Shown: positions 1 through 56,427, counted from the first letter of the stretch. The stretch: 56,427 nt of DNA from a candidate division WOR-3 bacterium (GCA_965649215.1 CBFGJZ010000004.1:16538-72964), one strand, 5' to 3'. Notes: a model not told the origin generated them from the sequence alone. Made by a program: numbers and translations.

Positions 1-2
1 CG

Positions 3-692
3 AAAAAAGATTGGGAAATCTTGATAAAAGCACACTGGTATCGAATACCCATGAAAACTGCACCTAAAATTCTTCCCAAAGCCCGCTATATTGCATTTTA
101 TCAAACTAAAATATTTAGTGACCAAAAATATTCCGTTAATTATTTTGCTTTAATAAAAAAACTTGAGGTAGTAAGACGAATAGACTTACTGCCCGATGAA
201 ATAAACCACGAACGAGCTTATGATAAATATTATAAGATAACAATCGATCAAATCCAAGAACTGCCAAAACCGATACCGAGTTTACGGTGGCGTCGTCTCA
301 CTTTCATACCGACTACTCTCTCGCGATTAATGACCGCTACGGAAATCAATGACTTATGGTGCACAAGTTATATTGAAGATCAATTATATCTTGCTTTAAA
401 AAAAGATAATATTCAGCCGGAAAGACAATATTATGTTTATGAGACGGAACAACCTTATTGCTTAGATCTGGCAATATTTTGCCAAGATGGCAAATTAGAT
501 ATTGAATGTGATGGTACCAAATACCATTCTGATCTTAAAACAATCAGTAAAGATCGCCAACGCAACAATGATTTAACAACTGAAGGTTGGTCAATTCTAC
601 GATTTTCTGGTAAAGAAATTAATCAGAATCTCAAAACTTGTCTTAAACAAATAAAAAAGACGATCAAACGACTAAACGGTCTTACTGTTTAA
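3..692 (+). CDS. DUF559/Vsr-like endonuclease-domain protein (restriction-endonuclease-like fold) with uncharacterised N-terminal domain; 5' partial
   Basis: The frame is open from nt 3 up to the TTG at 21 (..KKDWEIL then IKAHWY), so the gene probably begins left of the window. The C-terminal ~90 aa show the DUF559 pattern CLDLAIFCQDGKLDIECDGTKYH..KDRQRNNDLTTEGWSILRF. Confidence 0.6.
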   Translation, partial: KKDWEILIKAHWYRIPMKTAPKILPKARYIAFYQTKIFSDQKYSVNYFALIKKLEVVRRIDLLPDEINHERAYDKYYKITIDQIQELPKPIPSLRWRRLTFIPTTLSRLMTATEINDLWCTSYIEDQLYLALKKDNIQPERQYYVYETEQPYCLDLAIFCQDGKLDIECDGTKYHSDLKTISKDRQRNNDLTTEGWSILRFSGKEINQNLKTCLKQIKKTIKRLNGLTV

Positions 693-1806
693 CAAACTTA
701 TATTTATACATTATTTTTTTATTTTCTACTAAACCAAAATAAATACCATTCGACAGGTTTTGATTATTGTTATCCTTACCATCCCAAACAACCAAATCCC
801 GACCCAATAAATATTGCCGCAATTTACCCATCGCATCAAAAATCTTAACAGAAAACTCACCGTCGCATGTAAAAGTTAACAAATTAGAGACAAAATATAA
901 AACTGACTCTCTGGCACCATTTATTTTTAGTCGTGAGATCTCCTCAATATCTGTAGGTCGTTTCCTGGTCACATAATACATCAAATAAATGCTATCTTTG
1001 TAGACAATCGCTGGGTCTTTAACATATAAATATTCTAAATAATTTGTCGAATCATATGTTAACCGACAGCCACTTTCCAATGTCCAATTATTACCATTTG
1101 AAGAAAAAATTGAATAAATATTACGATTAGTATAGTTATTACTGAAACAATAGAAACGATAACCGCCACTAACTAAGCATATGCCGTTTGCCATCATCAG
1201 ATTATTAACATTGAAATTCGGCAGTTGCCAAAAATTTAACCCATCGATTGATTGAGCATGCCAATTATAACCGCCTTGACATCCGCCTGCAAAATATTGC
1301 AGTGTATCATTAGTCCATAATAACGAAGGATCTAATACTGATTGGCCAGAAATTTCAAAACGGACACCACTTTCTCGAATAAAATTAATACCATCTAACG
1401 ATATCGCGGAATAAGTTTCGGGGTGACCATCGTTAATTGAATCAGCAGTAAAATAAAGTCGAAAAGTATCACCAAACATAACCACATCAGGATCACACGG
1501 CTTACCAGGCCAATTTGTATTAGGTATCTGCACTTGATAATGTTGCCAATTATCAATCCCATTGTTAGAAATAGCGACTTTTATCCCATCAATCCAAGGG
1601 GTAATTAGCCCTTGATAATAAACATATACTGCGCCATCACTTCCAATCACGGCATCCGGAACATCTGCGGAATCACAAAAAATGGTATTTAACTTTTGAA
1701 AGTTTATCCCATCGGATGAAGTGGCAATTAAAATTCGGTGCTGTAGGGGTTGGCTGCCTAAAAGACTTATCTTGAAAATGATAATAATTAATAATTTTCG
1801 TATCAT
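682..1806 (-). CDS. Secreted beta-propeller (glycosidase/BNR-like) protein with T9SS C-terminal sorting domain
   Basis: Signal peptide MIRKLLIIIIFKISLLGS. Repeated blade-like segments (SSDGINF, SNNGIDNW, SLDGINF, SIDGLNF, SSNGNNW). The C-terminal tail ..VVWDGKDNNNQNLSNGIYFGLVENKK..KFVKQ is typical of Por/T9SS type-A CTDs. Confidence 0.55.
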   Translation of the reverse strand: MIRKLLIIIIFKISLLGSQPLQHRILIATSSDGINFQKLNTIFCDSADVPDAVIGSDGAVYVYYQGLITPWIDGIKVAISNNGIDNWQHYQVQIPNTNWPGKPCDPDVVMFGDTFRLYFTADSINDGHPETYSAISLDGINFIRESGVRFEISGQSVLDPSLLWTNDTLQYFAGGCQGGYNWHAQSIDGLNFWQLPNFNVNNLMMANGICLVSGGYRFYCFSNNYTNRNIYSIFSSNGNNWTLESGCRLTYDSTNYLEYLYVKDPAIVYKDSIYLMYYVTRKRPTDIEEISRLKINGARESVLYFVSNLLTFTCDGEFSVKIFDAMGKLRQYLLGRDLVVWDGKDNNNQNLSNGIYFGLVENKKIMYKYKFVKQ

Positions 1807-1810
1807 ATGA

Positions 1811-3070
1811 TTAATATATAATTAACTTTTTATTCACTTTACAAGTCTCGGATATTAATTTAAGAAAATAAATTCCTGTCGGAACTTTTTCATTTAAATA
1901 ATCTTTGCCATCCCAAAAAACTTCGTTAATTCCATTTAATTTTCGAATCTCTTTTCCTGTAATGTTATAGATTACGACCTTGAAACTCCCTGGTAATTTA
2001 ATTTGCGTGAATGAGCGCATGGGATTGGGCCGAATAAAAAAATCAATACTTGTTCTATCTTCCTGTTCAAGAATATTTAGTGGTGCAGTTGCATAACAAA
2101 ATCCGGCCGCACTTTCATACCACATCCGATAATTATAACCATCATAAACAACACTCGGAGCCCATGGTCCATTTGTATCAACTGCGGGATTATATGGTGG
2201 TGTAAGCGTTGAAAGTACTGGATTATTACTATATTTGTCCCAATTTATCCCATCGGTAGAAGTTGCATAGCCAATTCGAATCGTATCATATCGTCCATCT
2301 ACCAAATCTGCTTCAGACAATGCTGAATACCACATTTCATAAAGATCTCCTCTTTTTATCACCGTTGGGACACCAACCCAATAATCATCAAAGCTACCTG
2401 ATAAACCACTACCTACTACCGGATTATTTGTATATTTGGTCCAGACCAATCCATTAGCAGAGGTAGCATAACCAATTTTGATACGCCAATCAAAACCAAC
2501 TCCAGTATACCACATTTTATAAACTCCATTATCATAAATAACCGCAGGTGACTCAATCCATTTTGCTTCCCAGGATAAACTATCACCTTTAGTTAAAATG
2601 GGATTCCCTGGGTATTTAGTCCAGTTTATACCGTTATTTGACAAAGCAACACCAATTGCTCCAATGTGAGGTGGAAAAGTATCCACATCGTCACCAAAAT
2701 AATAAAGTTTATAATCATTGGCGGTACGAACTATTGCTGGAGTATCTAACCATTTAGAATCCCACTCGCCCGCACTGCCAATATTAAGCACAAATCCACC
2801 ATTTTGATATTTATGCCAATTTATACCATTCAGTGAATAGGCATATAAAATACGACTTCGATGATCAATTCCGGCTGCACAATACCACATCTTAAAAGTA
2901 TCGTTTTCTAATATTACACTAGGTTGACCAATCGCATAAAATTCAGTCAAAATATTAGTTTTTGTCATCACGGGATTATTTACATATTTAGACCAATTGG
3001 TTTGGCTATAGAGGTTCGCTATCACTGACATTAAAAGAAATATTCGCTGCCCCATGCAATAACATAGCAA
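1811..3070 (-). CDS. Five-bladed beta-propeller glycosidase-like protein (GH130/GH43-like repeats) with T9SS C-terminal sorting domain
   Basis: Five repeats of the form INW.KY..NPV..(20-30 aa)..W...P.V.....YKMWY (e.g. INWTKYPGNPILTKGDSLSWEAKWIESPAVIYDNGVYKMWYTG). CTD tail VFWDGKDYLNEKVPTGIYFLKLISE..KLIIY. Confidence 0.55.
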   Translation of the reverse strand: MLCYCMGQRIFLLMSVIANLYSQTNWSKYVNNPVMTKTNILTEFYAIGQPSVILENDTFKMWYCAAGIDHRSRILYAYSLNGINWHKYQNGGFVLNIGSAGEWDSKWLDTPAIVRTANDYKLYYFGDDVDTFPPHIGAIGVALSNNGINWTKYPGNPILTKGDSLSWEAKWIESPAVIYDNGVYKMWYTGVGFDWRIKIGYATSANGLVWTKYTNNPVVGSGLSGSFDDYWVGVPTVIKRGDLYEMWYSALSEADLVDGRYDTIRIGYATSTDGINWDKYSNNPVLSTLTPPYNPAVDTNGPWAPSVVYDGYNYRMWYESAAGFCYATAPLNILEQEDRTSIDFFIRPNPMRSFTQIKLPGSFKVVIYNITGKEIRKLNGINEVFWDGKDYLNEKVPTGIYFLKLISETCKVNKKLIIY

Positions 3071-3105
3071 ATTATTTCAACTCGTCAAGAGGATGTGTAA
3101 AATAA

Positions 3106-3133
3106 TTGACATATCAATAATAAAATATATAAT
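3106..3133 (+). promoter_or_regulatory. Sigma70-type promoter for the 3155-8941 operon
   Basis: TTGACA (3106-3111), 16-nt spacer, TATAAT (3128-3133), 21 nt upstream of the ATG at 3155. No obvious Shine-Dalgarno sequence in between. Confidence 0.5.
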
Positions 3134-3154
3134 ATAAGATTAAGCCATTAAAAT

Positions 3155-3994
3155 ATGCTAAATACTGATTTACCACTATTAATTAGTCAGTTAACAAAAA
3201 TAAAAAAGAAATTTGATGCTCTTCATCAACTCACAACTGAATATTTAAGTACTCAACCTTATGAAGCTCAAGAAAAAATTGAAGATCTAAACAAAGAATT
3301 AAATTCATCTTTGTTCATTAATCTATTAGGAGCAACAAACCTTTATCAAGAACTAAAGAGTTTTGTTAATCAAATGCAACAAAAGATAAATGCTGCAAAG
3401 GATGAATTTCACTTCAATTTAGGCCGAGAACTCAAAGCACAATTGCAAGATTTTGCTGAACTCAAAGGTCAATTACCTTTATTAAAAATCAAATATTATA
3501 CCCTTGAGTTTGATTTCAGTAATGGACAGACCACAATTTGGTGGGGACCCCAAAAAGAAATCATAAAAAAAACCGCCTTAGTAATTACAGAGATTATCCA
3601 GGCCCTTAAGTCAATCGATCAAAATCTTCACAAAAAATGGCGTAATTATCAAGACTTTTTTAGACTTCTTAAGTTGGCTTATGAACGCTATTTAAAATTA
3701 AACAATTTATCATTTGGTGAAAAGATAAATCTATTGGATATATTAACGGAATTCGTCATCTTAATTCAAAGTAAAAGTTTTAAAACAGACCCTTCAAAAA
3801 GTCATTTTCAAGAATATTCTCGAATTCAATACAGTTACGATTTGTATTGTATGAAATCTAATCCAGAACTTATGACAAACATCCAACTCTCGGTTGCAAC
3901 TTTTGCAATTACCGAAGATAAAACAAAATCATTGTGGATTCCCGATAATGAATTGGGTGATGGAACTTATTATCAAACCATTGCTTTTAAATAA
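3155..3994 (+). CDS. Hypothetical protein, first gene of the ATPase-helicase operon (coiled-coil-rich N-terminus, no domain recognised)
   Basis: 279-aa ORF with no overlapping competitor on the same strand, co-directional with and 48 bp upstream of the first ATPase. I recognise no catalytic or TerB-like motifs by eye. Confidence 0.7.
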   Translation: MLNTDLPLLISQLTKIKKKFDALHQLTTEYLSTQPYEAQEKIEDLNKELNSSLFINLLGATNLYQELKSFVNQMQQKINAAKDEFHFNLGRELKAQLQDFAELKGQLPLLKIKYYTLEFDFSNGQTTIWWGPQKEIIKKTALVITEIIQALKSIDQNLHKKWRNYQDFFRLLKLAYERYLKLNNLSFGEKINLLDILTEFVILIQSKSFKTDPSKSHFQEYSRIQYSYDLYCMKSNPELMTNIQLSVATFAITEDKTKSLWIPDNELGDGTYYQTIAFK

Positions 3995-4042
3995 GCTAAA
4001 GGTGTGAATAAAATTTAACTTTTTAATCTACTAACTTAAAAA

Positions 4043-5329
4043 ATGGAAAAAAGCGAAGCGTTATTAATTATCAATAAATTAGGCAGTAGTGGAACCCCAC
4101 CAGAAAGCGGTGTTGAAGCATTTTCAATTGGTTTAGATAAATATCTCAAAGTTATTGAACAAGAATATCTAAATGGTATTTTAAAGCAATACCATCTTTC
4201 TTCATTTAAGATTGTGGTTGGCAATTATGGAGGAGGCAAGACTCATTTTCTATATTCCATTCGCAATCTCGCTTTTAAAAACGGTTATATTGTTGTCTAT
4301 GTAGCCCTAAATCCAACTGAATGTCCCTTTGATAAATTAGAATTAGTCTATAAATCAATTGTCAATAATATTCAAATACCTTCCAGCATCCAAGCCGTCA
4401 CTACGCCACCAATTACTGGTATTGAAGCCTTTATTGAACATTGGTATAACTTAGTTAAAGAAAAAATAAATCACATTGATGCAATTTATGATTATCTTAA
4501 TGTTCTCAAAGGAGTTGAAAGCATCAGTTTTCTCAATGCAGTAAAAGCTGCATTCTATAACATTGCGAGCAACAATTATGAAGAATATCAAAACATTATT
4601 CAATATCTAAAAGGTGAAGAAATCACTAAAGAGCTCAGGGCTCGCTATCGAATATCGGAACGAATTGATAAATCAACTGCGTTTCGAATGATTCGCAGTT
4701 TAATCCAGTGGTTACATTTAATCGGTTATCATGGCATTATCTTTCTCTTTGATGAAGCCGAGCGGGGAATTTCTATGTCAAGTTCTAAAGATAAGCGTAA
4801 AGCACTTGATAATTTGCGTCAAATTGTTGATGAATGTGGTAACAGTCGTCTTCCCGGGGCAATGTTTTTCTATGCCATTCCCGATGAAAACTTATTATTA
4901 GAGGGTTCTGGTGGTGTCTATGAGGCATTGAAACAACGATTACGGAGTGTCTTTTCGCAAGTCAATCCGTTAGGTGTTAAAATTAATTTGGAAGAACTCG
5001 GCATCCCCCCTGCCGATTTCTTAAGACAACTTGGTGAAAAGTTAGTGGCTATATTTGAACTTGCCTATTCTTATAAATTTCCCAACTCTATCGTAGCAGA
5101 ATTAATACCGCATCTCGCAGAACAATCAGCGCAATCTTTTGGTTATGATATTAGTTATCGTCGACTTTTTGTAGTCAGTCTTATCGAAACCTTGCAAAAA
5201 ATTCGCAATGATCCTAATTATTTATCGACAATCGTAAGTTCAGATAAAGAAGTCTTAAAAATCATTAAAACAACAGGAAAACGACTACAAAACGAAACTC
5301 AACAAGAAGTAACCAATAAAGAATTTTAA
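4043..5329 (+). CDS. P-loop NTPase, BrxD/DUF2791-like ATPase, paralogue 1
   Basis: Walker A GNYGGGKT (aa 60-67, nt 4220-4243). Walker B IIFLFDEAE. N-terminal lead-in EALLIINKLGSSGTPPESGVEAFSIG resembles the BrxD/DUF2791 N-terminus as I remember it. Family assignment is from memory and was not searched. Confidence 0.65.
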   Translation: MEKSEALLIINKLGSSGTPPESGVEAFSIGLDKYLKVIEQEYLNGILKQYHLSSFKIVVGNYGGGKTHFLYSIRNLAFKNGYIVVYVALNPTECPFDKLELVYKSIVNNIQIPSSIQAVTTPPITGIEAFIEHWYNLVKEKINHIDAIYDYLNVLKGVESISFLNAVKAAFYNIASNNYEEYQNIIQYLKGEEITKELRARYRISERIDKSTAFRMIRSLIQWLHLIGYHGIIFLFDEAERGISMSSSKDKRKALDNLRQIVDECGNSRLPGAMFFYAIPDENLLLEGSGGVYEALKQRLRSVFSQVNPLGVKINLEELGIPPADFLRQLGEKLVAIFELAYSYKFPNSIVAELIPHLAEQSAQSFGYDISYRRLFVVSLIETLQKIRNDPNYLSTIVSSDKEVLKIIKTTGKRLQNETQQEVTNKEF

Positions 5330-5344
5330 ATACTAAAAAAAGAA

Positions 5345-6742
5345 TTGACTGAACCTAATTACCTAAAAATTTCACATCCTATTTTTGGTAGCGGTGTCTT
5401 ATTATCTACCCGCAAATCATCGATAAATCTTCAAACAGAATGTTTAGTTCGTTTTGATAGTGGTCTCCAATTATGGATTCCTCAACATCGTCTCCAAGGA
5501 TTACCTGAAGAATCTCAAGACATGGTGTTTGAAGATGGTATCATTTTAAAGGGAGAAGCATTAAAACTAAAAGCGCATCGTATGATTGAAGCCTTTCGTT
5601 TAGGGATTGTCCCGACTCAAGATGTCAGTGATTTTACTTTTGGTCGTGAACGAGAAACCAATATCATCGCGAACGCATTAACAAGCTTAAGCGAAGGCAA
5701 AGGTGGCTCAATGATTATTGAAGGTGAATATGGCACGGGTAAGTCACATCTTTTGGAGTATATTCGTGCTATAGCGCTAAAAAAGAATTTTGTTGTTAGT
5801 TCAGTTGCGTTATCAACCCAAGAAACAATCCCATCCCGTCCTAAACTGGTCTATCGAGAATTACTAACTAATTTACGATTTTACCCACAATTACCTCAAA
5901 CCAATCAAAACACACCAGAACTTGGTTTTCGAGACCTCCTGCGTGCTGCAGCAAAACAATTTCAACCACCCCATTATCTTGGCATTAAAGAGCATATCTT
6001 TTTTGCCCCGGTTCTAAAACGACTTAATAAAATCGATGACCAAAGTCCTAAAGCCGAAGTCTTTTGGCAATGGATTGAAGCAGAAAGTACCAAAGAATAT
6101 GCAGTTGGTAGTACTCATCAAGAAAAATTCGCTTCGCCTTATCGTATTTCTGGTGCATGGCAAATCCCTGCTTTATATGATTTTTCCACCGCAGTTGACT
6201 TTTATTGCTATTTAATCTCGGGTTTATCATATCTATGTCGCAATCTCCATTATCATGGATTAGTAATCTTACTGGACGAAGTTGAAACTATCTCGTTTAT
6301 CTATCAAAATCTTGCCTACGAACGAGGAATTAACTTTTTAGAAGGTCTTATCAAAATGGCACATAATGACCAAACTTTAAAACATATCAATAAAAATATG
6401 ATTCATAATCAAGTGCGACCAACCCCTTATATCTATAAAGACGCCTATGTACTCTTAGTTTTAACAACCACTCCCGAACCTGCGACTTTACGTATCAAAC
6501 ATTTATCGCCAAATATCATTAATTTACAGCCGCTTAATGAACAAAATCTCATTACCTGTTTTGAAAATTTAGTAAGATACTATCAAATTGCTTTCCCGGA
6601 TTTACATCTCTTGAATACAACAAAAGAGAAAATCCTTCATAATGCCTTGCGTTATCGAGACAATGGCATTCGTTTCTTTTTAAAATATTCAGTGGAATGC
6701 TTAGATACTATCAGAATCAATCGGAAATTAGCGGTAAATTAA
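5345..6742 (+). CDS. P-loop NTPase, BrxD/DUF2791-like ATPase, paralogue 2, with ~95-aa N-terminal beta-rich extension
   Basis: Walker A GEYGTGKS. Walker B LVILLDEVE. The core aligns with paralogue 1 (G.YG.GK(T/S)H.L..IR..A.K......VAL.......KLVY). The lead-in AHRMIEAFRLGIVPTQDVSDFTFGRERE is DUF2791-like. TTG start lies 15 nt after the upstream stop. Confidence 0.65.
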   Translation: MTEPNYLKISHPIFGSGVLLSTRKSSINLQTECLVRFDSGLQLWIPQHRLQGLPEESQDMVFEDGIILKGEALKLKAHRMIEAFRLGIVPTQDVSDFTFGRERETNIIANALTSLSEGKGGSMIIEGEYGTGKSHLLEYIRAIALKKNFVVSSVALSTQETIPSRPKLVYRELLTNLRFYPQLPQTNQNTPELGFRDLLRAAAKQFQPPHYLGIKEHIFFAPVLKRLNKIDDQSPKAEVFWQWIEAESTKEYAVGSTHQEKFASPYRISGAWQIPALYDFSTAVDFYCYLISGLSYLCRNLHYHGLVILLDEVETISFIYQNLAYERGINFLEGLIKMAHNDQTLKHINKNMIHNQVRPTPYIYKDAYVLLVLTTTPEPATLRIKHLSPNIINLQPLNEQNLITCFENLVRYYQIAFPDLHLLNTTKEKILHNALRYRDNGIRFFLKYSVECLDTIRINRKLAVN

Positions 6743-6841
6743 CACAATCTAAATTGTCATTTCAATACCAAGAAAGCGCTTATCTCGCCTATATATTTGA
6801 TAATAAGACAAGAGCAATTAATTTCTTAAAGAAACTTTAAT

Positions 6842-8941
6842 ATGAAGAACCCAATTAAAACTCTACTTCCGCGCACTTATTTTCCCTTTTTTAGTCGATT
6901 TGGCAAATTAACTCAAGTCCAAGAACAAACAATTCCTGCAATTATCGCTGACCAAGATGTGCTTGTCGTATCACCATCGGCATCAGGCAAGACTGAAGCA
7001 GTAATCGCACCCCTGATTGAAAAAACCTTATCATTTGGTGAAAATCGATTTGTTCTTATCTATATCTCCCCAACTCGAGCATTGGTTAATGATTTATATC
7101 GTAGACTCATTGACCCTGTTTCGTATTTAGGATTAAAGATTGATAGAAAAACAGGTGATTATCCAACTATTAATGAAAAAGACCTACCTTTTATTTTATT
7201 AACTACGCCCGAGTCATTTGATTCGCTACTCTGCCGTCATCCTAAAATATTTGCTAATCTACAGGGCGTTATTCTTGATGAACTACATTTACTTAATAAT
7301 ACACCACGCGGTGATCAACTACGAATTTTATTGGTTCGGTTAGAAAGATTAATCAAAAGCGAGCCGCTTTTGTCATTACGAACTAAAGCAAATTATCCTT
7401 TTCTGAGATATGCAGCACTTTCCGCAACTGTTGATGACCTCACCATGGCAAATCAATATTTTCCCAATCCCACTAACATTCAAGTTATTTGTATAAAACA
7501 ATCCCGTGAAATTGACTATCAACTTATTTCTGCTCAAGATAATTTTATTCCCAAACTAATCAATCACTTTATTGAAAAAGACTTTAGAAAAATTCTTTGG
7601 TTTTTTAATGCTCGCAGTCTTGCCGAAGAATTTTTACAAATCTTAAAGCAAAAAAAGTGTCCTTATCCGGTCTGGGTTCATCATTCATCGCTATCCCGAA
7701 AAGAACGCGAACAAGTCGAGCATCTGATGATGAAAGAACCGCGCGGTATTCTCTGTGCCACTTCTACTTTGGAACTCGGTATTGATATTGGCGATGTTGA
7801 TTGTGTCGTTCAATATCGTCCCCCTTTCAATATTAGTTCGCTTCTCCAAAGAATTGGTCGTGGTAATCGTCGTAACCAAAATTATCTTTATGCAATTGGC
7901 ATCTATTTCTCATTTCTTGATAAAATATTATTTGAACTCTTTTTTGAATGTGCTAGAAGAGGAAATTTATATGAGCATTCTTATCAGCCTTGCTTATCCG
8001 TACTACCGCAACAAATTTTCTCCTATGCCTACCAAAGAAGACGCATTGGTCTAACTTACGAAGCATTTGAAAACATAACTCAACACTATCTAGATGACCA
8101 ACCCCATCTTAAAAACCAAATCTTTAATTATCTTATCAATCAAGATTATCTTACACCAATAAAATCAGGTATTTATAGTCTCACTCATAAACTTGAAAAA
8201 AAATTAGAATATGGTAAAATTCATTCTAATATCCAAGAAAAAAGTTTTGGCGCCTATTCCGTTTATAATGCCGAATCAGGTAGTTTTTTAGGTCAAGTCT
8301 TTTACTTAAGCGAACGATTTATACTTGGTGGTAAATCCTATGAATTATTGCGGGTAGAAGAAAAAGAGAAACGAGTTTTTGTACGATATTTAAAAGAAGT
8401 GAGTGGCACTACCAAAATATTTGAAGGCACGGGTACCATTGGCTATCATTATAAATTAATCCCCTTACTGATAAAAAAATTATTCTATAAGCATAACCTA
8501 ACGATAGAAGGGTTTCCTTATTTTATTGAAAACAAATATGTCCATCTTATCCATCTCTTAGGTGGGCTTTACGCATACATTTTGAAACAGGCATTACAAA
8601 AAGAAAACTATCAAATTACCGATGTATCTGGCTTAATGTTTATCTTTCCCCAGCCTAAATCAGGATTAATCAGTTTCCCCATACCCACTGAGACAACGAT
8701 ACGTGATGTTATAAAAGAAAATCTTATAAGATTAGAAGATAATCTCGGTTCAGGTGCTTTTTTCAAATATCTACCGCAAGAACTACAAGTCGAAGACCAC
8801 TATCGAGCACTGGATATGGCAGGTTTACTCGAATTTATCAAATCTCAGAAGTTGAGCAAAATCGCCCCGCAAGATTGGTTAAATTTTATAGACGACCAGC
8901 AAGATGATAACAAAACAATACAAGATATAGAAAAAGAATAA
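6842..8941 (+). CDS. Superfamily-2 DExH helicase, Lhr/BrxHI-like
   Basis: Q motif LTQVQEQ, I SPSASGKTEA, Ia SPTRALVND, Ib TTPES, II DELH, III SAT, V TSTLELGIDIG, VI QRIGRGNRR. The C-terminal half contains ..NAESGSFLGQVFYLSERFILGGKSYELLRVEEKEKRVFV, which resembles the Lhr-core C-terminal domain pattern. No Cys4 zinc cluster. Confidence 0.8.
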   Translation: MKNPIKTLLPRTYFPFFSRFGKLTQVQEQTIPAIIADQDVLVVSPSASGKTEAVIAPLIEKTLSFGENRFVLIYISPTRALVNDLYRRLIDPVSYLGLKIDRKTGDYPTINEKDLPFILLTTPESFDSLLCRHPKIFANLQGVILDELHLLNNTPRGDQLRILLVRLERLIKSEPLLSLRTKANYPFLRYAALSATVDDLTMANQYFPNPTNIQVICIKQSREIDYQLISAQDNFIPKLINHFIEKDFRKILWFFNARSLAEEFLQILKQKKCPYPVWVHHSSLSRKEREQVEHLMMKEPRGILCATSTLELGIDIGDVDCVVQYRPPFNISSLLQRIGRGNRRNQNYLYAIGIYFSFLDKILFELFFECARRGNLYEHSYQPCLSVLPQQIFSYAYQRRRIGLTYEAFENITQHYLDDQPHLKNQIFNYLINQDYLTPIKSGIYSLTHKLEKKLEYGKIHSNIQEKSFGAYSVYNAESGSFLGQVFYLSERFILGGKSYELLRVEEKEKRVFVRYLKEVSGTTKIFEGTGTIGYHYKLIPLLIKKLFYKHNLTIEGFPYFIENKYVHLIHLLGGLYAYILKQALQKENYQITDVSGLMFIFPQPKSGLISFPIPTETTIRDVIKENLIRLEDNLGSGAFFKYLPQELQVEDHYRALDMAGLLEFIKSQKLSKIAPQDWLNFIDDQQDDNKTIQDIEKE

Positions 8942-9036
8942 AACTTATAAACATCCCTGGCAATAAATATAGTCTCCTCGTACCCCAACAATTAATTTCA
9001 ATAAGATTGCATCTGTTTCATCTCTAATGTTATCAT

Positions 9037-9057
9037 TCTGAATTTATTTCAGATTTT
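9037..9057 (+). terminator. Weak AT-rich hairpin plus T-run downstream of the helicase gene
   Basis: TCTGAA (9037-9042), 5-nt loop, TTCAGA (9048-9053), then TTTT. The 6-bp stem is marginal. Confidence 0.25.
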
Positions 9058-9474
9058 CATTTCTCTTAATTAGTGCTTAGATTTTATTTAGAAATTAGAT
9101 TTTAGAAGTTAATAACTAAAGGGTCTCCCTGATAGCGTAGACAATCTATAAAACTATCCTATCGGTAATCCCGTGAGTTATCTGGTAGGATATCTAGGGG
9201 GTTACCCATAGGATATCCCACCCGTCGATCAGTTTTACTGTCTTGTCGGTAATCTTATCTGGTATCGTCTACCTTATCCTTTACACTAACAAAGAGATAG
9301 TCGATAATACTATCGAGTGTATTGCCGATAATACTAGAAACGGGTCTGGGTTATTTACGGTGCGAATCAATAACAAAGTTAAATAAATTAAATTTGTCCT
9401 CAACTTTCTTGATAATAAGAAAAGGTTATAGTTTTGTTTATTCTATTGAATATTCTAGATATACAATGTCAATC

Positions 9475-9503
9475 TTGACCCAAATTGTTTTTATACCTAT
9501 AAT
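9475..9503 (+). promoter_or_regulatory. Sigma70-type promoter for the aminopeptidase gene
   Basis: TTGACC (9475-9480), 17-nt spacer, TATAAT (9498-9503). It is followed by a ~70-nt leader with a strong SD GAGGAGG just before the ATG at 9581. Confidence 0.5.
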
Positions 9504-9580
9504 TAAATGCAGTTTATGTTACAAATAGAACTAAAAATCCCTAAATTTTAAGATGGAATTATCAAAATGAGGAGGAATAA

Positions 9581-10684
9581 ATGAAAGATATCAGAATCGA
9601 GCGTTGGGCTGATGTTTTAGTGAATTATTCATTGGGAGTTAAAAAAGGTGATTTAATGCAAATCAAATCAACTTATTTAGCTGACCCATTAATTAGAGAA
9701 GTTTATCGATTAGCATTGCAAAAAGGAGCTAATCCTTATGTTACATATTTTGGTGAAGGATTAACTGAAATCTTTTTTGAAGAAGCAAGTAAAGAACAGT
9801 TAGAATACATCTCACCGATCGAACGATTTGAAATTGAAAAGATTGATAAATATTTGTATATCATTGCTGAATTCAACCGAAAATCCTTATCTAACTTTGA
9901 TCCTAACCGATTGAGTTTACGGCGAAAAGCTACAGGTAAATTATTAGAACGACGCTTGGCTCGCGCCGCAAAAGGTGAAATGCGTTGGTCATTAACTGCT
10001 TATCCTGATAATGCCCAAGCCCAAGACGCTGAAATGTCACTAAACGAATTTGCTGAATTCATATTTGCTGCTGGCTATTTAAATGATAAAGACCCTATTA
10101 AAAAATGGCAGACCATTGCCAAAGAACAACAACGCTTAGTAAAAGTTTTAAGTAAAATTAAATATTTACATATCCAAACTAAAGGGACTGACTTGAAACT
10201 TTCGGTACAAGGTCGTAAATGGATTAGCTGCGAAGGTCATGAAAACTTTCCTGACGGCGAAGTCTTTACCACACCAATTGAAGACTCAGTTGAAGGAATG
10301 ATAACTTATACTTTCCCTTGCGTATATGCCGGACGGGAAGTAAATGACGTTGTGTTGAAGTTCAAAAATGGTGAAGTTGTTGAAGCTAAAGCATCAAAAG
10401 GTGAAGACTATCTGAAATCAATGATTATGATGGATGCTGGTGCTAAACGGATTGGTGAATTTGCTTTTGGTACTAATTATGGTATAACTAAACATATTAA
10501 AAATATTCTATTTGATGAAAAAATCGGCGGCACAATTCATTTAGCACTTGGTTCTTGTTACCCTGAAACTGGTGGCAAAAACAAATCAAGTCTCCATTGG
10601 GATATGATCTGCGATTTACGCAAAGATGCCGAAGTTCGTGGCGATGGTAAAATAATTTATCAAAATGGTAAATTTACGATCTAA
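9581..10684 (+). CDS. Aminopeptidase, M29 family (AmpS/PepS/aminopeptidase T-like)
   Basis: The N-terminus MKDIRIERWADVLVNYSLGVKKGDLMQIKS..ADPLIREVYRLALQKGANPYV is typical of M29. Size 367 aa; strong SD. Confidence 0.85.
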   Translation: MKDIRIERWADVLVNYSLGVKKGDLMQIKSTYLADPLIREVYRLALQKGANPYVTYFGEGLTEIFFEEASKEQLEYISPIERFEIEKIDKYLYIIAEFNRKSLSNFDPNRLSLRRKATGKLLERRLARAAKGEMRWSLTAYPDNAQAQDAEMSLNEFAEFIFAAGYLNDKDPIKKWQTIAKEQQRLVKVLSKIKYLHIQTKGTDLKLSVQGRKWISCEGHENFPDGEVFTTPIEDSVEGMITYTFPCVYAGREVNDVVLKFKNGEVVEAKASKGEDYLKSMIMMDAGAKRIGEFAFGTNYGITKHIKNILFDEKIGGTIHLALGSCYPETGGKNKSSLHWDMICDLRKDAEVRGDGKIIYQNGKFTI

Positions 10685-10736
10685 AGGAATCGTTTTTTAT
10701 TTAAATCAAGTCTAATAAGAATGAGAAAGGATAGAT

Positions 10737-11216
10737 ATGCCGATATTTTATTCACCAATTGAAGTCATTGAAATGGCTATAAAAACTGAAAAAACGGGTA
10801 ATGCGTTCTATACAAATGCTGCTACAAAAACGAAATCTAAAATTTTAAGTGAACTTTTTACTTATCTTGCTAAAGAAGAAACTAAACATGAAAAAACATA
10901 TAGTAAATTATATAAAACTATCAAGGATGATCCCCGAGCCCTACCTTTTGATCTTGATGAAATTCGTTTGTATTTACAAGCAATCACAGATTCCAAATTT
11001 TTTGAAGGACCTGACAAAGCATTAAGTTACATCACAAAAGCAAAAACACCCAAATCCTTACTTGACTTTGCGCTTCAATTTGAAAAAGAAACCATGCTAT
11101 TTTACTTAGAGATTCTTAATATGGTTAAAAGTGAACACAAACATTTAGTTGAAAAGATAATCAGCCAAGAAAAACAGCATATAAAAAAATTATCCGCAAT
11201 GAAGGAAAGTATCTAA
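10737..11216 (+). CDS. Rubrerythrin/ferritin-like diiron domain protein
   Basis: Four-helix-bundle pattern with paired E..H sites (EETKHE, QEKQHI) and MAIKTEKTGNAFY / FEKETMLFY helices. Confidence 0.7.
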   Translation: MPIFYSPIEVIEMAIKTEKTGNAFYTNAATKTKSKILSELFTYLAKEETKHEKTYSKLYKTIKDDPRALPFDLDEIRLYLQAITDSKFFEGPDKALSYITKAKTPKSLLDFALQFEKETMLFYLEILNMVKSEHKHLVEKIISQEKQHIKKLSAMKESI

Positions 11217-11220
11217 AACT

Positions 11221-11736
11221 ATGTCAACTTACGATCCAATTAAAGCATTAGAAATCGCAATCAGTACTGAAAAAAATGGTCTTAAGACCTATCTTGATTT
11301 TAGTTATAAAACGCAAGACATTTCTGGTAAAAATATGTTTATTCGATTAGCGGCTGATGAATTCGAACATATGACCATTTTGGAGAAACAACGAGAAAGT
11401 ATTCAAGAAAAAGAATGCTGGCTCACAGTTAAAATTGAACCATCTGAAATTGAAAAATTGATTCCTGAAATTAAAGCAAAATCAGCAAAAATCAAGGGTC
11501 GGGAAGGCCTCGACCAAATGGTCGCATTACGAACCGCTTTAGAAATGGAAGATCAAGCTATAAAATTTTACAAAGAACAAGCCCAACTTAGTACTGACCC
11601 CAAAGCTAAAGAAATGTATCAACGTTTAGTTGCGATGGAACAAGCCCATTATGAACTTATTCAAGCTGAAATCGATTATATTGAAAAAACTGGTTTTTGG
11701 TTTAATATTCAAGAATTTTCTTTAGAAATTGAATAA
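11221..11736 (+). CDS. Rubrerythrin/ferritin-like diiron domain protein (second copy)
   Basis: IAISTEKNGLKTY, ADEFEHM, ALEMEDQAIKFY and MEQAHYE motifs. Starts 4 nt after the previous stop. Confidence 0.7.
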   Translation: MSTYDPIKALEIAISTEKNGLKTYLDFSYKTQDISGKNMFIRLAADEFEHMTILEKQRESIQEKECWLTVKIEPSEIEKLIPEIKAKSAKIKGREGLDQMVALRTALEMEDQAIKFYKEQAQLSTDPKAKEMYQRLVAMEQAHYELIQAEIDYIEKTGFWFNIQEFSLEIE

Positions 11737-11767
11737 GTTTAATTATTACCAAATTTAAACTAAAAAT

Positions 11768-12331
11768 ATGTATTCAGAAAAAGTAATGGATCATTTTCGT
11801 AATCCCCGCAATGTCGGAGAAATTGCTGATGCCGACGGCATCGGAGAAGTAGGTAATCCTGTTTGTGGTGATATGATGACATTTTACATTAAGGTTAAAG
11901 ATAATCGATTGGTTGATGTTAAATTTAAAACTTTTGGTTGCGGTGCTGCAATTGCCGTTTCCAGTATGGTCTCAGAAATGGCAATTGGCAAAACCATTGA
12001 AGAAGCAATGAAAATAACCAATGCCGATGTCGCCAAAGAACTTGGTGGTTTACCACCCAATAAATTACATTGCTCAAACTTAGGTGCCGATGCACTCCAT
12101 AAAGCAATTGAAAACTATCTCAACAAAAAATCAAAAATTACAACTAAAACAGAAAAAGTGGAAGCACCCCAAGAAAAATTGGAATGCTATTGCCCATATT
12201 GCCATCAACCAGTTGAACCGCAAGCACCATTTTGTCGTCCCTGTAACAAACAGATAAAATATTGTTCTGCGTGTCAAAAACCTATTAGCAAAGATAATTC
12301 TCTCTGCCCGCATTGCGGAGAAAAACAATAG
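11768..12331 (+). CDS. iscU: Fe-S cluster scaffold IscU/NifU N-domain fused to a C-terminal double zinc-ribbon
   Basis: YSEKVMDHFRNPRNVG..GNPVCGDMM..FKTFGCGAAIA..LPPNKLHCSNLGADAL carries the three scaffold cysteines. The C-terminus carries CYCPYC..FCRPC..YCSAC..LCPHC. Confidence 0.85.
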   Translation: MYSEKVMDHFRNPRNVGEIADADGIGEVGNPVCGDMMTFYIKVKDNRLVDVKFKTFGCGAAIAVSSMVSEMAIGKTIEEAMKITNADVAKELGGLPPNKLHCSNLGADALHKAIENYLNKKSKITTKTEKVEAPQEKLECYCPYCHQPVEPQAPFCRPCNKQIKYCSACQKPISKDNSLCPHCGEKQ

Positions 12332-12345
12332 TTTAGGGAGGTAAA

Positions 12346-12636
12346 ATGGCAATCGTTGATATTAGCATTGTTCCGATTGGTACAAAAAATACGAGTGTTA
12401 GTGAATTTGTTCGCAAAAGCATTAAACTTATTAAAAAAAGCGGTCTTAAATATCAGGTCGGTGCCATGGGAACTACTATTGAAGGAGATCTTTCGGATAT
12501 CTTTGAACTTATCTTGCAAATTCACAAAGCACAAATAAAGATGGGTGCCAAACGTCTCCTCACAACTGTAAAAATTGATGATCGACGAGATAAAAAACAA
12601 AGTATTGAAGATAAAATAAAAGCTGCCACTAAATAA
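12346..12636 (+). CDS. MTH1187/YkoF-family (UPF0045) thiamine-binding-like protein
   Basis: MAIVDISIVPIGT..TSVSEFV....I..SGLKYQVGAMGTTIEGD pattern; ~96 aa. Confidence 0.75.
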   Translation: MAIVDISIVPIGTKNTSVSEFVRKSIKLIKKSGLKYQVGAMGTTIEGDLSDIFELILQIHKAQIKMGAKRLLTTVKIDDRRDKKQSIEDKIKAATK

Positions 12637-12651
12637 AAAATTTTACTTCAG

Positions 12652-12680
12652 TTGACGATAAATTGCATTTAAGTTAAAAT
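12652..12680 (+). promoter_or_regulatory. Sigma70-type promoter abutting the start codon at 12687
   Basis: TTGACG (12652-12657), 17-nt spacer, TAAAAT (12675-12680), only 6 nt before the ATG. Confidence 0.45.
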
Positions 12681-12686
12681 AATGAG

Positions 12687-14558
12687 ATGGGTATTTTTCA
12701 AAAATTACTTTTTTGTATCTTCTTAATCTTTAGCCTAAGCCAAACCCAAAATTTAAAAATTTACCAAATTGATGTAAATACTGGTGATGCGGCGTTAATT
12801 GTATCTCCGACCAATAAATATATTCTGATTGATGCTGGTCATATTGTCGGCAGTTATGGGGATACAGTTTTAGCATTATTACAAAATTTAGGAATTACTC
12901 ACTTAGATCATATAATTACTTCTCATCATCATGAAGATCATATTGGAGGAATTCCTCGTGTCATCTATGGTCTGAGCGGCAATGGTCAAAATGACTCAAT
13001 TTTAGGTTACTGTTATGATCGAGGTGATACTTACACAACAACAACTTTCCTTAATTATCGTAATGCGGCGGGAACGAAACGTCGCACTATTAATCCTGGT
13101 GATACGTTAAATTTAGGTGGTGGTGCTTTTATGTTCTGTGTCGTTCGCAATGGTAAATATATTAACGGAGATAGTGTTATCCCCTCTAGCGGTGAAAATT
13201 ATCGGTCGGTTGGTTTAGTCCTTCAATATGGTCGTTTTCGCTTTTTTACGGGTGGTGATCTAATTGGTTATAATGTCACAGGGGAACGCGATGTTGAAAC
13301 AAAATTAGCACCGCTTGTCAAAAAAGTCGATTTAATAAAAGTCAGTCATCACGGCAGTAGAAATAGTTCCAATCCAACTTTTTTAGATTCGCTCAGACCT
13401 AAAGCAGCTTTAATCTCGCAAGGTATAATTCCCACTAATAATGGACATCCCCATCAAGAAGCATTAGATCGCTTAGCGGCACGTAATATCTATATTTATC
13501 AGCTTAATGATAATCCAAGCGGCGGAATTATTCCTAACGGGCAAGGACAAATTCTTAACCGTACCGCAGTAGTCAGCGTGAATCATGCATCATTTTTAGT
13601 CAATAATGATGAATACATATTAGATGGAGTTATTCGGGATGGTGCTTGTTTAGAAATCATCTCGCCACGCGATACGGTTACTGAAGGTTCAAATGTTAAT
13701 CCAAGAGCAATAATAAAAAATTTTGGTAATGAACAAGAAGCATTTAAAGTGCGTTTTAAAATCGGAAATGTTTATCAACGCACTCAAACAATATATGGTT
13801 TACAACCAAATGATACTATGACCGTATGTTTTGATACTACATGGTACGCCATAAGAGGCAATTATCAGATTAGCTGCTCTACAGAAGTATTGGGAGATAC
13901 TGACCATCTTAATGATAAACAAACAGGAAGTGTTACAGTCGCTTTTTATGACAATACCATCGAACAAATATTAAATCCGGCTAACAACGCTATCTTTTAT
14001 TACAATCAAAACATTTACCCTTCTGCCATTATCAGAGATAATTCAGCTTATTGCTATCCAACTTCAATTAAAATCTTCTGTCAAATTAAAAATATCAACT
14101 CAATAGTCTATTCGGATTCTATAGACCATCTCTCTCGACCAGGGAGTATAGACACTGTTTATTTCCAACCATTTTATGTTCCCAATACTTATGAAGGTAC
14201 CCATATCTGTTCAGTTTGGGTAAGAAGGGAAAACGATCTAATACCAACAAACAATTTTCTAACCACTCAATTTTCAATTTTAGATCCCGCCGGCATCACT
14301 AACCAAGAGAAACCTTCTTATGATAAATTTAATGATCGGTTTAAAGAAGTTGTCTTTAAAATTTATAATGCAAATGGACAGTTATTAAAATCTCTAACTG
14401 TGACTAATCCAAATAAATCAATTAACTATAAAGCATTATATTTATTAACTAACTTAAAGCCCGGGATTTACTTTGTACAGTCAATTGCAATATCAATCAT
14501 TGACAATAAAAAAACAGTTTCAAGGCGAAAATTAGTTGTATTATCAACCAATAGATAA
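12687..14558 (+). CDS. Secreted ComEC-type metallo-beta-lactamase-fold hydrolase with CARDB-like domains and T9SS C-terminal sorting domain
   Basis: Signal peptide. HxHxDH motif SHHHEDHIGG and the later VSHHGS motif, as in the ComEC/Rec2 MBL domain. CARDB-like LEIISPRDTVTEGSNVNPRAIIKNFGN. CTD tail ..LKPGIYFVQSI..RKLVVL. Confidence 0.7.
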   Translation: MGIFQKLLFCIFLIFSLSQTQNLKIYQIDVNTGDAALIVSPTNKYILIDAGHIVGSYGDTVLALLQNLGITHLDHIITSHHHEDHIGGIPRVIYGLSGNGQNDSILGYCYDRGDTYTTTTFLNYRNAAGTKRRTINPGDTLNLGGGAFMFCVVRNGKYINGDSVIPSSGENYRSVGLVLQYGRFRFFTGGDLIGYNVTGERDVETKLAPLVKKVDLIKVSHHGSRNSSNPTFLDSLRPKAALISQGIIPTNNGHPHQEALDRLAARNIYIYQLNDNPSGGIIPNGQGQILNRTAVVSVNHASFLVNNDEYILDGVIRDGACLEIISPRDTVTEGSNVNPRAIIKNFGNEQEAFKVRFKIGNVYQRTQTIYGLQPNDTMTVCFDTTWYAIRGNYQISCSTEVLGDTDHLNDKQTGSVTVAFYDNTIEQILNPANNAIFYYNQNIYPSAIIRDNSAYCYPTSIKIFCQIKNINSIVYSDSIDHLSRPGSIDTVYFQPFYVPNTYEGTHICSVWVRRENDLIPTNNFLTTQFSILDPAGITNQEKPSYDKFNDRFKEVVFKIYNANGQLLKSLTVTNPNKSINYKALYLLTNLKPGIYFVQSIAISIIDNKKTVSRRKLVVLSTNR

Positions 14559-16999
14559 TGAAAATAAGACTTTGGTTAATTTTACTATTAATATTTTCAA
14601 TAACTGTTTTTGCTCAAGACCTGCTTAAGATTTATTGCATTGATGTTGATCAGGGCGATGCGACGCTTATTGTTTCACCAACTAATCAATACATACTGAT
14701 TGATGCAGGTGATATTTCAGGCAATTATGGCGATAGTGTCTATAGATTTATTAAAAACTTAGGCATTACCCACCTTAAACATACTATTGCAACTCATTAT
14801 CACGCTGATCATATCGGTGGATTTCCAGTTGTTATCTGTTCTTTAAGTGGTGGCGCAAACCGTAACGATTCAGTATTAGGATGGTGTTATGACCGCGGTG
14901 ATTCTAATCCAACTCTTACTCAACCATATAATTCTTATGTTACTGTATGCACCCTCAATAATAAAAGAAGAATCATCGGTTTAGGTGAAACTTTAGATTT
15001 AGGCGGTGGCGCAATGATGATCTGCGTTGCTCGAAATGGTCAAGTCGTTAATGGAACAGGCGTTACCCCTAACGAAGAGAATGATCGCTGTCTCGCTTTT
15101 ATATTAAAATATGGACATTTCAAATTTTTTATCGGTGGTGATTTAAGTGGTTCAAATCAAGCCGGCTATCGGGATGTTGAAAGTTGGGTTGCACCAGTAG
15201 TGGGAAAGATAGACGTTTTACGAGTAAACCATCATGGTAGTAAATATAGCTCTAACCGAACATTTTTAGATTCGTTAAAACCGCGAGTCGCAATTATTTC
15301 CGTTGGGAATAATCCATATGGCTATCCCTTTCAAGAAGTTATTGACAGTTTAGTGAGTCGTAATTCATTTATCTACCAACTGAATGAAAATCCCAGTGGC
15401 GGAGGTAGTATACCAACAAATTGTGGTCGCATCTTAAATACAAATGCCGAAATCATCGTAAATAATATTGACTTTATTGTAAATGGTGATACCTATCCAA
15501 TAAGAGGTGTCAGACGAGATGCTTCCGTGTTAGAAATAATTTCTCCTAAGGACACTATTACTGAAGGTATTGAAATAAGGCCACGGGTAAAAATTAAAAA
15601 TTGTGGTAATATTACTGATTATTTTATGGTAAGATTCCAAATTGGCTCTGTCTATAATAAAACTAAAACAATTTCTGCTTTGGCATCACAAGATACCATT
15701 ACGATAAGTTTTGACACAACTTGGATAGCTCAATCAGGCAATTACCAAATTATATGTTCAACTGAAGTTAGTCGTGATAGCAATCCGACAAATAACAAAC
15801 AAACTACAAATCTTACCGTCTTACCTGCTATAAGTGGTTGGCATAATATGAAAACAATTCCTAAACCGATTCAGGATGGTGGTGCATTAACAAGTTCTTC
15901 AAATCAAATTTATGCTTTTACAGGTAATAGCCGAGCTTTTCTTGTATATGAGCCCACCAATAACTATTGGCAAGTAAAAGAATCAATTCCATTTGGTTAT
16001 AATTTAGGAAAACTAAAAACAAAAGTTGTTAAAAGGGGCGGAGCTTTAACATCCGGAAAAGACAATTTAGGATTTGAGGTGATTTATGGCCTTAAAGGAA
16101 ATAATACTTACGAAGTTTGGAAATATATAATCCATCAAAATAATTGGCAGCAAATCAATCAATTTTATAAACCATATAAAGGTGGTTCAGCAATTGTCTA
16201 TTACCAGAAAGGTTCTCAGAAATTGCTCTTTAGCTTGTGGGGAAATACCAAAGAAAATGATTTTCAAGCTTATAATATTACAACAGGCCAATGGTTAATA
16301 AAAGATACAGCACCAGGTAAGTTCAAGGATGGCAGTGCCATGACGGTAGTACGAGATTCTATCTTCGTCTTAAAAGGTGGTGCTAAAATTAATGAATTCT
16401 ATTGTTACGATATAATCCAAGATACTTGGTTATCGCTAGCACCAATGCCTCAAATCCACCCTCATATAGAACGAAACAAAAAAGTTAAATCTGGTGGCGC
16501 ATTAACTTATGACGCGATTACTAATAAAATTTATGCCTTTAAGGGCGGTGGTACTCAAGAATTTTGGAGTTATGATATTTATACCAATATATGGACTTTC
16601 CAAGAAACAATTCCTACACTTCCGCCGGGAGATAAAAGAAGTGTTGTTAAAGCTGGTGGTAGTTTAACTGCCTTAAATGGAAGAATATTTGCCTTTAAAG
16701 GCAATAAGCGAAATGAATTCTGGCAATATATTCCAACTTACCAAAAAATCGCTAATATTTATAATAATTCAAATAAAATTCCTACCCCGCAATCAAACAA
16801 GTTGAATAATAATTCCATCCTAACTCTTAAAGAAGGTGCTATCTATAATATAAACGGACAAAAAATCATTCAGATTCCAGAATCTGATTTTATTAATTTA
16901 GAATATAAAAATCTAAAGCCAGGAATATATTTTATTGTATCTAATCCTACCAACAACAATTCCAAAGGTTCTATACGCAAAATAATCATACCACGATAA
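14558..16999 (+). CDS. Secreted ComEC-type MBL-fold hydrolase paralogue with CARDB-like domain, six Kelch-like repeats and T9SS C-terminal sorting domain
   Basis: The ATG overlaps the upstream TAA. THYHADHIGG and VNHHGS motifs. The N-terminal ~400 aa are clearly alignable with the upstream gene. Repeats of K.VK.GGAL......IYAFKG....EFW.Y. CTD tail LKPGIYFIVSN..IRKIIIPR. Confidence 0.7.
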   Translation: MKIRLWLILLLIFSITVFAQDLLKIYCIDVDQGDATLIVSPTNQYILIDAGDISGNYGDSVYRFIKNLGITHLKHTIATHYHADHIGGFPVVICSLSGGANRNDSVLGWCYDRGDSNPTLTQPYNSYVTVCTLNNKRRIIGLGETLDLGGGAMMICVARNGQVVNGTGVTPNEENDRCLAFILKYGHFKFFIGGDLSGSNQAGYRDVESWVAPVVGKIDVLRVNHHGSKYSSNRTFLDSLKPRVAIISVGNNPYGYPFQEVIDSLVSRNSFIYQLNENPSGGGSIPTNCGRILNTNAEIIVNNIDFIVNGDTYPIRGVRRDASVLEIISPKDTITEGIEIRPRVKIKNCGNITDYFMVRFQIGSVYNKTKTISALASQDTITISFDTTWIAQSGNYQIICSTEVSRDSNPTNNKQTTNLTVLPAISGWHNMKTIPKPIQDGGALTSSSNQIYAFTGNSRAFLVYEPTNNYWQVKESIPFGYNLGKLKTKVVKRGGALTSGKDNLGFEVIYGLKGNNTYEVWKYIIHQNNWQQINQFYKPYKGGSAIVYYQKGSQKLLFSLWGNTKENDFQAYNITTGQWLIKDTAPGKFKDGSAMTVVRDSIFVLKGGAKINEFYCYDIIQDTWLSLAPMPQIHPHIERNKKVKSGGALTYDAITNKIYAFKGGGTQEFWSYDIYTNIWTFQETIPTLPPGDKRSVVKAGGSLTALNGRIFAFKGNKRNEFWQYIPTYQKIANIYNNSNKIPTPQSNKLNNNSILTLKEGAIYNINGQKIIQIPESDFINLEYKNLKPGIYFIVSNPTNNNSKGSIRKIIIPR

Positions 17000-17013
17000 T
17001 TAATTTATTCATA

Positions 17014-17042
17014 TTGACAATCTTGGGGGCGATAACTAATCT
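17014..17042 (+). promoter_or_regulatory. Sigma70-type promoter abutting the start codon at 17048
   Basis: TTGACA (17014-17019), 17-nt spacer, TAATCT (17037-17042), 5 nt before the ATG. Confidence 0.45.
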
Positions 17043-17047
17043 ATGCT

Positions 17048-19246
17048 ATGTGGTTTGTAATCTTAGTTATCGGGGCTTCGGGAATTATTGCACAGCTTAT
17101 CCTTATCCGAGAATTATTGGTATTTTTTCAAGGGAATGAATTATCGATTGGCTTAATTTTAGGCAACTGGTTAATTAGTGAGGTATTAGGCAGTTATATA
17201 TTTCGTTATCTTAAAATAACAATTAACCGTTACAACACTCTTATCATAACCTTTGCTTTAATTTTACCTCTTCTAATAATTTTATCTAATCTTTTTAGAC
17301 CAATATTTAAAATTATTCCTGGTGAAATCGTGACGATACCTGCAATGTATTTATTTTGTATACTTGCATTGTTCCCCCTTGGCTTTTTACATGGTGGTCT
17401 TTTTACAGCCTCCGTTTCGCTAACAGTTCAAAAAAAACCAACAAATTATTTAAACACCACTGGTTCTGTTTATATCCTTGAAAATTTAGGTACAATCTTA
17501 GGTGGTATTATCCTCTCATTTATACTGATTGCCTATTTAAGTTCGCTTAGAATTGCAATTTTAGTAAGTATTTGCAACTTTATTGCAATCTTAATTATAA
17601 AAAAACAAAAATGTCATTTTTATAGATATTTAATTTATCTTTGTCTAATAATTCTAATTTTTATTTACATATTCGTCCCTAAGATTGAGAATTGGCTCGA
17701 GCAAAAAAAATATCCCCTTTATCACATCCTTAGTTCTTTTAATACTCCGTATAATAAAATCACAGTTCTTAATCGAGAAGAACAATATATCTTTCTTACG
17801 GATGGTAATCCGACTATAACTGTTCCCTATCCTGATCAAAACTTTATTGAAGATTTTGTACATTTTCCCCTGCTTCAGCATCCCAACCCTCAACAAGTGC
17901 TTATAATCAGTGGCGGCGTGGGTGGTATAATTAATCAAATGCTGGAATACAATTTAAAGAAAATAACTTACTTAGAATTGAATTCTTATTTAATAAATAC
18001 TATTAAAAAATTCTCTACTCATTTAAGCAAAAAAGAATTAACCGACCACCGTGTTTCAATCGTTAATAAAGATGCTCGATTGTTCTTAATGCAAGACACA
18101 ACTAAATATGATTTAATTTTTGTAAACTTATCTTTACCTTTGTCGTTACAAACAAATCGATTATACACCAAAGAATTCTTTGCTCTTTGTCGCGCCAGAT
18201 TGAATCAACAAGGTATCTTAGTAACAATTTCTCCTGGTTCTTTAGTTTATATAGATACCGCTTTACAACAAGTAATTGTATCTCATCTTATCTCCTTAAA
18301 ACAAGTATTTCCCTTCGTCACATTTCTTAAAGGTGATTTTAATTTGTATTTAAGTACCAATGCTAATAGTAACTTTATACTTTATGCCGATACTATCTAT
18401 AATCGACTTGCTAAGCGTAATATTAGTTCAAAATTGTTTAGTTTAGACTATATTAAATATCGCTTACAACATGTATCTTATTTAAACAACCAGCATAACT
18501 TCCTCAAAAAATATCAACATATCAATAGCGATGGCATTCCCCGTGGTTTATTATACAATCTTGCTTATAAAAATACTATGCTCACACCGTCATTAAAAAA
18601 TTTTTTTGAACTGATAAAAAGAATTAATCTTAGAATTATTCTTACTGCCATTTTTATTGTTTTTACTGTTTTATTATTATTCACTAAAAATCGCCGAAGT
18701 ATTTGTCTTGTTTATGTAATATTTACAACTGGTATTACCGCAATGATTTTTACTCTTGTCTTATCTTTAGGTTTTCAAATTCGTTATGGTTATCTCTATT
18801 ATCAAATAAATCTTCTAATAACAATCTTTATCGGTGGCAATGCCCTGGGTGGATTTCTTAGTAATGTGACCAATGCGTATAAAAAAAATAGTTTACTTCT
18901 CAGTGAAGCATTTTTAATAATACTATTAATGATTATCTTGCTTTCTTTGCGTAATCAGGCTTTTCCATCCCTTTTCAATAAACCGATTGATTTTTATCTC
19001 CTTTTATTGATGGCCGGATTTTTGGTTGGGTTTCAATTTCCCCTTACCAATCGCTATTATTATAATTATGAGCGGTCAATAATTAAAGTTGCTGGTCAAT
19101 TATATGCCAGTGACTTATTAGGTGGATTTGTTAGTGCCATAATAACACCTATTATCTTGATTCCAATTATCGGCATTCAACAAACTCTTTTCTTAGCAAT
19201 GATTCTTAAGATGACAAGTCTATTACTTATATTGACATTAAAATAG
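17048..19246 (+). CDS. Polytopic membrane protein fused to a spermidine-synthase-like (class I methyltransferase-fold aminopropyltransferase) domain
   Basis: Multiple hydrophobic helices at both ends. The central domain carries VLIISGGVGGIINQMLEY..KITYLELN and DLIFVNLSLP..TKEFF, as in spermidine synthase family proteins. Confidence 0.7.
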   Translation: MWFVILVIGASGIIAQLILIRELLVFFQGNELSIGLILGNWLISEVLGSYIFRYLKITINRYNTLIITFALILPLLIILSNLFRPIFKIIPGEIVTIPAMYLFCILALFPLGFLHGGLFTASVSLTVQKKPTNYLNTTGSVYILENLGTILGGIILSFILIAYLSSLRIAILVSICNFIAILIIKKQKCHFYRYLIYLCLIILIFIYIFVPKIENWLEQKKYPLYHILSSFNTPYNKITVLNREEQYIFLTDGNPTITVPYPDQNFIEDFVHFPLLQHPNPQQVLIISGGVGGIINQMLEYNLKKITYLELNSYLINTIKKFSTHLSKKELTDHRVSIVNKDARLFLMQDTTKYDLIFVNLSLPLSLQTNRLYTKEFFALCRARLNQQGILVTISPGSLVYIDTALQQVIVSHLISLKQVFPFVTFLKGDFNLYLSTNANSNFILYADTIYNRLAKRNISSKLFSLDYIKYRLQHVSYLNNQHNFLKKYQHINSDGIPRGLLYNLAYKNTMLTPSLKNFFELIKRINLRIILTAIFIVFTVLLLFTKNRRSICLVYVIFTTGITAMIFTLVLSLGFQIRYGYLYYQINLLITIFIGGNALGGFLSNVTNAYKKNSLLLSEAFLIILLMIILLSLRNQAFPSLFNKPIDFYLLLLMAGFLVGFQFPLTNRYYYNYERSIIKVAGQLYASDLLGGFVSAIITPIILIPIIGIQQTLFLAMILKMTSLLLILTLK

Positions 19247-19265
19247 ATTTCACTAAAATAAGTCT

Positions 19266-20507
19266 ATGATATCAATAATTTTATCCCTTATCCTATTAAC
19301 TCAACTACCAACGGCAACCCCAGAGCTTATTGGAATTGAAGCCCCGATTATTGCTGATCAATATCAACTTATGCCAAATGATGGCTTATTAATAAATATC
19401 ACTGGCAAATTGAATTATTCTTATAACACCAATGTTACTTATGAAGGAAAAGTTACTATTAACTTACCCGTCGGTTCGTATTTAAATGAGCAGGGAATAA
19501 GCGTACCTCGTTATGATGTTGTAGATGCGGTTATTGTTAATGGACTAACTTTAAAAGCTGCTCAAGACACTCTTAATAGAATATTTGCAAAATATTTAAA
19601 AGACGTTTCGGTTAAACTTACTTTAATATCGCTTCGTAAAGGTATTGTCTTTGTCAGCGGCGAAGTACAAAAACCTGGCATTTATAACGCAACTCCTGTG
19701 GAAAGAGTTTCTCAGATAATTGAAAAAGCAGGCGGGGTTACACCTATCGGTTCCAAATCAAATATTAAACTTATTCGTAATAATATAGAACAAACTAATA
19801 TCAACATCGATGCGTTTGAAATGTTTGGCAATCTTGAAACAAATCCGCGGGTAGAAACTGGTGATATAATTTATGTACCCGCAGTAACTGGTATTGTCAC
19901 TGTTAAAGGAGCGGTTTTTGGCCGCGGTGAATCTAAATTAAGAACATCGGCACTGACAACTGAAAAAGAACGTATCTCAGAAGGTGTTTATGAATTAAAT
20001 CCAAGAGATAAAATTTCTGATATGATCACCAAGGCTGGTGGCATTACACCATGGGCAGATTTAAGTGCTGGTTATATTGAACGATTAGATATCGAAAAAG
20101 GAAAACGAATCAAAATTCCAATCGACCTCTATCAAATTATCTTTGAAAAAGACACGCTGCATGATTTATTAATGCGTAACGGAGATGTTTTAGTAATACC
20201 ACCGATGAATACCTTAGTGTATGTTCAAGGTGAAGTTACCAATCCCGGTGCTTTTCTGTTTACTCCTAATCTGAAAAGCAGCGATTACATTGGACAAGCT
20301 GGTGGTCCAACCAATTATGCAAATATGCGTGCTTCCTACATCAATCGACAAGATAAGAAAATATCTCTTAAATCCAATCCTTTAGTTGAAGCCGGTGATA
20401 TTATTGTTGTACCTCGTATCAGTTTTAAGTGGTGGCAAGATTATGCTACTGTGATAAGTGCAATTGCCATTCCCATTGCTACCGCATTGCTCTATTTAAG
20501 ATACTAA
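19266..20507 (+). CDS. Polysaccharide export protein with SLBB domains (Wza-like periplasmic part) and C-terminal TM helix
   Basis: Repeated SLBB signatures (V.G.V..PG.Y.......S..I..AGG followed by GDIIYVPA / GDVLVIPP / GDIIVVPR). Confidence 0.7.
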   Translation: MISIILSLILLTQLPTATPELIGIEAPIIADQYQLMPNDGLLINITGKLNYSYNTNVTYEGKVTINLPVGSYLNEQGISVPRYDVVDAVIVNGLTLKAAQDTLNRIFAKYLKDVSVKLTLISLRKGIVFVSGEVQKPGIYNATPVERVSQIIEKAGGVTPIGSKSNIKLIRNNIEQTNINIDAFEMFGNLETNPRVETGDIIYVPAVTGIVTVKGAVFGRGESKLRTSALTTEKERISEGVYELNPRDKISDMITKAGGITPWADLSAGYIERLDIEKGKRIKIPIDLYQIIFEKDTLHDLLMRNGDVLVIPPMNTLVYVQGEVTNPGAFLFTPNLKSSDYIGQAGGPTNYANMRASYINRQDKKISLKSNPLVEAGDIIVVPRISFKWWQDYATVISAIAIPIATALLYLRY

Positions 20508-20992
20508 TAATTAAATTTCAATTTATTTATCTCAAAATCTTTTATTTGTTTGAGACGTTTTAGATGTCGCTTGCCTAAAAACTTTTCTTGCAAAAAAACT
20601 TTAACAATTTCTTTAGCTTTATTATAAGAAGTGAAATCAGCTGCTAATACTAATACATTTGCATTATTATGAGCACGGGCTCGAACTGCTAATTCTTTAT
20701 TGAGGCATAATGCAGCACGAATTCCTTGAACTTTATTTGCGGCAATCGACATGCCAAGTCCTGATCCACAAATTAAAATACCATAATCTATTTTTGGTGA
20801 AATAACTCTTTTACCCTCTTTAATATGCTGACACAATTGAAACGCTACTAATGGATAATCGGCTCGTTCTTCACAATAAACACCAAAATCATTAACGCGA
20901 TATCCTTCGCTAACGAGAAAAAATTTAAGTTTTTCTTTTAATTTAAAGCCGCGATGATCCGAACCAATGCCTAAATATGGTACTTTGGGCAT
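20504..20992 (-). CDS. rpiB: Ribose-5-phosphate isomerase B (RpiB/LacAB family)
   Basis: LGIGSDHRGFKLKEKL.., ILICGSGLGMSIAANKVQGIRAAL, NNANVLVLAADF. Confidence 0.9.
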   Translation of the reverse strand: MPKVPYLGIGSDHRGFKLKEKLKFFLVSEGYRVNDFGVYCEERADYPLVAFQLCQHIKEGKRVISPKIDYGILICGSGLGMSIAANKVQGIRAALCLNKELAVRARAHNNANVLVLAADFTSYNKAKEIVKVFLQEKFLGKRHLKRLKQIKDFEINKLKFNY

Positions 20993-21011
20993 TTATTTGA
21001 GATATTTTGTT

Positions 21012-21935
21012 TTATTTTACGGGTGTTAACCAACCATATTTATCGTTAATTTCACCGTTAATGATACCGAAAAAGTGCTTTTGAATTTGTTTTGTTATTT
21101 CGCCAACACCCCCCTTACCAATGGTAATTTTATCTATGGTGCCAATTGGGGTGATCTCAGCGGCGCTACCAGTAAAGAATACTTCATCGGCAATATATAA
21201 AAACTCACGCAAAAATTTTGCTTCATGCACTTCATAACCTAAATCACGGGCAATTTTTATTACAGAATCGCGTGTAATACCAGGTAAAACGGTCGCGTGT
21301 AATGGGGGGGTATATATCTTATTATCTTTAACCACAAAAATATTCTCACCTGAACCTTCACTCACAAAACCATAGACATCTAAGGCAATACCTTCAACAA
21401 AACCATACTTAATGGCTTCCATTTTTATTAATTGAGAATTCATATAATTGGCACAGGTCTTGGCCATCGCAGGAAAAGTATTCGGAGCCATTCGATTCCA
21501 AGACGATACCATCACATCAACACCTTTTTCCGTTGAACCACTACCTAAATAAGCTCCCCAATAAAAAGTTGAAATTGCTACATTTACGGGACAATTAAAT
21601 GGATTCACACCCAGTTCATTATACCCTCGGTACACCAACGGTCGAATATAACACTCCTCTTGTTCATTTGCCTTAATCAATTCAATAGTTGCCTGATTGA
21701 TTTCACCTTTACTAAACGGAATGTCCATCCGATAGATTTTTGCTGAATTAAATAATCGATCTGTATGCTCTTTTAAACGAAAGATTACCGACCCTTTGGG
21801 AGTCTTGTAACAACGTAGACCTTCAAACACACCCGTGCCATAATGAATCACATGAGAGTTAATATGAATTTTTGCATTATCCCATTCAACTAACTTACCA
21901 TCCATCCAAATATATTTAGCTTTTTGTAAACCCAT
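21012..21935 (-). CDS. ilvE: Branched-chain amino acid aminotransferase (class IV)
   Basis: YIWMDGKLVEWDNAKIHINSHVIHYGTGVFEGLRCY, EGSGENIFVV, PGITRDSVI. Strong SD GAGGAGG. Confidence 0.9.
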   Translation of the reverse strand: MGLQKAKYIWMDGKLVEWDNAKIHINSHVIHYGTGVFEGLRCYKTPKGSVIFRLKEHTDRLFNSAKIYRMDIPFSKGEINQATIELIKANEQEECYIRPLVYRGYNELGVNPFNCPVNVAISTFYWGAYLGSGSTEKGVDVMVSSWNRMAPNTFPAMAKTCANYMNSQLIKMEAIKYGFVEGIALDVYGFVSEGSGENIFVVKDNKIYTPPLHATVLPGITRDSVIKIARDLGYEVHEAKFLREFLYIADEVFFTGSAAEITPIGTIDKITIGKGGVGEITKQIQKHFFGIINGEINDKYGWLTPVK

Positions 21936-22011
21936 GAGGGCCTCCTCTGTTTAATCTGTTATAATTAATAATTTTCATTTCTTGATTATACAACACACAC
22001 TTAATAAAAAA

Positions 22012-22085
22012 TGGCGGCGAAGGGAATTGAACCCCTGACCAAGAGATTATGATTCTCCTGCTCTGCCAGACTGAGCTACACCGCC
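22012..22085 (-). tRNA. tRNA with CAU anticodon (elongator tRNA-Met type; a lysidine-modified tRNA-Ile2 cannot be excluded); CCA not encoded
   Basis: The reverse complement folds by hand into a cloverleaf: GGCGGTG/TA/GCTC-AGTCTGGCA-GAGC/A/GGAGA-ATCATAA-TCTCT/TGGTC/AGGGG-TTCAATT-CCCTT/CGCCGCC/A. The paired 1:72 position argues against an initiator tRNA. Confidence 0.9.
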
Positions 22086-22093
22086 ATAGTTCT

Positions 22094-22121
22094 ATTCTAC
22101 TCTGATATTAAAATATGTCAA
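22094..22121 (-). promoter_or_regulatory. Sigma70-type promoter for the tRNA gene
   Basis: On the minus strand: TTGACA (22121-22116), 16-nt spacer, TAGAAT (22099-22094), 8 nt before the mature tRNA 5' end. Confidence 0.45.
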
Positions 22122-22149
22122 GATTAAGTATCACCTTATTTAAACTTTA

Positions 22150-22178
22150 TTGACATTTAATAAATTTGTTTCTATTGT
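22150..22178 (+). promoter_or_regulatory. Sigma70-type promoter abutting the ATG at 22184
   Basis: TTGACA (22150-22155), 17-nt spacer, TATTGT (22173-22178), 5 nt before the in-frame ATG at 22184. Confidence 0.45.
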
Positions 22179-22183
22179 ATATT

Positions 22184-23020
22184 ATGGTCTGGCAACAGTT
22201 TATCCAAGAATTTAAAGCTAAATTTATAACTCCGCAACAACTTGGTCATATCCTTTTCAAAATTATCAATATTATTCTTATCATTATTGTTTTCATTATC
22301 ATTTATCAAATCATCAGTCGGCTCTTAAAACGCTATCTTCGAAAACATCAACAGCGACGGACATTAACAATTGTTCCTATGATTAATAGTATCTTACGAT
22401 ACTTTATATTCTTTCTTGCGATTGTTGCAATTTTACGGGAATTTGGAGTTAATTATGGTGCGATTTTAGCTGGTGCAGGTGTGGTCGGTCTGGCTGTCGG
22501 GTTTGGCGCCCAAACTCTGATTCGTGATTTTATCTCGGGTTTCTTTATCTTGTTTGAAGATTTAATCAGTGTTGGCGATGTTATTAATGTTGGTAATGAA
22601 TCTGGCACCGTTGAAAAAATCGGTCTGCGCACAACTCAATTTCGTGAATTTTCTGGCGTTTTAAGAACCATTCCTAACGGCGAATTAACCCGTTTTGGTA
22701 ATTTTAATCGTGATTTTATGCGAGCTATTGTTTCGGTTGACTTTGATTATAACTTTGATATTAATCAAGGTTTTAAGATTTTAGAACAAATCGCTTCTGA
22801 ATGGGCAAAAGAAAACCAGTCCGTTATTTTAGAACCGCCGACCGTACAAGGAGTGACCAATTTTGGTAAAGCCGGCGTCACACTGCGCATCGTTGTTAAG
22901 GTCCAACCCCAAGCCGTTTGGCAAGCCGAGCGAGATTTGCGCTTGCGCATTAAAACAACCCTTGATAAACTTAATATCTCAATACCCTTTGACCAGCAAA
23001 CCGTGCATATTAAACAATAA
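22184..23020 (+). CDS. mscS: Small-conductance mechanosensitive channel (MscS family)
   Basis: GAGVVGLAVGFGAQTLIRDFISGFFILFEDLISVGDVI is the MscS pore-helix/beta-domain signature. The ORF track starts at TTG 22166, which lies inside the predicted promoter spacer, so ATG 22184 is preferred. Confidence 0.85.
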   Translation: MVWQQFIQEFKAKFITPQQLGHILFKIINIILIIIVFIIIYQIISRLLKRYLRKHQQRRTLTIVPMINSILRYFIFFLAIVAILREFGVNYGAILAGAGVVGLAVGFGAQTLIRDFISGFFILFEDLISVGDVINVGNESGTVEKIGLRTTQFREFSGVLRTIPNGELTRFGNFNRDFMRAIVSVDFDYNFDINQGFKILEQIASEWAKENQSVILEPPTVQGVTNFGKAGVTLRIVVKVQPQAVWQAERDLRLRIKTTLDKLNISIPFDQQTVHIKQ

Positions 23021-23139
23021 AATTATTTAATAAACAAATCCCGTGATAATATAAACCAGTCGTGACAATAAGACAAATTTTGCACATATTAAACTATCTG
23101 CGCCCGGATTAACAATAATAAGGACGCAAGGAGGAATTT

Positions 23140-26100
23140 AGGAAAAAAGCATTATATGCTATTTTTCTAATTTTCTGTATATCTGATGTTATTGCAGAAG
23201 GTGCAAAATATTTAATCATCACACATGATAATTTCTATAATGCAATTCAACCGTTAGCAGAGTGGAAACAAAAGAAGGGAATAATAACTAAAGTTACGAA
23301 ACTATCTGAAATAGGTTCGACCTCGATTGCGATAAAAAACTATATCACCAATGCTTATAATACATGGAATCCGCAACCAAAATATGTACTTTTGGTTGGT
23401 TCTATATCGCATCTACCACCCGGGCAAGGAGAGTCAATTTCAAACAATCCTTATGGCGATGTAAATAATGATACTATTAGTGAAATAATAATAGGAAGAT
23501 TTCCTTGTACTACTGCATATGAGTGCTCGACGATGGTCGAAAAAACCTTTAAGTATGAACGAATACCTTTTCTTAATGATACATTTTGGTTTAAACGAGC
23601 CACTACTATAAGACAAGACCCTGCTGGAATATATCACACTCCAGGAGTTAACTTTGTGTGTTCTTTAATGGTCAATTTTGGAAATTTTCAAAGAGATGAT
23701 ATTGATACTTTTATGACCGGTTCACATGATTCAACTAATGTAATAAATGCCCTCAATCAAGGTCGTTCTTATTTATTATATACAGGACATGGACACACGA
23801 CTCGATGGAGTGATCCTTTTAATGTTTCTCCAGAAGGTCTTAACAATGGTTCAAAATTACCTATTGTTGTCGTCTGGTGTTGTTATGGAGGATTACTCGG
23901 AAATCTTGGTGAAAGATGGTTGAAAGCGAAAAGAAACGATTCTCTTACTGGATCTGTAGTTTATATTGGAACTAGTCAAGTAGGGCAAGCAAAATATCGT
24001 AATCATATTGCTAGAAATATCTTTAGAGCAATTTTTCAATATCAAAAAACTACTATAGGAATGGCGTTTCAGGAAGGCAAAGATAGTCTTTGGGCATTTC
24101 ACATATCAAATCCGGATACATGTCCTCCGGAATCAGTATTCAAGTATTATTGCGACTTTAATCTTCTTGGCGACCCAGAACTTAATCTCTGGACCGCAGT
24201 ACCAAAACCGATGCTTGTAAGTCATGAAAGAGAGATTCCGACTGGTCAACAATCGTTCGCTGTTACAGTTAGTGACTTAAACGGACCAATACAAAATGCT
24301 TTGGTTTGTGTAATGATGCCAAATGATACTACAGTTTATAAATATGATTATACAAATTCTAATGGAATTATTAACTTACCAATTTATCTATCACAAACTG
24401 ATTGGCTTTATGTTACCGTGACTGCTCGTAACCATATTCCTTATGAAGATTCATGTCAAGTTTTCCCAGTTTCTGCTCAAGCCACTTATCCTAATCAGGG
24501 TAAACATCTTATCCGTAAACCTAACTCTTCTGAACTTCATAGAGTTTTTGAGACAGATGATAAGGTTTTCTATCAAATGTCTTCTAACTGGGGTCAAAAT
24601 TGGTCAACTTCAACTTATCTCGGTGATGGTAACTATCCTTGTATTTCAATCGGTCCGATAGGCGGAACACCATGGGTATTATGGGGTTCATCCCGTCCTT
24701 ATGGTCCTTTTTACTCTGCAGTTAAAAGAACCGACGGTTCTTGGAATATCAGAGAAATCTTTCCAATTGGCGAAGAATTGATAAGCAATCCATCAATGGC
24801 ACTTGCTACAATACAGAATGAACAAGGTGACCTCGCTTATTGTGTTTTTAGAACTCATAACCGTATTTTGTTTGGTGCTTATGATACTTTAAAAGATTAT
24901 TGTGTAGGTTTGATTGATGACTATGACCCTTGTCTTGCACCATCAATTTCAATAACACCTGCTGACCTATTACATATCGTCTGGCAGAGAGATATTAGCG
25001 AAGAAGGAAAAATCTTTTATACAACCTCAGAAAAAGTCCATCCCAATGACATTAGACAAGACATCCCACCAAATTTGTTAGGAACACATAGGATTTCTCA
25101 ACCAGCCTGGCCACAGACCGAACCTGCTTCTAATCCATCAGTTGAAGCATATGGCGAATATGTTTATGCAGCATGGCGAGGTCCAAATGAACAAGGGAAT
25201 CCAGAATTTGGTGATATCTGGCGAAGAGCAAGATGGCTACCTTATGAAGATCCATCTAGATGGGAACCACCCGAAAACAAAAGCGAAACCAGAGATAATG
25301 AATCCAACTATCCAGTAATGTCCACTGATTTTGTTAGGGTCTGGCACGAGTCAATTGCAGATAATAACTGGGACATCTGGGCAAGATTTGAACCCGAGGA
25401 TTCGGCTCAGCCAATTTTCCAGACATCCAGTCCATCAAAATATCCTCATATTGCTGGCTATTGGGACCCCAATCCACCAGTTCCTCCAACATATTGTGTT
25501 AATACTATCTGGACCGAAGAGATTGCTCCAGAAATATATGAAGTACGATTTGACTGTTATCGATATGTGTATAATCCTGACCCTGAAGAAAAAGCAAGCC
25601 TATATTATGCGGTTGAAATTGGTGACAACACACCATCTTCATATTGTACTCAAAGAGATGGTTATCTTAGTTATGGACAATACAAAATTGACTATGGACA
25701 GCAAAAACTGAAATATAAACTACCATATTTACATCCCAGTTATTATTATGATTTACGAGCAATAGTATATCAACAAGGACAGAATAGCTATTCACAGAAT
25801 TTTGATATTGATAGCATATATTCAACTACCTTGACTTTTACATCAAACCGACCAGAAACAGTCTGGATTCGTATTCCACAACAAGCATATAAGTATGATA
25901 CTAAAGTCAAACAGGAAATCAAAAAGATACTTGGAAATCGAGCAGTTGTTACAGATTTAAGACTATATCAAAGAGAAGAGTTTACATCAGGAGGTGGAAC
26001 CGGACAACAAAGCATAACTAATACATTAATCCAACTACCAATACTTTATCAATCATATCCTAATCCATTCAAATCGCGCACAGTGATTCGTTATATCCTG

Positions 26101-26310
26101 CCAACTGAATGTAATGTCTCTTTATCGATTTATGATATATCAGGAAGATTAGTTAAAACACTTGTTAACCAGAACCAAACAGCAGGTATCTACACTATAA
26201 ATTTAGACGGTAAAGACGGTAAAGGCAACACGCTTTCGCAGGGCATATATTTCTATCGACTAAAGACTGATAATTTCTCAGATACTAAGCGGATAGTATT
26301 TATTAAGTAA
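23140..26310 (+). CDS. Gingipain-like cysteine peptidase (family C25) with T9SS C-terminal sorting domain; canonical start codon apparently missing
   Basis: Catalytic His/Cys motifs LLYTGHGHTTRW and PIVVVWCCYGG. CTD YPNPFKSRTVIRYILP..LSIYDISGRLVKTL..QGIYFYRLKTDN..RIVFIK. The track starts at TTG 23392, but the frame is open from 23122. It encodes a signal peptide plus a conserved-looking C25 N-terminus (KKALYAIFLIFCISDVIAEGAKYLIITHDNFYNAIQPLAEWKQKKG). Confidence 0.75.
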   Translation, partial: RKKALYAIFLIFCISDVIAEGAKYLIITHDNFYNAIQPLAEWKQKKGIITKVTKLSEIGSTSIAIKNYITNAYNTWNPQPKYVLLVGSISHLPPGQGESISNNPYGDVNNDTISEIIIGRFPCTTAYECSTMVEKTFKYERIPFLNDTFWFKRATTIRQDPAGIYHTPGVNFVCSLMVNFGNFQRDDIDTFMTGSHDSTNVINALNQGRSYLLYTGHGHTTRWSDPFNVSPEGLNNGSKLPIVVVWCCYGGLLGNLGERWLKAKRNDSLTGSVVYIGTSQVGQAKYRNHIARNIFRAIFQYQKTTIGMAFQEGKDSLWAFHISNPDTCPPESVFKYYCDFNLLGDPELNLWTAVPKPMLVSHEREIPTGQQSFAVTVSDLNGPIQNALVCVMMPNDTTVYKYDYTNSNGIINLPIYLSQTDWLYVTVTARNHIPYEDSCQVFPVSAQATYPNQGKHLIRKPNSSELHRVFETDDKVFYQMSSNWGQNWSTSTYLGDGNYPCISIGPIGGTPWVLWGSSRPYGPFYSAVKRTDGSWNIREIFPIGEELISNPSMALATIQNEQGDLAYCVFRTHNRILFGAYDTLKDYCVGLIDDYDPCLAPSISITPADLLHIVWQRDISEEGKIFYTTSEKVHPNDIRQDIPPNLLGTHRISQPAWPQTEPASNPSVEAYGEYVYAAWRGPNEQGNPEFGDIWRRARWLPYEDPSRWEPPENKSETRDNESNYPVMSTDFVRVWHESIADNNWDIWARFEPEDSAQPIFQTSSPSKYPHIAGYWDPNPPVPPTYCVNTIWTEEIAPEIYEVRFDCYRYVYNPDPEEKASLYYAVEIGDNTPSSYCTQRDGYLSYGQYKIDYGQQKLKYKLPYLHPSYYYDLRAIVYQQGQNSYSQNFDIDSIYSTTLTFTSNRPETVWIRIPQQAYKYDTKVKQEIKKILGNRAVVTDLRLYQREEFTSGGGTGQQSITNTLIQLPILYQSYPNPFKSRTVIRYILPTECNVSLSIYDISGRLVKTLVNQNQTAGIYTINLDGKDGKGNTLSQGIYFYRLKTDNFSDTKRIVFIK

Positions 26311-26321
26311 ACTAAATGAAC

Positions 26322-26350
26322 TTTGGGGCGGTCGTTATGACCGCCCCAAG
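26322..26350 (+). other. GC-rich 11-bp perfect stem-loop between the C25 peptidase and FG-GAP genes
   Basis: TTGGGGCGGTC (26323-26333), loop GTTAT, GACCGCCCCAA (26339-26349). No T-tract follows, and the 3' arm runs into the AAGGAGG Shine-Dalgarno of the next gene. Confidence 0.5.
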
Positions 26351-26358
26351 GAGGTATT

Positions 26359-28185
26359 CTGAGAAATCGTCTGTGTTTTTTGTTCTGCGTTTGTATTATT
26401 TCCATATCTTCTATTCACGCTCAATTTCGAATAAAGCGCATTGTTCTTTTACCATCAGGTCTTTATACCGGTAGCGATGGAATACCCATTTGTTGTGATA
26501 GCGACCACGATGGATTAAACGAGATAATTTTTTCTACTGCGATACCAACTCGTTGGGAAATTTGGGAACATCATCCTTATATTTTTAATCAATATCAACT
26601 TGTCTATGCCGATACTGGTGCTTATCCTTATCCACCGGGAATTACAACTGGCAATTTCCGACCTTTTGATGTTGGAGATATTGATAATGATAGTTTAATT
26701 GATTTATTGGGTCCTAATTACGAACGTGCTAATGATACAACTTTTTATATTATAACTACACAGGAGAGTCCAAAATATCATTCTTATCCTGAAAATCTAT
26801 CTTGGTGGTTTAGACATTCCAATAATTTCATAGGCGAAGGTGGCGCAGGACATTATTTTCCTCCCGACTTAGATAATGATGACAGAAGAGAAATTTTAAA
26901 AGGATCCTCAAACCCCCAATATGGTCTTATGATTTTTGAAAATATTGCAAACAATAATAATCAATTGGTCTATACTGATAATACTCGCGATGGATTTAAT
27001 TTCGCATTTGGTGATTTTGATTTAGATGGATATTATGAACTTGTGACAGCAACACTGGGTACACTTGGAATTGTAGACATTAGAGAAAACATTGGTGACA
27101 ATCAATATCAACTTATCTGGACAGACACTGTTCGTCTTCCCAATGGCATTGATGTTTTTTCTGGTAATGATTTGGATGGAGACGGCAAACCAGAATTCTT
27201 TGTTGCATTCTATTCAGGGAACACCTTTTATCTTTATATGTGGGAGGCAACTGGCAATAATAGATTTGAGAGAATACTTATTGACCAAAAGACTATTACG
27301 GTAAGTTACTCCACTGGCAGAAGAAGTAAATGTGGTGATTTAGATGGTGATGGCATAGAAGAACTGGTCTGGGCAACACCAACAAGACTCTTTGTCTATA
27401 AAGCAACTGACAATAATCAGTTTCAACAAGTCTGGCAATGGTCGCAAGACCACGGTACTAATGAATGTCTTATTGTTAATATCTATGATATGAATAATAA
27501 TGGTTATAATGAAATTGTAGTTGGCGGTAGTGGTAAGACTTCAATTTTTGAAGTCGAAGCAGTAAGATTATTAAGACCAAATGGTGGTGAGGTTTTTCAG
27601 GACAGCACTCAAGAACTTGTCCAATGGCAGAAATTTTATCCGCCAAGATGTGATTCAATATCCTTATTCTATTCTATTGATAATGGGAATAACTATACAA
27701 TGATTACACATGGATTATCAGGTAATGATACATCTTATTTATGGACTGTGCCTAATTTCAATTCTGATTCTTGCAAAGTCAAAATCATTGCTTATGGACC
27801 AGGTTGGCAATATGATGAGTCTGATGGGGTGTTCAGAATTGCTGGGACTGGAATTGAGGAGATTGGGGTTGCCGATGGCAACCGCGCAATGACATTGCGT
27901 GTATTTCCCAATCCAATAAAGTCTGTTTTCCGTGTCCAATATTCGATACCTTCACCCTCACCCCAATCCTCTCCTATTAATGGCAAGGGATTTAATAAAG
28001 TTACACTTCAACTCTTTGACACCTCTGGTCGATTACTAAAAACATTAGTAGATGAATATCAAAACCCAGGTACTTATTCATTGGAAATTGGTAATTGGAA
28101 ATTGAAAATTCCCACCGGTGTCTATTTTCTCTCTTTACAAACCCATGAGAAGAGAATCATCGAAAGATTAGTGATTATAAAATAG
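26359..28185 (+). CDS. FG-GAP/VCBS-repeat (integrin-alpha-like beta-propeller) protein with T9SS C-terminal sorting domain
   Basis: Ca-binding-type repeats GDIDNDSLIDLLG, GDFDLDGYYELV, NDLDGDGKPEFFV, GDLDGDGIEELVW, DMNNNGYNEIVVGG. CTD VFPNPIKSVFRVQY..LQLFDTSGRLLKTL..TGVYFLSLQT..RLVIIK. Start placed at CTG 26359, 4 nt after AGGAGG; the track uses TTG 26380. Confidence 0.7.
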   Translation: MRNRLCFLFCVCIISISSIHAQFRIKRIVLLPSGLYTGSDGIPICCDSDHDGLNEIIFSTAIPTRWEIWEHHPYIFNQYQLVYADTGAYPYPPGITTGNFRPFDVGDIDNDSLIDLLGPNYERANDTTFYIITTQESPKYHSYPENLSWWFRHSNNFIGEGGAGHYFPPDLDNDDRREILKGSSNPQYGLMIFENIANNNNQLVYTDNTRDGFNFAFGDFDLDGYYELVTATLGTLGIVDIRENIGDNQYQLIWTDTVRLPNGIDVFSGNDLDGDGKPEFFVAFYSGNTFYLYMWEATGNNRFERILIDQKTITVSYSTGRRSKCGDLDGDGIEELVWATPTRLFVYKATDNNQFQQVWQWSQDHGTNECLIVNIYDMNNNGYNEIVVGGSGKTSIFEVEAVRLLRPNGGEVFQDSTQELVQWQKFYPPRCDSISLFYSIDNGNNYTMITHGLSGNDTSYLWTVPNFNSDSCKVKIIAYGPGWQYDESDGVFRIAGTGIEEIGVADGNRAMTLRVFPNPIKSVFRVQYSIPSPSPQSSPINGKGFNKVTLQLFDTSGRLLKTLVDEYQNPGTYSLEIGNWKLKIPTGVYFLSLQTHEKRIIERLVIIK

Positions 28186-28251
28186 TCTAAAATTCTTTGA
28201 CAAACTCTTTATCTTGATTTTCTTCAAACAATGCACATCTAAAATTACAAA

Positions 28252-29238
28252 TTATTTAGCCGTCCCTTTAAATAATAATTCCTTGTAAACAACAATCACC
28301 GTATCTTTCACTTTTTCCATAATTGTATCAGCCAACCCGTTTAATTTCCAGGCGACTTTAATTTGTTTGAATTGTTGTTGTAGAAGCGATTCGTCTTTAT
28401 GATAACACTGCTTTAATGCTTTATAACAGGCACGCGTATAATCTTTATATGCAAGATACAATGCGGGTGCAACCTGTAATTCATTAAGCAAGGTATGCAC
28501 TCTAAATTCAATCTGCTCGATTGCCGCCCGATACTTAATAAAACCTTGCACCATCTTTTGCTGTTTTTCAGATGATGGTATTTTCCGTCGGGCTAACTTT
28601 TTCTTTTCCGTTTTTATGGTGTTATAAACAATATGTGATATCGCACCAAACAGAACCTTTTTAATCCCACTTTTTAGCCACGGTTTTTCATCTAATGATG
28701 GATTAGGATCTGGATTTAGGGCCCGTTCTAAAATATAATAAGTATAATCAAGATATATTGGAATTAAACTCTTATCGGTCCGATGATTAGAAAGTAACAT
28801 CAAAACCTTACGTTCAATCTTATCTCTAACCATTGCCTTATCAATCATCTCATCAGGCTTTTTCTGGTATTTAATCTTATTTGCAAAAAGCGATGCGTCT
28901 TGCTCAATCTTCTCTAAAATCGTCTTACCATTCACTCTCTTACTTGAAATACTATCCTTATCAGGTATTTCAGATAGAACTTTGGCTTGCTCCTGTTTTG
29001 ACAAAATCCTATCCAATTCCGAAAAAAACGCCATCCGATTTCCACCACAGGCATTTATATAACTAATAATTGTGTTCAAAGTTGGATTCTTTATCTTTCC
29101 GCTCTCAAGTTGCGCAATAAAACTACGTCCTGATTTTAACCTCAAACCCATTCGTTGAGCAAGTTCAGCTTGAGATAAGTTCGCCTGTCTTCTTATCTTT
29201 TGTAAAAGATTAGCTAATTCTTTACTAAATTTAAACAT
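28252..29238 (-). CDS. XRE-family helix-turn-helix protein with ~260-aa uncharacterised C-terminal region
   Basis: N-terminus LLQKIRRQANLSQAELAQRMGLRLKSGRSFIAQLESGKIKNPTLNTIISYINACG is a classic HTH_3/XRE motif. The rest has no motif I recognise. Confidence 0.7.
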   Translation of the reverse strand: MFKFSKELANLLQKIRRQANLSQAELAQRMGLRLKSGRSFIAQLESGKIKNPTLNTIISYINACGGNRMAFFSELDRILSKQEQAKVLSEIPDKDSISSKRVNGKTILEKIEQDASLFANKIKYQKKPDEMIDKAMVRDKIERKVLMLLSNHRTDKSLIPIYLDYTYYILERALNPDPNPSLDEKPWLKSGIKKVLFGAISHIVYNTIKTEKKKLARRKIPSSEKQQKMVQGFIKYRAAIEQIEFRVHTLLNELQVAPALYLAYKDYTRACYKALKQCYHKDESLLQQQFKQIKVAWKLNGLADTIMEKVKDTVIVVYKELLFKGTAK

Positions 29239-29328
29239 AATTGTATTTGCCTTTGCGAGGGAATATTGCGGCTAAATTAATATCTAATTTAGATTACCGC
29301 GCGCTCATTAGTCGCTCGCAATGACATA

Positions 29329-29357
29329 ATGTTAGTTATAACTAACACATTTGTCAA
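29329..29357 (-). promoter_or_regulatory. Sigma70-type promoter of the XRE gene, overlapped by an 18-bp perfect palindrome (candidate operator)
   Basis: Minus strand: TTGACA (29357-29352), 17-nt spacer, TAACAT (29334-29329). The palindrome TGTTAGTTATAACTAACA (29330-29347) covers the -10 element and most of the spacer. A second site with the same half-sites, TAACTA-N5-TAGTTA, lies at 29390-29406. Confidence 0.45.
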
Positions 29358-29663
29358 TCTTAACTTTTTCTTATCTCTCTAATACTGAATAACTAACATC
29401 TAGTTAACCACAAAGTAGTAGTATAGTGTAGGGGGTTAAGTTAAGGTTATAATATAAAAACTGCTATACACTTATTTAAGCATTATCTTATGAAACATCG
29501 AATAATATTTAACAAGATACTTTGTTAAGAACGTAGTTATTCTCTTTTTATAATCAAGTATAAAGACCTTAACATAGATAGATCATACAAATCGAACCCT
29601 ACCAGATTCTCAAGTACCGTTAGTAAGATATCTAAGAAAGCAGATAGTACTTTATAATATATT

Positions 29664-29701
29664 TGAAAAAGAATTAAGGCAGAGCGATAACTCTGCCTTA
29701 A
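29664..29701 (-). terminator. Rho-independent terminator downstream of pmbA
   Basis: On the minus strand: TTAAGGCAGAG, 6-nt loop, CTCTGCCTTAA (11-bp stem, 29674-29701), followed by a T-rich tract (AATTCTTTTTC). Confidence 0.7.
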
Positions 29702-29719
29702 CAAAATATAGTTTAATAA

Positions 29720-31057
29720 TTAATACTGTGTCTTACCCGTAAAAGTAAAGTCTTTAATCAATAGCGCAGGTGCTACTATTTGTGTGAATTCGCCTGATAG
29801 AACCGTTTCTTTAGAAATCGCCAAGACATTTTTCAAAGTCTCGTAAATATTAATCGTGTAGCGTAGGTTTTTAATACCGTATTTAATCTCACCCTTTTCA
29901 ACCCAGAAAGTGCCATCGCGTGTTAGGCCAGTAATCAAAGTCTTATCAGGGTCAACTACGCGGGTGTACCAAAAGCGTGTGATTAAGATTCCCTTATCAA
30001 TCATCTTAAGCATATCTTGCATTGCAACATTACCCGGTTTAATAATCAAACTTGACGGATAAGGACCGTACGCATTAGGTTGAGGCAAAGCATGACCCGT
30101 ATTAGGTTTTTTAAGTTTATGAGCATAAAACGAATCTAAAACAACACCTTTGGCTACCCCTTTATCTATAAAAGTGACTTTTTTCCTTGGCACGCCTTCA
30201 AAATCAAATGGAAATTGATTAACTTTCGGATGCGTCCAATCATCATAAATGGTAATATTATCACCTGTTATTCTTTTGCCAATGCTCTTTGACATTATTG
30301 ACCGTTTTTCCGCAAACGCTTTAGCCCCAAACTCTAACCAACCCAAAAAAGTAATGAACTCAGCAACTGCTTCTGGTTCCAATAAGACAGTGTAGGCGCC
30401 AGGTTCAATTTCTTTGGGATTTTTGGAAAGCAGAGCTTTTTGACAGGCAATCTCTGCTAATTTTTCAAAATCAATTTTAAAGAAGTTTTTATCAATCGCC
30501 GCAGCATAACCCGAACTATTTTCTGCCATTGCGGTAATGGTAGTATAAGTATCTGAACCATTCGCATATTGATTAATTCCTAAATTATTCGCGATACCTA
30601 AACTATAAGTTGAAGTATGAATTACTCCTGCAACATCCAGATTATGTTTCTTACATACACTCACAATCTTTCTCACTGCTTTGGCACGATCTTCAGGACT
30701 TACACTAATTGGCTCCTTTAACTTTACTGTCTTTACTTTACCCGTTGGTTTAGGCAAACTGACAAATTCTTTATCTTCGGTTGCATAACTGGCAATTTCC
30801 GATGCTTTGCGAATTGCATTTTTAATCCCACTTACCGATAAATCTCGACTTGATACGCCGCCAATCTTTTTACCCTCTTCACTATCAATAATCACTCGAG
30901 TCCAGACATAAGGATTTTCCACAGTTAGATTCTGATGAATAATTGAATTGGCAAATCTGGTGGTACCCCTTTGATTCGACATAATGCCCACTTCGATCAT
31001 ATCTGATGTTTTCAAAGCATTAATTAATAAATCTTGAGTTCTTTTCTTATCAAGCAT
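29720..31057 (-). CDS. pmbA: Metalloprotease PmbA/TldE (TldD/PmbA family)
   Basis: Family-typical size and C-terminal pattern (..GILITRFWYTRVVDP....TGLTRDGTFWVEKGEI). Lies directly downstream of tldD. Confidence 0.85.
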   Translation of the reverse strand: MLDKKRTQDLLINALKTSDMIEVGIMSNQRGTTRFANSIIHQNLTVENPYVWTRVIIDSEEGKKIGGVSSRDLSVSGIKNAIRKASEIASYATEDKEFVSLPKPTGKVKTVKLKEPISVSPEDRAKAVRKIVSVCKKHNLDVAGVIHTSTYSLGIANNLGINQYANGSDTYTTITAMAENSSGYAAAIDKNFFKIDFEKLAEIACQKALLSKNPKEIEPGAYTVLLEPEAVAEFITFLGWLEFGAKAFAEKRSIMSKSIGKRITGDNITIYDDWTHPKVNQFPFDFEGVPRKKVTFIDKGVAKGVVLDSFYAHKLKKPNTGHALPQPNAYGPYPSSLIIKPGNVAMQDMLKMIDKGILITRFWYTRVVDPDKTLITGLTRDGTFWVEKGEIKYGIKNLRYTINIYETLKNVLAISKETVLSGEFTQIVAPALLIKDFTFTGKTQY

Positions 31058-31066
31058 AATTAACTC

Positions 31067-32503
31067 CTATTTACCAATTTTAATATTTCTAAAACGAGCT
31101 GGTGCAGCGCCATGCCCAACCGTCATGGTTTGCATTGGATCACCTTTGCCACAGTTAGGCACACCCCAAACTTCCCAATAATCCTGATTACAAATCGCAT
31201 CACAACTACGCCAGATTTCGTAAGAAATTCCCGAATACGAAGGGCGCCTAATCATTTCGGTCTTTCTACCATTCTTAATTAACCAACCAATCTCTGATGA
31301 GATATGATAATTAAGCCGCATATCATCAATACTCGGTGAACCCGCCGATTCTAAATAAATGCCCTCCTCTGTATCAGCAATTAAATCATCTAATTTCCAA
31401 GTCCCTGGCAAAAGATTGATATTCGTCATCCGAATGATTGGAATTGATGCCCAAGAGTCAGCTCGCATTGCTCCATTAGACTTTTGTCCAATTACTACCG
31501 CAGTCTCTCGGGAAGTTAAATAACCGCTAAAAATACCATCTTTAATCAAATATGTCTTCTGAGCTGGAGTTCCCTCATCATCATAACCAAACGAACCTAA
31601 ACCGCCTTCGATCGTCGCGTCTGCCGTAATGTTCACCAATGATGAACCCATTTGAAACTTACCCATCTTATCAATCGTCAAATGGCTTTTACCGGCTAAA
31701 CTCACTTCAGTTCCTAAAACGCGGTCTAATTCGGTCGGATGGCCAACTGTTTCATGAATTTGAATAGCGGTCATTGAACCATCTGTAATAACTGTCGTTG
31801 TCATCGATGGACAATCTCGTGCCGTCGTTAATGCTACTGCTTCTTCGCTAACCCTTTGGGCATGGTCTACGAAATTCAAAGACTCAATAAATTCATAACC
31901 CGCGGTCTTATAATGTCCATGCATCCCTGGATAAGAACGTTCACCCGTCACATTACCCTTTACCGCAGTAGCGGCAATAAAACCACCTGCCTGATAAATC
32001 CACTGCTCGATATAAGAATCATCACTAGCAGCAAAAATTTGAAATTTTTTACTAAACGAAAGTTCACTTTCCACTAAACTAATACCTGCTACTTTTCTCA
32101 TAATTTCATTAACTCTTAAAAGCAAGCCGATCTTTTCATCCAAAGCGACTAAAAAGGGGTCTTTTATAATCTTAGTTTTATAATTACCAATTACTCGTTC
32201 TCGACTATCTAAAATAACATCTTTAGCTTTTAAAGTCGATGCAGCTTTAGCAACCCGAACCGCTAAAGCAGCGGTTTTACTAATGTCATCTTTAGTTAGT
32301 TTTGAAGTTGCCGCAAACCCCCAACAACCATTAGCGATAACTCGAATCCCGATTCCTGCATCATCGTCTCGTTTCAATGCTTCAACTCGACCGTTCTTCA
32401 TCTGAATATTTTCATCCTGACGTCGAATTAAACGGACATCCGCATAACTGGCACCTTTTAATTGCGCCATGTTTAATGCTACTGCAACTAACTCTTTATC
32501 CAT
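31067..32503 (-). CDS. tldD: Metalloprotease TldD
   Basis: HExxxH site IHETVGHPTELDR, the GxC motif region, and the C-terminal GHGAAPARFRNIKIG. Confidence 0.9.
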   Translation of the reverse strand: MDKELVAVALNMAQLKGASYADVRLIRRQDENIQMKNGRVEALKRDDDAGIGIRVIANGCWGFAATSKLTKDDISKTAALAVRVAKAASTLKAKDVILDSRERVIGNYKTKIIKDPFLVALDEKIGLLLRVNEIMRKVAGISLVESELSFSKKFQIFAASDDSYIEQWIYQAGGFIAATAVKGNVTGERSYPGMHGHYKTAGYEFIESLNFVDHAQRVSEEAVALTTARDCPSMTTTVITDGSMTAIQIHETVGHPTELDRVLGTEVSLAGKSHLTIDKMGKFQMGSSLVNITADATIEGGLGSFGYDDEGTPAQKTYLIKDGIFSGYLTSRETAVVIGQKSNGAMRADSWASIPIIRMTNINLLPGTWKLDDLIADTEEGIYLESAGSPSIDDMRLNYHISSEIGWLIKNGRKTEMIRRPSYSGISYEIWRSCDAICNQDYWEVWGVPNCGKGDPMQTMTVGHGAAPARFRNIKIGK

Positions 32504-32644
32504 AACACCTCCATCTTACTAAAAATCAATTTACAATTCATTTGTTCTTTATCAACGTCAGTGGATAGACACACATATTTTCTTTATATTTATTTTAACT
32601 TTGTGGCGCACCACTTAATATGATAAACCAAATCATAATTACGG

Positions 32645-33976
32645 TCAAGACTTACGCACAACTTTAATATGAATATCATTGCCTTCAAAACCAAAATAAT
32701 TCCGAATTTCATTGGCAACAAATCGAAGGTAAGACTCTTTGACATCTTGAGGCAGGTTAGTGACCAAATCAAATTTCGGTGGTAAAACACCCTTCTGCTT
32801 AAGATAGAGATATTTTATCCGATGCGATGGTAAATTTGCATGTAATTTGGGCAATACCGTTTGTGCCAATATATCATCGCTAATTTTCTTTAGACCCTCC
32901 TCATACACATCAAGACCTTTTCTAACAATCTCAACAACTCCTTGCTTTTTTAGAGCCGAGATTAATAAAACTGGAATAAAATTAAAATTACGCAAGGCGA
33001 CTTTGGTATTATTAAGCAGGTATTTGCGCTCATCTTTCGCAATTAAGTCAATCTTATTAATCCCAATCACTATTGCCTTACCTTTTCGTAAAACCAAATC
33101 GATAATTGCTTTGTCCTGTCGGGTTAATGGATTAGGTGGATAATTATCCGTCTTAGCATCTAATAACAAAATTATAACGTCTGCTTTCGGAATATATCTA
33201 ATTACCCTTTGAATACTAAAATACTCAATTTGCTTATTAATCTTTGATTTTTTACGTAAACCAGCAGTATCAATGATACGAAAATGTTGATTATCAAAGA
33301 TAAATTCTTCTTCAATTGCATCACGGGTTGTACCTGCTTGTTCACTGACGATTACCCGTTCTTCTGTCAAAATCGCATTCACAAGCATTGACTTCCCAAC
33401 ATTTGGCCGTCCGATGATTAGGAGATTAAGTTTATCATTCTCTTTTGTAATCTCTTCTTTTGGTTTAACTGCAACCGCTAACTTACTAATTACTAAATCT
33501 AATAATTCAGCGACATTTTGACCGTGTTCAGCAGAAATTTCAATTAAATCTTTTGCTCCGAATTTATAAAACTCAGAAAGATTATCTTTGCTCTCTTTAC
33601 GGTCAATTTTATTAATTGCCACAATATAAGGTTTATTCACTTTACGCAACCACTCGTTAATTGTATAATCATCCAAAGTCGGCATTGCTGATCCATCAAC
33701 TAAAAAGATTATAACATCTGCTTCCAACACTGCTTTTTTAATCTGTTCATTAACTTTTTTTGCTATCTCTGATTTATCTTTACTCACAAAACCACCAGTA
33801 TCCGTTAAAAGAAATTCAATACCCTGCCAGTCGGTTTTGATACGAATACGATCACGAGTTGTCCCGCTCTCTTTTGTAGTTATCGCAATACGTCGGCGTA
33901 CAATCCGATTAAAAAGCGTTGACTTACCAACATTCGGTTTGCCGACTATAACCACATTTGCTTGTTTATCACTCAT
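32645..33976 (-). CDS. der: Ribosome-associated GTPase Der (EngA), tandem GTPase domains plus KH-like C-terminus
   Basis: Two G1 motifs GKPNVGKSTLFN and GRPNVGKSMLVN, DTGG/DTAG, NKID x2. Confidence 0.95.
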   Translation of the reverse strand: MSDKQANVVIVGKPNVGKSTLFNRIVRRRIAITTKESGTTRDRIRIKTDWQGIEFLLTDTGGFVSKDKSEIAKKVNEQIKKAVLEADVIIFLVDGSAMPTLDDYTINEWLRKVNKPYIVAINKIDRKESKDNLSEFYKFGAKDLIEISAEHGQNVAELLDLVISKLAVAVKPKEEITKENDKLNLLIIGRPNVGKSMLVNAILTEERVIVSEQAGTTRDAIEEEFIFDNQHFRIIDTAGLRKKSKINKQIEYFSIQRVIRYIPKADVIILLLDAKTDNYPPNPLTRQDKAIIDLVLRKGKAIVIGINKIDLIAKDERKYLLNNTKVALRNFNFIPVLLISALKKQGVVEIVRKGLDVYEEGLKKISDDILAQTVLPKLHANLPSHRIKYLYLKQKGVLPPKFDLVTNLPQDVKESYLRFVANEIRNYFGFEGNDIHIKVVRKS

Positions 33977-34060
33977 CTTTTCCTAAAATTCTTGTATTTA
34001 AGTATGTTAATACTTCATTTTAGTATGAGACTATTTATAATTATGGGTGTTAGATTTTGT

Positions 34061-35218
34061 TTATGCTTTGAGTACTTCGCTTAAAGCCCTAATCAACCTT
34101 TTGTTTTCAGCGGGAGTCCCGATACTTATGCGCAAAGCATTTGGAAAACCATATTCCTTAATTGTTCGAGTAATCACACCTCTTTTTTGAAGTTCGTCAA
34201 AAATGAGTTGGGAATCAGTAGCAAAATTAACAAAAATAAAATTCGCATAACTTTCTAAAAAGAAGAGATTTAATTTCCGCAGTTCTTTATATAAATAACG
34301 TTTGCCAATCTCGTTAACTTTGCGACTTCGTTTAATGTGGGTAACATCATCAAGTGCAGCAATTGCTCCAATTTGAGCGATACGGGAAGCATTAAATGGT
34401 GTTCGCACTTTCATTAACGCATTAATAATCTCTGGTTTACTTATTCCATAACCGATCCGAAGACCTGCTAATCCGTGAATCTTTGAGAAAGTTCTTAAAA
34501 TCAAAACATTCTTACCTTCATTTAGAAATTTAAAGGAATCAGGATAATCCTTTGTTGTAATATAATCATAATAAGCTTCATCAATAATAACTAATATATA
34601 ATCAGGCACTTTGGCCAAAAATTTCTCTAAGTCTTTATGCATAAAAGCCGTGCCTAATGGATTTATTGGGTTGTCGAGATAAATAATTTTGGTCTGAGGA
34701 GTAATAGCACTTGCCATACGGTCTAAATCATGACAATAATCTTTAAGCGGTATTTCTTGAATTACACTACCCATCACTTCAGTTCCAATCTTGGCCATTA
34801 AGAACGAACCACTACTGCGCATTAAACGCTCATATGGATTCAGATAACTTAAACAGGCAAAATATATTAATTCCACTGAACCATTTCCAATGATGATATT
34901 GTCCAAATTAACATTATGTTTTTCTGCTAATTTCTGTTTAAGATAAAAAGCATTATCATCAGGATAAAGATACGATTCTGATAATGCTTTCTGCATTGCG
35001 TGGAGTGCTTTTGGTGATGTGCCGAGCGGATTTTCATTAGATGCTAATTTAATCACTTTGCCTGTCAATTTCAACTCTCTTATCACTTCTTCAATTGGTT
35101 TTCCTGGTTTATATGGTTTTATACTTGCTAAATTTGGTCGAGCAAGAGGTTCGATTGGATTTTCGCCTTTAGGCATTTCGGGTTTTATGCCAAAACTATC
35201 TGTTTTTTCAATTTTCAT
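34061..35218 (-). CDS. hisC: Histidinol-phosphate aminotransferase (class II PLP aminotransferase)
   Basis: LASNENPLGTSPKA, YPD.., IIDEAYYDY, and TFSKIHGLAGLRIGYG with the PLP lysine. Confidence 0.8.
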   Translation of the reverse strand: MKIEKTDSFGIKPEMPKGENPIEPLARPNLASIKPYKPGKPIEEVIRELKLTGKVIKLASNENPLGTSPKALHAMQKALSESYLYPDDNAFYLKQKLAEKHNVNLDNIIIGNGSVELIYFACLSYLNPYERLMRSSGSFLMAKIGTEVMGSVIQEIPLKDYCHDLDRMASAITPQTKIIYLDNPINPLGTAFMHKDLEKFLAKVPDYILVIIDEAYYDYITTKDYPDSFKFLNEGKNVLILRTFSKIHGLAGLRIGYGISKPEIINALMKVRTPFNASRIAQIGAIAALDDVTHIKRSRKVNEIGKRYLYKELRKLNLFFLESYANFIFVNFATDSQLIFDELQKRGVITRTIKEYGFPNALRISIGTPAENKRLIRALSEVLKA

Positions 35219-35236
35219 AATAATCCCCCTCTAATA

Positions 35237-36211
35237 TTAATTTTTTAATTTTACACTATCTTTTTTCACAAACAAAAACATAATTCCACCAATAATCCCA
35301 TATATCAAATTAACAATAAGATACAAAAGACTTACTGCAGCGGCTTGGGCCGTGGTCATGCCTTGTGCTGAAAAAAGCTCCACAAATAAATTTTCTCGTA
35401 AACCCAATCCACCAATCGTAATGGGAATCATTGTTAAGACCCCAATCACGGGAATATATAAAAAATAATAAAGCAGGGAAGTTTTAGCAGAAATACCAAT
35501 CGCGCACGCAAACCAAACGAAAGCCAAACTAAGCTGAACAAAAATCGAAAGCACAAAACTATATAGTAATTGCAGTTTGACATTGCGAAAATCTTTTATT
35601 TCTTGATAAGCTCGTTCAAACCGTGCTCCCAAATGGAATATTTTCAGATGAGCAAAAAAATACGAAAACAAACGATGTACACGATCTGAAAAGAGCGCCA
35701 ACATTATAATTAAAAGAACAATCAAGCCACTGATAACGAAGTATAGATATTGGTTAGTTCCGTTTTTAGTAATAAAAAGCAATGCGGATGCTACACAGGC
35801 AAAAAAGAAAAGACCAATAAAACCGATAAATCGATCAATTAAAGTAACCGCCACTGCCAAAGATGTTTTGCTTTGATTCGATTCCTTATCTCTTTGCACA
35901 GTATAGGCGATCCGCAAAACATCGCCGCCAACCGTGGTCGGTAAAATATTATTAAAAAACCAAGAAATAAAATAAACTTTTAATAAATAACTAAAGGAAT
36001 AGCGCAGACCCCGTACATCTAATAATAATTTCCAACGCCAATTACAAATCAACAAGAAAATAAAGAATAAAACTATTCCTAACACAAAATAGCCTAAATT
36101 AACCTGTCTCATAATTGCAAACGATGTTTTAATATCAATTTTTCGTAATAACCAGTAACAAAGAGCTAATGCGATAATAATCCGAACAAAATTAAAAAGC
36201 TTTTTGATCAC
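35237..36211 (-). CDS. UPF0104 flippase-like / lysylphosphatidylglycerol-synthase TM-region family membrane protein
   Basis: Polytopic protein. RWKLLL..., NNILPTTVGGDVLRIAY and the GGLGLRE motif are typical of this family. Its 3' end overlaps the upstream GT2 gene by 4 nt. Confidence 0.7.
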   Translation of the reverse strand: MIKKLFNFVRIIIALALCYWLLRKIDIKTSFAIMRQVNLGYFVLGIVLFFIFLLICNWRWKLLLDVRGLRYSFSYLLKVYFISWFFNNILPTTVGGDVLRIAYTVQRDKESNQSKTSLAVAVTLIDRFIGFIGLFFFACVASALLFITKNGTNQYLYFVISGLIVLLIIMLALFSDRVHRLFSYFFAHLKIFHLGARFERAYQEIKDFRNVKLQLLYSFVLSIFVQLSLAFVWFACAIGISAKTSLLYYFLYIPVIGVLTMIPITIGGLGLRENLFVELFSAQGMTTAQAAAVSLLYLIVNLIYGIIGGIMFLFVKKDSVKLKN

Positions 36212-37119
36212 TTCTGATTCTTTCTAATTGCCCTTTCTAACCGTTCAATTCGCTCGGAAATATGAGCTACTACTTCTCCAATGAACCCAAATCCAAAAAT
36301 TAATAATCCTGCTAAAATCAATAAAATTACTAAATAAAGCAATGGTCGAAACCCATGTCCCAAAAATCTTAATATCACTGCAATAACACCAATAATGAAA
36401 CCTAATAACATTGTAGAAAATCCTAATAACCCCAAATAGAACATCGGCTTCCGCATAATTCTAATTTGAAAACCCACTGCCAATAAATCAAATAAACCGA
36501 CAAAAATTCTAAACCAACTCTGATATTTAGGTTTACCAGCATGGCGGGGATAAAGATTTACTTTCAATTCAGTAATACGATACCCTTTATCAGCCGCCAA
36601 GGGCACAAGATAGCGATGCCAATCCTTACGCAAAGAAACAATATCCCACAATACTTCTTTACGAAATGCTTTCATGGCATTAATATCATGAACTTTTAAA
36701 TTAAATAATTTCCGTGCTAACATGTTATAAATTGATGAGACAAATCTCTTTTCATATTTACCTTGCTTCCAGCCAACACACATATCAGCACCTTTTTCTA
36801 ATTCATTTATAAACCTCGGAATATCTTCTGCAGCATATTGTAAATCTGCATCAAAGATAACCAAATAATCACCACTTGCTATATTTGCACCAGAAATAAT
36901 TGCCTCAGTTTTACCAAGGTTTTGGTTATGTTTTATAACCTTAATAAAATTATAATCTGCTGAAACCTTTAAAGCTATATCATAAGTTTTATCATCACTG
37001 CCATCATCCACAATAATAACTTCATAATCATTAGATAAAACTCCTTTCAAAGCCTTAATTAATGGAATTATATTATCCTCTTCATTATATGCTGGAATTA
37101 TTACAGAAGACTTATACAC
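36208..37119 (-). CDS. Family 2 glycosyltransferase, polyprenyl-phosphate sugar transferase type (GtrB/ArnC/DPM1-like) with C-terminal TM helices
   Basis: SVIIPAYNEEDNI, VIIVDDGSDDKT, GKTEAIISG, DADLQY. Two to three C-terminal hydrophobic helices. Confidence 0.8.
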   Translation of the reverse strand: MYKSSVIIPAYNEEDNIIPLIKALKGVLSNDYEVIIVDDGSDDKTYDIALKVSADYNFIKVIKHNQNLGKTEAIISGANIASGDYLVIFDADLQYAAEDIPRFINELEKGADMCVGWKQGKYEKRFVSSIYNMLARKLFNLKVHDINAMKAFRKEVLWDIVSLRKDWHRYLVPLAADKGYRITELKVNLYPRHAGKPKYQSWFRIFVGLFDLLAVGFQIRIMRKPMFYLGLLGFSTMLLGFIIGVIAVILRFLGHGFRPLLYLVILLILAGLLIFGFGFIGEVVAHISERIERLERAIRKNQK

Positions 37120-37228
37120 GAAAAATTATACATGTAAAAGAACTTTATGTCAACAGACAAAATATAAAATAATATTTTATGAATACTATATATAGTGGTG
37201 TTTATATTAAATATGCTATATGTAGGGA

Positions 37229-37543
37229 CTATAAATTACTATTTATCCATTCCAAATATTCTTTCAATCCCCTATCTATTTTGAAGACAATTATTTCTGG
37301 GAGTTCATATGGATGCATATTTTTTATCATATTTTCAATTTTTATATATTTTTTTTCTTTTGTCTTAATAATACAAATATATTCTCGAGCAATTTGCAAT
37401 TTATTTTTCCATTTATAGTAGCTTAGGATAGGACCAATAATTTGGCAGCATGCGGCTAAAGATTTTCTTACTAAAACTTCACTAATTTTTTGTAATTTAC
37501 TTTTGGTTGCAGCAGTTGTTATAACTATAATATTTCTCTCCAT
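37229..37543 (-). CDS. cutA: Divalent-cation tolerance protein CutA
   Basis: VITTAAT...A..I...LV...LAAC.QI.GPI.S.Y.W......A.E....IKT........I....HPYE.PEI pattern; 104 aa. Confidence 0.85.
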   Translation of the reverse strand: MERNIIVITTAATKSKLQKISEVLVRKSLAACCQIIGPILSYYKWKNKLQIAREYICIIKTKEKKYIKIENMIKNMHPYELPEIIVFKIDRGLKEYLEWINSNL

Positions 37544-37764
37544 CCTATCACTATAACTATTTTCTTTTCCCTGTCAAGATTACATAACCATAAACAAAAA
37601 TATGTAATTATTGGTTAATTCTTTATCTACTAATCTATATTTTGATACTAACTAAAGAATCAATATATTACTTGTTACACCTATACTAATCTTATTGACA
37701 AACTTATATTTATCTGTATGCTTACATTATATATTAAGAATTTGAATGCGGTCTAATTTCAAAG

Positions 37765-40700
37765 ATGAGAATTAAACAACTTATTTTAAATGGATTTAAA
37801 TCATTTCCAGATAAGACTGTTATTACTTTTGACCCTACGATTAATGCAATCATTGGCCCCAATGGTTGTGGTAAAACAAACATTTTAGATGGACTTCGCT
37901 GGGTAATGGGGGAATCGAGTTTTTCCCAAATGCGCTGTACTAAAACTGAAGACTTAATTTTTGCTGGCAACAAATATCGACCCGCTGTTAATTATGCAGA
38001 GGTTACTTTAATATTAGAAAATCACAACAATTATACTTCATCAGCCGATGAAACAAATAATCAAAATTTAATATCTCATCTGGCTAGTGAAATTGAAATC
38101 AAAAGGCGTTTTTTCCGATCTGGTGATTCGGAATTTTATATTAACCGCAAGTTATGTAAGTTAAAAGATATTCAAGACCTTTTTACAAGTGGTGGTGGCT
38201 CAGGACACGCTTATTCAATATTTGATTTACCAACCATGCGCCAAATTATCAGTTCCAATTTAAAAAATTTATTCATTGAAGCCGCCGGCCTTGCTTTCTA
38301 TCAAGAACGGAAAGAAGAAATTGAACGAAAACTCAAACTCACAATTGATGATTTAACTAGATTAAATGATATAATTAATGAACGTCAACGTATTGTGCGC
38401 AATCTAAAACGGCAAGCTTATCGACTTATGGCTTTTGAAAAAGTTAAAGCTGAACAGAAAAAATTAGAAGTTTTACTTTTACGATTTGAATATCAGAAGT
38501 TGATAGAAAAAGAACAAAATTTAGAAAATGAATATTCTCTCTTACAAAACCAACTTACCACTATAGCACAAGAAATATCCAACTTCGAGCAAGAAAAAAG
38601 TCAAATAAAAAAAGAGATTCAAGAAAAAGAAAATGTTAGGAATAATTTACAATCTGAGATAGCTTTAATTAAAGAACAAATTATTATCTATGAAGAACGA
38701 TTAAAAGCTAATCTCGATAAACAATCCTACATCATAAAGGAACAAGATAAAATACAAGCGCAATTTAATTTCATCTTACCCGATCAAACCAATTTAGATA
38801 TGGTTGCTACGAAACAGGAATATTTGGAAAAAATTATAACACTGCAGAAAGAAAAAGAACAGGAGTTTGAGAATCTACGTAAGTCAAATAAAGATTTAGA
38901 AAACGAAATATTTTCACTCCAATTAAAATTAGAAGAATTACAAAACAAAGATAAAGATATTTTTATTTCCTTGGCACAAATCAACTCGGAAATAAATAAG
39001 TTGCAAATGAAACTTTACGATAATCAACGATATCTTAAAACTCTTAAAGATTCTTTACAAGCATTAAGAAATTCACAAAACAAAAAAAATATAAATCAGG
39101 AATATCAAACTGCTCTTGTTAAGTTCTTAGATAAAAATTTTATTGGGTTCTTATCTGATTTAATATCGACATCACCTCAATATCAATCAGCTTTATCGTC
39201 AGTATTATTAACTTTGTTTAATGCAATAATTATTAATGAAATGGATAAAATAGAGTCAGTAAATGAACTACAATCGCTACTCAACGATAACTTTCTATCT
39301 ATTATAGATCCCAAACAATATGCAAATATCCCTAATTTAGCGGTTATTAATAATTCTGATTGTCAATCTTTGCTTAATTTTGTTAATTTTAAGTCTAATA
39401 CCCCACCTTTTTTGTCATCTTTATTTGCTTCATATTTAGTTGTTGATAACTATCAACAAATTATTTCACTTCGGCAACAGTTTCCTCAATATGCATTTGT
39501 AACGAAAACGGGAATTATTCTCAATCATGATGGAATACTCATTATCCCACCCAAAACAAATTCTGTAAATTCAAGTAATCTAAATAATCAAATTTATTCT
39601 TTAGAACAAGAAATTAGTCTTTTAGAAAGTAAAAATGTAGAGTTATTAAAAGAAATTGAAGTAAATCATAGAAATAAACAATCAAAAGAAATTGAGAAAA
39701 ACACTGTTAATGAAGAACTTAAAAAAATTCAAACATTAATTATTGAAAAACGAAAAACTAATAAAGAAAATTTAGAAAAAGCAAGTAATTTTTTATACGA
39801 ACTAAATAAACGACGAGAAGAAATAATCCAAATTCAAGCTGCAATGGCCGAAATTAAATTAACACAAAATCAGAAGCAAACATTAAGCGAAGAAAAAAAT
39901 CGTTTACTCAAAGAATTGACGGAACTAAAAAATGAAGCAAGTGTTTTACAAAATAATATCAATAATCTTAAAGCAAAATTAGCTAATCAACAACAAATCC
40001 TACAAGAACACACTCCTACTTTACTCACTGCAAGATATGATGATATCGATAAGAAGATAATTTTATTAAGATCCGACTTAGATAATATCCGACAAAAGCT
40101 TAATGCCTTGCAATATCAAAAATTAGAAATCATTACGCAACGACAAGTGATTGAAAAACAAGCTCAAGATTATTTGGAGAATGGTATTGAATTATTAAAA
40201 TCTAATGTTATCACAAAACCGATCGATGATATAAAAAAGGAATTGTCCTTAGTAAGCCGCAAAATCACCGCAATCGGTATGATTAATCCGTTAGCAAGGG
40301 ATGATTACCAAAGAGAAAAAAATGAACTGGATCGATTAACTTCTCAATATCAAGATATTGTGAAAGCACAAACTAATCTAAATCTCGCCTTAAGTGAATT
40401 AACAAAAAAAGCAGAACAGATGTTTTTAGCAACATATGATAAAGTAAAAATAAGTTTTCGTCAAATTTTTAAAGATATTTTTAGTGAAGGTGAAGCCGAC
40501 CTAATCTTGGAAACACCAACAAATCCACTCGACTCCGATATTCGCATCATTGCCCAACCAAAAGGAAAATCTCCCCGTCGGTTAGATCAACTTTCAGACG
40601 GCGAAAAAGCCCTATTAGCTTTATCGCTTTTATTTGCCTTTTATGATATAAAACCAGCACCATTTGTCTTTATGGATGAAGTTGACGCCCCGTTAGACGA

Positions 40701-40890
40701 TGCAAATGTGAAGCGTTTTACCAATTTTCTTAAACGAATAACTCAAACAACTCAGGTTATTATTATTACTCATAATAAATTGACAATTGAATCGGCAGCA
40801 GTCGTGATTGGTGTTACAACTGAAGAACCAGGGATCTCTAAAATAGTGTCGGTTCGTTTTAAAGATACTATTGCATCTGTTAAATCTTAA
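37765..40890 (+). CDS. smc: Chromosome partition protein Smc
   Basis: N-terminal Walker A GPNGCGKTNILDGLRWVMGE, long coiled coils, and a hinge near FIGFLSDLISTSPQYQSAL. C-terminal signature LSDGEKALLALSLLFA and Walker B FVFMDEVDAPLD. ftsY follows, as in many bacteria. Confidence 0.9.
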   Translation: MRIKQLILNGFKSFPDKTVITFDPTINAIIGPNGCGKTNILDGLRWVMGESSFSQMRCTKTEDLIFAGNKYRPAVNYAEVTLILENHNNYTSSADETNNQNLISHLASEIEIKRRFFRSGDSEFYINRKLCKLKDIQDLFTSGGGSGHAYSIFDLPTMRQIISSNLKNLFIEAAGLAFYQERKEEIERKLKLTIDDLTRLNDIINERQRIVRNLKRQAYRLMAFEKVKAEQKKLEVLLLRFEYQKLIEKEQNLENEYSLLQNQLTTIAQEISNFEQEKSQIKKEIQEKENVRNNLQSEIALIKEQIIIYEERLKANLDKQSYIIKEQDKIQAQFNFILPDQTNLDMVATKQEYLEKIITLQKEKEQEFENLRKSNKDLENEIFSLQLKLEELQNKDKDIFISLAQINSEINKLQMKLYDNQRYLKTLKDSLQALRNSQNKKNINQEYQTALVKFLDKNFIGFLSDLISTSPQYQSALSSVLLTLFNAIIINEMDKIESVNELQSLLNDNFLSIIDPKQYANIPNLAVINNSDCQSLLNFVNFKSNTPPFLSSLFASYLVVDNYQQIISLRQQFPQYAFVTKTGIILNHDGILIIPPKTNSVNSSNLNNQIYSLEQEISLLESKNVELLKEIEVNHRNKQSKEIEKNTVNEELKKIQTLIIEKRKTNKENLEKASNFLYELNKRREEIIQIQAAMAEIKLTQNQKQTLSEEKNRLLKELTELKNEASVLQNNINNLKAKLANQQQILQEHTPTLLTARYDDIDKKIILLRSDLDNIRQKLNALQYQKLEIITQRQVIEKQAQDYLENGIELLKSNVITKPIDDIKKELSLVSRKITAIGMINPLARDDYQREKNELDRLTSQYQDIVKAQTNLNLALSELTKKAEQMFLATYDKVKISFRQIFKDIFSEGEADLILETPTNPLDSDIRIIAQPKGKSPRRLDQLSDGEKALLALSLLFAFYDIKPAPFVFMDEVDAPLDDANVKRFTNFLKRITQTTQVIIITHNKLTIESAAVVIGVTTEEPGISKIVSVRFKDTIASVKS

Positions 40891-40934
40891 AATCTTTGAA
40901 TTAACCTAAGAAATCGAATAAAATATATGGCAAG

Positions 40935-41822
40935 ATGATTTCCTTTCTTAATAAACTTGTAAATGCTTTATCTAATACCCGTAGCCTTTTCTCGAAAGCG
41001 ATAAGCAGTGAAGATATTTATCAAATCGAAGAAGCGTTACTTATTTCTGACGTCGGGGTAAAAAGTACTCATTATATTATCGAACAGTTAAAAAAGATCC
41101 ATTCTCGAAATCAATCACATAAAGAAACTTTGAAATCAATACTACGCAATATTTTGATTGAATCGCAAAAATCAATCAATTTGAATTTTGATAAGAACTC
41201 TTCTATTGAGCTACCGCAAATTATAATGTTTGTAGGTACACCAGGTTCGGGTAAGACAACAACGATTGCTAAATTGTCTTATTGGTTTTACAAACAAGGA
41301 AAAAGAATTATTATTTCTGCTTCTGATACTTATCGAGCAGCTGCTGCTTCTCAACTTGAAATTTGGGCAAAGCGAGCCCATGCCGATCTTGTGTTTTCAC
41401 AAACTAAGCAAGATGCTGCTGCAGTAACTTATGATACTATTAATAAAGCCATCGCAAATAAATTAGATATGGTTTTTATTGATACGGCAGGTCGTTTACA
41501 TACTCGAAAAGACTTAATGGAAGAAGCCCAAAAAATTAAAAGAATTTGCCAAAAATTTCGTAGTAACGCACCTGATAATATATATTTAGTTTTAGATGCA
41601 AATAACGGACAAAATGGAATCGAACAAGCAAAAACTTTTCATGAACAACTCCATTTAACAGGTCTAATTATCACTAAGTTAGATAGCACTGCTAAGGGTG
41701 GTATTATAATACCAATTGCCTTAGAGCTAAAATTACCGATTCAATATATAGGAATTGGCGAAAATCTCGAAGATATTGAAGTGTTTAATATTGATAATTA
41801 TATTAACGCTTTATTGGCGTAA
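40935..41822 (+). CDS. ftsY: Signal recognition particle receptor FtsY (NG domain only)
   Basis: GTPGSGKTTTIAKL, DTAGRLH, TKLDSTAKGG. Confidence 0.9.
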   Translation: MISFLNKLVNALSNTRSLFSKAISSEDIYQIEEALLISDVGVKSTHYIIEQLKKIHSRNQSHKETLKSILRNILIESQKSINLNFDKNSSIELPQIIMFVGTPGSGKTTTIAKLSYWFYKQGKRIIISASDTYRAAAASQLEIWAKRAHADLVFSQTKQDAAAVTYDTINKAIANKLDMVFIDTAGRLHTRKDLMEEAQKIKRICQKFRSNAPDNIYLVLDANNGQNGIEQAKTFHEQLHLTGLIITKLDSTAKGGIIIPIALELKLPIQYIGIGENLEDIEVFNIDNYINALLA

Positions 41823-41882
41823 TTCCATATAAAATTTCTTTTCATTCTTTTTTAATCGAACTACTATCGAATAAAATAGTTC

Positions 41883-43004
<1,122 letters not shown>

Positions 43005-43030
43005 TTATCTTTAAGACCACACTAAATATA

Positions 43031-44011
43031 TTACCCCAATTCTAATTCAGAAAACGCACCAAGATTCACATGATGTGCCCGAGCACGAATTACAGCACTT
43101 TCGCTTACAATAGAGCTTTCTAGCAAACAATTTTCAACATAAGCACGTTGATTGATAATCGAGTCACTAATAATAGAATTTCTAATTTCTGCTTCTGCAC
43201 CAATTGATACAAATGGACCAATTACTGAATCTTCAATCATAACTGAATCGTCGACATAAACAGGTGGTATAATAACAACTTTTTCTCGTGGTTTAAAATA
43301 ATGTGTAGTTTGCAACAGATAACGGTTGGTTGCGATCAATGCTTCTGGTGTTCCACAATCAAGCCAATATTCAACAGGAAAAGTTTTAATTTTTTCATTG
43401 GCGTCAATCATTTCTTGAATCGCGTCCGAAAGTTGATATTCGCCACGAGTTTTTCGGTCTTCTTTGATTATCTTTTGTAGGCTTTCAAATAACAACTCTG
43501 AATTTACAAAATAATAAACACCGACAATCGCTAAATTACTTTTCGGTTCGATCGGTTTCTCAACAATTTTGATTATATACCCATTAGCGGTTTCAACGAC
43601 ACCAAATCTTCTAGGATCGTCGACTTTTTTAACACCAATATAGTTTTCTTTCCCAATCAAATCAGCTAAATTAATATCAACAATCGTATCGCCAAGTAAA
43701 ATTAGAACCGGGCTTTTTGTTTTGATAAAATATTCGCTAACCCGACTTACTGCATCCCCTAAACCTTTGGGGTCTTTCTGCTCGACAAAAGTAAATTTTA
43801 AATTATAATTATTACGTAAATACTTTTCAATCTGTTCACCTTGAACACCAACTATTACAAAAACTTCATCAGGATTAATTTCGATGAGTCGATCCATAAT
43901 ATGCCCAATAATAGGTTTTCCCGCAACATTAAGTAAAACTTTAGGCGTCGTGTGGGTATGTGGTTTTAAACGACGCCCTTCTCCTGCTGCAGGAATAATT
44001 ACTTTAAACAT
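43031..44011 (-). CDS. Sugar-1-phosphate nucleotidyltransferase with C-terminal left-handed beta-helix
   Basis: IIPAAGEGRRLKPHTHTTPKVLLNVAGKPII (the G.G.RL.P signature). C-terminal hexapeptide-like repeats (IEDSVIGPFVSIGAEAEIRNSIISDSII). Confidence 0.8.
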   Translation of the reverse strand: MFKVIIPAAGEGRRLKPHTHTTPKVLLNVAGKPIIGHIMDRLIEINPDEVFVIVGVQGEQIEKYLRNNYNLKFTFVEQKDPKGLGDAVSRVSEYFIKTKSPVLILLGDTIVDINLADLIGKENYIGVKKVDDPRRFGVVETANGYIIKIVEKPIEPKSNLAIVGVYYFVNSELLFESLQKIIKEDRKTRGEYQLSDAIQEMIDANEKIKTFPVEYWLDCGTPEALIATNRYLLQTTHYFKPREKVVIIPPVYVDDSVMIEDSVIGPFVSIGAEAEIRNSIISDSIINQRAYVENCLLESSIVSESAVIRARAHHVNLGAFSELELG

Positions 44012-45051
44012 AAATTACCCCCTTTTCTATTTTGTCGAAGTTTATGATTTTCCAATTTCTTTTTTAATTCATCGATTGCAGAAATTAATTCTGGTGCAAC
44101 ACCCCGATATTGTGCTAAATAAAGACTAGTTAAATCTCCTTGCATAATTAACGAAAAAATTTTTGCTAAATCTGATTTACCTTGCGGAAATATTTTCTTA
44201 CTTATCACATTTGTTGACTTACCTTCGCGCCGCAAATTATTTCTCATAATATTTAAAGTAAAATCAACTCTCAATAAGTTATCCGGATGAGCATTGGGAT
44301 CAATTAATAAAATAAAATACATCGGGATTACCGTTTGTGCATTAACAATACCCATAATCTCATTATGGTTTAACTCTGGAAATATATTGGAATGAGCAAT
44401 TATCTCCGCATTTTCATTAAATTGTTTACGCCATCGTTCAGCGACCGGTAACAACAAAGAACTTGTCGCATAAATCATTGGGAACTTACCAACTAATCTG
44501 CGAGCAAAATTTTTTGCAAAATTTTCATATTGCTGACGATTTGTTAAGAGTATTTCTACCGTTTCTTGAATATCCCGCTTTAGTTTCTTAACATAACCAA
44601 GTTGAGCCATGCTTAACAATAGCGGAATAGAAAGATACCCTATTGCACAACGTGGTGATAAACCTTGAGGTATTTCAATATATTCAATGTTTTCTTTACG
44701 ACACAATCTTAATAACTCGCCACCACTAGTTACTGCAATTATACGGCAACCAATCTTTCGTGCTGATTTAAATGCAATTAAAGTCTCGTCGGTATTTCCT
44801 GAATAAGATATGACAAACATTAAACTGGCTTTAGTTACAAATGCCGGAAGATAGTAATCTTTTACTGAAATTATCGGTAGTCGCAGTTTCTTCCATAATA
44901 ATGCCTTTAAGATATCTCCCCCAATGCCAGAGCCACCCATGCCAACAACAATAACATTTTGGAAATTGATTTCTTTAATTTTCTTTAATTTGATGGGAAT
45001 TTTGCTCGCATCCTGAATTTGTTCAGGTAAATTAAAAATAATATTACGCAT
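43999..45051 (-). CDS. Bifunctional phosphoglucose/phosphomannose isomerase (SIS-domain PGI/PMI family)
   Basis: VVGMGGSGIGGDIL, ISYSGNTDETL, AVTSGG. ~350 aa, the typical size for the PGI/PMI family. Confidence 0.75.
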   Translation of the reverse strand: MRNIIFNLPEQIQDASKIPIKLKKIKEINFQNVIVVGMGGSGIGGDILKALLWKKLRLPIISVKDYYLPAFVTKASLMFVISYSGNTDETLIAFKSARKIGCRIIAVTSGGELLRLCRKENIEYIEIPQGLSPRCAIGYLSIPLLLSMAQLGYVKKLKRDIQETVEILLTNRQQYENFAKNFARRLVGKFPMIYATSSLLLPVAERWRKQFNENAEIIAHSNIFPELNHNEIMGIVNAQTVIPMYFILLIDPNAHPDNLLRVDFTLNIMRNNLRREGKSTNVISKKIFPQGKSDLAKIFSLIMQGDLTSLYLAQYRGVAPELISAIDELKKKLENHKLRQNRKGGNLCLK

Positions 45052-45058
45052 AATCTAC

Positions 45059-46900
45059 TTAAGTATTATATACTTTGCTGTTTAAATTCACATGATTAAT
45101 TGATTCAATTTTGTCTAGGAAATCTGCAAGTTCTGAATATTTTCGTCTGATCATTAATTTTATGTACTTTTCAACTTCTTCCGCAGAACTTAATTTCAAT
45201 ACTTGATCCGCTAATTCTTTAGCAAAACTAAAATCAATACTTCGTATTATTTTCTTTGCAAGCGGAATTACACCTCCCATCATTGATAATTCATCAATAC
45301 CCATTCCAACTAATACAACGATACCATAAGGATCAGCACCAAACTCACCACATAAACCTACCCAAATCTTATTATTGTGAGCAGCATCAATGGTCATTTT
45401 TATTAACGACAACACAGCGGGATTAAAACTGTGATACAATTTAGCAACCCGTTTGTTATCCCTATCAACTGCTAAGGTATATTGCGTTAAATCGTTAGAA
45501 CCGATGGAAAAGAAATTGCAATCTTTAGCGAACTTATCAGCTAAAATCACACAAGATGGTGTTTCAACCATAACCCCCAATTCGATGTTCTCATCAAAAA
45601 TTACATTTCTTGCCTTTAAATCTCTTTTTGCTTGTTCTATAAAATCTTTGGCTTGTAACAATTCATTATAATCGCTAATCATTGGTAGCATTATTTTTAT
45701 ATTACCCTTGACTGATGCTCTTAAAATGGCTCGAATTTGATTAAGAAATAATTCAGGATTATCAAAACATAATCGAATCGCCCGCCATCCTAAATAGGGA
45801 TTAGGCTCATTATAACCTGGTATAATTTTATCGCCTCCAAAATCATAAGTTCGAATAATAACAGGATCTGGTTTCATAATTTGAGCAACTGTTGCATAAA
45901 TATCAAATTGCTCATCTTCACTAATTGGCCGCCGTCGCGCTAAATAAAGATATTCGGTACGGAAAAGTCCTACTCCTCGCGCACCAATTTTTTTTGCTGA
46001 CATAGCTTCGCTAACAAATTCAATATTTGCTGAAATATCAATATGTTTACCATCTTTCGTAGTCGAATCACTTTCGGCAAATGATGCTAAATAATTCTGC
46101 TGTTTTTTAAATTCTATTTGTTCTTTTTTATATGATTCGATCCGCTTTTCTGTTGGATTTGTGATCAAAATACCTCTTGAACCATCCAAAATAACCTGAA
46201 AATCCTTGTCCTGTGTATCTTCACAAAGACTATTAATATGTTTCATCAGATTTTCAATACCAACCACTGCGGGAATTCCTTTAGCCTTAGTCATAATTGC
46301 GGTATGTGAAGTCTTTCCTCCGCCTTCAATTGCAATACCCGCAACACGATTACGGTCTAATAATGCAGCTTCAGATGGCAATAAATCGTAAGCAATAACA
46401 ATTGAACCTGCTGTTACCTCATAAATAGATGGCAATTCAACTCCTAAAATATTACTTAACACCCGGGATGACACATCCATAATATCTGCTAAACGCTCAC
46501 GAAAATAAGGAGTTTTTGCTTCATTTAAAGGTACAATATACCTGTTTAAAACTTTCGAATAGGCATATTCAGCATTCCTTCTTTCTGACTCGATAAGATT
46601 GATAGTACCGTTATATAGGTCTTGATCAAACAATAAAGCAATTTGTAGGGAGATTAATTCCGCTAAATCGCTACCCATTTCTCTTCTAATTTCTTCTCTG
46701 AGCAATTTCAGTTCCTCTTCTGTCTTTTTAACTGCGTCTTGAAAACGCTGTTTTTCCAACTCAATTTCTGATGTTTCTAATTGACGTTCCTTATAAGTTG
46801 GAATAAATCGTTGATAAATAAAAACGTTTCCAACAGCAAAACCACTTGAAACCGGGATTCCTCGTAGTATCTCTTCTTTTTTAACTATTTTCACTCTCAA
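45059..46900 (-). CDS. ptsI: Phosphoenolpyruvate-protein phosphotransferase (PTS enzyme I)
   Basis: Phospho-His region GGKTSHTAIMTKAKGIPAVVG, GLFRTEYLY, IGSNDLTQY. The start (TTG 46900 or GTG 46894) overlaps the ptsH 3' end. Confidence 0.9.
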   Translation of the reverse strand: MRVKIVKKEEILRGIPVSSGFAVGNVFIYQRFIPTYKERQLETSEIELEKQRFQDAVKKTEEELKLLREEIRREMGSDLAELISLQIALLFDQDLYNGTINLIESERRNAEYAYSKVLNRYIVPLNEAKTPYFRERLADIMDVSSRVLSNILGVELPSIYEVTAGSIVIAYDLLPSEAALLDRNRVAGIAIEGGGKTSHTAIMTKAKGIPAVVGIENLMKHINSLCEDTQDKDFQVILDGSRGILITNPTEKRIESYKKEQIEFKKQQNYLASFAESDSTTKDGKHIDISANIEFVSEAMSAKKIGARGVGLFRTEYLYLARRRPISEDEQFDIYATVAQIMKPDPVIIRTYDFGGDKIIPGYNEPNPYLGWRAIRLCFDNPELFLNQIRAILRASVKGNIKIMLPMISDYNELLQAKDFIEQAKRDLKARNVIFDENIELGVMVETPSCVILADKFAKDCNFFSIGSNDLTQYTLAVDRDNKRVAKLYHSFNPAVLSLIKMTIDAAHNNKIWVGLCGEFGADPYGIVVLVGMGIDELSMMGGVIPLAKKIIRSIDFSFAKELADQVLKLSSAEEVEKYIKLMIRRKYSELADFLDKIESINHVNLNSKVYNT

Positions 46901-47141
46901 ATATTCCTTTCAACTCATTAAATGCGTCCAATTCATCTGGTCCGTTCACTTCTAAAATAATCTCACTTCCTTGTTCCGCTGCTAATGTTAAAATTCCTAA
47001 TACACTTTTTCCATTCACCCAAATTCCGTCTTTACATAACCGTACTTTTGATTTATAGCGTTCTGCAATTTTTACGAATTGAGCTGCTGGTCTTGCATGC
47101 AGTCCTATTTCGTTCTTAATAATTATTTTTTCTTTTATCAT
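46881..47141 (-). CDS. ptsH: Phosphocarrier protein HPr
   Basis: Active-site His in NEIGLHARPAAQFV and the regulatory Ser region GKSVLGILTL; 86 aa. Confidence 0.9.
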   Translation of the reverse strand: MIKEKIIIKNEIGLHARPAAQFVKIAERYKSKVRLCKDGIWVNGKSVLGILTLAAEQGSEIILEVNGPDELDAFNELKGIFESENS

Positions 47142-47593
47142 ATTAACTTAACTGATAGAAAAATCAAGATGTTATTGTTAAATAACATAAAATTACAGAT
47201 TAATAATTAGATGCGATATATTTAAACTGATATAAAATAATTTTATAAATCTACCGTTTATCGCAATCATCATTTTTCTCTTTTACAACATTTATCACAA
47301 TTGCTGATATTATAAAATTTACTTGTTTTCTCGCATAACGCTTATTTAAAATACGTTATTTGTAAATTCCAAAATTGATATCATTATTTATAAATCCTCT
47401 TTGTTTAATACTAAAAATCTACAAACTACTTGTGACGATTTTTCTATAGTCATATCGATCATTAGTTGTTTTTATTAAAGCAATTTTTATAAAATATTAA
47501 TAAATATATGAATATTTTGAGAATTCGTCAAGATATACCAATTATTATTTTTTCTTTTTTGGGGAATTTTCAATTATAAATTATGATATTTAT

Positions 47594-50500
47594 TTAGTAA
47601 ACTACAATTTTTGCTGAAATCGGCATTGAACCGATTTTACCCCTAATAAGATAAATTCCTTTCCTTAATTTGTCTAATTTGTGTTCCTCAGAATAGGTAC
47701 CTGCTAATTGTATTTTATCAATCACTTTACAAATCTCTTGACCTGTTAGACTGTAAAGTTTTAATAAAACAACACTTTTCTCTCTCAGTTGATATTCAAT
47801 TTGTAATAAGTACTTTTGTTCGCGGTGGTAATTAATTTTATAATAAAAAGTATTTATTTCCTGTTTATTTATCATTTGGGGAACTTCTACCATTTTATTA
47901 TTTTCAATTTCGTCTTTACCACCCCAAAAAGCATACGCCCATAATTCATTAGTATTACCGCCCTTCAAAACAAAAATTGGATCATTAGAACCTGCTGCAG
48001 CGATTGCTGCACCGCTCTTAATTTTTTTATTACTTCTTCCCTTAGGAATTATAGAAATACTGTCAAAGAAATTATTGAGAATATCATAGCGCCACAATGT
48101 TTGTTTATTACCACCTAAAAAGAAATATAATGAACGTGTAAGACGGTGGTATGTTGCAGTAGCACCATTTTTAACAACATTTTTGGAACCAGGAATAGTA
48201 CACCGTGGCAACCAAGTCAAACTACTCAAATCAAAACGATGCAACTCTTTTGTTTTATTACCTTGAAAAATATAAAGTATACTTTCTGCAATATTAATAG
48301 AACCACCATGCCTAATATTATTATCTTTAAGATCTTGATAGCGTGGTATTTGTTCAACAAACCGCCAGTAATCACCTTGCGGGGCACTTTGTGGATTATA
48401 AACCAATAAATGTGGCGAGTTATTACCAACAATCGCGTATAACATACCATTGTAATTAGCATAAACAAGACCCGCGCCATCTTTCACTTTCTTAGTTTGA
48501 TATATCGAATCTCTAACTGGAGATTTAATTTCCCATCTGCGCTGATTAATATTATAAACATAAAAATCGTATTGATTACCTCCTTTCATTGCGTATATAA
48601 AATTACCCTGACCAAATGCCAATGCACAACCAGCTTTTGCTTTTTTGCCCGATGGTGCTAATGGCATTCTTGGCAATGATTCCCACTGGTCATTAACGAT
48701 ATCATAAGCCCAAAACTCATTTGTATTACCACCTTTAAGAACAAATAGTTTTCGATATTCTGGCGCATAAGCCATCGCACCATTTTTAACTTTTTTATTA
48801 TCATAGCCACTCTCAATAGGTTTCTTTAAGATCCAATTCATCACTTGAATTGTTTTTGTGATTAGGTTATTTGTTTGATTTTGGTCATGATACATATGCG
48901 TAGAACATTTCAGGATATAATTTCCAACATAAACGGTTGACCAATCGGGCATTGTAACAACCCGCTCATGATTTGGCAACAAATCATAAGTAATAACTGC
49001 TGTATCATACACAAAAAGAGATGGATTTGTTTGTTCATAAATAGTAAGAAATACTTTTATTGACTCTTCTAATTCGCTACCACAATTTATTATTTTGACT
49101 TTAGGCGTTATGGGTAAAGGTACAACCGAATCAGTTGGGCTAATAATTGTCAGTGGAGCAACATCTCGTATAAATTTATAAAACTTAATTGCTCGTCCTG
49201 AACTTAATTTATTCTCAGGCCAATTAACAATTATACTATCTGAACCATAGAGATATTGTAAACCACTTGTTCCATCCTGATTTTCAATCCCGATAGTAGC
49301 TGATTTTCCATAATCTACTTCTTGGTTATTACAAAAAACATCTTTATATTGAAAAACGATATCCCCATTCTCATAAAGAATAGCTTGAAAGTTTAATCGT
49401 TCTTGTGGATCTGTATTTTTACGCAAAACATTTTCCCATGTTATCACACAGCAATTGTATGGGGTGGCTTCAAATGCTTGATAATAAATCTTAGCCGAAC
49501 GATCAGTAGGAAAAATTAAATCATCCCAAAAAACATATAAAGCATTATTAGGATAGTTAGCATTCGGAATAGAATCATTATTGCTAATTGAAATTGAATC
49601 GTCTTGAAATAATATATATCCATCGGTTGAAACAGATAAATACTGATAGTTTGATTGGTAGTATGGAAAACTAAAAGGTAATGGAAAAACATTAACAATT
49701 GTATCGTCTCCGATATCTAAAATTAACCTTGCTGTGTTGGTAGAATGCCAATTATAAATTGGTCCATTGTTAGTATCAGAATCACACCAGGCATAACCCA
49801 AAATGACATTTTCTCTAGATGTGAACTTAGCAACTTTGTTGTTAACGATTTTTTGTTTATAATCATTATCAAGATGTTGGTCAAATAAAGAATGAACCCT
49901 TGCTGTGATTTGGACTGCTTCATTATAGATCAATGTCCACGGAAAACTTATCATGGTATCACATCCCGCTGCTAAACTTAAATTACGGCGAGTAAAACTT
50001 GCTACTACTGCACCTGGTACACCACTACTATAAGAACGAACCGTACAATATACAGAAAAATTATTTTGTGCTAATCTACCAATATTCTCAACTCGAAATA
50101 TAATCGGAGTAGTAAAATTTACTGGTCGTCTTACAAATTCATCTATCGGTTGAGAAATAAAAACCACTCGTAAATCATTATCAAAGATAAATCTTGGTCG
50201 ATACTCAACTAGCATTTGAACTAACCAATCACCTGACGGATAATCAGGAACGTAACTATCATAATAATATTTATAATAAATATTTGAGGGATTTCTCTCT
50301 TGATCATAAAATAATAACGGTGCATTAGGAGCATCTTCAACTTGCATATAAAAGATATAAATCGACCCGCTATCAATATATAATTCTTGATTAAATAAAT
50401 ATATTGTTTTCCAACCCAATATCGAATCAATAAAATTATCACTTTCAAAAATAGTCCTACCCGGCATACCATTTGGACCATTATCATCAACAATTCTAAT

Positions 50501-51592
50501 TTTATAACGATATGGCTTAATTTGATCAGGGATTCCAAGATAACATTGTACTTGGTTTATAAATGCAGGATAAAACGCAGGTGTAAACTTGCAACCGTAC
50601 CCTTGCTCACGAACAGCAAAACAACTCCCAGCAAAGGCGTCTTCATTTGTATTAAAAAGTAATTGACTCCAAGCTACAGAAAAATCTTTTTCTAATGTAT
50701 CATTGTAAATATTTTCATCGCCATCAAGTTCAGACCAAACTTTTACTTTATAAAAATTGGGAACATTAGGAAAATTACAGGAAGGCAATAAATCAACTTC
50801 TAATGTCTCACGATAAGCAATATTACTAATCAAAGCATCGGCATAACTTAATGGCACCCCTGCCCAGTTATAAACAGAACAACATACAGCAAAGTTATCA
50901 TTAATTAATAATTTACCCAAATTTGCAACTTTAACTCGGATTGTGACATTGCCAGGTGGCTGGATTGTCGTTGGTCTTAAAATCTCAATTGGTGCAATAT
51001 CTCTATCATAGATATATTCTCCGGTTAAAGATATATTATCCAAACACCAAAAATGAATATCAATAATTCGCCCTACAAAAACAAATGCCAAACGAATACT
51101 CTCCTGCTCATCTGCCCAGTCTAAATTAAAAATCTCAATATTTATAATTGAGTCATGATAATGACCAATATAATCAATAAGTTGATATGGATAAGTCTTA
51201 CCACCATCAATTGACCCAATTATCTTCGCTTGGTAATTTCCATTATTATGACGGAAAAAACTTGAGCACCGCAAACTTATATTTCGGAATCGACTGCCAT
51301 CAATTATTGGCGAAACCAAAGAATCAATGATCGTATCGCTTAATTGTTTTATTAACTCATTTGCGTAAGAGATTTTAGCATAACCAGAATTATTATTTTG
51401 CCACGTATTTGCTGAATCTCGGTGCCAATCTTCAAATCCAATAGGTTCTTGAAAATATATATGCCAATTCGAAGGTGGTGAATTAGTCGACCAGGAACTG
51501 TTAAAATCCTCTCGAAAGAAGGTACTATCCGCAAGTCCTATACTCGTAATAAGAATAACTTCGATCAATACCCGTCTAAATATCATACCCAC
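47594..51592 (-). CDS. Giant secreted multidomain protein (CARDB-like domains, six Kelch-like repeats) with T9SS C-terminal sorting domain
   Basis: Signal peptide. CARDB-like segments (IAPIEILRPTTIQPPGNVTIRVKVANLG; VAPLTIISPTDS..KVKIINCGS). Kelch-like repeats K.VKNGA....... KGGNTNEFWAYD (about nt 47950-48880). CTD tail ..LKLYSLTGQEI..LRKGIYLIRGKIG..KIVVY. Confidence 0.7.
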   Translation of the reverse strand: MGMIFRRVLIEVILITSIGLADSTFFREDFNSSWSTNSPPSNWHIYFQEPIGFEDWHRDSANTWQNNNSGYAKISYANELIKQLSDTIIDSLVSPIIDGSRFRNISLRCSSFFRHNNGNYQAKIIGSIDGGKTYPYQLIDYIGHYHDSIINIEIFNLDWADEQESIRLAFVFVGRIIDIHFWCLDNISLTGEYIYDRDIAPIEILRPTTIQPPGNVTIRVKVANLGKLLINDNFAVCCSVYNWAGVPLSYADALISNIAYRETLEVDLLPSCNFPNVPNFYKVKVWSELDGDENIYNDTLEKDFSVAWSQLLFNTNEDAFAGSCFAVREQGYGCKFTPAFYPAFINQVQCYLGIPDQIKPYRYKIRIVDDNGPNGMPGRTIFESDNFIDSILGWKTIYLFNQELYIDSGSIYIFYMQVEDAPNAPLLFYDQERNPSNIYYKYYYDSYVPDYPSGDWLVQMLVEYRPRFIFDNDLRVVFISQPIDEFVRRPVNFTTPIIFRVENIGRLAQNNFSVYCTVRSYSSGVPGAVVASFTRRNLSLAAGCDTMISFPWTLIYNEAVQITARVHSLFDQHLDNDYKQKIVNNKVAKFTSRENVILGYAWCDSDTNNGPIYNWHSTNTARLILDIGDDTIVNVFPLPFSFPYYQSNYQYLSVSTDGYILFQDDSISISNNDSIPNANYPNNALYVFWDDLIFPTDRSAKIYYQAFEATPYNCCVITWENVLRKNTDPQERLNFQAILYENGDIVFQYKDVFCNNQEVDYGKSATIGIENQDGTSGLQYLYGSDSIIVNWPENKLSSGRAIKFYKFIRDVAPLTIISPTDSVVPLPITPKVKIINCGSELEESIKVFLTIYEQTNPSLFVYDTAVITYDLLPNHERVVTMPDWSTVYVGNYILKCSTHMYHDQNQTNNLITKTIQVMNWILKKPIESGYDNKKVKNGAMAYAPEYRKLFVLKGGNTNEFWAYDIVNDQWESLPRMPLAPSGKKAKAGCALAFGQGNFIYAMKGGNQYDFYVYNINQRRWEIKSPVRDSIYQTKKVKDGAGLVYANYNGMLYAIVGNNSPHLLVYNPQSAPQGDYWRFVEQIPRYQDLKDNNIRHGGSINIAESILYIFQGNKTKELHRFDLSSLTWLPRCTIPGSKNVVKNGATATYHRLTRSLYFFLGGNKQTLWRYDILNNFFDSISIIPKGRSNKKIKSGAAIAAAGSNDPIFVLKGGNTNELWAYAFWGGKDEIENNKMVEVPQMINKQEINTFYYKINYHREQKYLLQIEYQLREKSVVLLKLYSLTGQEICKVIDKIQLAGTYSEEHKLDKLRKGIYLIRGKIGSMPISAKIVVY

Positions 51593-52056
51593 TTAACTTT
51601 CTCTTATCCCTCTTCTCTTTATTCTTTCAAAGAGTTAAAAATTGCCATCGATCCTAAAATATTATCACGGATTGATTATTTATTATTATATTTACATTAT
51701 ATCAAAACTTAACTTGTGTCAAGACTTTTATAAAAATATATAATGTTTATTTTTGTAAACCAGTCTTATATACCAAGAACTAATTACAAGACAATAAAAT
51801 GTAATCTAAATACATACAATACATAAATAGTACTTTTGAACATCTTGAAATTTCGTAAGTAATAATATAATTTCAAGTGGTAGCGTAATTGTTTATATTG
51901 ATTGTATTGATAATTGCAACTTAAAAATTACATATTTCACTTATTTAATTACCCTAAGATTTCTTATATTAATAGCAGATATCTTCGTCTTATAGTTATC
52001 TTAAATATAATGATTATATTAAATAAAATCATACCGAGTTAGCTCACTAAAATATA

Positions 52057-52085
52057 TTGACAAATACTTAAATAAATATTAATAT
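52057..52085 (+). promoter_or_regulatory. Sigma70-type promoter for pilB-pilC
   Basis: TTGACA (52057-52062), 17-nt spacer, TAATAT (52080-52085). SD AGGAAGG precedes the ATG at 52115. Confidence 0.45.
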
Positions 52086-52114
52086 TTATTAAAAAGTTAG
52101 GAAGGTAAATAAGT

Positions 52115-53698
52115 ATGGATATTAATTTACCCGATGATAATGTTGAATTATCGTATGAGAAGAGGTATGGTGTTCCATTTGTAGATTTGACCCAATTTAA
52201 ATTAGATCCTGAAATCTTAAGCAATTTTTCTGAACAATTTCTCCGCGATCATAAAGTTTGTCCTCTTTTTCGTTCTGGTAATGCATTAGCAGTAGCAATG
52301 GTTGATCCTAACGATATTATTACAATAGATGAAATTCGCAGACAAACTGGACTTGAAGTAGAAACCATGGTTTGTCGAGAAGCAGATTTATTGCAAGCAA
52401 TCTCCCAATATTACAGTACTCCAATCACACCCGCAGAAGAAGAAATATTACCCGAAGAACCAGAGATTACCACAATTGAACCTGATAGCGGTCCTGAAAT
52501 TGCAAGTGAATTTGATGCTGCTCCTCAAAAATTAGAAGAACTTGCTTCAGAAGCGCCGGTAGTCCGTTGGGTAAATCAAATGTTAATGAAAGCAGTACGA
52601 GAACGAGCTTCTGATATTCATATTGAACCAAGCCGAGATGGCATTAATATTCGTTTTCGAATAGATGGCGTTTTGCAACCGATTGCATCTCCTAAAAAGA
52701 ACTTGCAACTGGGTGTCATCTCAAGAATAAAAATTATGTCGCGTATGAATATTGCAGAAAAACGAGTTCCTCAAGATGGTCGTTATGGCGCTATTATAGA
52801 TGGACGAGAAATTGATTTTCGTGTCTCTACCTTCCCAACTACATATGGTGAAACAGTAGTTATGCGTATCTTGGACCGTATACGTCTTTTATCCTTAACC
52901 GAACTTGGCTTTTCAAAACACGATTTAGAAATCATTAAAGCAATGATTTACAAACCCCATGGTGTGATCATTGTATCTGGCCCTACTGGCAGTGGAAAGA
53001 CAACAACCCTTTATGCAATTCTAAATGAAATCCGGGGCACTGAAAAAAATATTATTACCATTGAAGACCCAGTTGAATATGATATTGACAATATTTCTCA
53101 GTCTCAAGTGAATCTCCGTGCTGGCTATACTTATTTAGTTGGTCTACGTCACATTCTAAGACAAGACCCAGATGTCATAATGATTGGTGAGGTACGTGAT
53201 GGCGAAACCGCTGGTGTCGCGATCCGCGCAGCATTAACAGGTCAATTAGTTTTTACATCGCTTCACTCTAATGACGCACCGGGAACAATAACTCGTTTGA
53301 TCGATATGGGTGTAGAACCTTTTTTGGTTGCATCCGCTGTGGAAGGCGCGATTGCCCAACGATTAGTACGTAAAATTTGCCCTAAATGTAAAGAACCGTA
53401 TGTTCCCCCAGCAAAAATACTTGTTGATTTACAACTTCCGCCAGATGCTAAATTTTTTAAGGGTAGAGGATGTAATTATTGTCGGAATACCGGTTATTCG
53501 GGTAGAATTGGTATTTTTGAAGTCTTACGTACCAATGATGAAATTCGAGATTTAGTTATTACACGTCCCACTACTTCAGCTCTGCGAAACCTAGCTCGCA
53601 AACAGGGTATGCATACCCTGTGGGAAGACGGAATTCAGAAAGTATTAGCAGGTATAACTACTCTTGACGAAGTTATGAAAGAAGCAGAAAAATTATAA
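52115..53698 (+). CDS. pilB: Type IV pilus / type II secretion assembly ATPase (GspE/PilB family)
   Basis: N-terminal T2SSE_N-type domain, Walker A SGPTGSGKTTTLYA, Asp/His boxes, and the tetracysteine motif CPKCK..CNYC. Confidence 0.85.
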   Translation: MDINLPDDNVELSYEKRYGVPFVDLTQFKLDPEILSNFSEQFLRDHKVCPLFRSGNALAVAMVDPNDIITIDEIRRQTGLEVETMVCREADLLQAISQYYSTPITPAEEEILPEEPEITTIEPDSGPEIASEFDAAPQKLEELASEAPVVRWVNQMLMKAVRERASDIHIEPSRDGINIRFRIDGVLQPIASPKKNLQLGVISRIKIMSRMNIAEKRVPQDGRYGAIIDGREIDFRVSTFPTTYGETVVMRILDRIRLLSLTELGFSKHDLEIIKAMIYKPHGVIIVSGPTGSGKTTTLYAILNEIRGTEKNIITIEDPVEYDIDNISQSQVNLRAGYTYLVGLRHILRQDPDVIMIGEVRDGETAGVAIRAALTGQLVFTSLHSNDAPGTITRLIDMGVEPFLVASAVEGAIAQRLVRKICPKCKEPYVPPAKILVDLQLPPDAKFFKGRGCNYCRNTGYSGRIGIFEVLRTNDEIRDLVITRPTTSALRNLARKQGMHTLWEDGIQKVLAGITTLDEVMKEAEKL

Positions 53699-53720
53699 AG
53701 ATTATTAGAGATGAGGAATT

Positions 53721-54947
53721 ATGCCGCTATATCGTTATAAAGTAAGAAATCGAGAAGGAGTTATCTTAACAGGTACCGTTGAAGGGACTGATTTAGCAGG
53801 TGTTATTGAAAAACTTGACAGCAGTGGTTATATCCCCCTTTCTGTAAAAGAAGAAAAAATGAAAAGTCAAGTTGGCAATATTAACATTAATATCCCATTT
53901 TTAAGACCACGAGTTAAATTAGTTGATTTAATTATCTTCACGAGACAGTTTGTTACTCTTCATAAAGCAGGTCTACCTATGCTCACTGCGATAACTGCTC
54001 TTCAAGCTCAAACTCGGAGTAAAGCTTTAGCTAAAGCTTTAGATGGCATCCGAAAAGATCTTATGGGTGGTATAACTCTATCTAGTGCAATGTCGAAATA
54101 TCCCAGCATTTTTAATGAATTGTATGTTAATTCCGTCTGGGCTGGTGAAACCGGCGGTGTTCTTGACGAAATTTTAACCCGTGTTGCTGATCTTTTAGAT
54201 CACGAACGAAGAATGCGGTCAGATATTCTTTCTGCACTACGTTATCCGATTTTTGTTGTAATAATGTTCTTTATCGCAATTTTCGTATTAGCAACCTTTG
54301 TGCTTCCTAAATTTATTGGTGTGATTGGGGCTGTCGGTGGTAAAGTACCATTTTTAACAAGACTACTTATTGCAATTACAAACTTTCTGCAAAAATATTG
54401 GTTGATTGGTCTCTTAATTATTGCTTTACTGGTAGTACTTTTTATCTTGTTTATTCGAACTAAAAATGGACGTTTATGGTGGGATCAATTCAAACTTAAA
54501 ATACCGATTTTTGGTGACATCACTTATAAGTTAACTCTGAGCAGATTTGCCCGTATGTTTGAAACCCTAGACCGCACAGGACTACCAATTCTTCGTTCAC
54601 TTAATTTAGTCAGTAAAACTGTTGGCAATGCTTATTTTGCTTTAAAAACGGATATGGTTGCAGAAAATGTTCGCCGTGGAAGAGGACTTGCTGCCCCCAT
54701 GAAAGAAGCTAAAATATTTCCCCCCATGGTTGTGCAAATGGTTCAAACTGGTGAAGAATCTGGTTCACTTGACGATATGTTAAAACAAGTATCAGATTTT
54801 TATGATAGCGAAGTTGAATTTGCTGTGAAAAACTTAACCAGTATGATTGAACCCGTCTTAATTATGATTTTAGGAGTAGGTGCAGTATTTGTTATTTTAG
54901 CAGTACTCCTTCCTTATATGTCTATTCTCTCACAATTAGGAAAATAG
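53721..54947 (+). CDS. pilC: Type IV pilus / type II secretion platform protein (GspF/PilC family)
   Basis: Duplicated T2SSF domains (FTRQFVTLHKAGLPML..; FARMFETLDRTGLPIL..) with three TM segments. Confidence 0.85.
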   Translation: MPLYRYKVRNREGVILTGTVEGTDLAGVIEKLDSSGYIPLSVKEEKMKSQVGNININIPFLRPRVKLVDLIIFTRQFVTLHKAGLPMLTAITALQAQTRSKALAKALDGIRKDLMGGITLSSAMSKYPSIFNELYVNSVWAGETGGVLDEILTRVADLLDHERRMRSDILSALRYPIFVVIMFFIAIFVLATFVLPKFIGVIGAVGGKVPFLTRLLIAITNFLQKYWLIGLLIIALLVVLFILFIRTKNGRLWWDQFKLKIPIFGDITYKLTLSRFARMFETLDRTGLPILRSLNLVSKTVGNAYFALKTDMVAENVRRGRGLAAPMKEAKIFPPMVVQMVQTGEESGSLDDMLKQVSDFYDSEVEFAVKNLTSMIEPVLIMILGVGAVFVILAVLLPYMSILSQLGK

Positions 54948-54994
54948 GATTTGATAAAAAGAGAATACTTATCAAGTATATAAATTAACATCAT

Positions 54995-56427
<1,433 letters not shown>

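Follow-up and report, generated by a model that had tools for sequence, protein, structure and literature searches.

Shango (SngA-SngB-SngC) is a validated anti-phage system (10.1101/2022.05.11.491447; 10.1101/2022.11.11.516204 / PMC10250203), while in BREX the ORC/Cdc6-type AAA+ ATPase BrxD forms a tightly linked dyad with the helicase BrxHI, for which it has been proposed as a loader or activator (PMC12839542). Here we describe a cassette of four genes (g1 to g4) detected in the window, i.e., the whole stretch of 56,427 nucleotides from a candidate division WOR-3 bacterium that was analyzed. Its layout is like that of Shango, in which a small or medium accessory protein is combined with a PF10923-type ATPase and an Lhr/Ski2-like DEAD/DEAH helicase, and also recalls BREX type 2 (Pgl), in which a PF10923 ATPase is linked to a Ski2/Lhr-like helicase, a dyad reportedly also present in BREX type 6. 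The cassette is a distinct, widespread relative of Shango and of the BREX type 2 BrxD-BrxHI module that fits neither, and no description of this four-gene architecture was found in the searched literature.

ORFs read from the translation of the window exactly reproduced the coordinates given by a first-pass annotation of this DNA, with four co-directional genes on the plus strand at 3155..3994 (g1), 4043..5329 (g2), 5345..6742 (g3), and 6842..8941 (g4), separated by gaps of 48, 15, and 99 bp. The near-consensus, sigma-70-type promoter that had been proposed upstream of them (TTGACA-N16-TATAAT; 3106..3133, plus strand) is a 12/12 consensus match and the only one within the scanned region, in which promoter-like matches of ≥9/12 showed no overall enrichment (38 found vs 33.4 expected). 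Both hexamers are unchanged, and their distance to the ATG is fixed, in seven relatives in which the surrounding intergenic DNA is only ~65% identical. The neighbors had been read as unrelated to the block, which agrees with Pfam annotations of 66–86% identical orthologues: the opposite strand carries a T9SS-tailed glycosidase-like gene, and downstream the block is followed by an M29 peptidase gene. In related genomes, the four genes co-occur as a block, and the order g1-g2-g3-g4 is fixed in ~100 loci from WOR-3, Dehalococcoidia, Stahlbacteria, Asgard archaea, and cyanobacterial and Desulfomonile plasmids. Because this identical order is found in ~100 independent loci, the recurrence of the block is well beyond chance, and the block is one conserved operon, predicted to encode a self-contained ATPase-helicase machine of four proteins. 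Start/stop overlaps between cassette genes are frequent across loci, which suggests translational coupling.

The two central genes encode paired ATPases. Over its full length, g2 (428 aa) matches PF10923 (BrxD/ORC-Cdc6-like AAA+) with 157.8 bits (E = 5.3e-46), and g3 (465 aa, TTG start) is a second and more divergent PF10923 ATPase (97 bits, 1.5e-27) with an additional AAA_16 match, both being above the Pfam gathering threshold of 22.2 bits. These matches place both proteins in the DUF2791/BrxD family, as initially proposed, and the two are indeed paralogous (27% identity, E = 1e-11). The Walker motifs quoted in the first-pass annotation could be read directly from the translations, with Walker A GNYGGGKT at nt 4220-4243 and Walker B IIFLFDEAE at nt 4736-4762 in g2, and GEYGTGKS at nt 5723-5746 and LVILLDEVE at nt 6260-6286 in g3, and both motifs are intact in both ATPases in all copies examined. 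A g2-type gene is followed by a g3-type orthologue consistently in every cassette, distant plasmid copies included; the duplication is ancient, and both ATPases keep the motifs for ATP binding and hydrolysis. The most conserved component of the cassette is g2, with 55–80% identity across WOR-3 loci, while homologues of g3 form 383 clusters and g3 carries a lineage-specific insert after Walker B (NDPxLK..IHNQVRPTPYIY). On PADLOC models, both score higher for BrxD than for SngB (g2: 4.5e-37 vs 8e-22; g3: 1.4e-21 vs 4e-18), and g2 is closest to BrxD.

The helicase gene g4 encodes a 699-aa Lhr/Ski2-like DExH SF2 protein with DEAD and Helicase_C domains, in which motif I (SPSASGKT, nt 6971-6994), DELH (7277-7288), and QRIGRGNRR (7847-7873) can be recognized. 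Its earlier reading as an Lhr/BrxHI-like DExH helicase was borne out by equal PADLOC scores for SngC (1.8e-65, aa 20-530) and BrxHI (1.3e-64, aa 19-518), i.e., g4 qualifies as either. The post-core region of g4 (aa 351-530) is shared with SngC and BrxHI and is followed by a C-terminal region of ~170 aa; the C-terminal half of g4 had no match in Pfam or among PDB sequences. Relatives of g4 among PDB sequences include Brr2, SLH1, ASCC3, Lhr (5v9x/7lhl, E of about 1e-19 to 1e-20), and Hel308, and its best NCBIfam models are of the Lhr type (PRK13767 / PRK09751 / TIGR04121), at 157-177 bits vs cutoffs of 849-1496. The alignment to Lhr is confined to the SF2 core and a portion of the post-core region. 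g4 has the SF2 DExH core in common with Lhr-Core repair helicases, but bacterial Lhr proteins are ~1500 aa long and include a C-terminal domain that g4 lacks, and g4, unlike the Lhr family, is always operonic with g1 and two ATPases. Among the 50 loci with enough downstream sequence, the helicase is kept adjacent to the ATPases in 42, whereas the remaining eight have housekeeping genes in its place.

The first gene, g1, encodes a 279-aa protein of an uncharacterized family, with long N-terminal helices followed by an alpha/beta body, and occupies the first position in every cassette. It had been described as an orphan, a view contradicted by a profile search that recovered no fewer than 658 clusters (50% identity) across several bacterial phyla and Asgard archaea, including WOR-3, Dehalococcoidia, and Stahlbacteria. 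No match to g1 was found in Pfam, PADLOC-DB v2, or NCBIfam. The structure prediction and fold search suggested in the first-pass annotation yielded an AF2 model (pLDDT 89.8, pTM 0.80) for which Foldseek returned no match in PDB and BFVD, i.e., no known fold. The corresponding Shango protein, SngA, is a TerB-domain (TerB-N / TerB-C) protein, and g1 belongs to an unrelated family: no TerB or SngA match was obtained for g1 at E ≤ 1 in Pfam, PADLOC, or NCBIfam, a broad g1 HMM did not match the SngA proteins of three canonical Shango loci (L026, L027, L028) at E ≤ 10, and the hhalign probability between the g1 family and SngA/TerB was 0.3%.

Could the cassette nonetheless be a divergent Shango, or a detached fragment of BREX type 2/6, already covered by existing models? 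The matches of g2 and g3 to SngB/BrxD and of g4 to SngC/BrxHI point in this direction, but the lack of a TerB/SngA protein argues against it, as does the fixed presence across the family of two anciently diverged ATPases where Shango has one. Relative to BREX type 2, the ATPase is likewise duplicated and g1 is added. Both ATPases fall below the 350-bit equivalog cutoff of the NCBIfam BREX_BrxD model (NF033438), with 127.7 bits for g2 and 76.1 bits for g3. The first-pass annotation had described an ATPase-helicase core devoid of PglX, PglZ, or a TerB protein, and none of these was identified anywhere in the window, the block included; PglX, PglZ, BrxC, and PglW were all absent from Pfam and PADLOC matches of large ORFs across these 56 kb, and no BREX core genes were found in the flanks of WOR-3 relatives. 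The cassette is also autonomous where it does co-occur with BREX-like genes, since on a conjugative plasmid of Aulosira laxa NIES-50 (plasmid3, locus L024) it comes directly after a distinct cluster of PglZ, ATPase, and helicase genes, which has its own single ATPase and of which the cassette is not part. We therefore regard a merely divergent Shango or a detached piece of BREX as hardly credible, and the original statement that this architecture cannot be assigned to a named system holds, with no PADLOC-DB v2, NCBIfam, or Pfam model covering g1.

The N-terminus of g3 (aa 7-52; 5363..5500, plus strand) is predicted to form a Tudor-like small beta-barrel, of the class by which UvrD/PcrA, Mfd, and CarD dock RNA polymerase. 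Its motif (HPvFGeGxV..RWxGxExxVxFxsGLxLW) is kept in WOR-3, Dehalococcoidia, and Asgard copies, even though the RNA polymerase of archaea is different, while class II copies of the cassette lack the domain. When a family profile of this segment was compared to PDB sequences, the top four matches were UvrD C-terminal domains (7egt, E = 0.003; 7egs, 6yi2, and 4c2t; E = 0.003-0.16). The segment of the window itself had no Pfam match at E ≤ 10, and two of 22 orthologous segments matched PF21196 (best 3.3e-4) and two of 22 matched CarD_TRCF_RID (PF02559; 0.041). An AF2 model of the segment is all-beta (pLDDT 87.5), and Foldseek ranked Mfd, PcrA/UvrD Tudor, and CarD highest for it (probability 0.98-1.0, TM 0.55-0.65; 0.63/0.64 vs 5dma); owing to the short length of the domain, E-values reached only 0.06-0.3. 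The small beta-barrel and, apparently, the HxxFGxGxV...VxF signature are common to g3 and the C-terminal domain of PcrA/UvrD (5dma, 7egs, 6yi2, 9dqs), the Mfd RID (6x26, 6m6a, 2eyq), and the N-terminal domain of CarD (4l5g, 4xax), although in g3 the domain fronts an AAA+ ATPase whereas in the known class it sits on a helicase or translocase. SngB has no such N-terminal domain. Tudor domains do occur on defense helicases that parallel the RNAP-associated RapA: BrxHII of BREX type 3 and Swi2/Snf2 helicases related to BREX carry a single N-terminal Tudor domain on an NTPase within a multi-gene ATPase-helicase conflict system (PMC12839542). The carrier there is the Swi2/Snf2 helicase, and here a BrxD-type ATPase accompanied by a Ski2/Lhr-like helicase. 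By analogy to these domains, g3 may bind RNA polymerase. The Tudor-like domain was absent from the earlier reading of the sequence.

In both structure and sequence, the closest relatives of the Tudor-like domain all belong to repair or transcription factors (Mfd, UvrD/PcrA, CarD) and serve to dock them onto RNA polymerase, an observation consistent with a possible, if rather doubtful, role in housekeeping genome maintenance. The ATPase pair, tethered to RNA polymerase, would then bring in the Lhr-like 3'-5' helicase where transcription complexes have stalled, R-loops have formed, or forks are damaged, similar to Mfd/UvrD in transcription-coupled repair and Lhr in crosslink/uracil repair. Such a role would fit the properties of Lhr helicases, which are inducible by damage, translocate 3'-5', unwind RNA:DNA duplexes, and function in repair (PMC5758891, PMC9841417, PMC7437997). 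In the closest relatives, moreover, an AlkZ-like gene adjoins g4, an arrangement reminiscent of bacterial Lhr, whose C-terminal domain is AlkZ-like (PMC10953399). This neighbor, however, is encoded on the opposite strand and occurs in a single sub-lineage only, and the window does not have it. The lack of the Tudor domain in class II copies argues against genome maintenance, as does the fact that the nearest characterized relatives of the ATPases and helicase are defense components.

Genomic context in the WOR-3 lineage also favors genome maintenance. Here the cassette is inherited vertically and in synteny amid housekeeping genes, with the same flanks in genomes whose g2 and M29 proteins are 76-80% and 79-86% identical, respectively, and with housekeeping-like conservation; in the window, its GC content equals that of the flanks. 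Three-gene versions without the helicase are also found amid housekeeping genes. The 135 nearest neighbors from 52 non-redundant loci were most commonly glycosyltransferases and sugar epimerases, and few matched PADLOC models, some of them generically; the chromosomal SMC of the window, for instance, also matches mad3. The resident, housekeeping-like behavior of the WOR-3 cassette (shared flanks, flank-like GC, conserved promoter) counts against a defense role, as do the few PADLOC neighbors, the lack of relatives in IMG/VR and phage records, the lack of an effector domain, and the 8/50 helicase-less loci.

A distant subclass of the cassette shows a different pattern, being located on plasmids and in defense islands. 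A Dehalococcoidia copy adjoins a type I R-M system. Defense-type settings of the cassette include a type I R-M system with an OLD-family nuclease alongside it (L021), the PglZ cluster preceding the L024 copy, proximity to AbiEi/Eii (L025), adjacency to Dcm, Vsr, DUF87, and HTH_17 (L116), and a position flanked by an RNase H-SF1 helicase on one side and by SNF2, DUF4391, and GmrSD on the other (L117). Core repair genes do not typically show such a patchy spread over phyla and domains, with plasmid copies and copies embedded amid R-M, Abi, GmrSD, and BREX-like genes. The proposal of a candidate defense system is supported by the plasmid and defense-island contexts of other lineages, but not by its own lineage, where the cassette is vertically inherited and syntenic, has host-like GC, and has few defense neighbors. 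Similarly, the picture of a conserved syntenic core locus with no association to defense islands, named beforehand as one that would speak against defense, largely applies to the WOR-3 lineage of the window, while other lineages differ.

The plasmid copies also raise the question of whether the cassette works for mobile elements themselves, for example in the replication, partition, or establishment of plasmids or integrated elements, with the ORC/Cdc6-like ATPases as initiator or loader of the helicase, a reading that we consider very unlikely. BrxD-family ATPases are of the ORC/Cdc6 type (PMC12839542), a conjugative plasmid carries one copy, an HTH_17 gene is directly upstream of the cassette in L116, and genes for ParA and an HTH protein precede the cassette on the 27-kb Desulfomonile tiedjei plasmid pDESTI.01. 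This plasmid, however, encodes a candidate Rep of its own (a 402-aa HTH protein) as well as a DNA polymerase, and most copies by far are on chromosomes, where integrase, Rep, or transfer genes are absent from the vicinity. Class II g1 was detected on only 2 of 72,556 plasmids, and no cassette relatives were found in IMG/VR viral contigs or phage records.

Because the cassette is homologous to two defense modules that are validated or accepted, and because distant members lie on plasmids and in defense islands, interference with foreign DNA (phage or plasmid) is its most likely role, which we propose with modest confidence. The cassette proteins are predicted to form a complex. In such a defense machine, g2 and g3 would constitute a hetero-oligomeric ORC/Cdc6-like switch or loader, g1 would act as an adaptor or sensor in the position of Shango's TerB protein SngA, and the g3 Tudor domain may hold the complex at RNA polymerase or at some other partner. 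Assembly driven by ATP would then load or activate the 3'-5' helicase g4 on the target nucleic acid. No effector domain was found in the cassette proteins, and neither Shango nor the cassette includes an obvious nuclease or toxin effector; given the lack of an evident domain of this kind, the effector step might, speculatively, consist of helicase-driven disruption or host-nuclease recruitment. A broader and rather unlikely extension is that the cassette represents an ancient class of transcription-coupled nucleic-acid surveillance common to bacteria and Asgard archaea, in which the UvrD/Mfd-type Tudor domain would dock the heteromeric ATPase pair on RNA polymerase, g1, with a fold not seen before, would sense an invader-specific state, and the Lhr-like helicase would be loaded to abort invader transcription or replication. 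If so, its relatives with a single ATPase, Shango and the BrxD-BrxHI dyad, would represent simplified versions.

The non-coding DNA noted downstream of the block (8942..9580) spans 639 bp, up to the start of the M29 peptidase gene at 9581, and includes a likely M29 promoter at 9475-9503 (11/12 match). This spacer is a site of variable insertions in close relatives, where the AlkZ-like gene occupies its position with or without a PQQ beta-propeller gene. No AlkZ remnant was identified in the window, and no Rfam family in the spacer, which contains short direct and inverted repeats.

The four genes of the cassette lie in the same direction (+ strand) at 3155–3994 (g1, a 279-aa protein of an unnamed family), 4043–5329 (g2, the first ATPase, 428 aa), 5345–6742 (g3, the second ATPase, 465 aa with a TTG start), and 6842–8941 (g4, the helicase, 699 aa). 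The ORF coordinates and the gaps of 48, 15, and 99 bp given in the first-pass annotation were reproduced, all the motifs it had quoted were found in the translations, and the non-coding DNA after g4, put there at 640 bp, measures 639 bp. The proposed operon promoter (TTGACA-N16-TATAAT, 3106–3133, +) matches the consensus at 12 of 12 positions. Promoter-like matches are generally not enriched in the scanned region (38 seen vs. 33.4 expected), but this one is invariant in seven relatives, at constant spacing to the start codon, with the other intergenic DNA ~65% identical. It forms a divergent pair with a promoter at 3061–3088 (−) for the T9SS glycosidase-like gene, whose −35 box TTGACG (CGTCAAG on the + strand) is kept in most relatives. 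The GC content of the cassette (0.30–0.37) equals that of its flanks.

The first gene is not the orphan it had been taken for: a word-seeded search yielded just 38 relatives, nearly all belonging to candidate division WOR-3, but an exhaustive profile search gave 658 clusters at 50% identity (E ≤ 1e-3), 181 of which reach E ≤ 1e-30. Those members that carry a name belong to Dehalococcoidia, Stahlbacteria, WOR-3, and Asgard archaea (Promethearchaeota, Helarchaeota), and are annotated as "hypothetical" throughout. No match to g1 was detected in Pfam, PADLOC, or NCBIfam. Its AF2 model is confident (pLDDT 89.8, pTM 0.80), with long helices at the N-terminus that lead into an alpha/beta body, and Foldseek returned no significant structural match for it in the PDB (best E 0.27) or BFVD. 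This ~280-aa, confidently modeled protein, unmatched in the PDB and a viral structure library, adds a sizeable uncharacterized family.

Several candidate identities for g1 were considered and rejected. A relationship to TerB/SngA was not supported by the broad g1 HMM, which did not match canonical Shango SngA at E ≤ 10, nor by profile–profile comparison (probability 0.3%). Over 141 diverse members, conservation falls mostly on Gly, Pro, and aromatic residues, along with Q205, R223, and D229, and there is no acidic cluster; from sequence, this pattern does not resemble the active site of a nuclease, and the reading of g1 as a nuclease or another enzyme was not retained. The recurrence of ORC and Cdt1 among insignificant PDB matches (E 0.3–3) was not trusted, and a weak profile match to 2qp2 (E 0.007, 40 aa) was judged spurious. 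Some homologues carry N-terminal extensions, such as the 366-aa Asgard protein P0089 (locus L022, 1935–3035) with a weak Rho_N match, and the 469-aa P0106 (locus L111, 580–1989) aligns with the g1 profile along two stretches.

The assignment of g2 and g3 to the BrxD family was borne out by PF10923 (5.3e-46 over the full length of g2, 1.5e-27 for the more divergent g3, which additionally matches AAA_16), as was their paralogy (27% identity over the ATPase core, E 1e-11). Both score higher on the BrxD than on the SngB model of PADLOC-DB, and a PDB sequence search for g2 returned no solved relatives. By score, every cassette has a g2-type ATPase in first place and a g3-type one in second, and the order is never swapped, which indicates that the ATPase duplication is older than the cassette's spread. 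Single-copy SngB and BrxD proteins score nearer g2 than g3. The GxxGxGK[T/S] and hhhhDE motifs are retained everywhere in both lineages, and an insert after Walker B is peculiar to that of g3.

In g3, the BrxD-type core is preceded by ~75 residues with a motif (HPvFGeGxV..RWxGxExxVxFxsGLxLW) kept in the WOR-3, Dehalococcoidia, and Asgard copies (class I), and not found in SngB, BrxD, or the g3 of a distant subclass of cassettes (class II). Several lines of evidence identify the segment as a Tudor-like domain. When a profile of it was searched against PDB sequences, the four best matches were UvrD C-terminal domains (7egt, E 0.003; 7egs; 6yi2; 4c2t), and other Tudor domains came next. Individual members of the g3 family match PF21196 PcrA_UvrD_tudor (3.3e-4) and CarD_TRCF_RID; the window's own segment has no Pfam match by itself. 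The AF2 model of the latter is all-beta (pLDDT 87.5), and its best Foldseek matches are the RNA polymerase-interaction domain of Mfd, the PcrA/UvrD Tudor domain (5dma, TM 0.63/0.64), and CarD, with probabilities of 0.98–1.0 and E-values of 0.06–0.3, as expected at ~50 residues. Among the matched PDB entries are RNA polymerase complexes (7egs, 4xax, 6x26, 6m6a). By resemblance to these RNA polymerase-docking domains, g3 may bind RNA polymerase; if it does, this would provide the first concrete handle on the site of action of such machines, and make a helicase-loader role and its substrate directly testable. For BREX type 3 and related systems, Tudor domains have also been described at the N-terminus of the RapA-like helicases (PMC12839542).

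The helicase g4 matches SngC (1.8e-65) and BrxHI (1.3e-64) equally over aa 20–530 (PADLOC-DB), in line with its initial reading as Lhr/BrxHI-like, and matches Lhr-type NCBIfam models far under their cutoffs. Its solved sequence relatives are Brr2, SLH1, ASCC3, Lhr (5v9x, 7lhl), and Hel308, and its C-terminal half has no Pfam match and no credible profile match in the PDB. Helicases in the lineages of L022 (Asgard) and L111 are short (~525–530 aa), without the ~170-aa C-terminal region of the window's g4. Lhr helicases are damage-inducible 3′–5′ translocases that unwind RNA:DNA duplexes (PMC5758891, PMC9841417, PMC7437997).

The cassette is a conserved, autonomous four-gene module, with an ATPase–helicase core homologous to those of Shango and the BrxD–BrxHI dyad. 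It departs from them in the identity of its first component, in its obligatory second ATPase, and in the Tudor-like domain of class I. Shango combines a TerB-like protein, an ATPase, and a DEAD/DEAH helicase, and protects against phages (10.1101/2022.05.11.491447; PMC10250203), while BrxD is classed as an ORC/Cdc6-type AAA+ ATPase tightly linked to BrxHI, for which a helicase-loading role was proposed in a 2026 survey (PMC12839542). Simple membership in Shango or BREX could draw on the homology of the two ATPases and helicase to these cores, but is very unlikely: unlike Shango, the cassette has no TerB and two ATPases, which places it outside that system's definition, and unlike BREX, it has no core genes, with the NCBIfam BrxD equivalog match (127.7 bits) below the 350-bit cutoff. 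PglX, PglZ, BrxC, and TerB are also absent from the rest of the window, which is housekeeping. The literature examined on DUF2791/PF10923, BrxD/BrxHI, and SngB/SngC, which did not extend to a 2012 paper on Ter systems, describes neither a twin-ATPase cassette nor the g1 family. The cassette represents a natural variant of the Shango/BrxD–BrxHI core without TerB or BREX core, and is informative for its two additions: a second ATPase that is obligatory, and a Tudor domain of the kind that docks onto RNA polymerase. Neither the mechanism of Shango nor the roles of BrxD and BrxHI in BREX type 2 have, to our knowledge, been worked out. For the cassette, g2 and g3 might assemble into a hetero-oligomeric loader or switch of the ORC/Cdc6 kind, with g1 as a putative adaptor or sensor, the g3 Tudor domain possibly tethering the complex to RNA polymerase, and the g4 helicase presumably providing the output.

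The order g1, g2-type ATPase, g3-type ATPase, helicase was found in every locus examined, i.e., in WOR-3 relatives, 12 GTDB species (a lower bound and not a prevalence, as narrow WOR-3 patterns were used), Dehalococcoidia, Asgard archaea, further divergent clusters, and 80 metagenomic loci collected with a g2 alignment and retained from at least 498 matches. The cassette is common: its clusters at 50% identity run into the hundreds, and its metagenomic loci number at least 498. Adjacent genes frequently share a few bases. Among the 50 metagenomic loci having ≥2.5 kb beyond g3, 42 include the helicase and eight continue directly into ordinary housekeeping genes, so that a three-gene form exists as well. 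An effector swap in these helicase-less loci was rejected, the next genes being SAICAR synthetase, reverse gyrase, ThrRS, BioY, and OmpA-like. In two three-gene cassettes (L090, 12595–16984, and L095, 7721–12139), SAICAR synthetase and reverse gyrase follow, which marks at least some carriers as (hyper)thermophiles. Two other metagenomic loci (L077, L093) display a g2–g3 pair without detectable g1 upstream or helicase downstream, and may be minimal ATPase pairs or decayed cassettes. In L114 (1961–9221) and L115, the g1 protein is identical; what distinguishes the two contigs is an insertion upstream of the cassette, which encodes an ATPase_2/AAA_22 (STAND-like) protein of 2016 aa and another protein of 406 aa.

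Genomes with g2 76–80% identical share the window's flanks, i.e., T9SS glycosidase-like and DUF559 genes on one side, and an M29 peptidase (79–86% identical) and rubrerythrins on the other. The sole variable spot in close relatives is the position after the helicase (window 8942–9580; L001 16402–17598; L003 16298–18757; L009 about 15640–20020), which in relatives holds an opposite-strand AlkZ-like gene (PF06224), along with a PQQ beta-propeller gene in one of them. In WOR-3, the class I cassette resembles a resident housekeeping locus, and its close Tudor-domain relatives, plus Lhr, all act in repair or transcription; both points argue for a role in transcription-coupled genome maintenance, a serious rival to defense, though a less likely one. 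Homology, and the contexts of the class II and Dehalococcoidia copies, point instead to defense, which we consider the likeliest role, though by no means a secure one.

These contexts vary. Class II cassettes, found by tblastn of g2 against plasmids, are located on the conjugative plasmid3 of Aulosira laxa NIES-50 (18893–24287), after a PglZ, ATPase, and helicase cluster, and on pDESTI.01 of Desulfomonile tiedjei DSM 6799 (10215–15641), near AbiEi/Eii; their first gene encodes 279 aa in both and matches the broad g1 HMM at ~1e-15. Two more class II copies occupy clear defense islands: one has Dcm, Vsr, DUF87, and HTH_17 upstream, and the other stands between an RNase H–SF1 helicase and SNF2, DUF4391, and GmrSD. 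The genes directly after the Dehalococcoidia cassette encode HsdM, HsdS, an OLD-family nuclease, and HsdR. That the cassette serves mobile-element replication, for which plasmid carriage would speak, appears unlikely: the cassette is unlikely to be the replication module of pDESTI.01, and no relatives were found in IMG/VR and phage records. A survey of 52 non-redundant loci covered the 135 ORFs nearest to them; by raw counts, the commonest families were glycosyltransferases, sugar epimerases/dehydratases, and C25 peptidases, and few neighbors matched PADLOC (MADS components, PDC-M19, type III methyltransferase, TIR, Cas3-HD). Some of these matches are generic, since the window's own chromosomal SMC (SMC_N and hinge; 37765–40890, +) matches mad3 (5e-47), and also LmuB, AriA, and GajA; PADLOC matches to ABC/SMC-type ATPases are therefore not specific for defense. 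This split context, housekeeping-like in WOR-3 and defense-island or plasmid cargo elsewhere, makes the cassette a useful test case for the reliability of guilt by association with defense islands.

The AlkZ-like gene beside an Lhr-like helicase is reminiscent of bacterial Lhr, in which an AlkZ-like domain is fused at the C-terminus (PMC10953399). Within the window's 639-bp spacer (8942–9580), no AlkZ remnant or Rfam family was found; it contains direct repeats at 9041–9390 (ACTrTCyTrTCGGTAATC twice, 84 nt apart; TTATCTGGTA twice; ATwGyCGATAATACTA twice) and an 18-nt inverted repeat (9155–9172/9198–9215, 89% complementary). Upstream of the cassette, the gene at 21–692 (+), also present in close relatives L001, L003, and L010, encodes a 223-aa protein with a C-terminal DUF559/MTES_1575 domain (Vsr-like restriction-endonuclease fold), ~115 N-terminal residues without assignment, and a partial PADLOC match to PDC-S37 (2e-8). 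Directly upstream, 682–1806 (−) and 1811–3070 (−) encode tandem paralogous glycosidase-like proteins (GH32/43/130-like, from faint Pfam matches in orthologues), both with T9SS C-terminal sorting tails. At 12687–16999 (+), two large proteins with a metallo-beta-lactamase fold lie side by side, one with Kelch and CARDB repeats; they weakly match the MBL domains of LmuA and Avs1a in PADLOC, and are probably secreted T9SS-type proteins rather than defense genes. The only Rfam match in the window is a tRNA gene at 22012–22085 (−; 63.9 bits).
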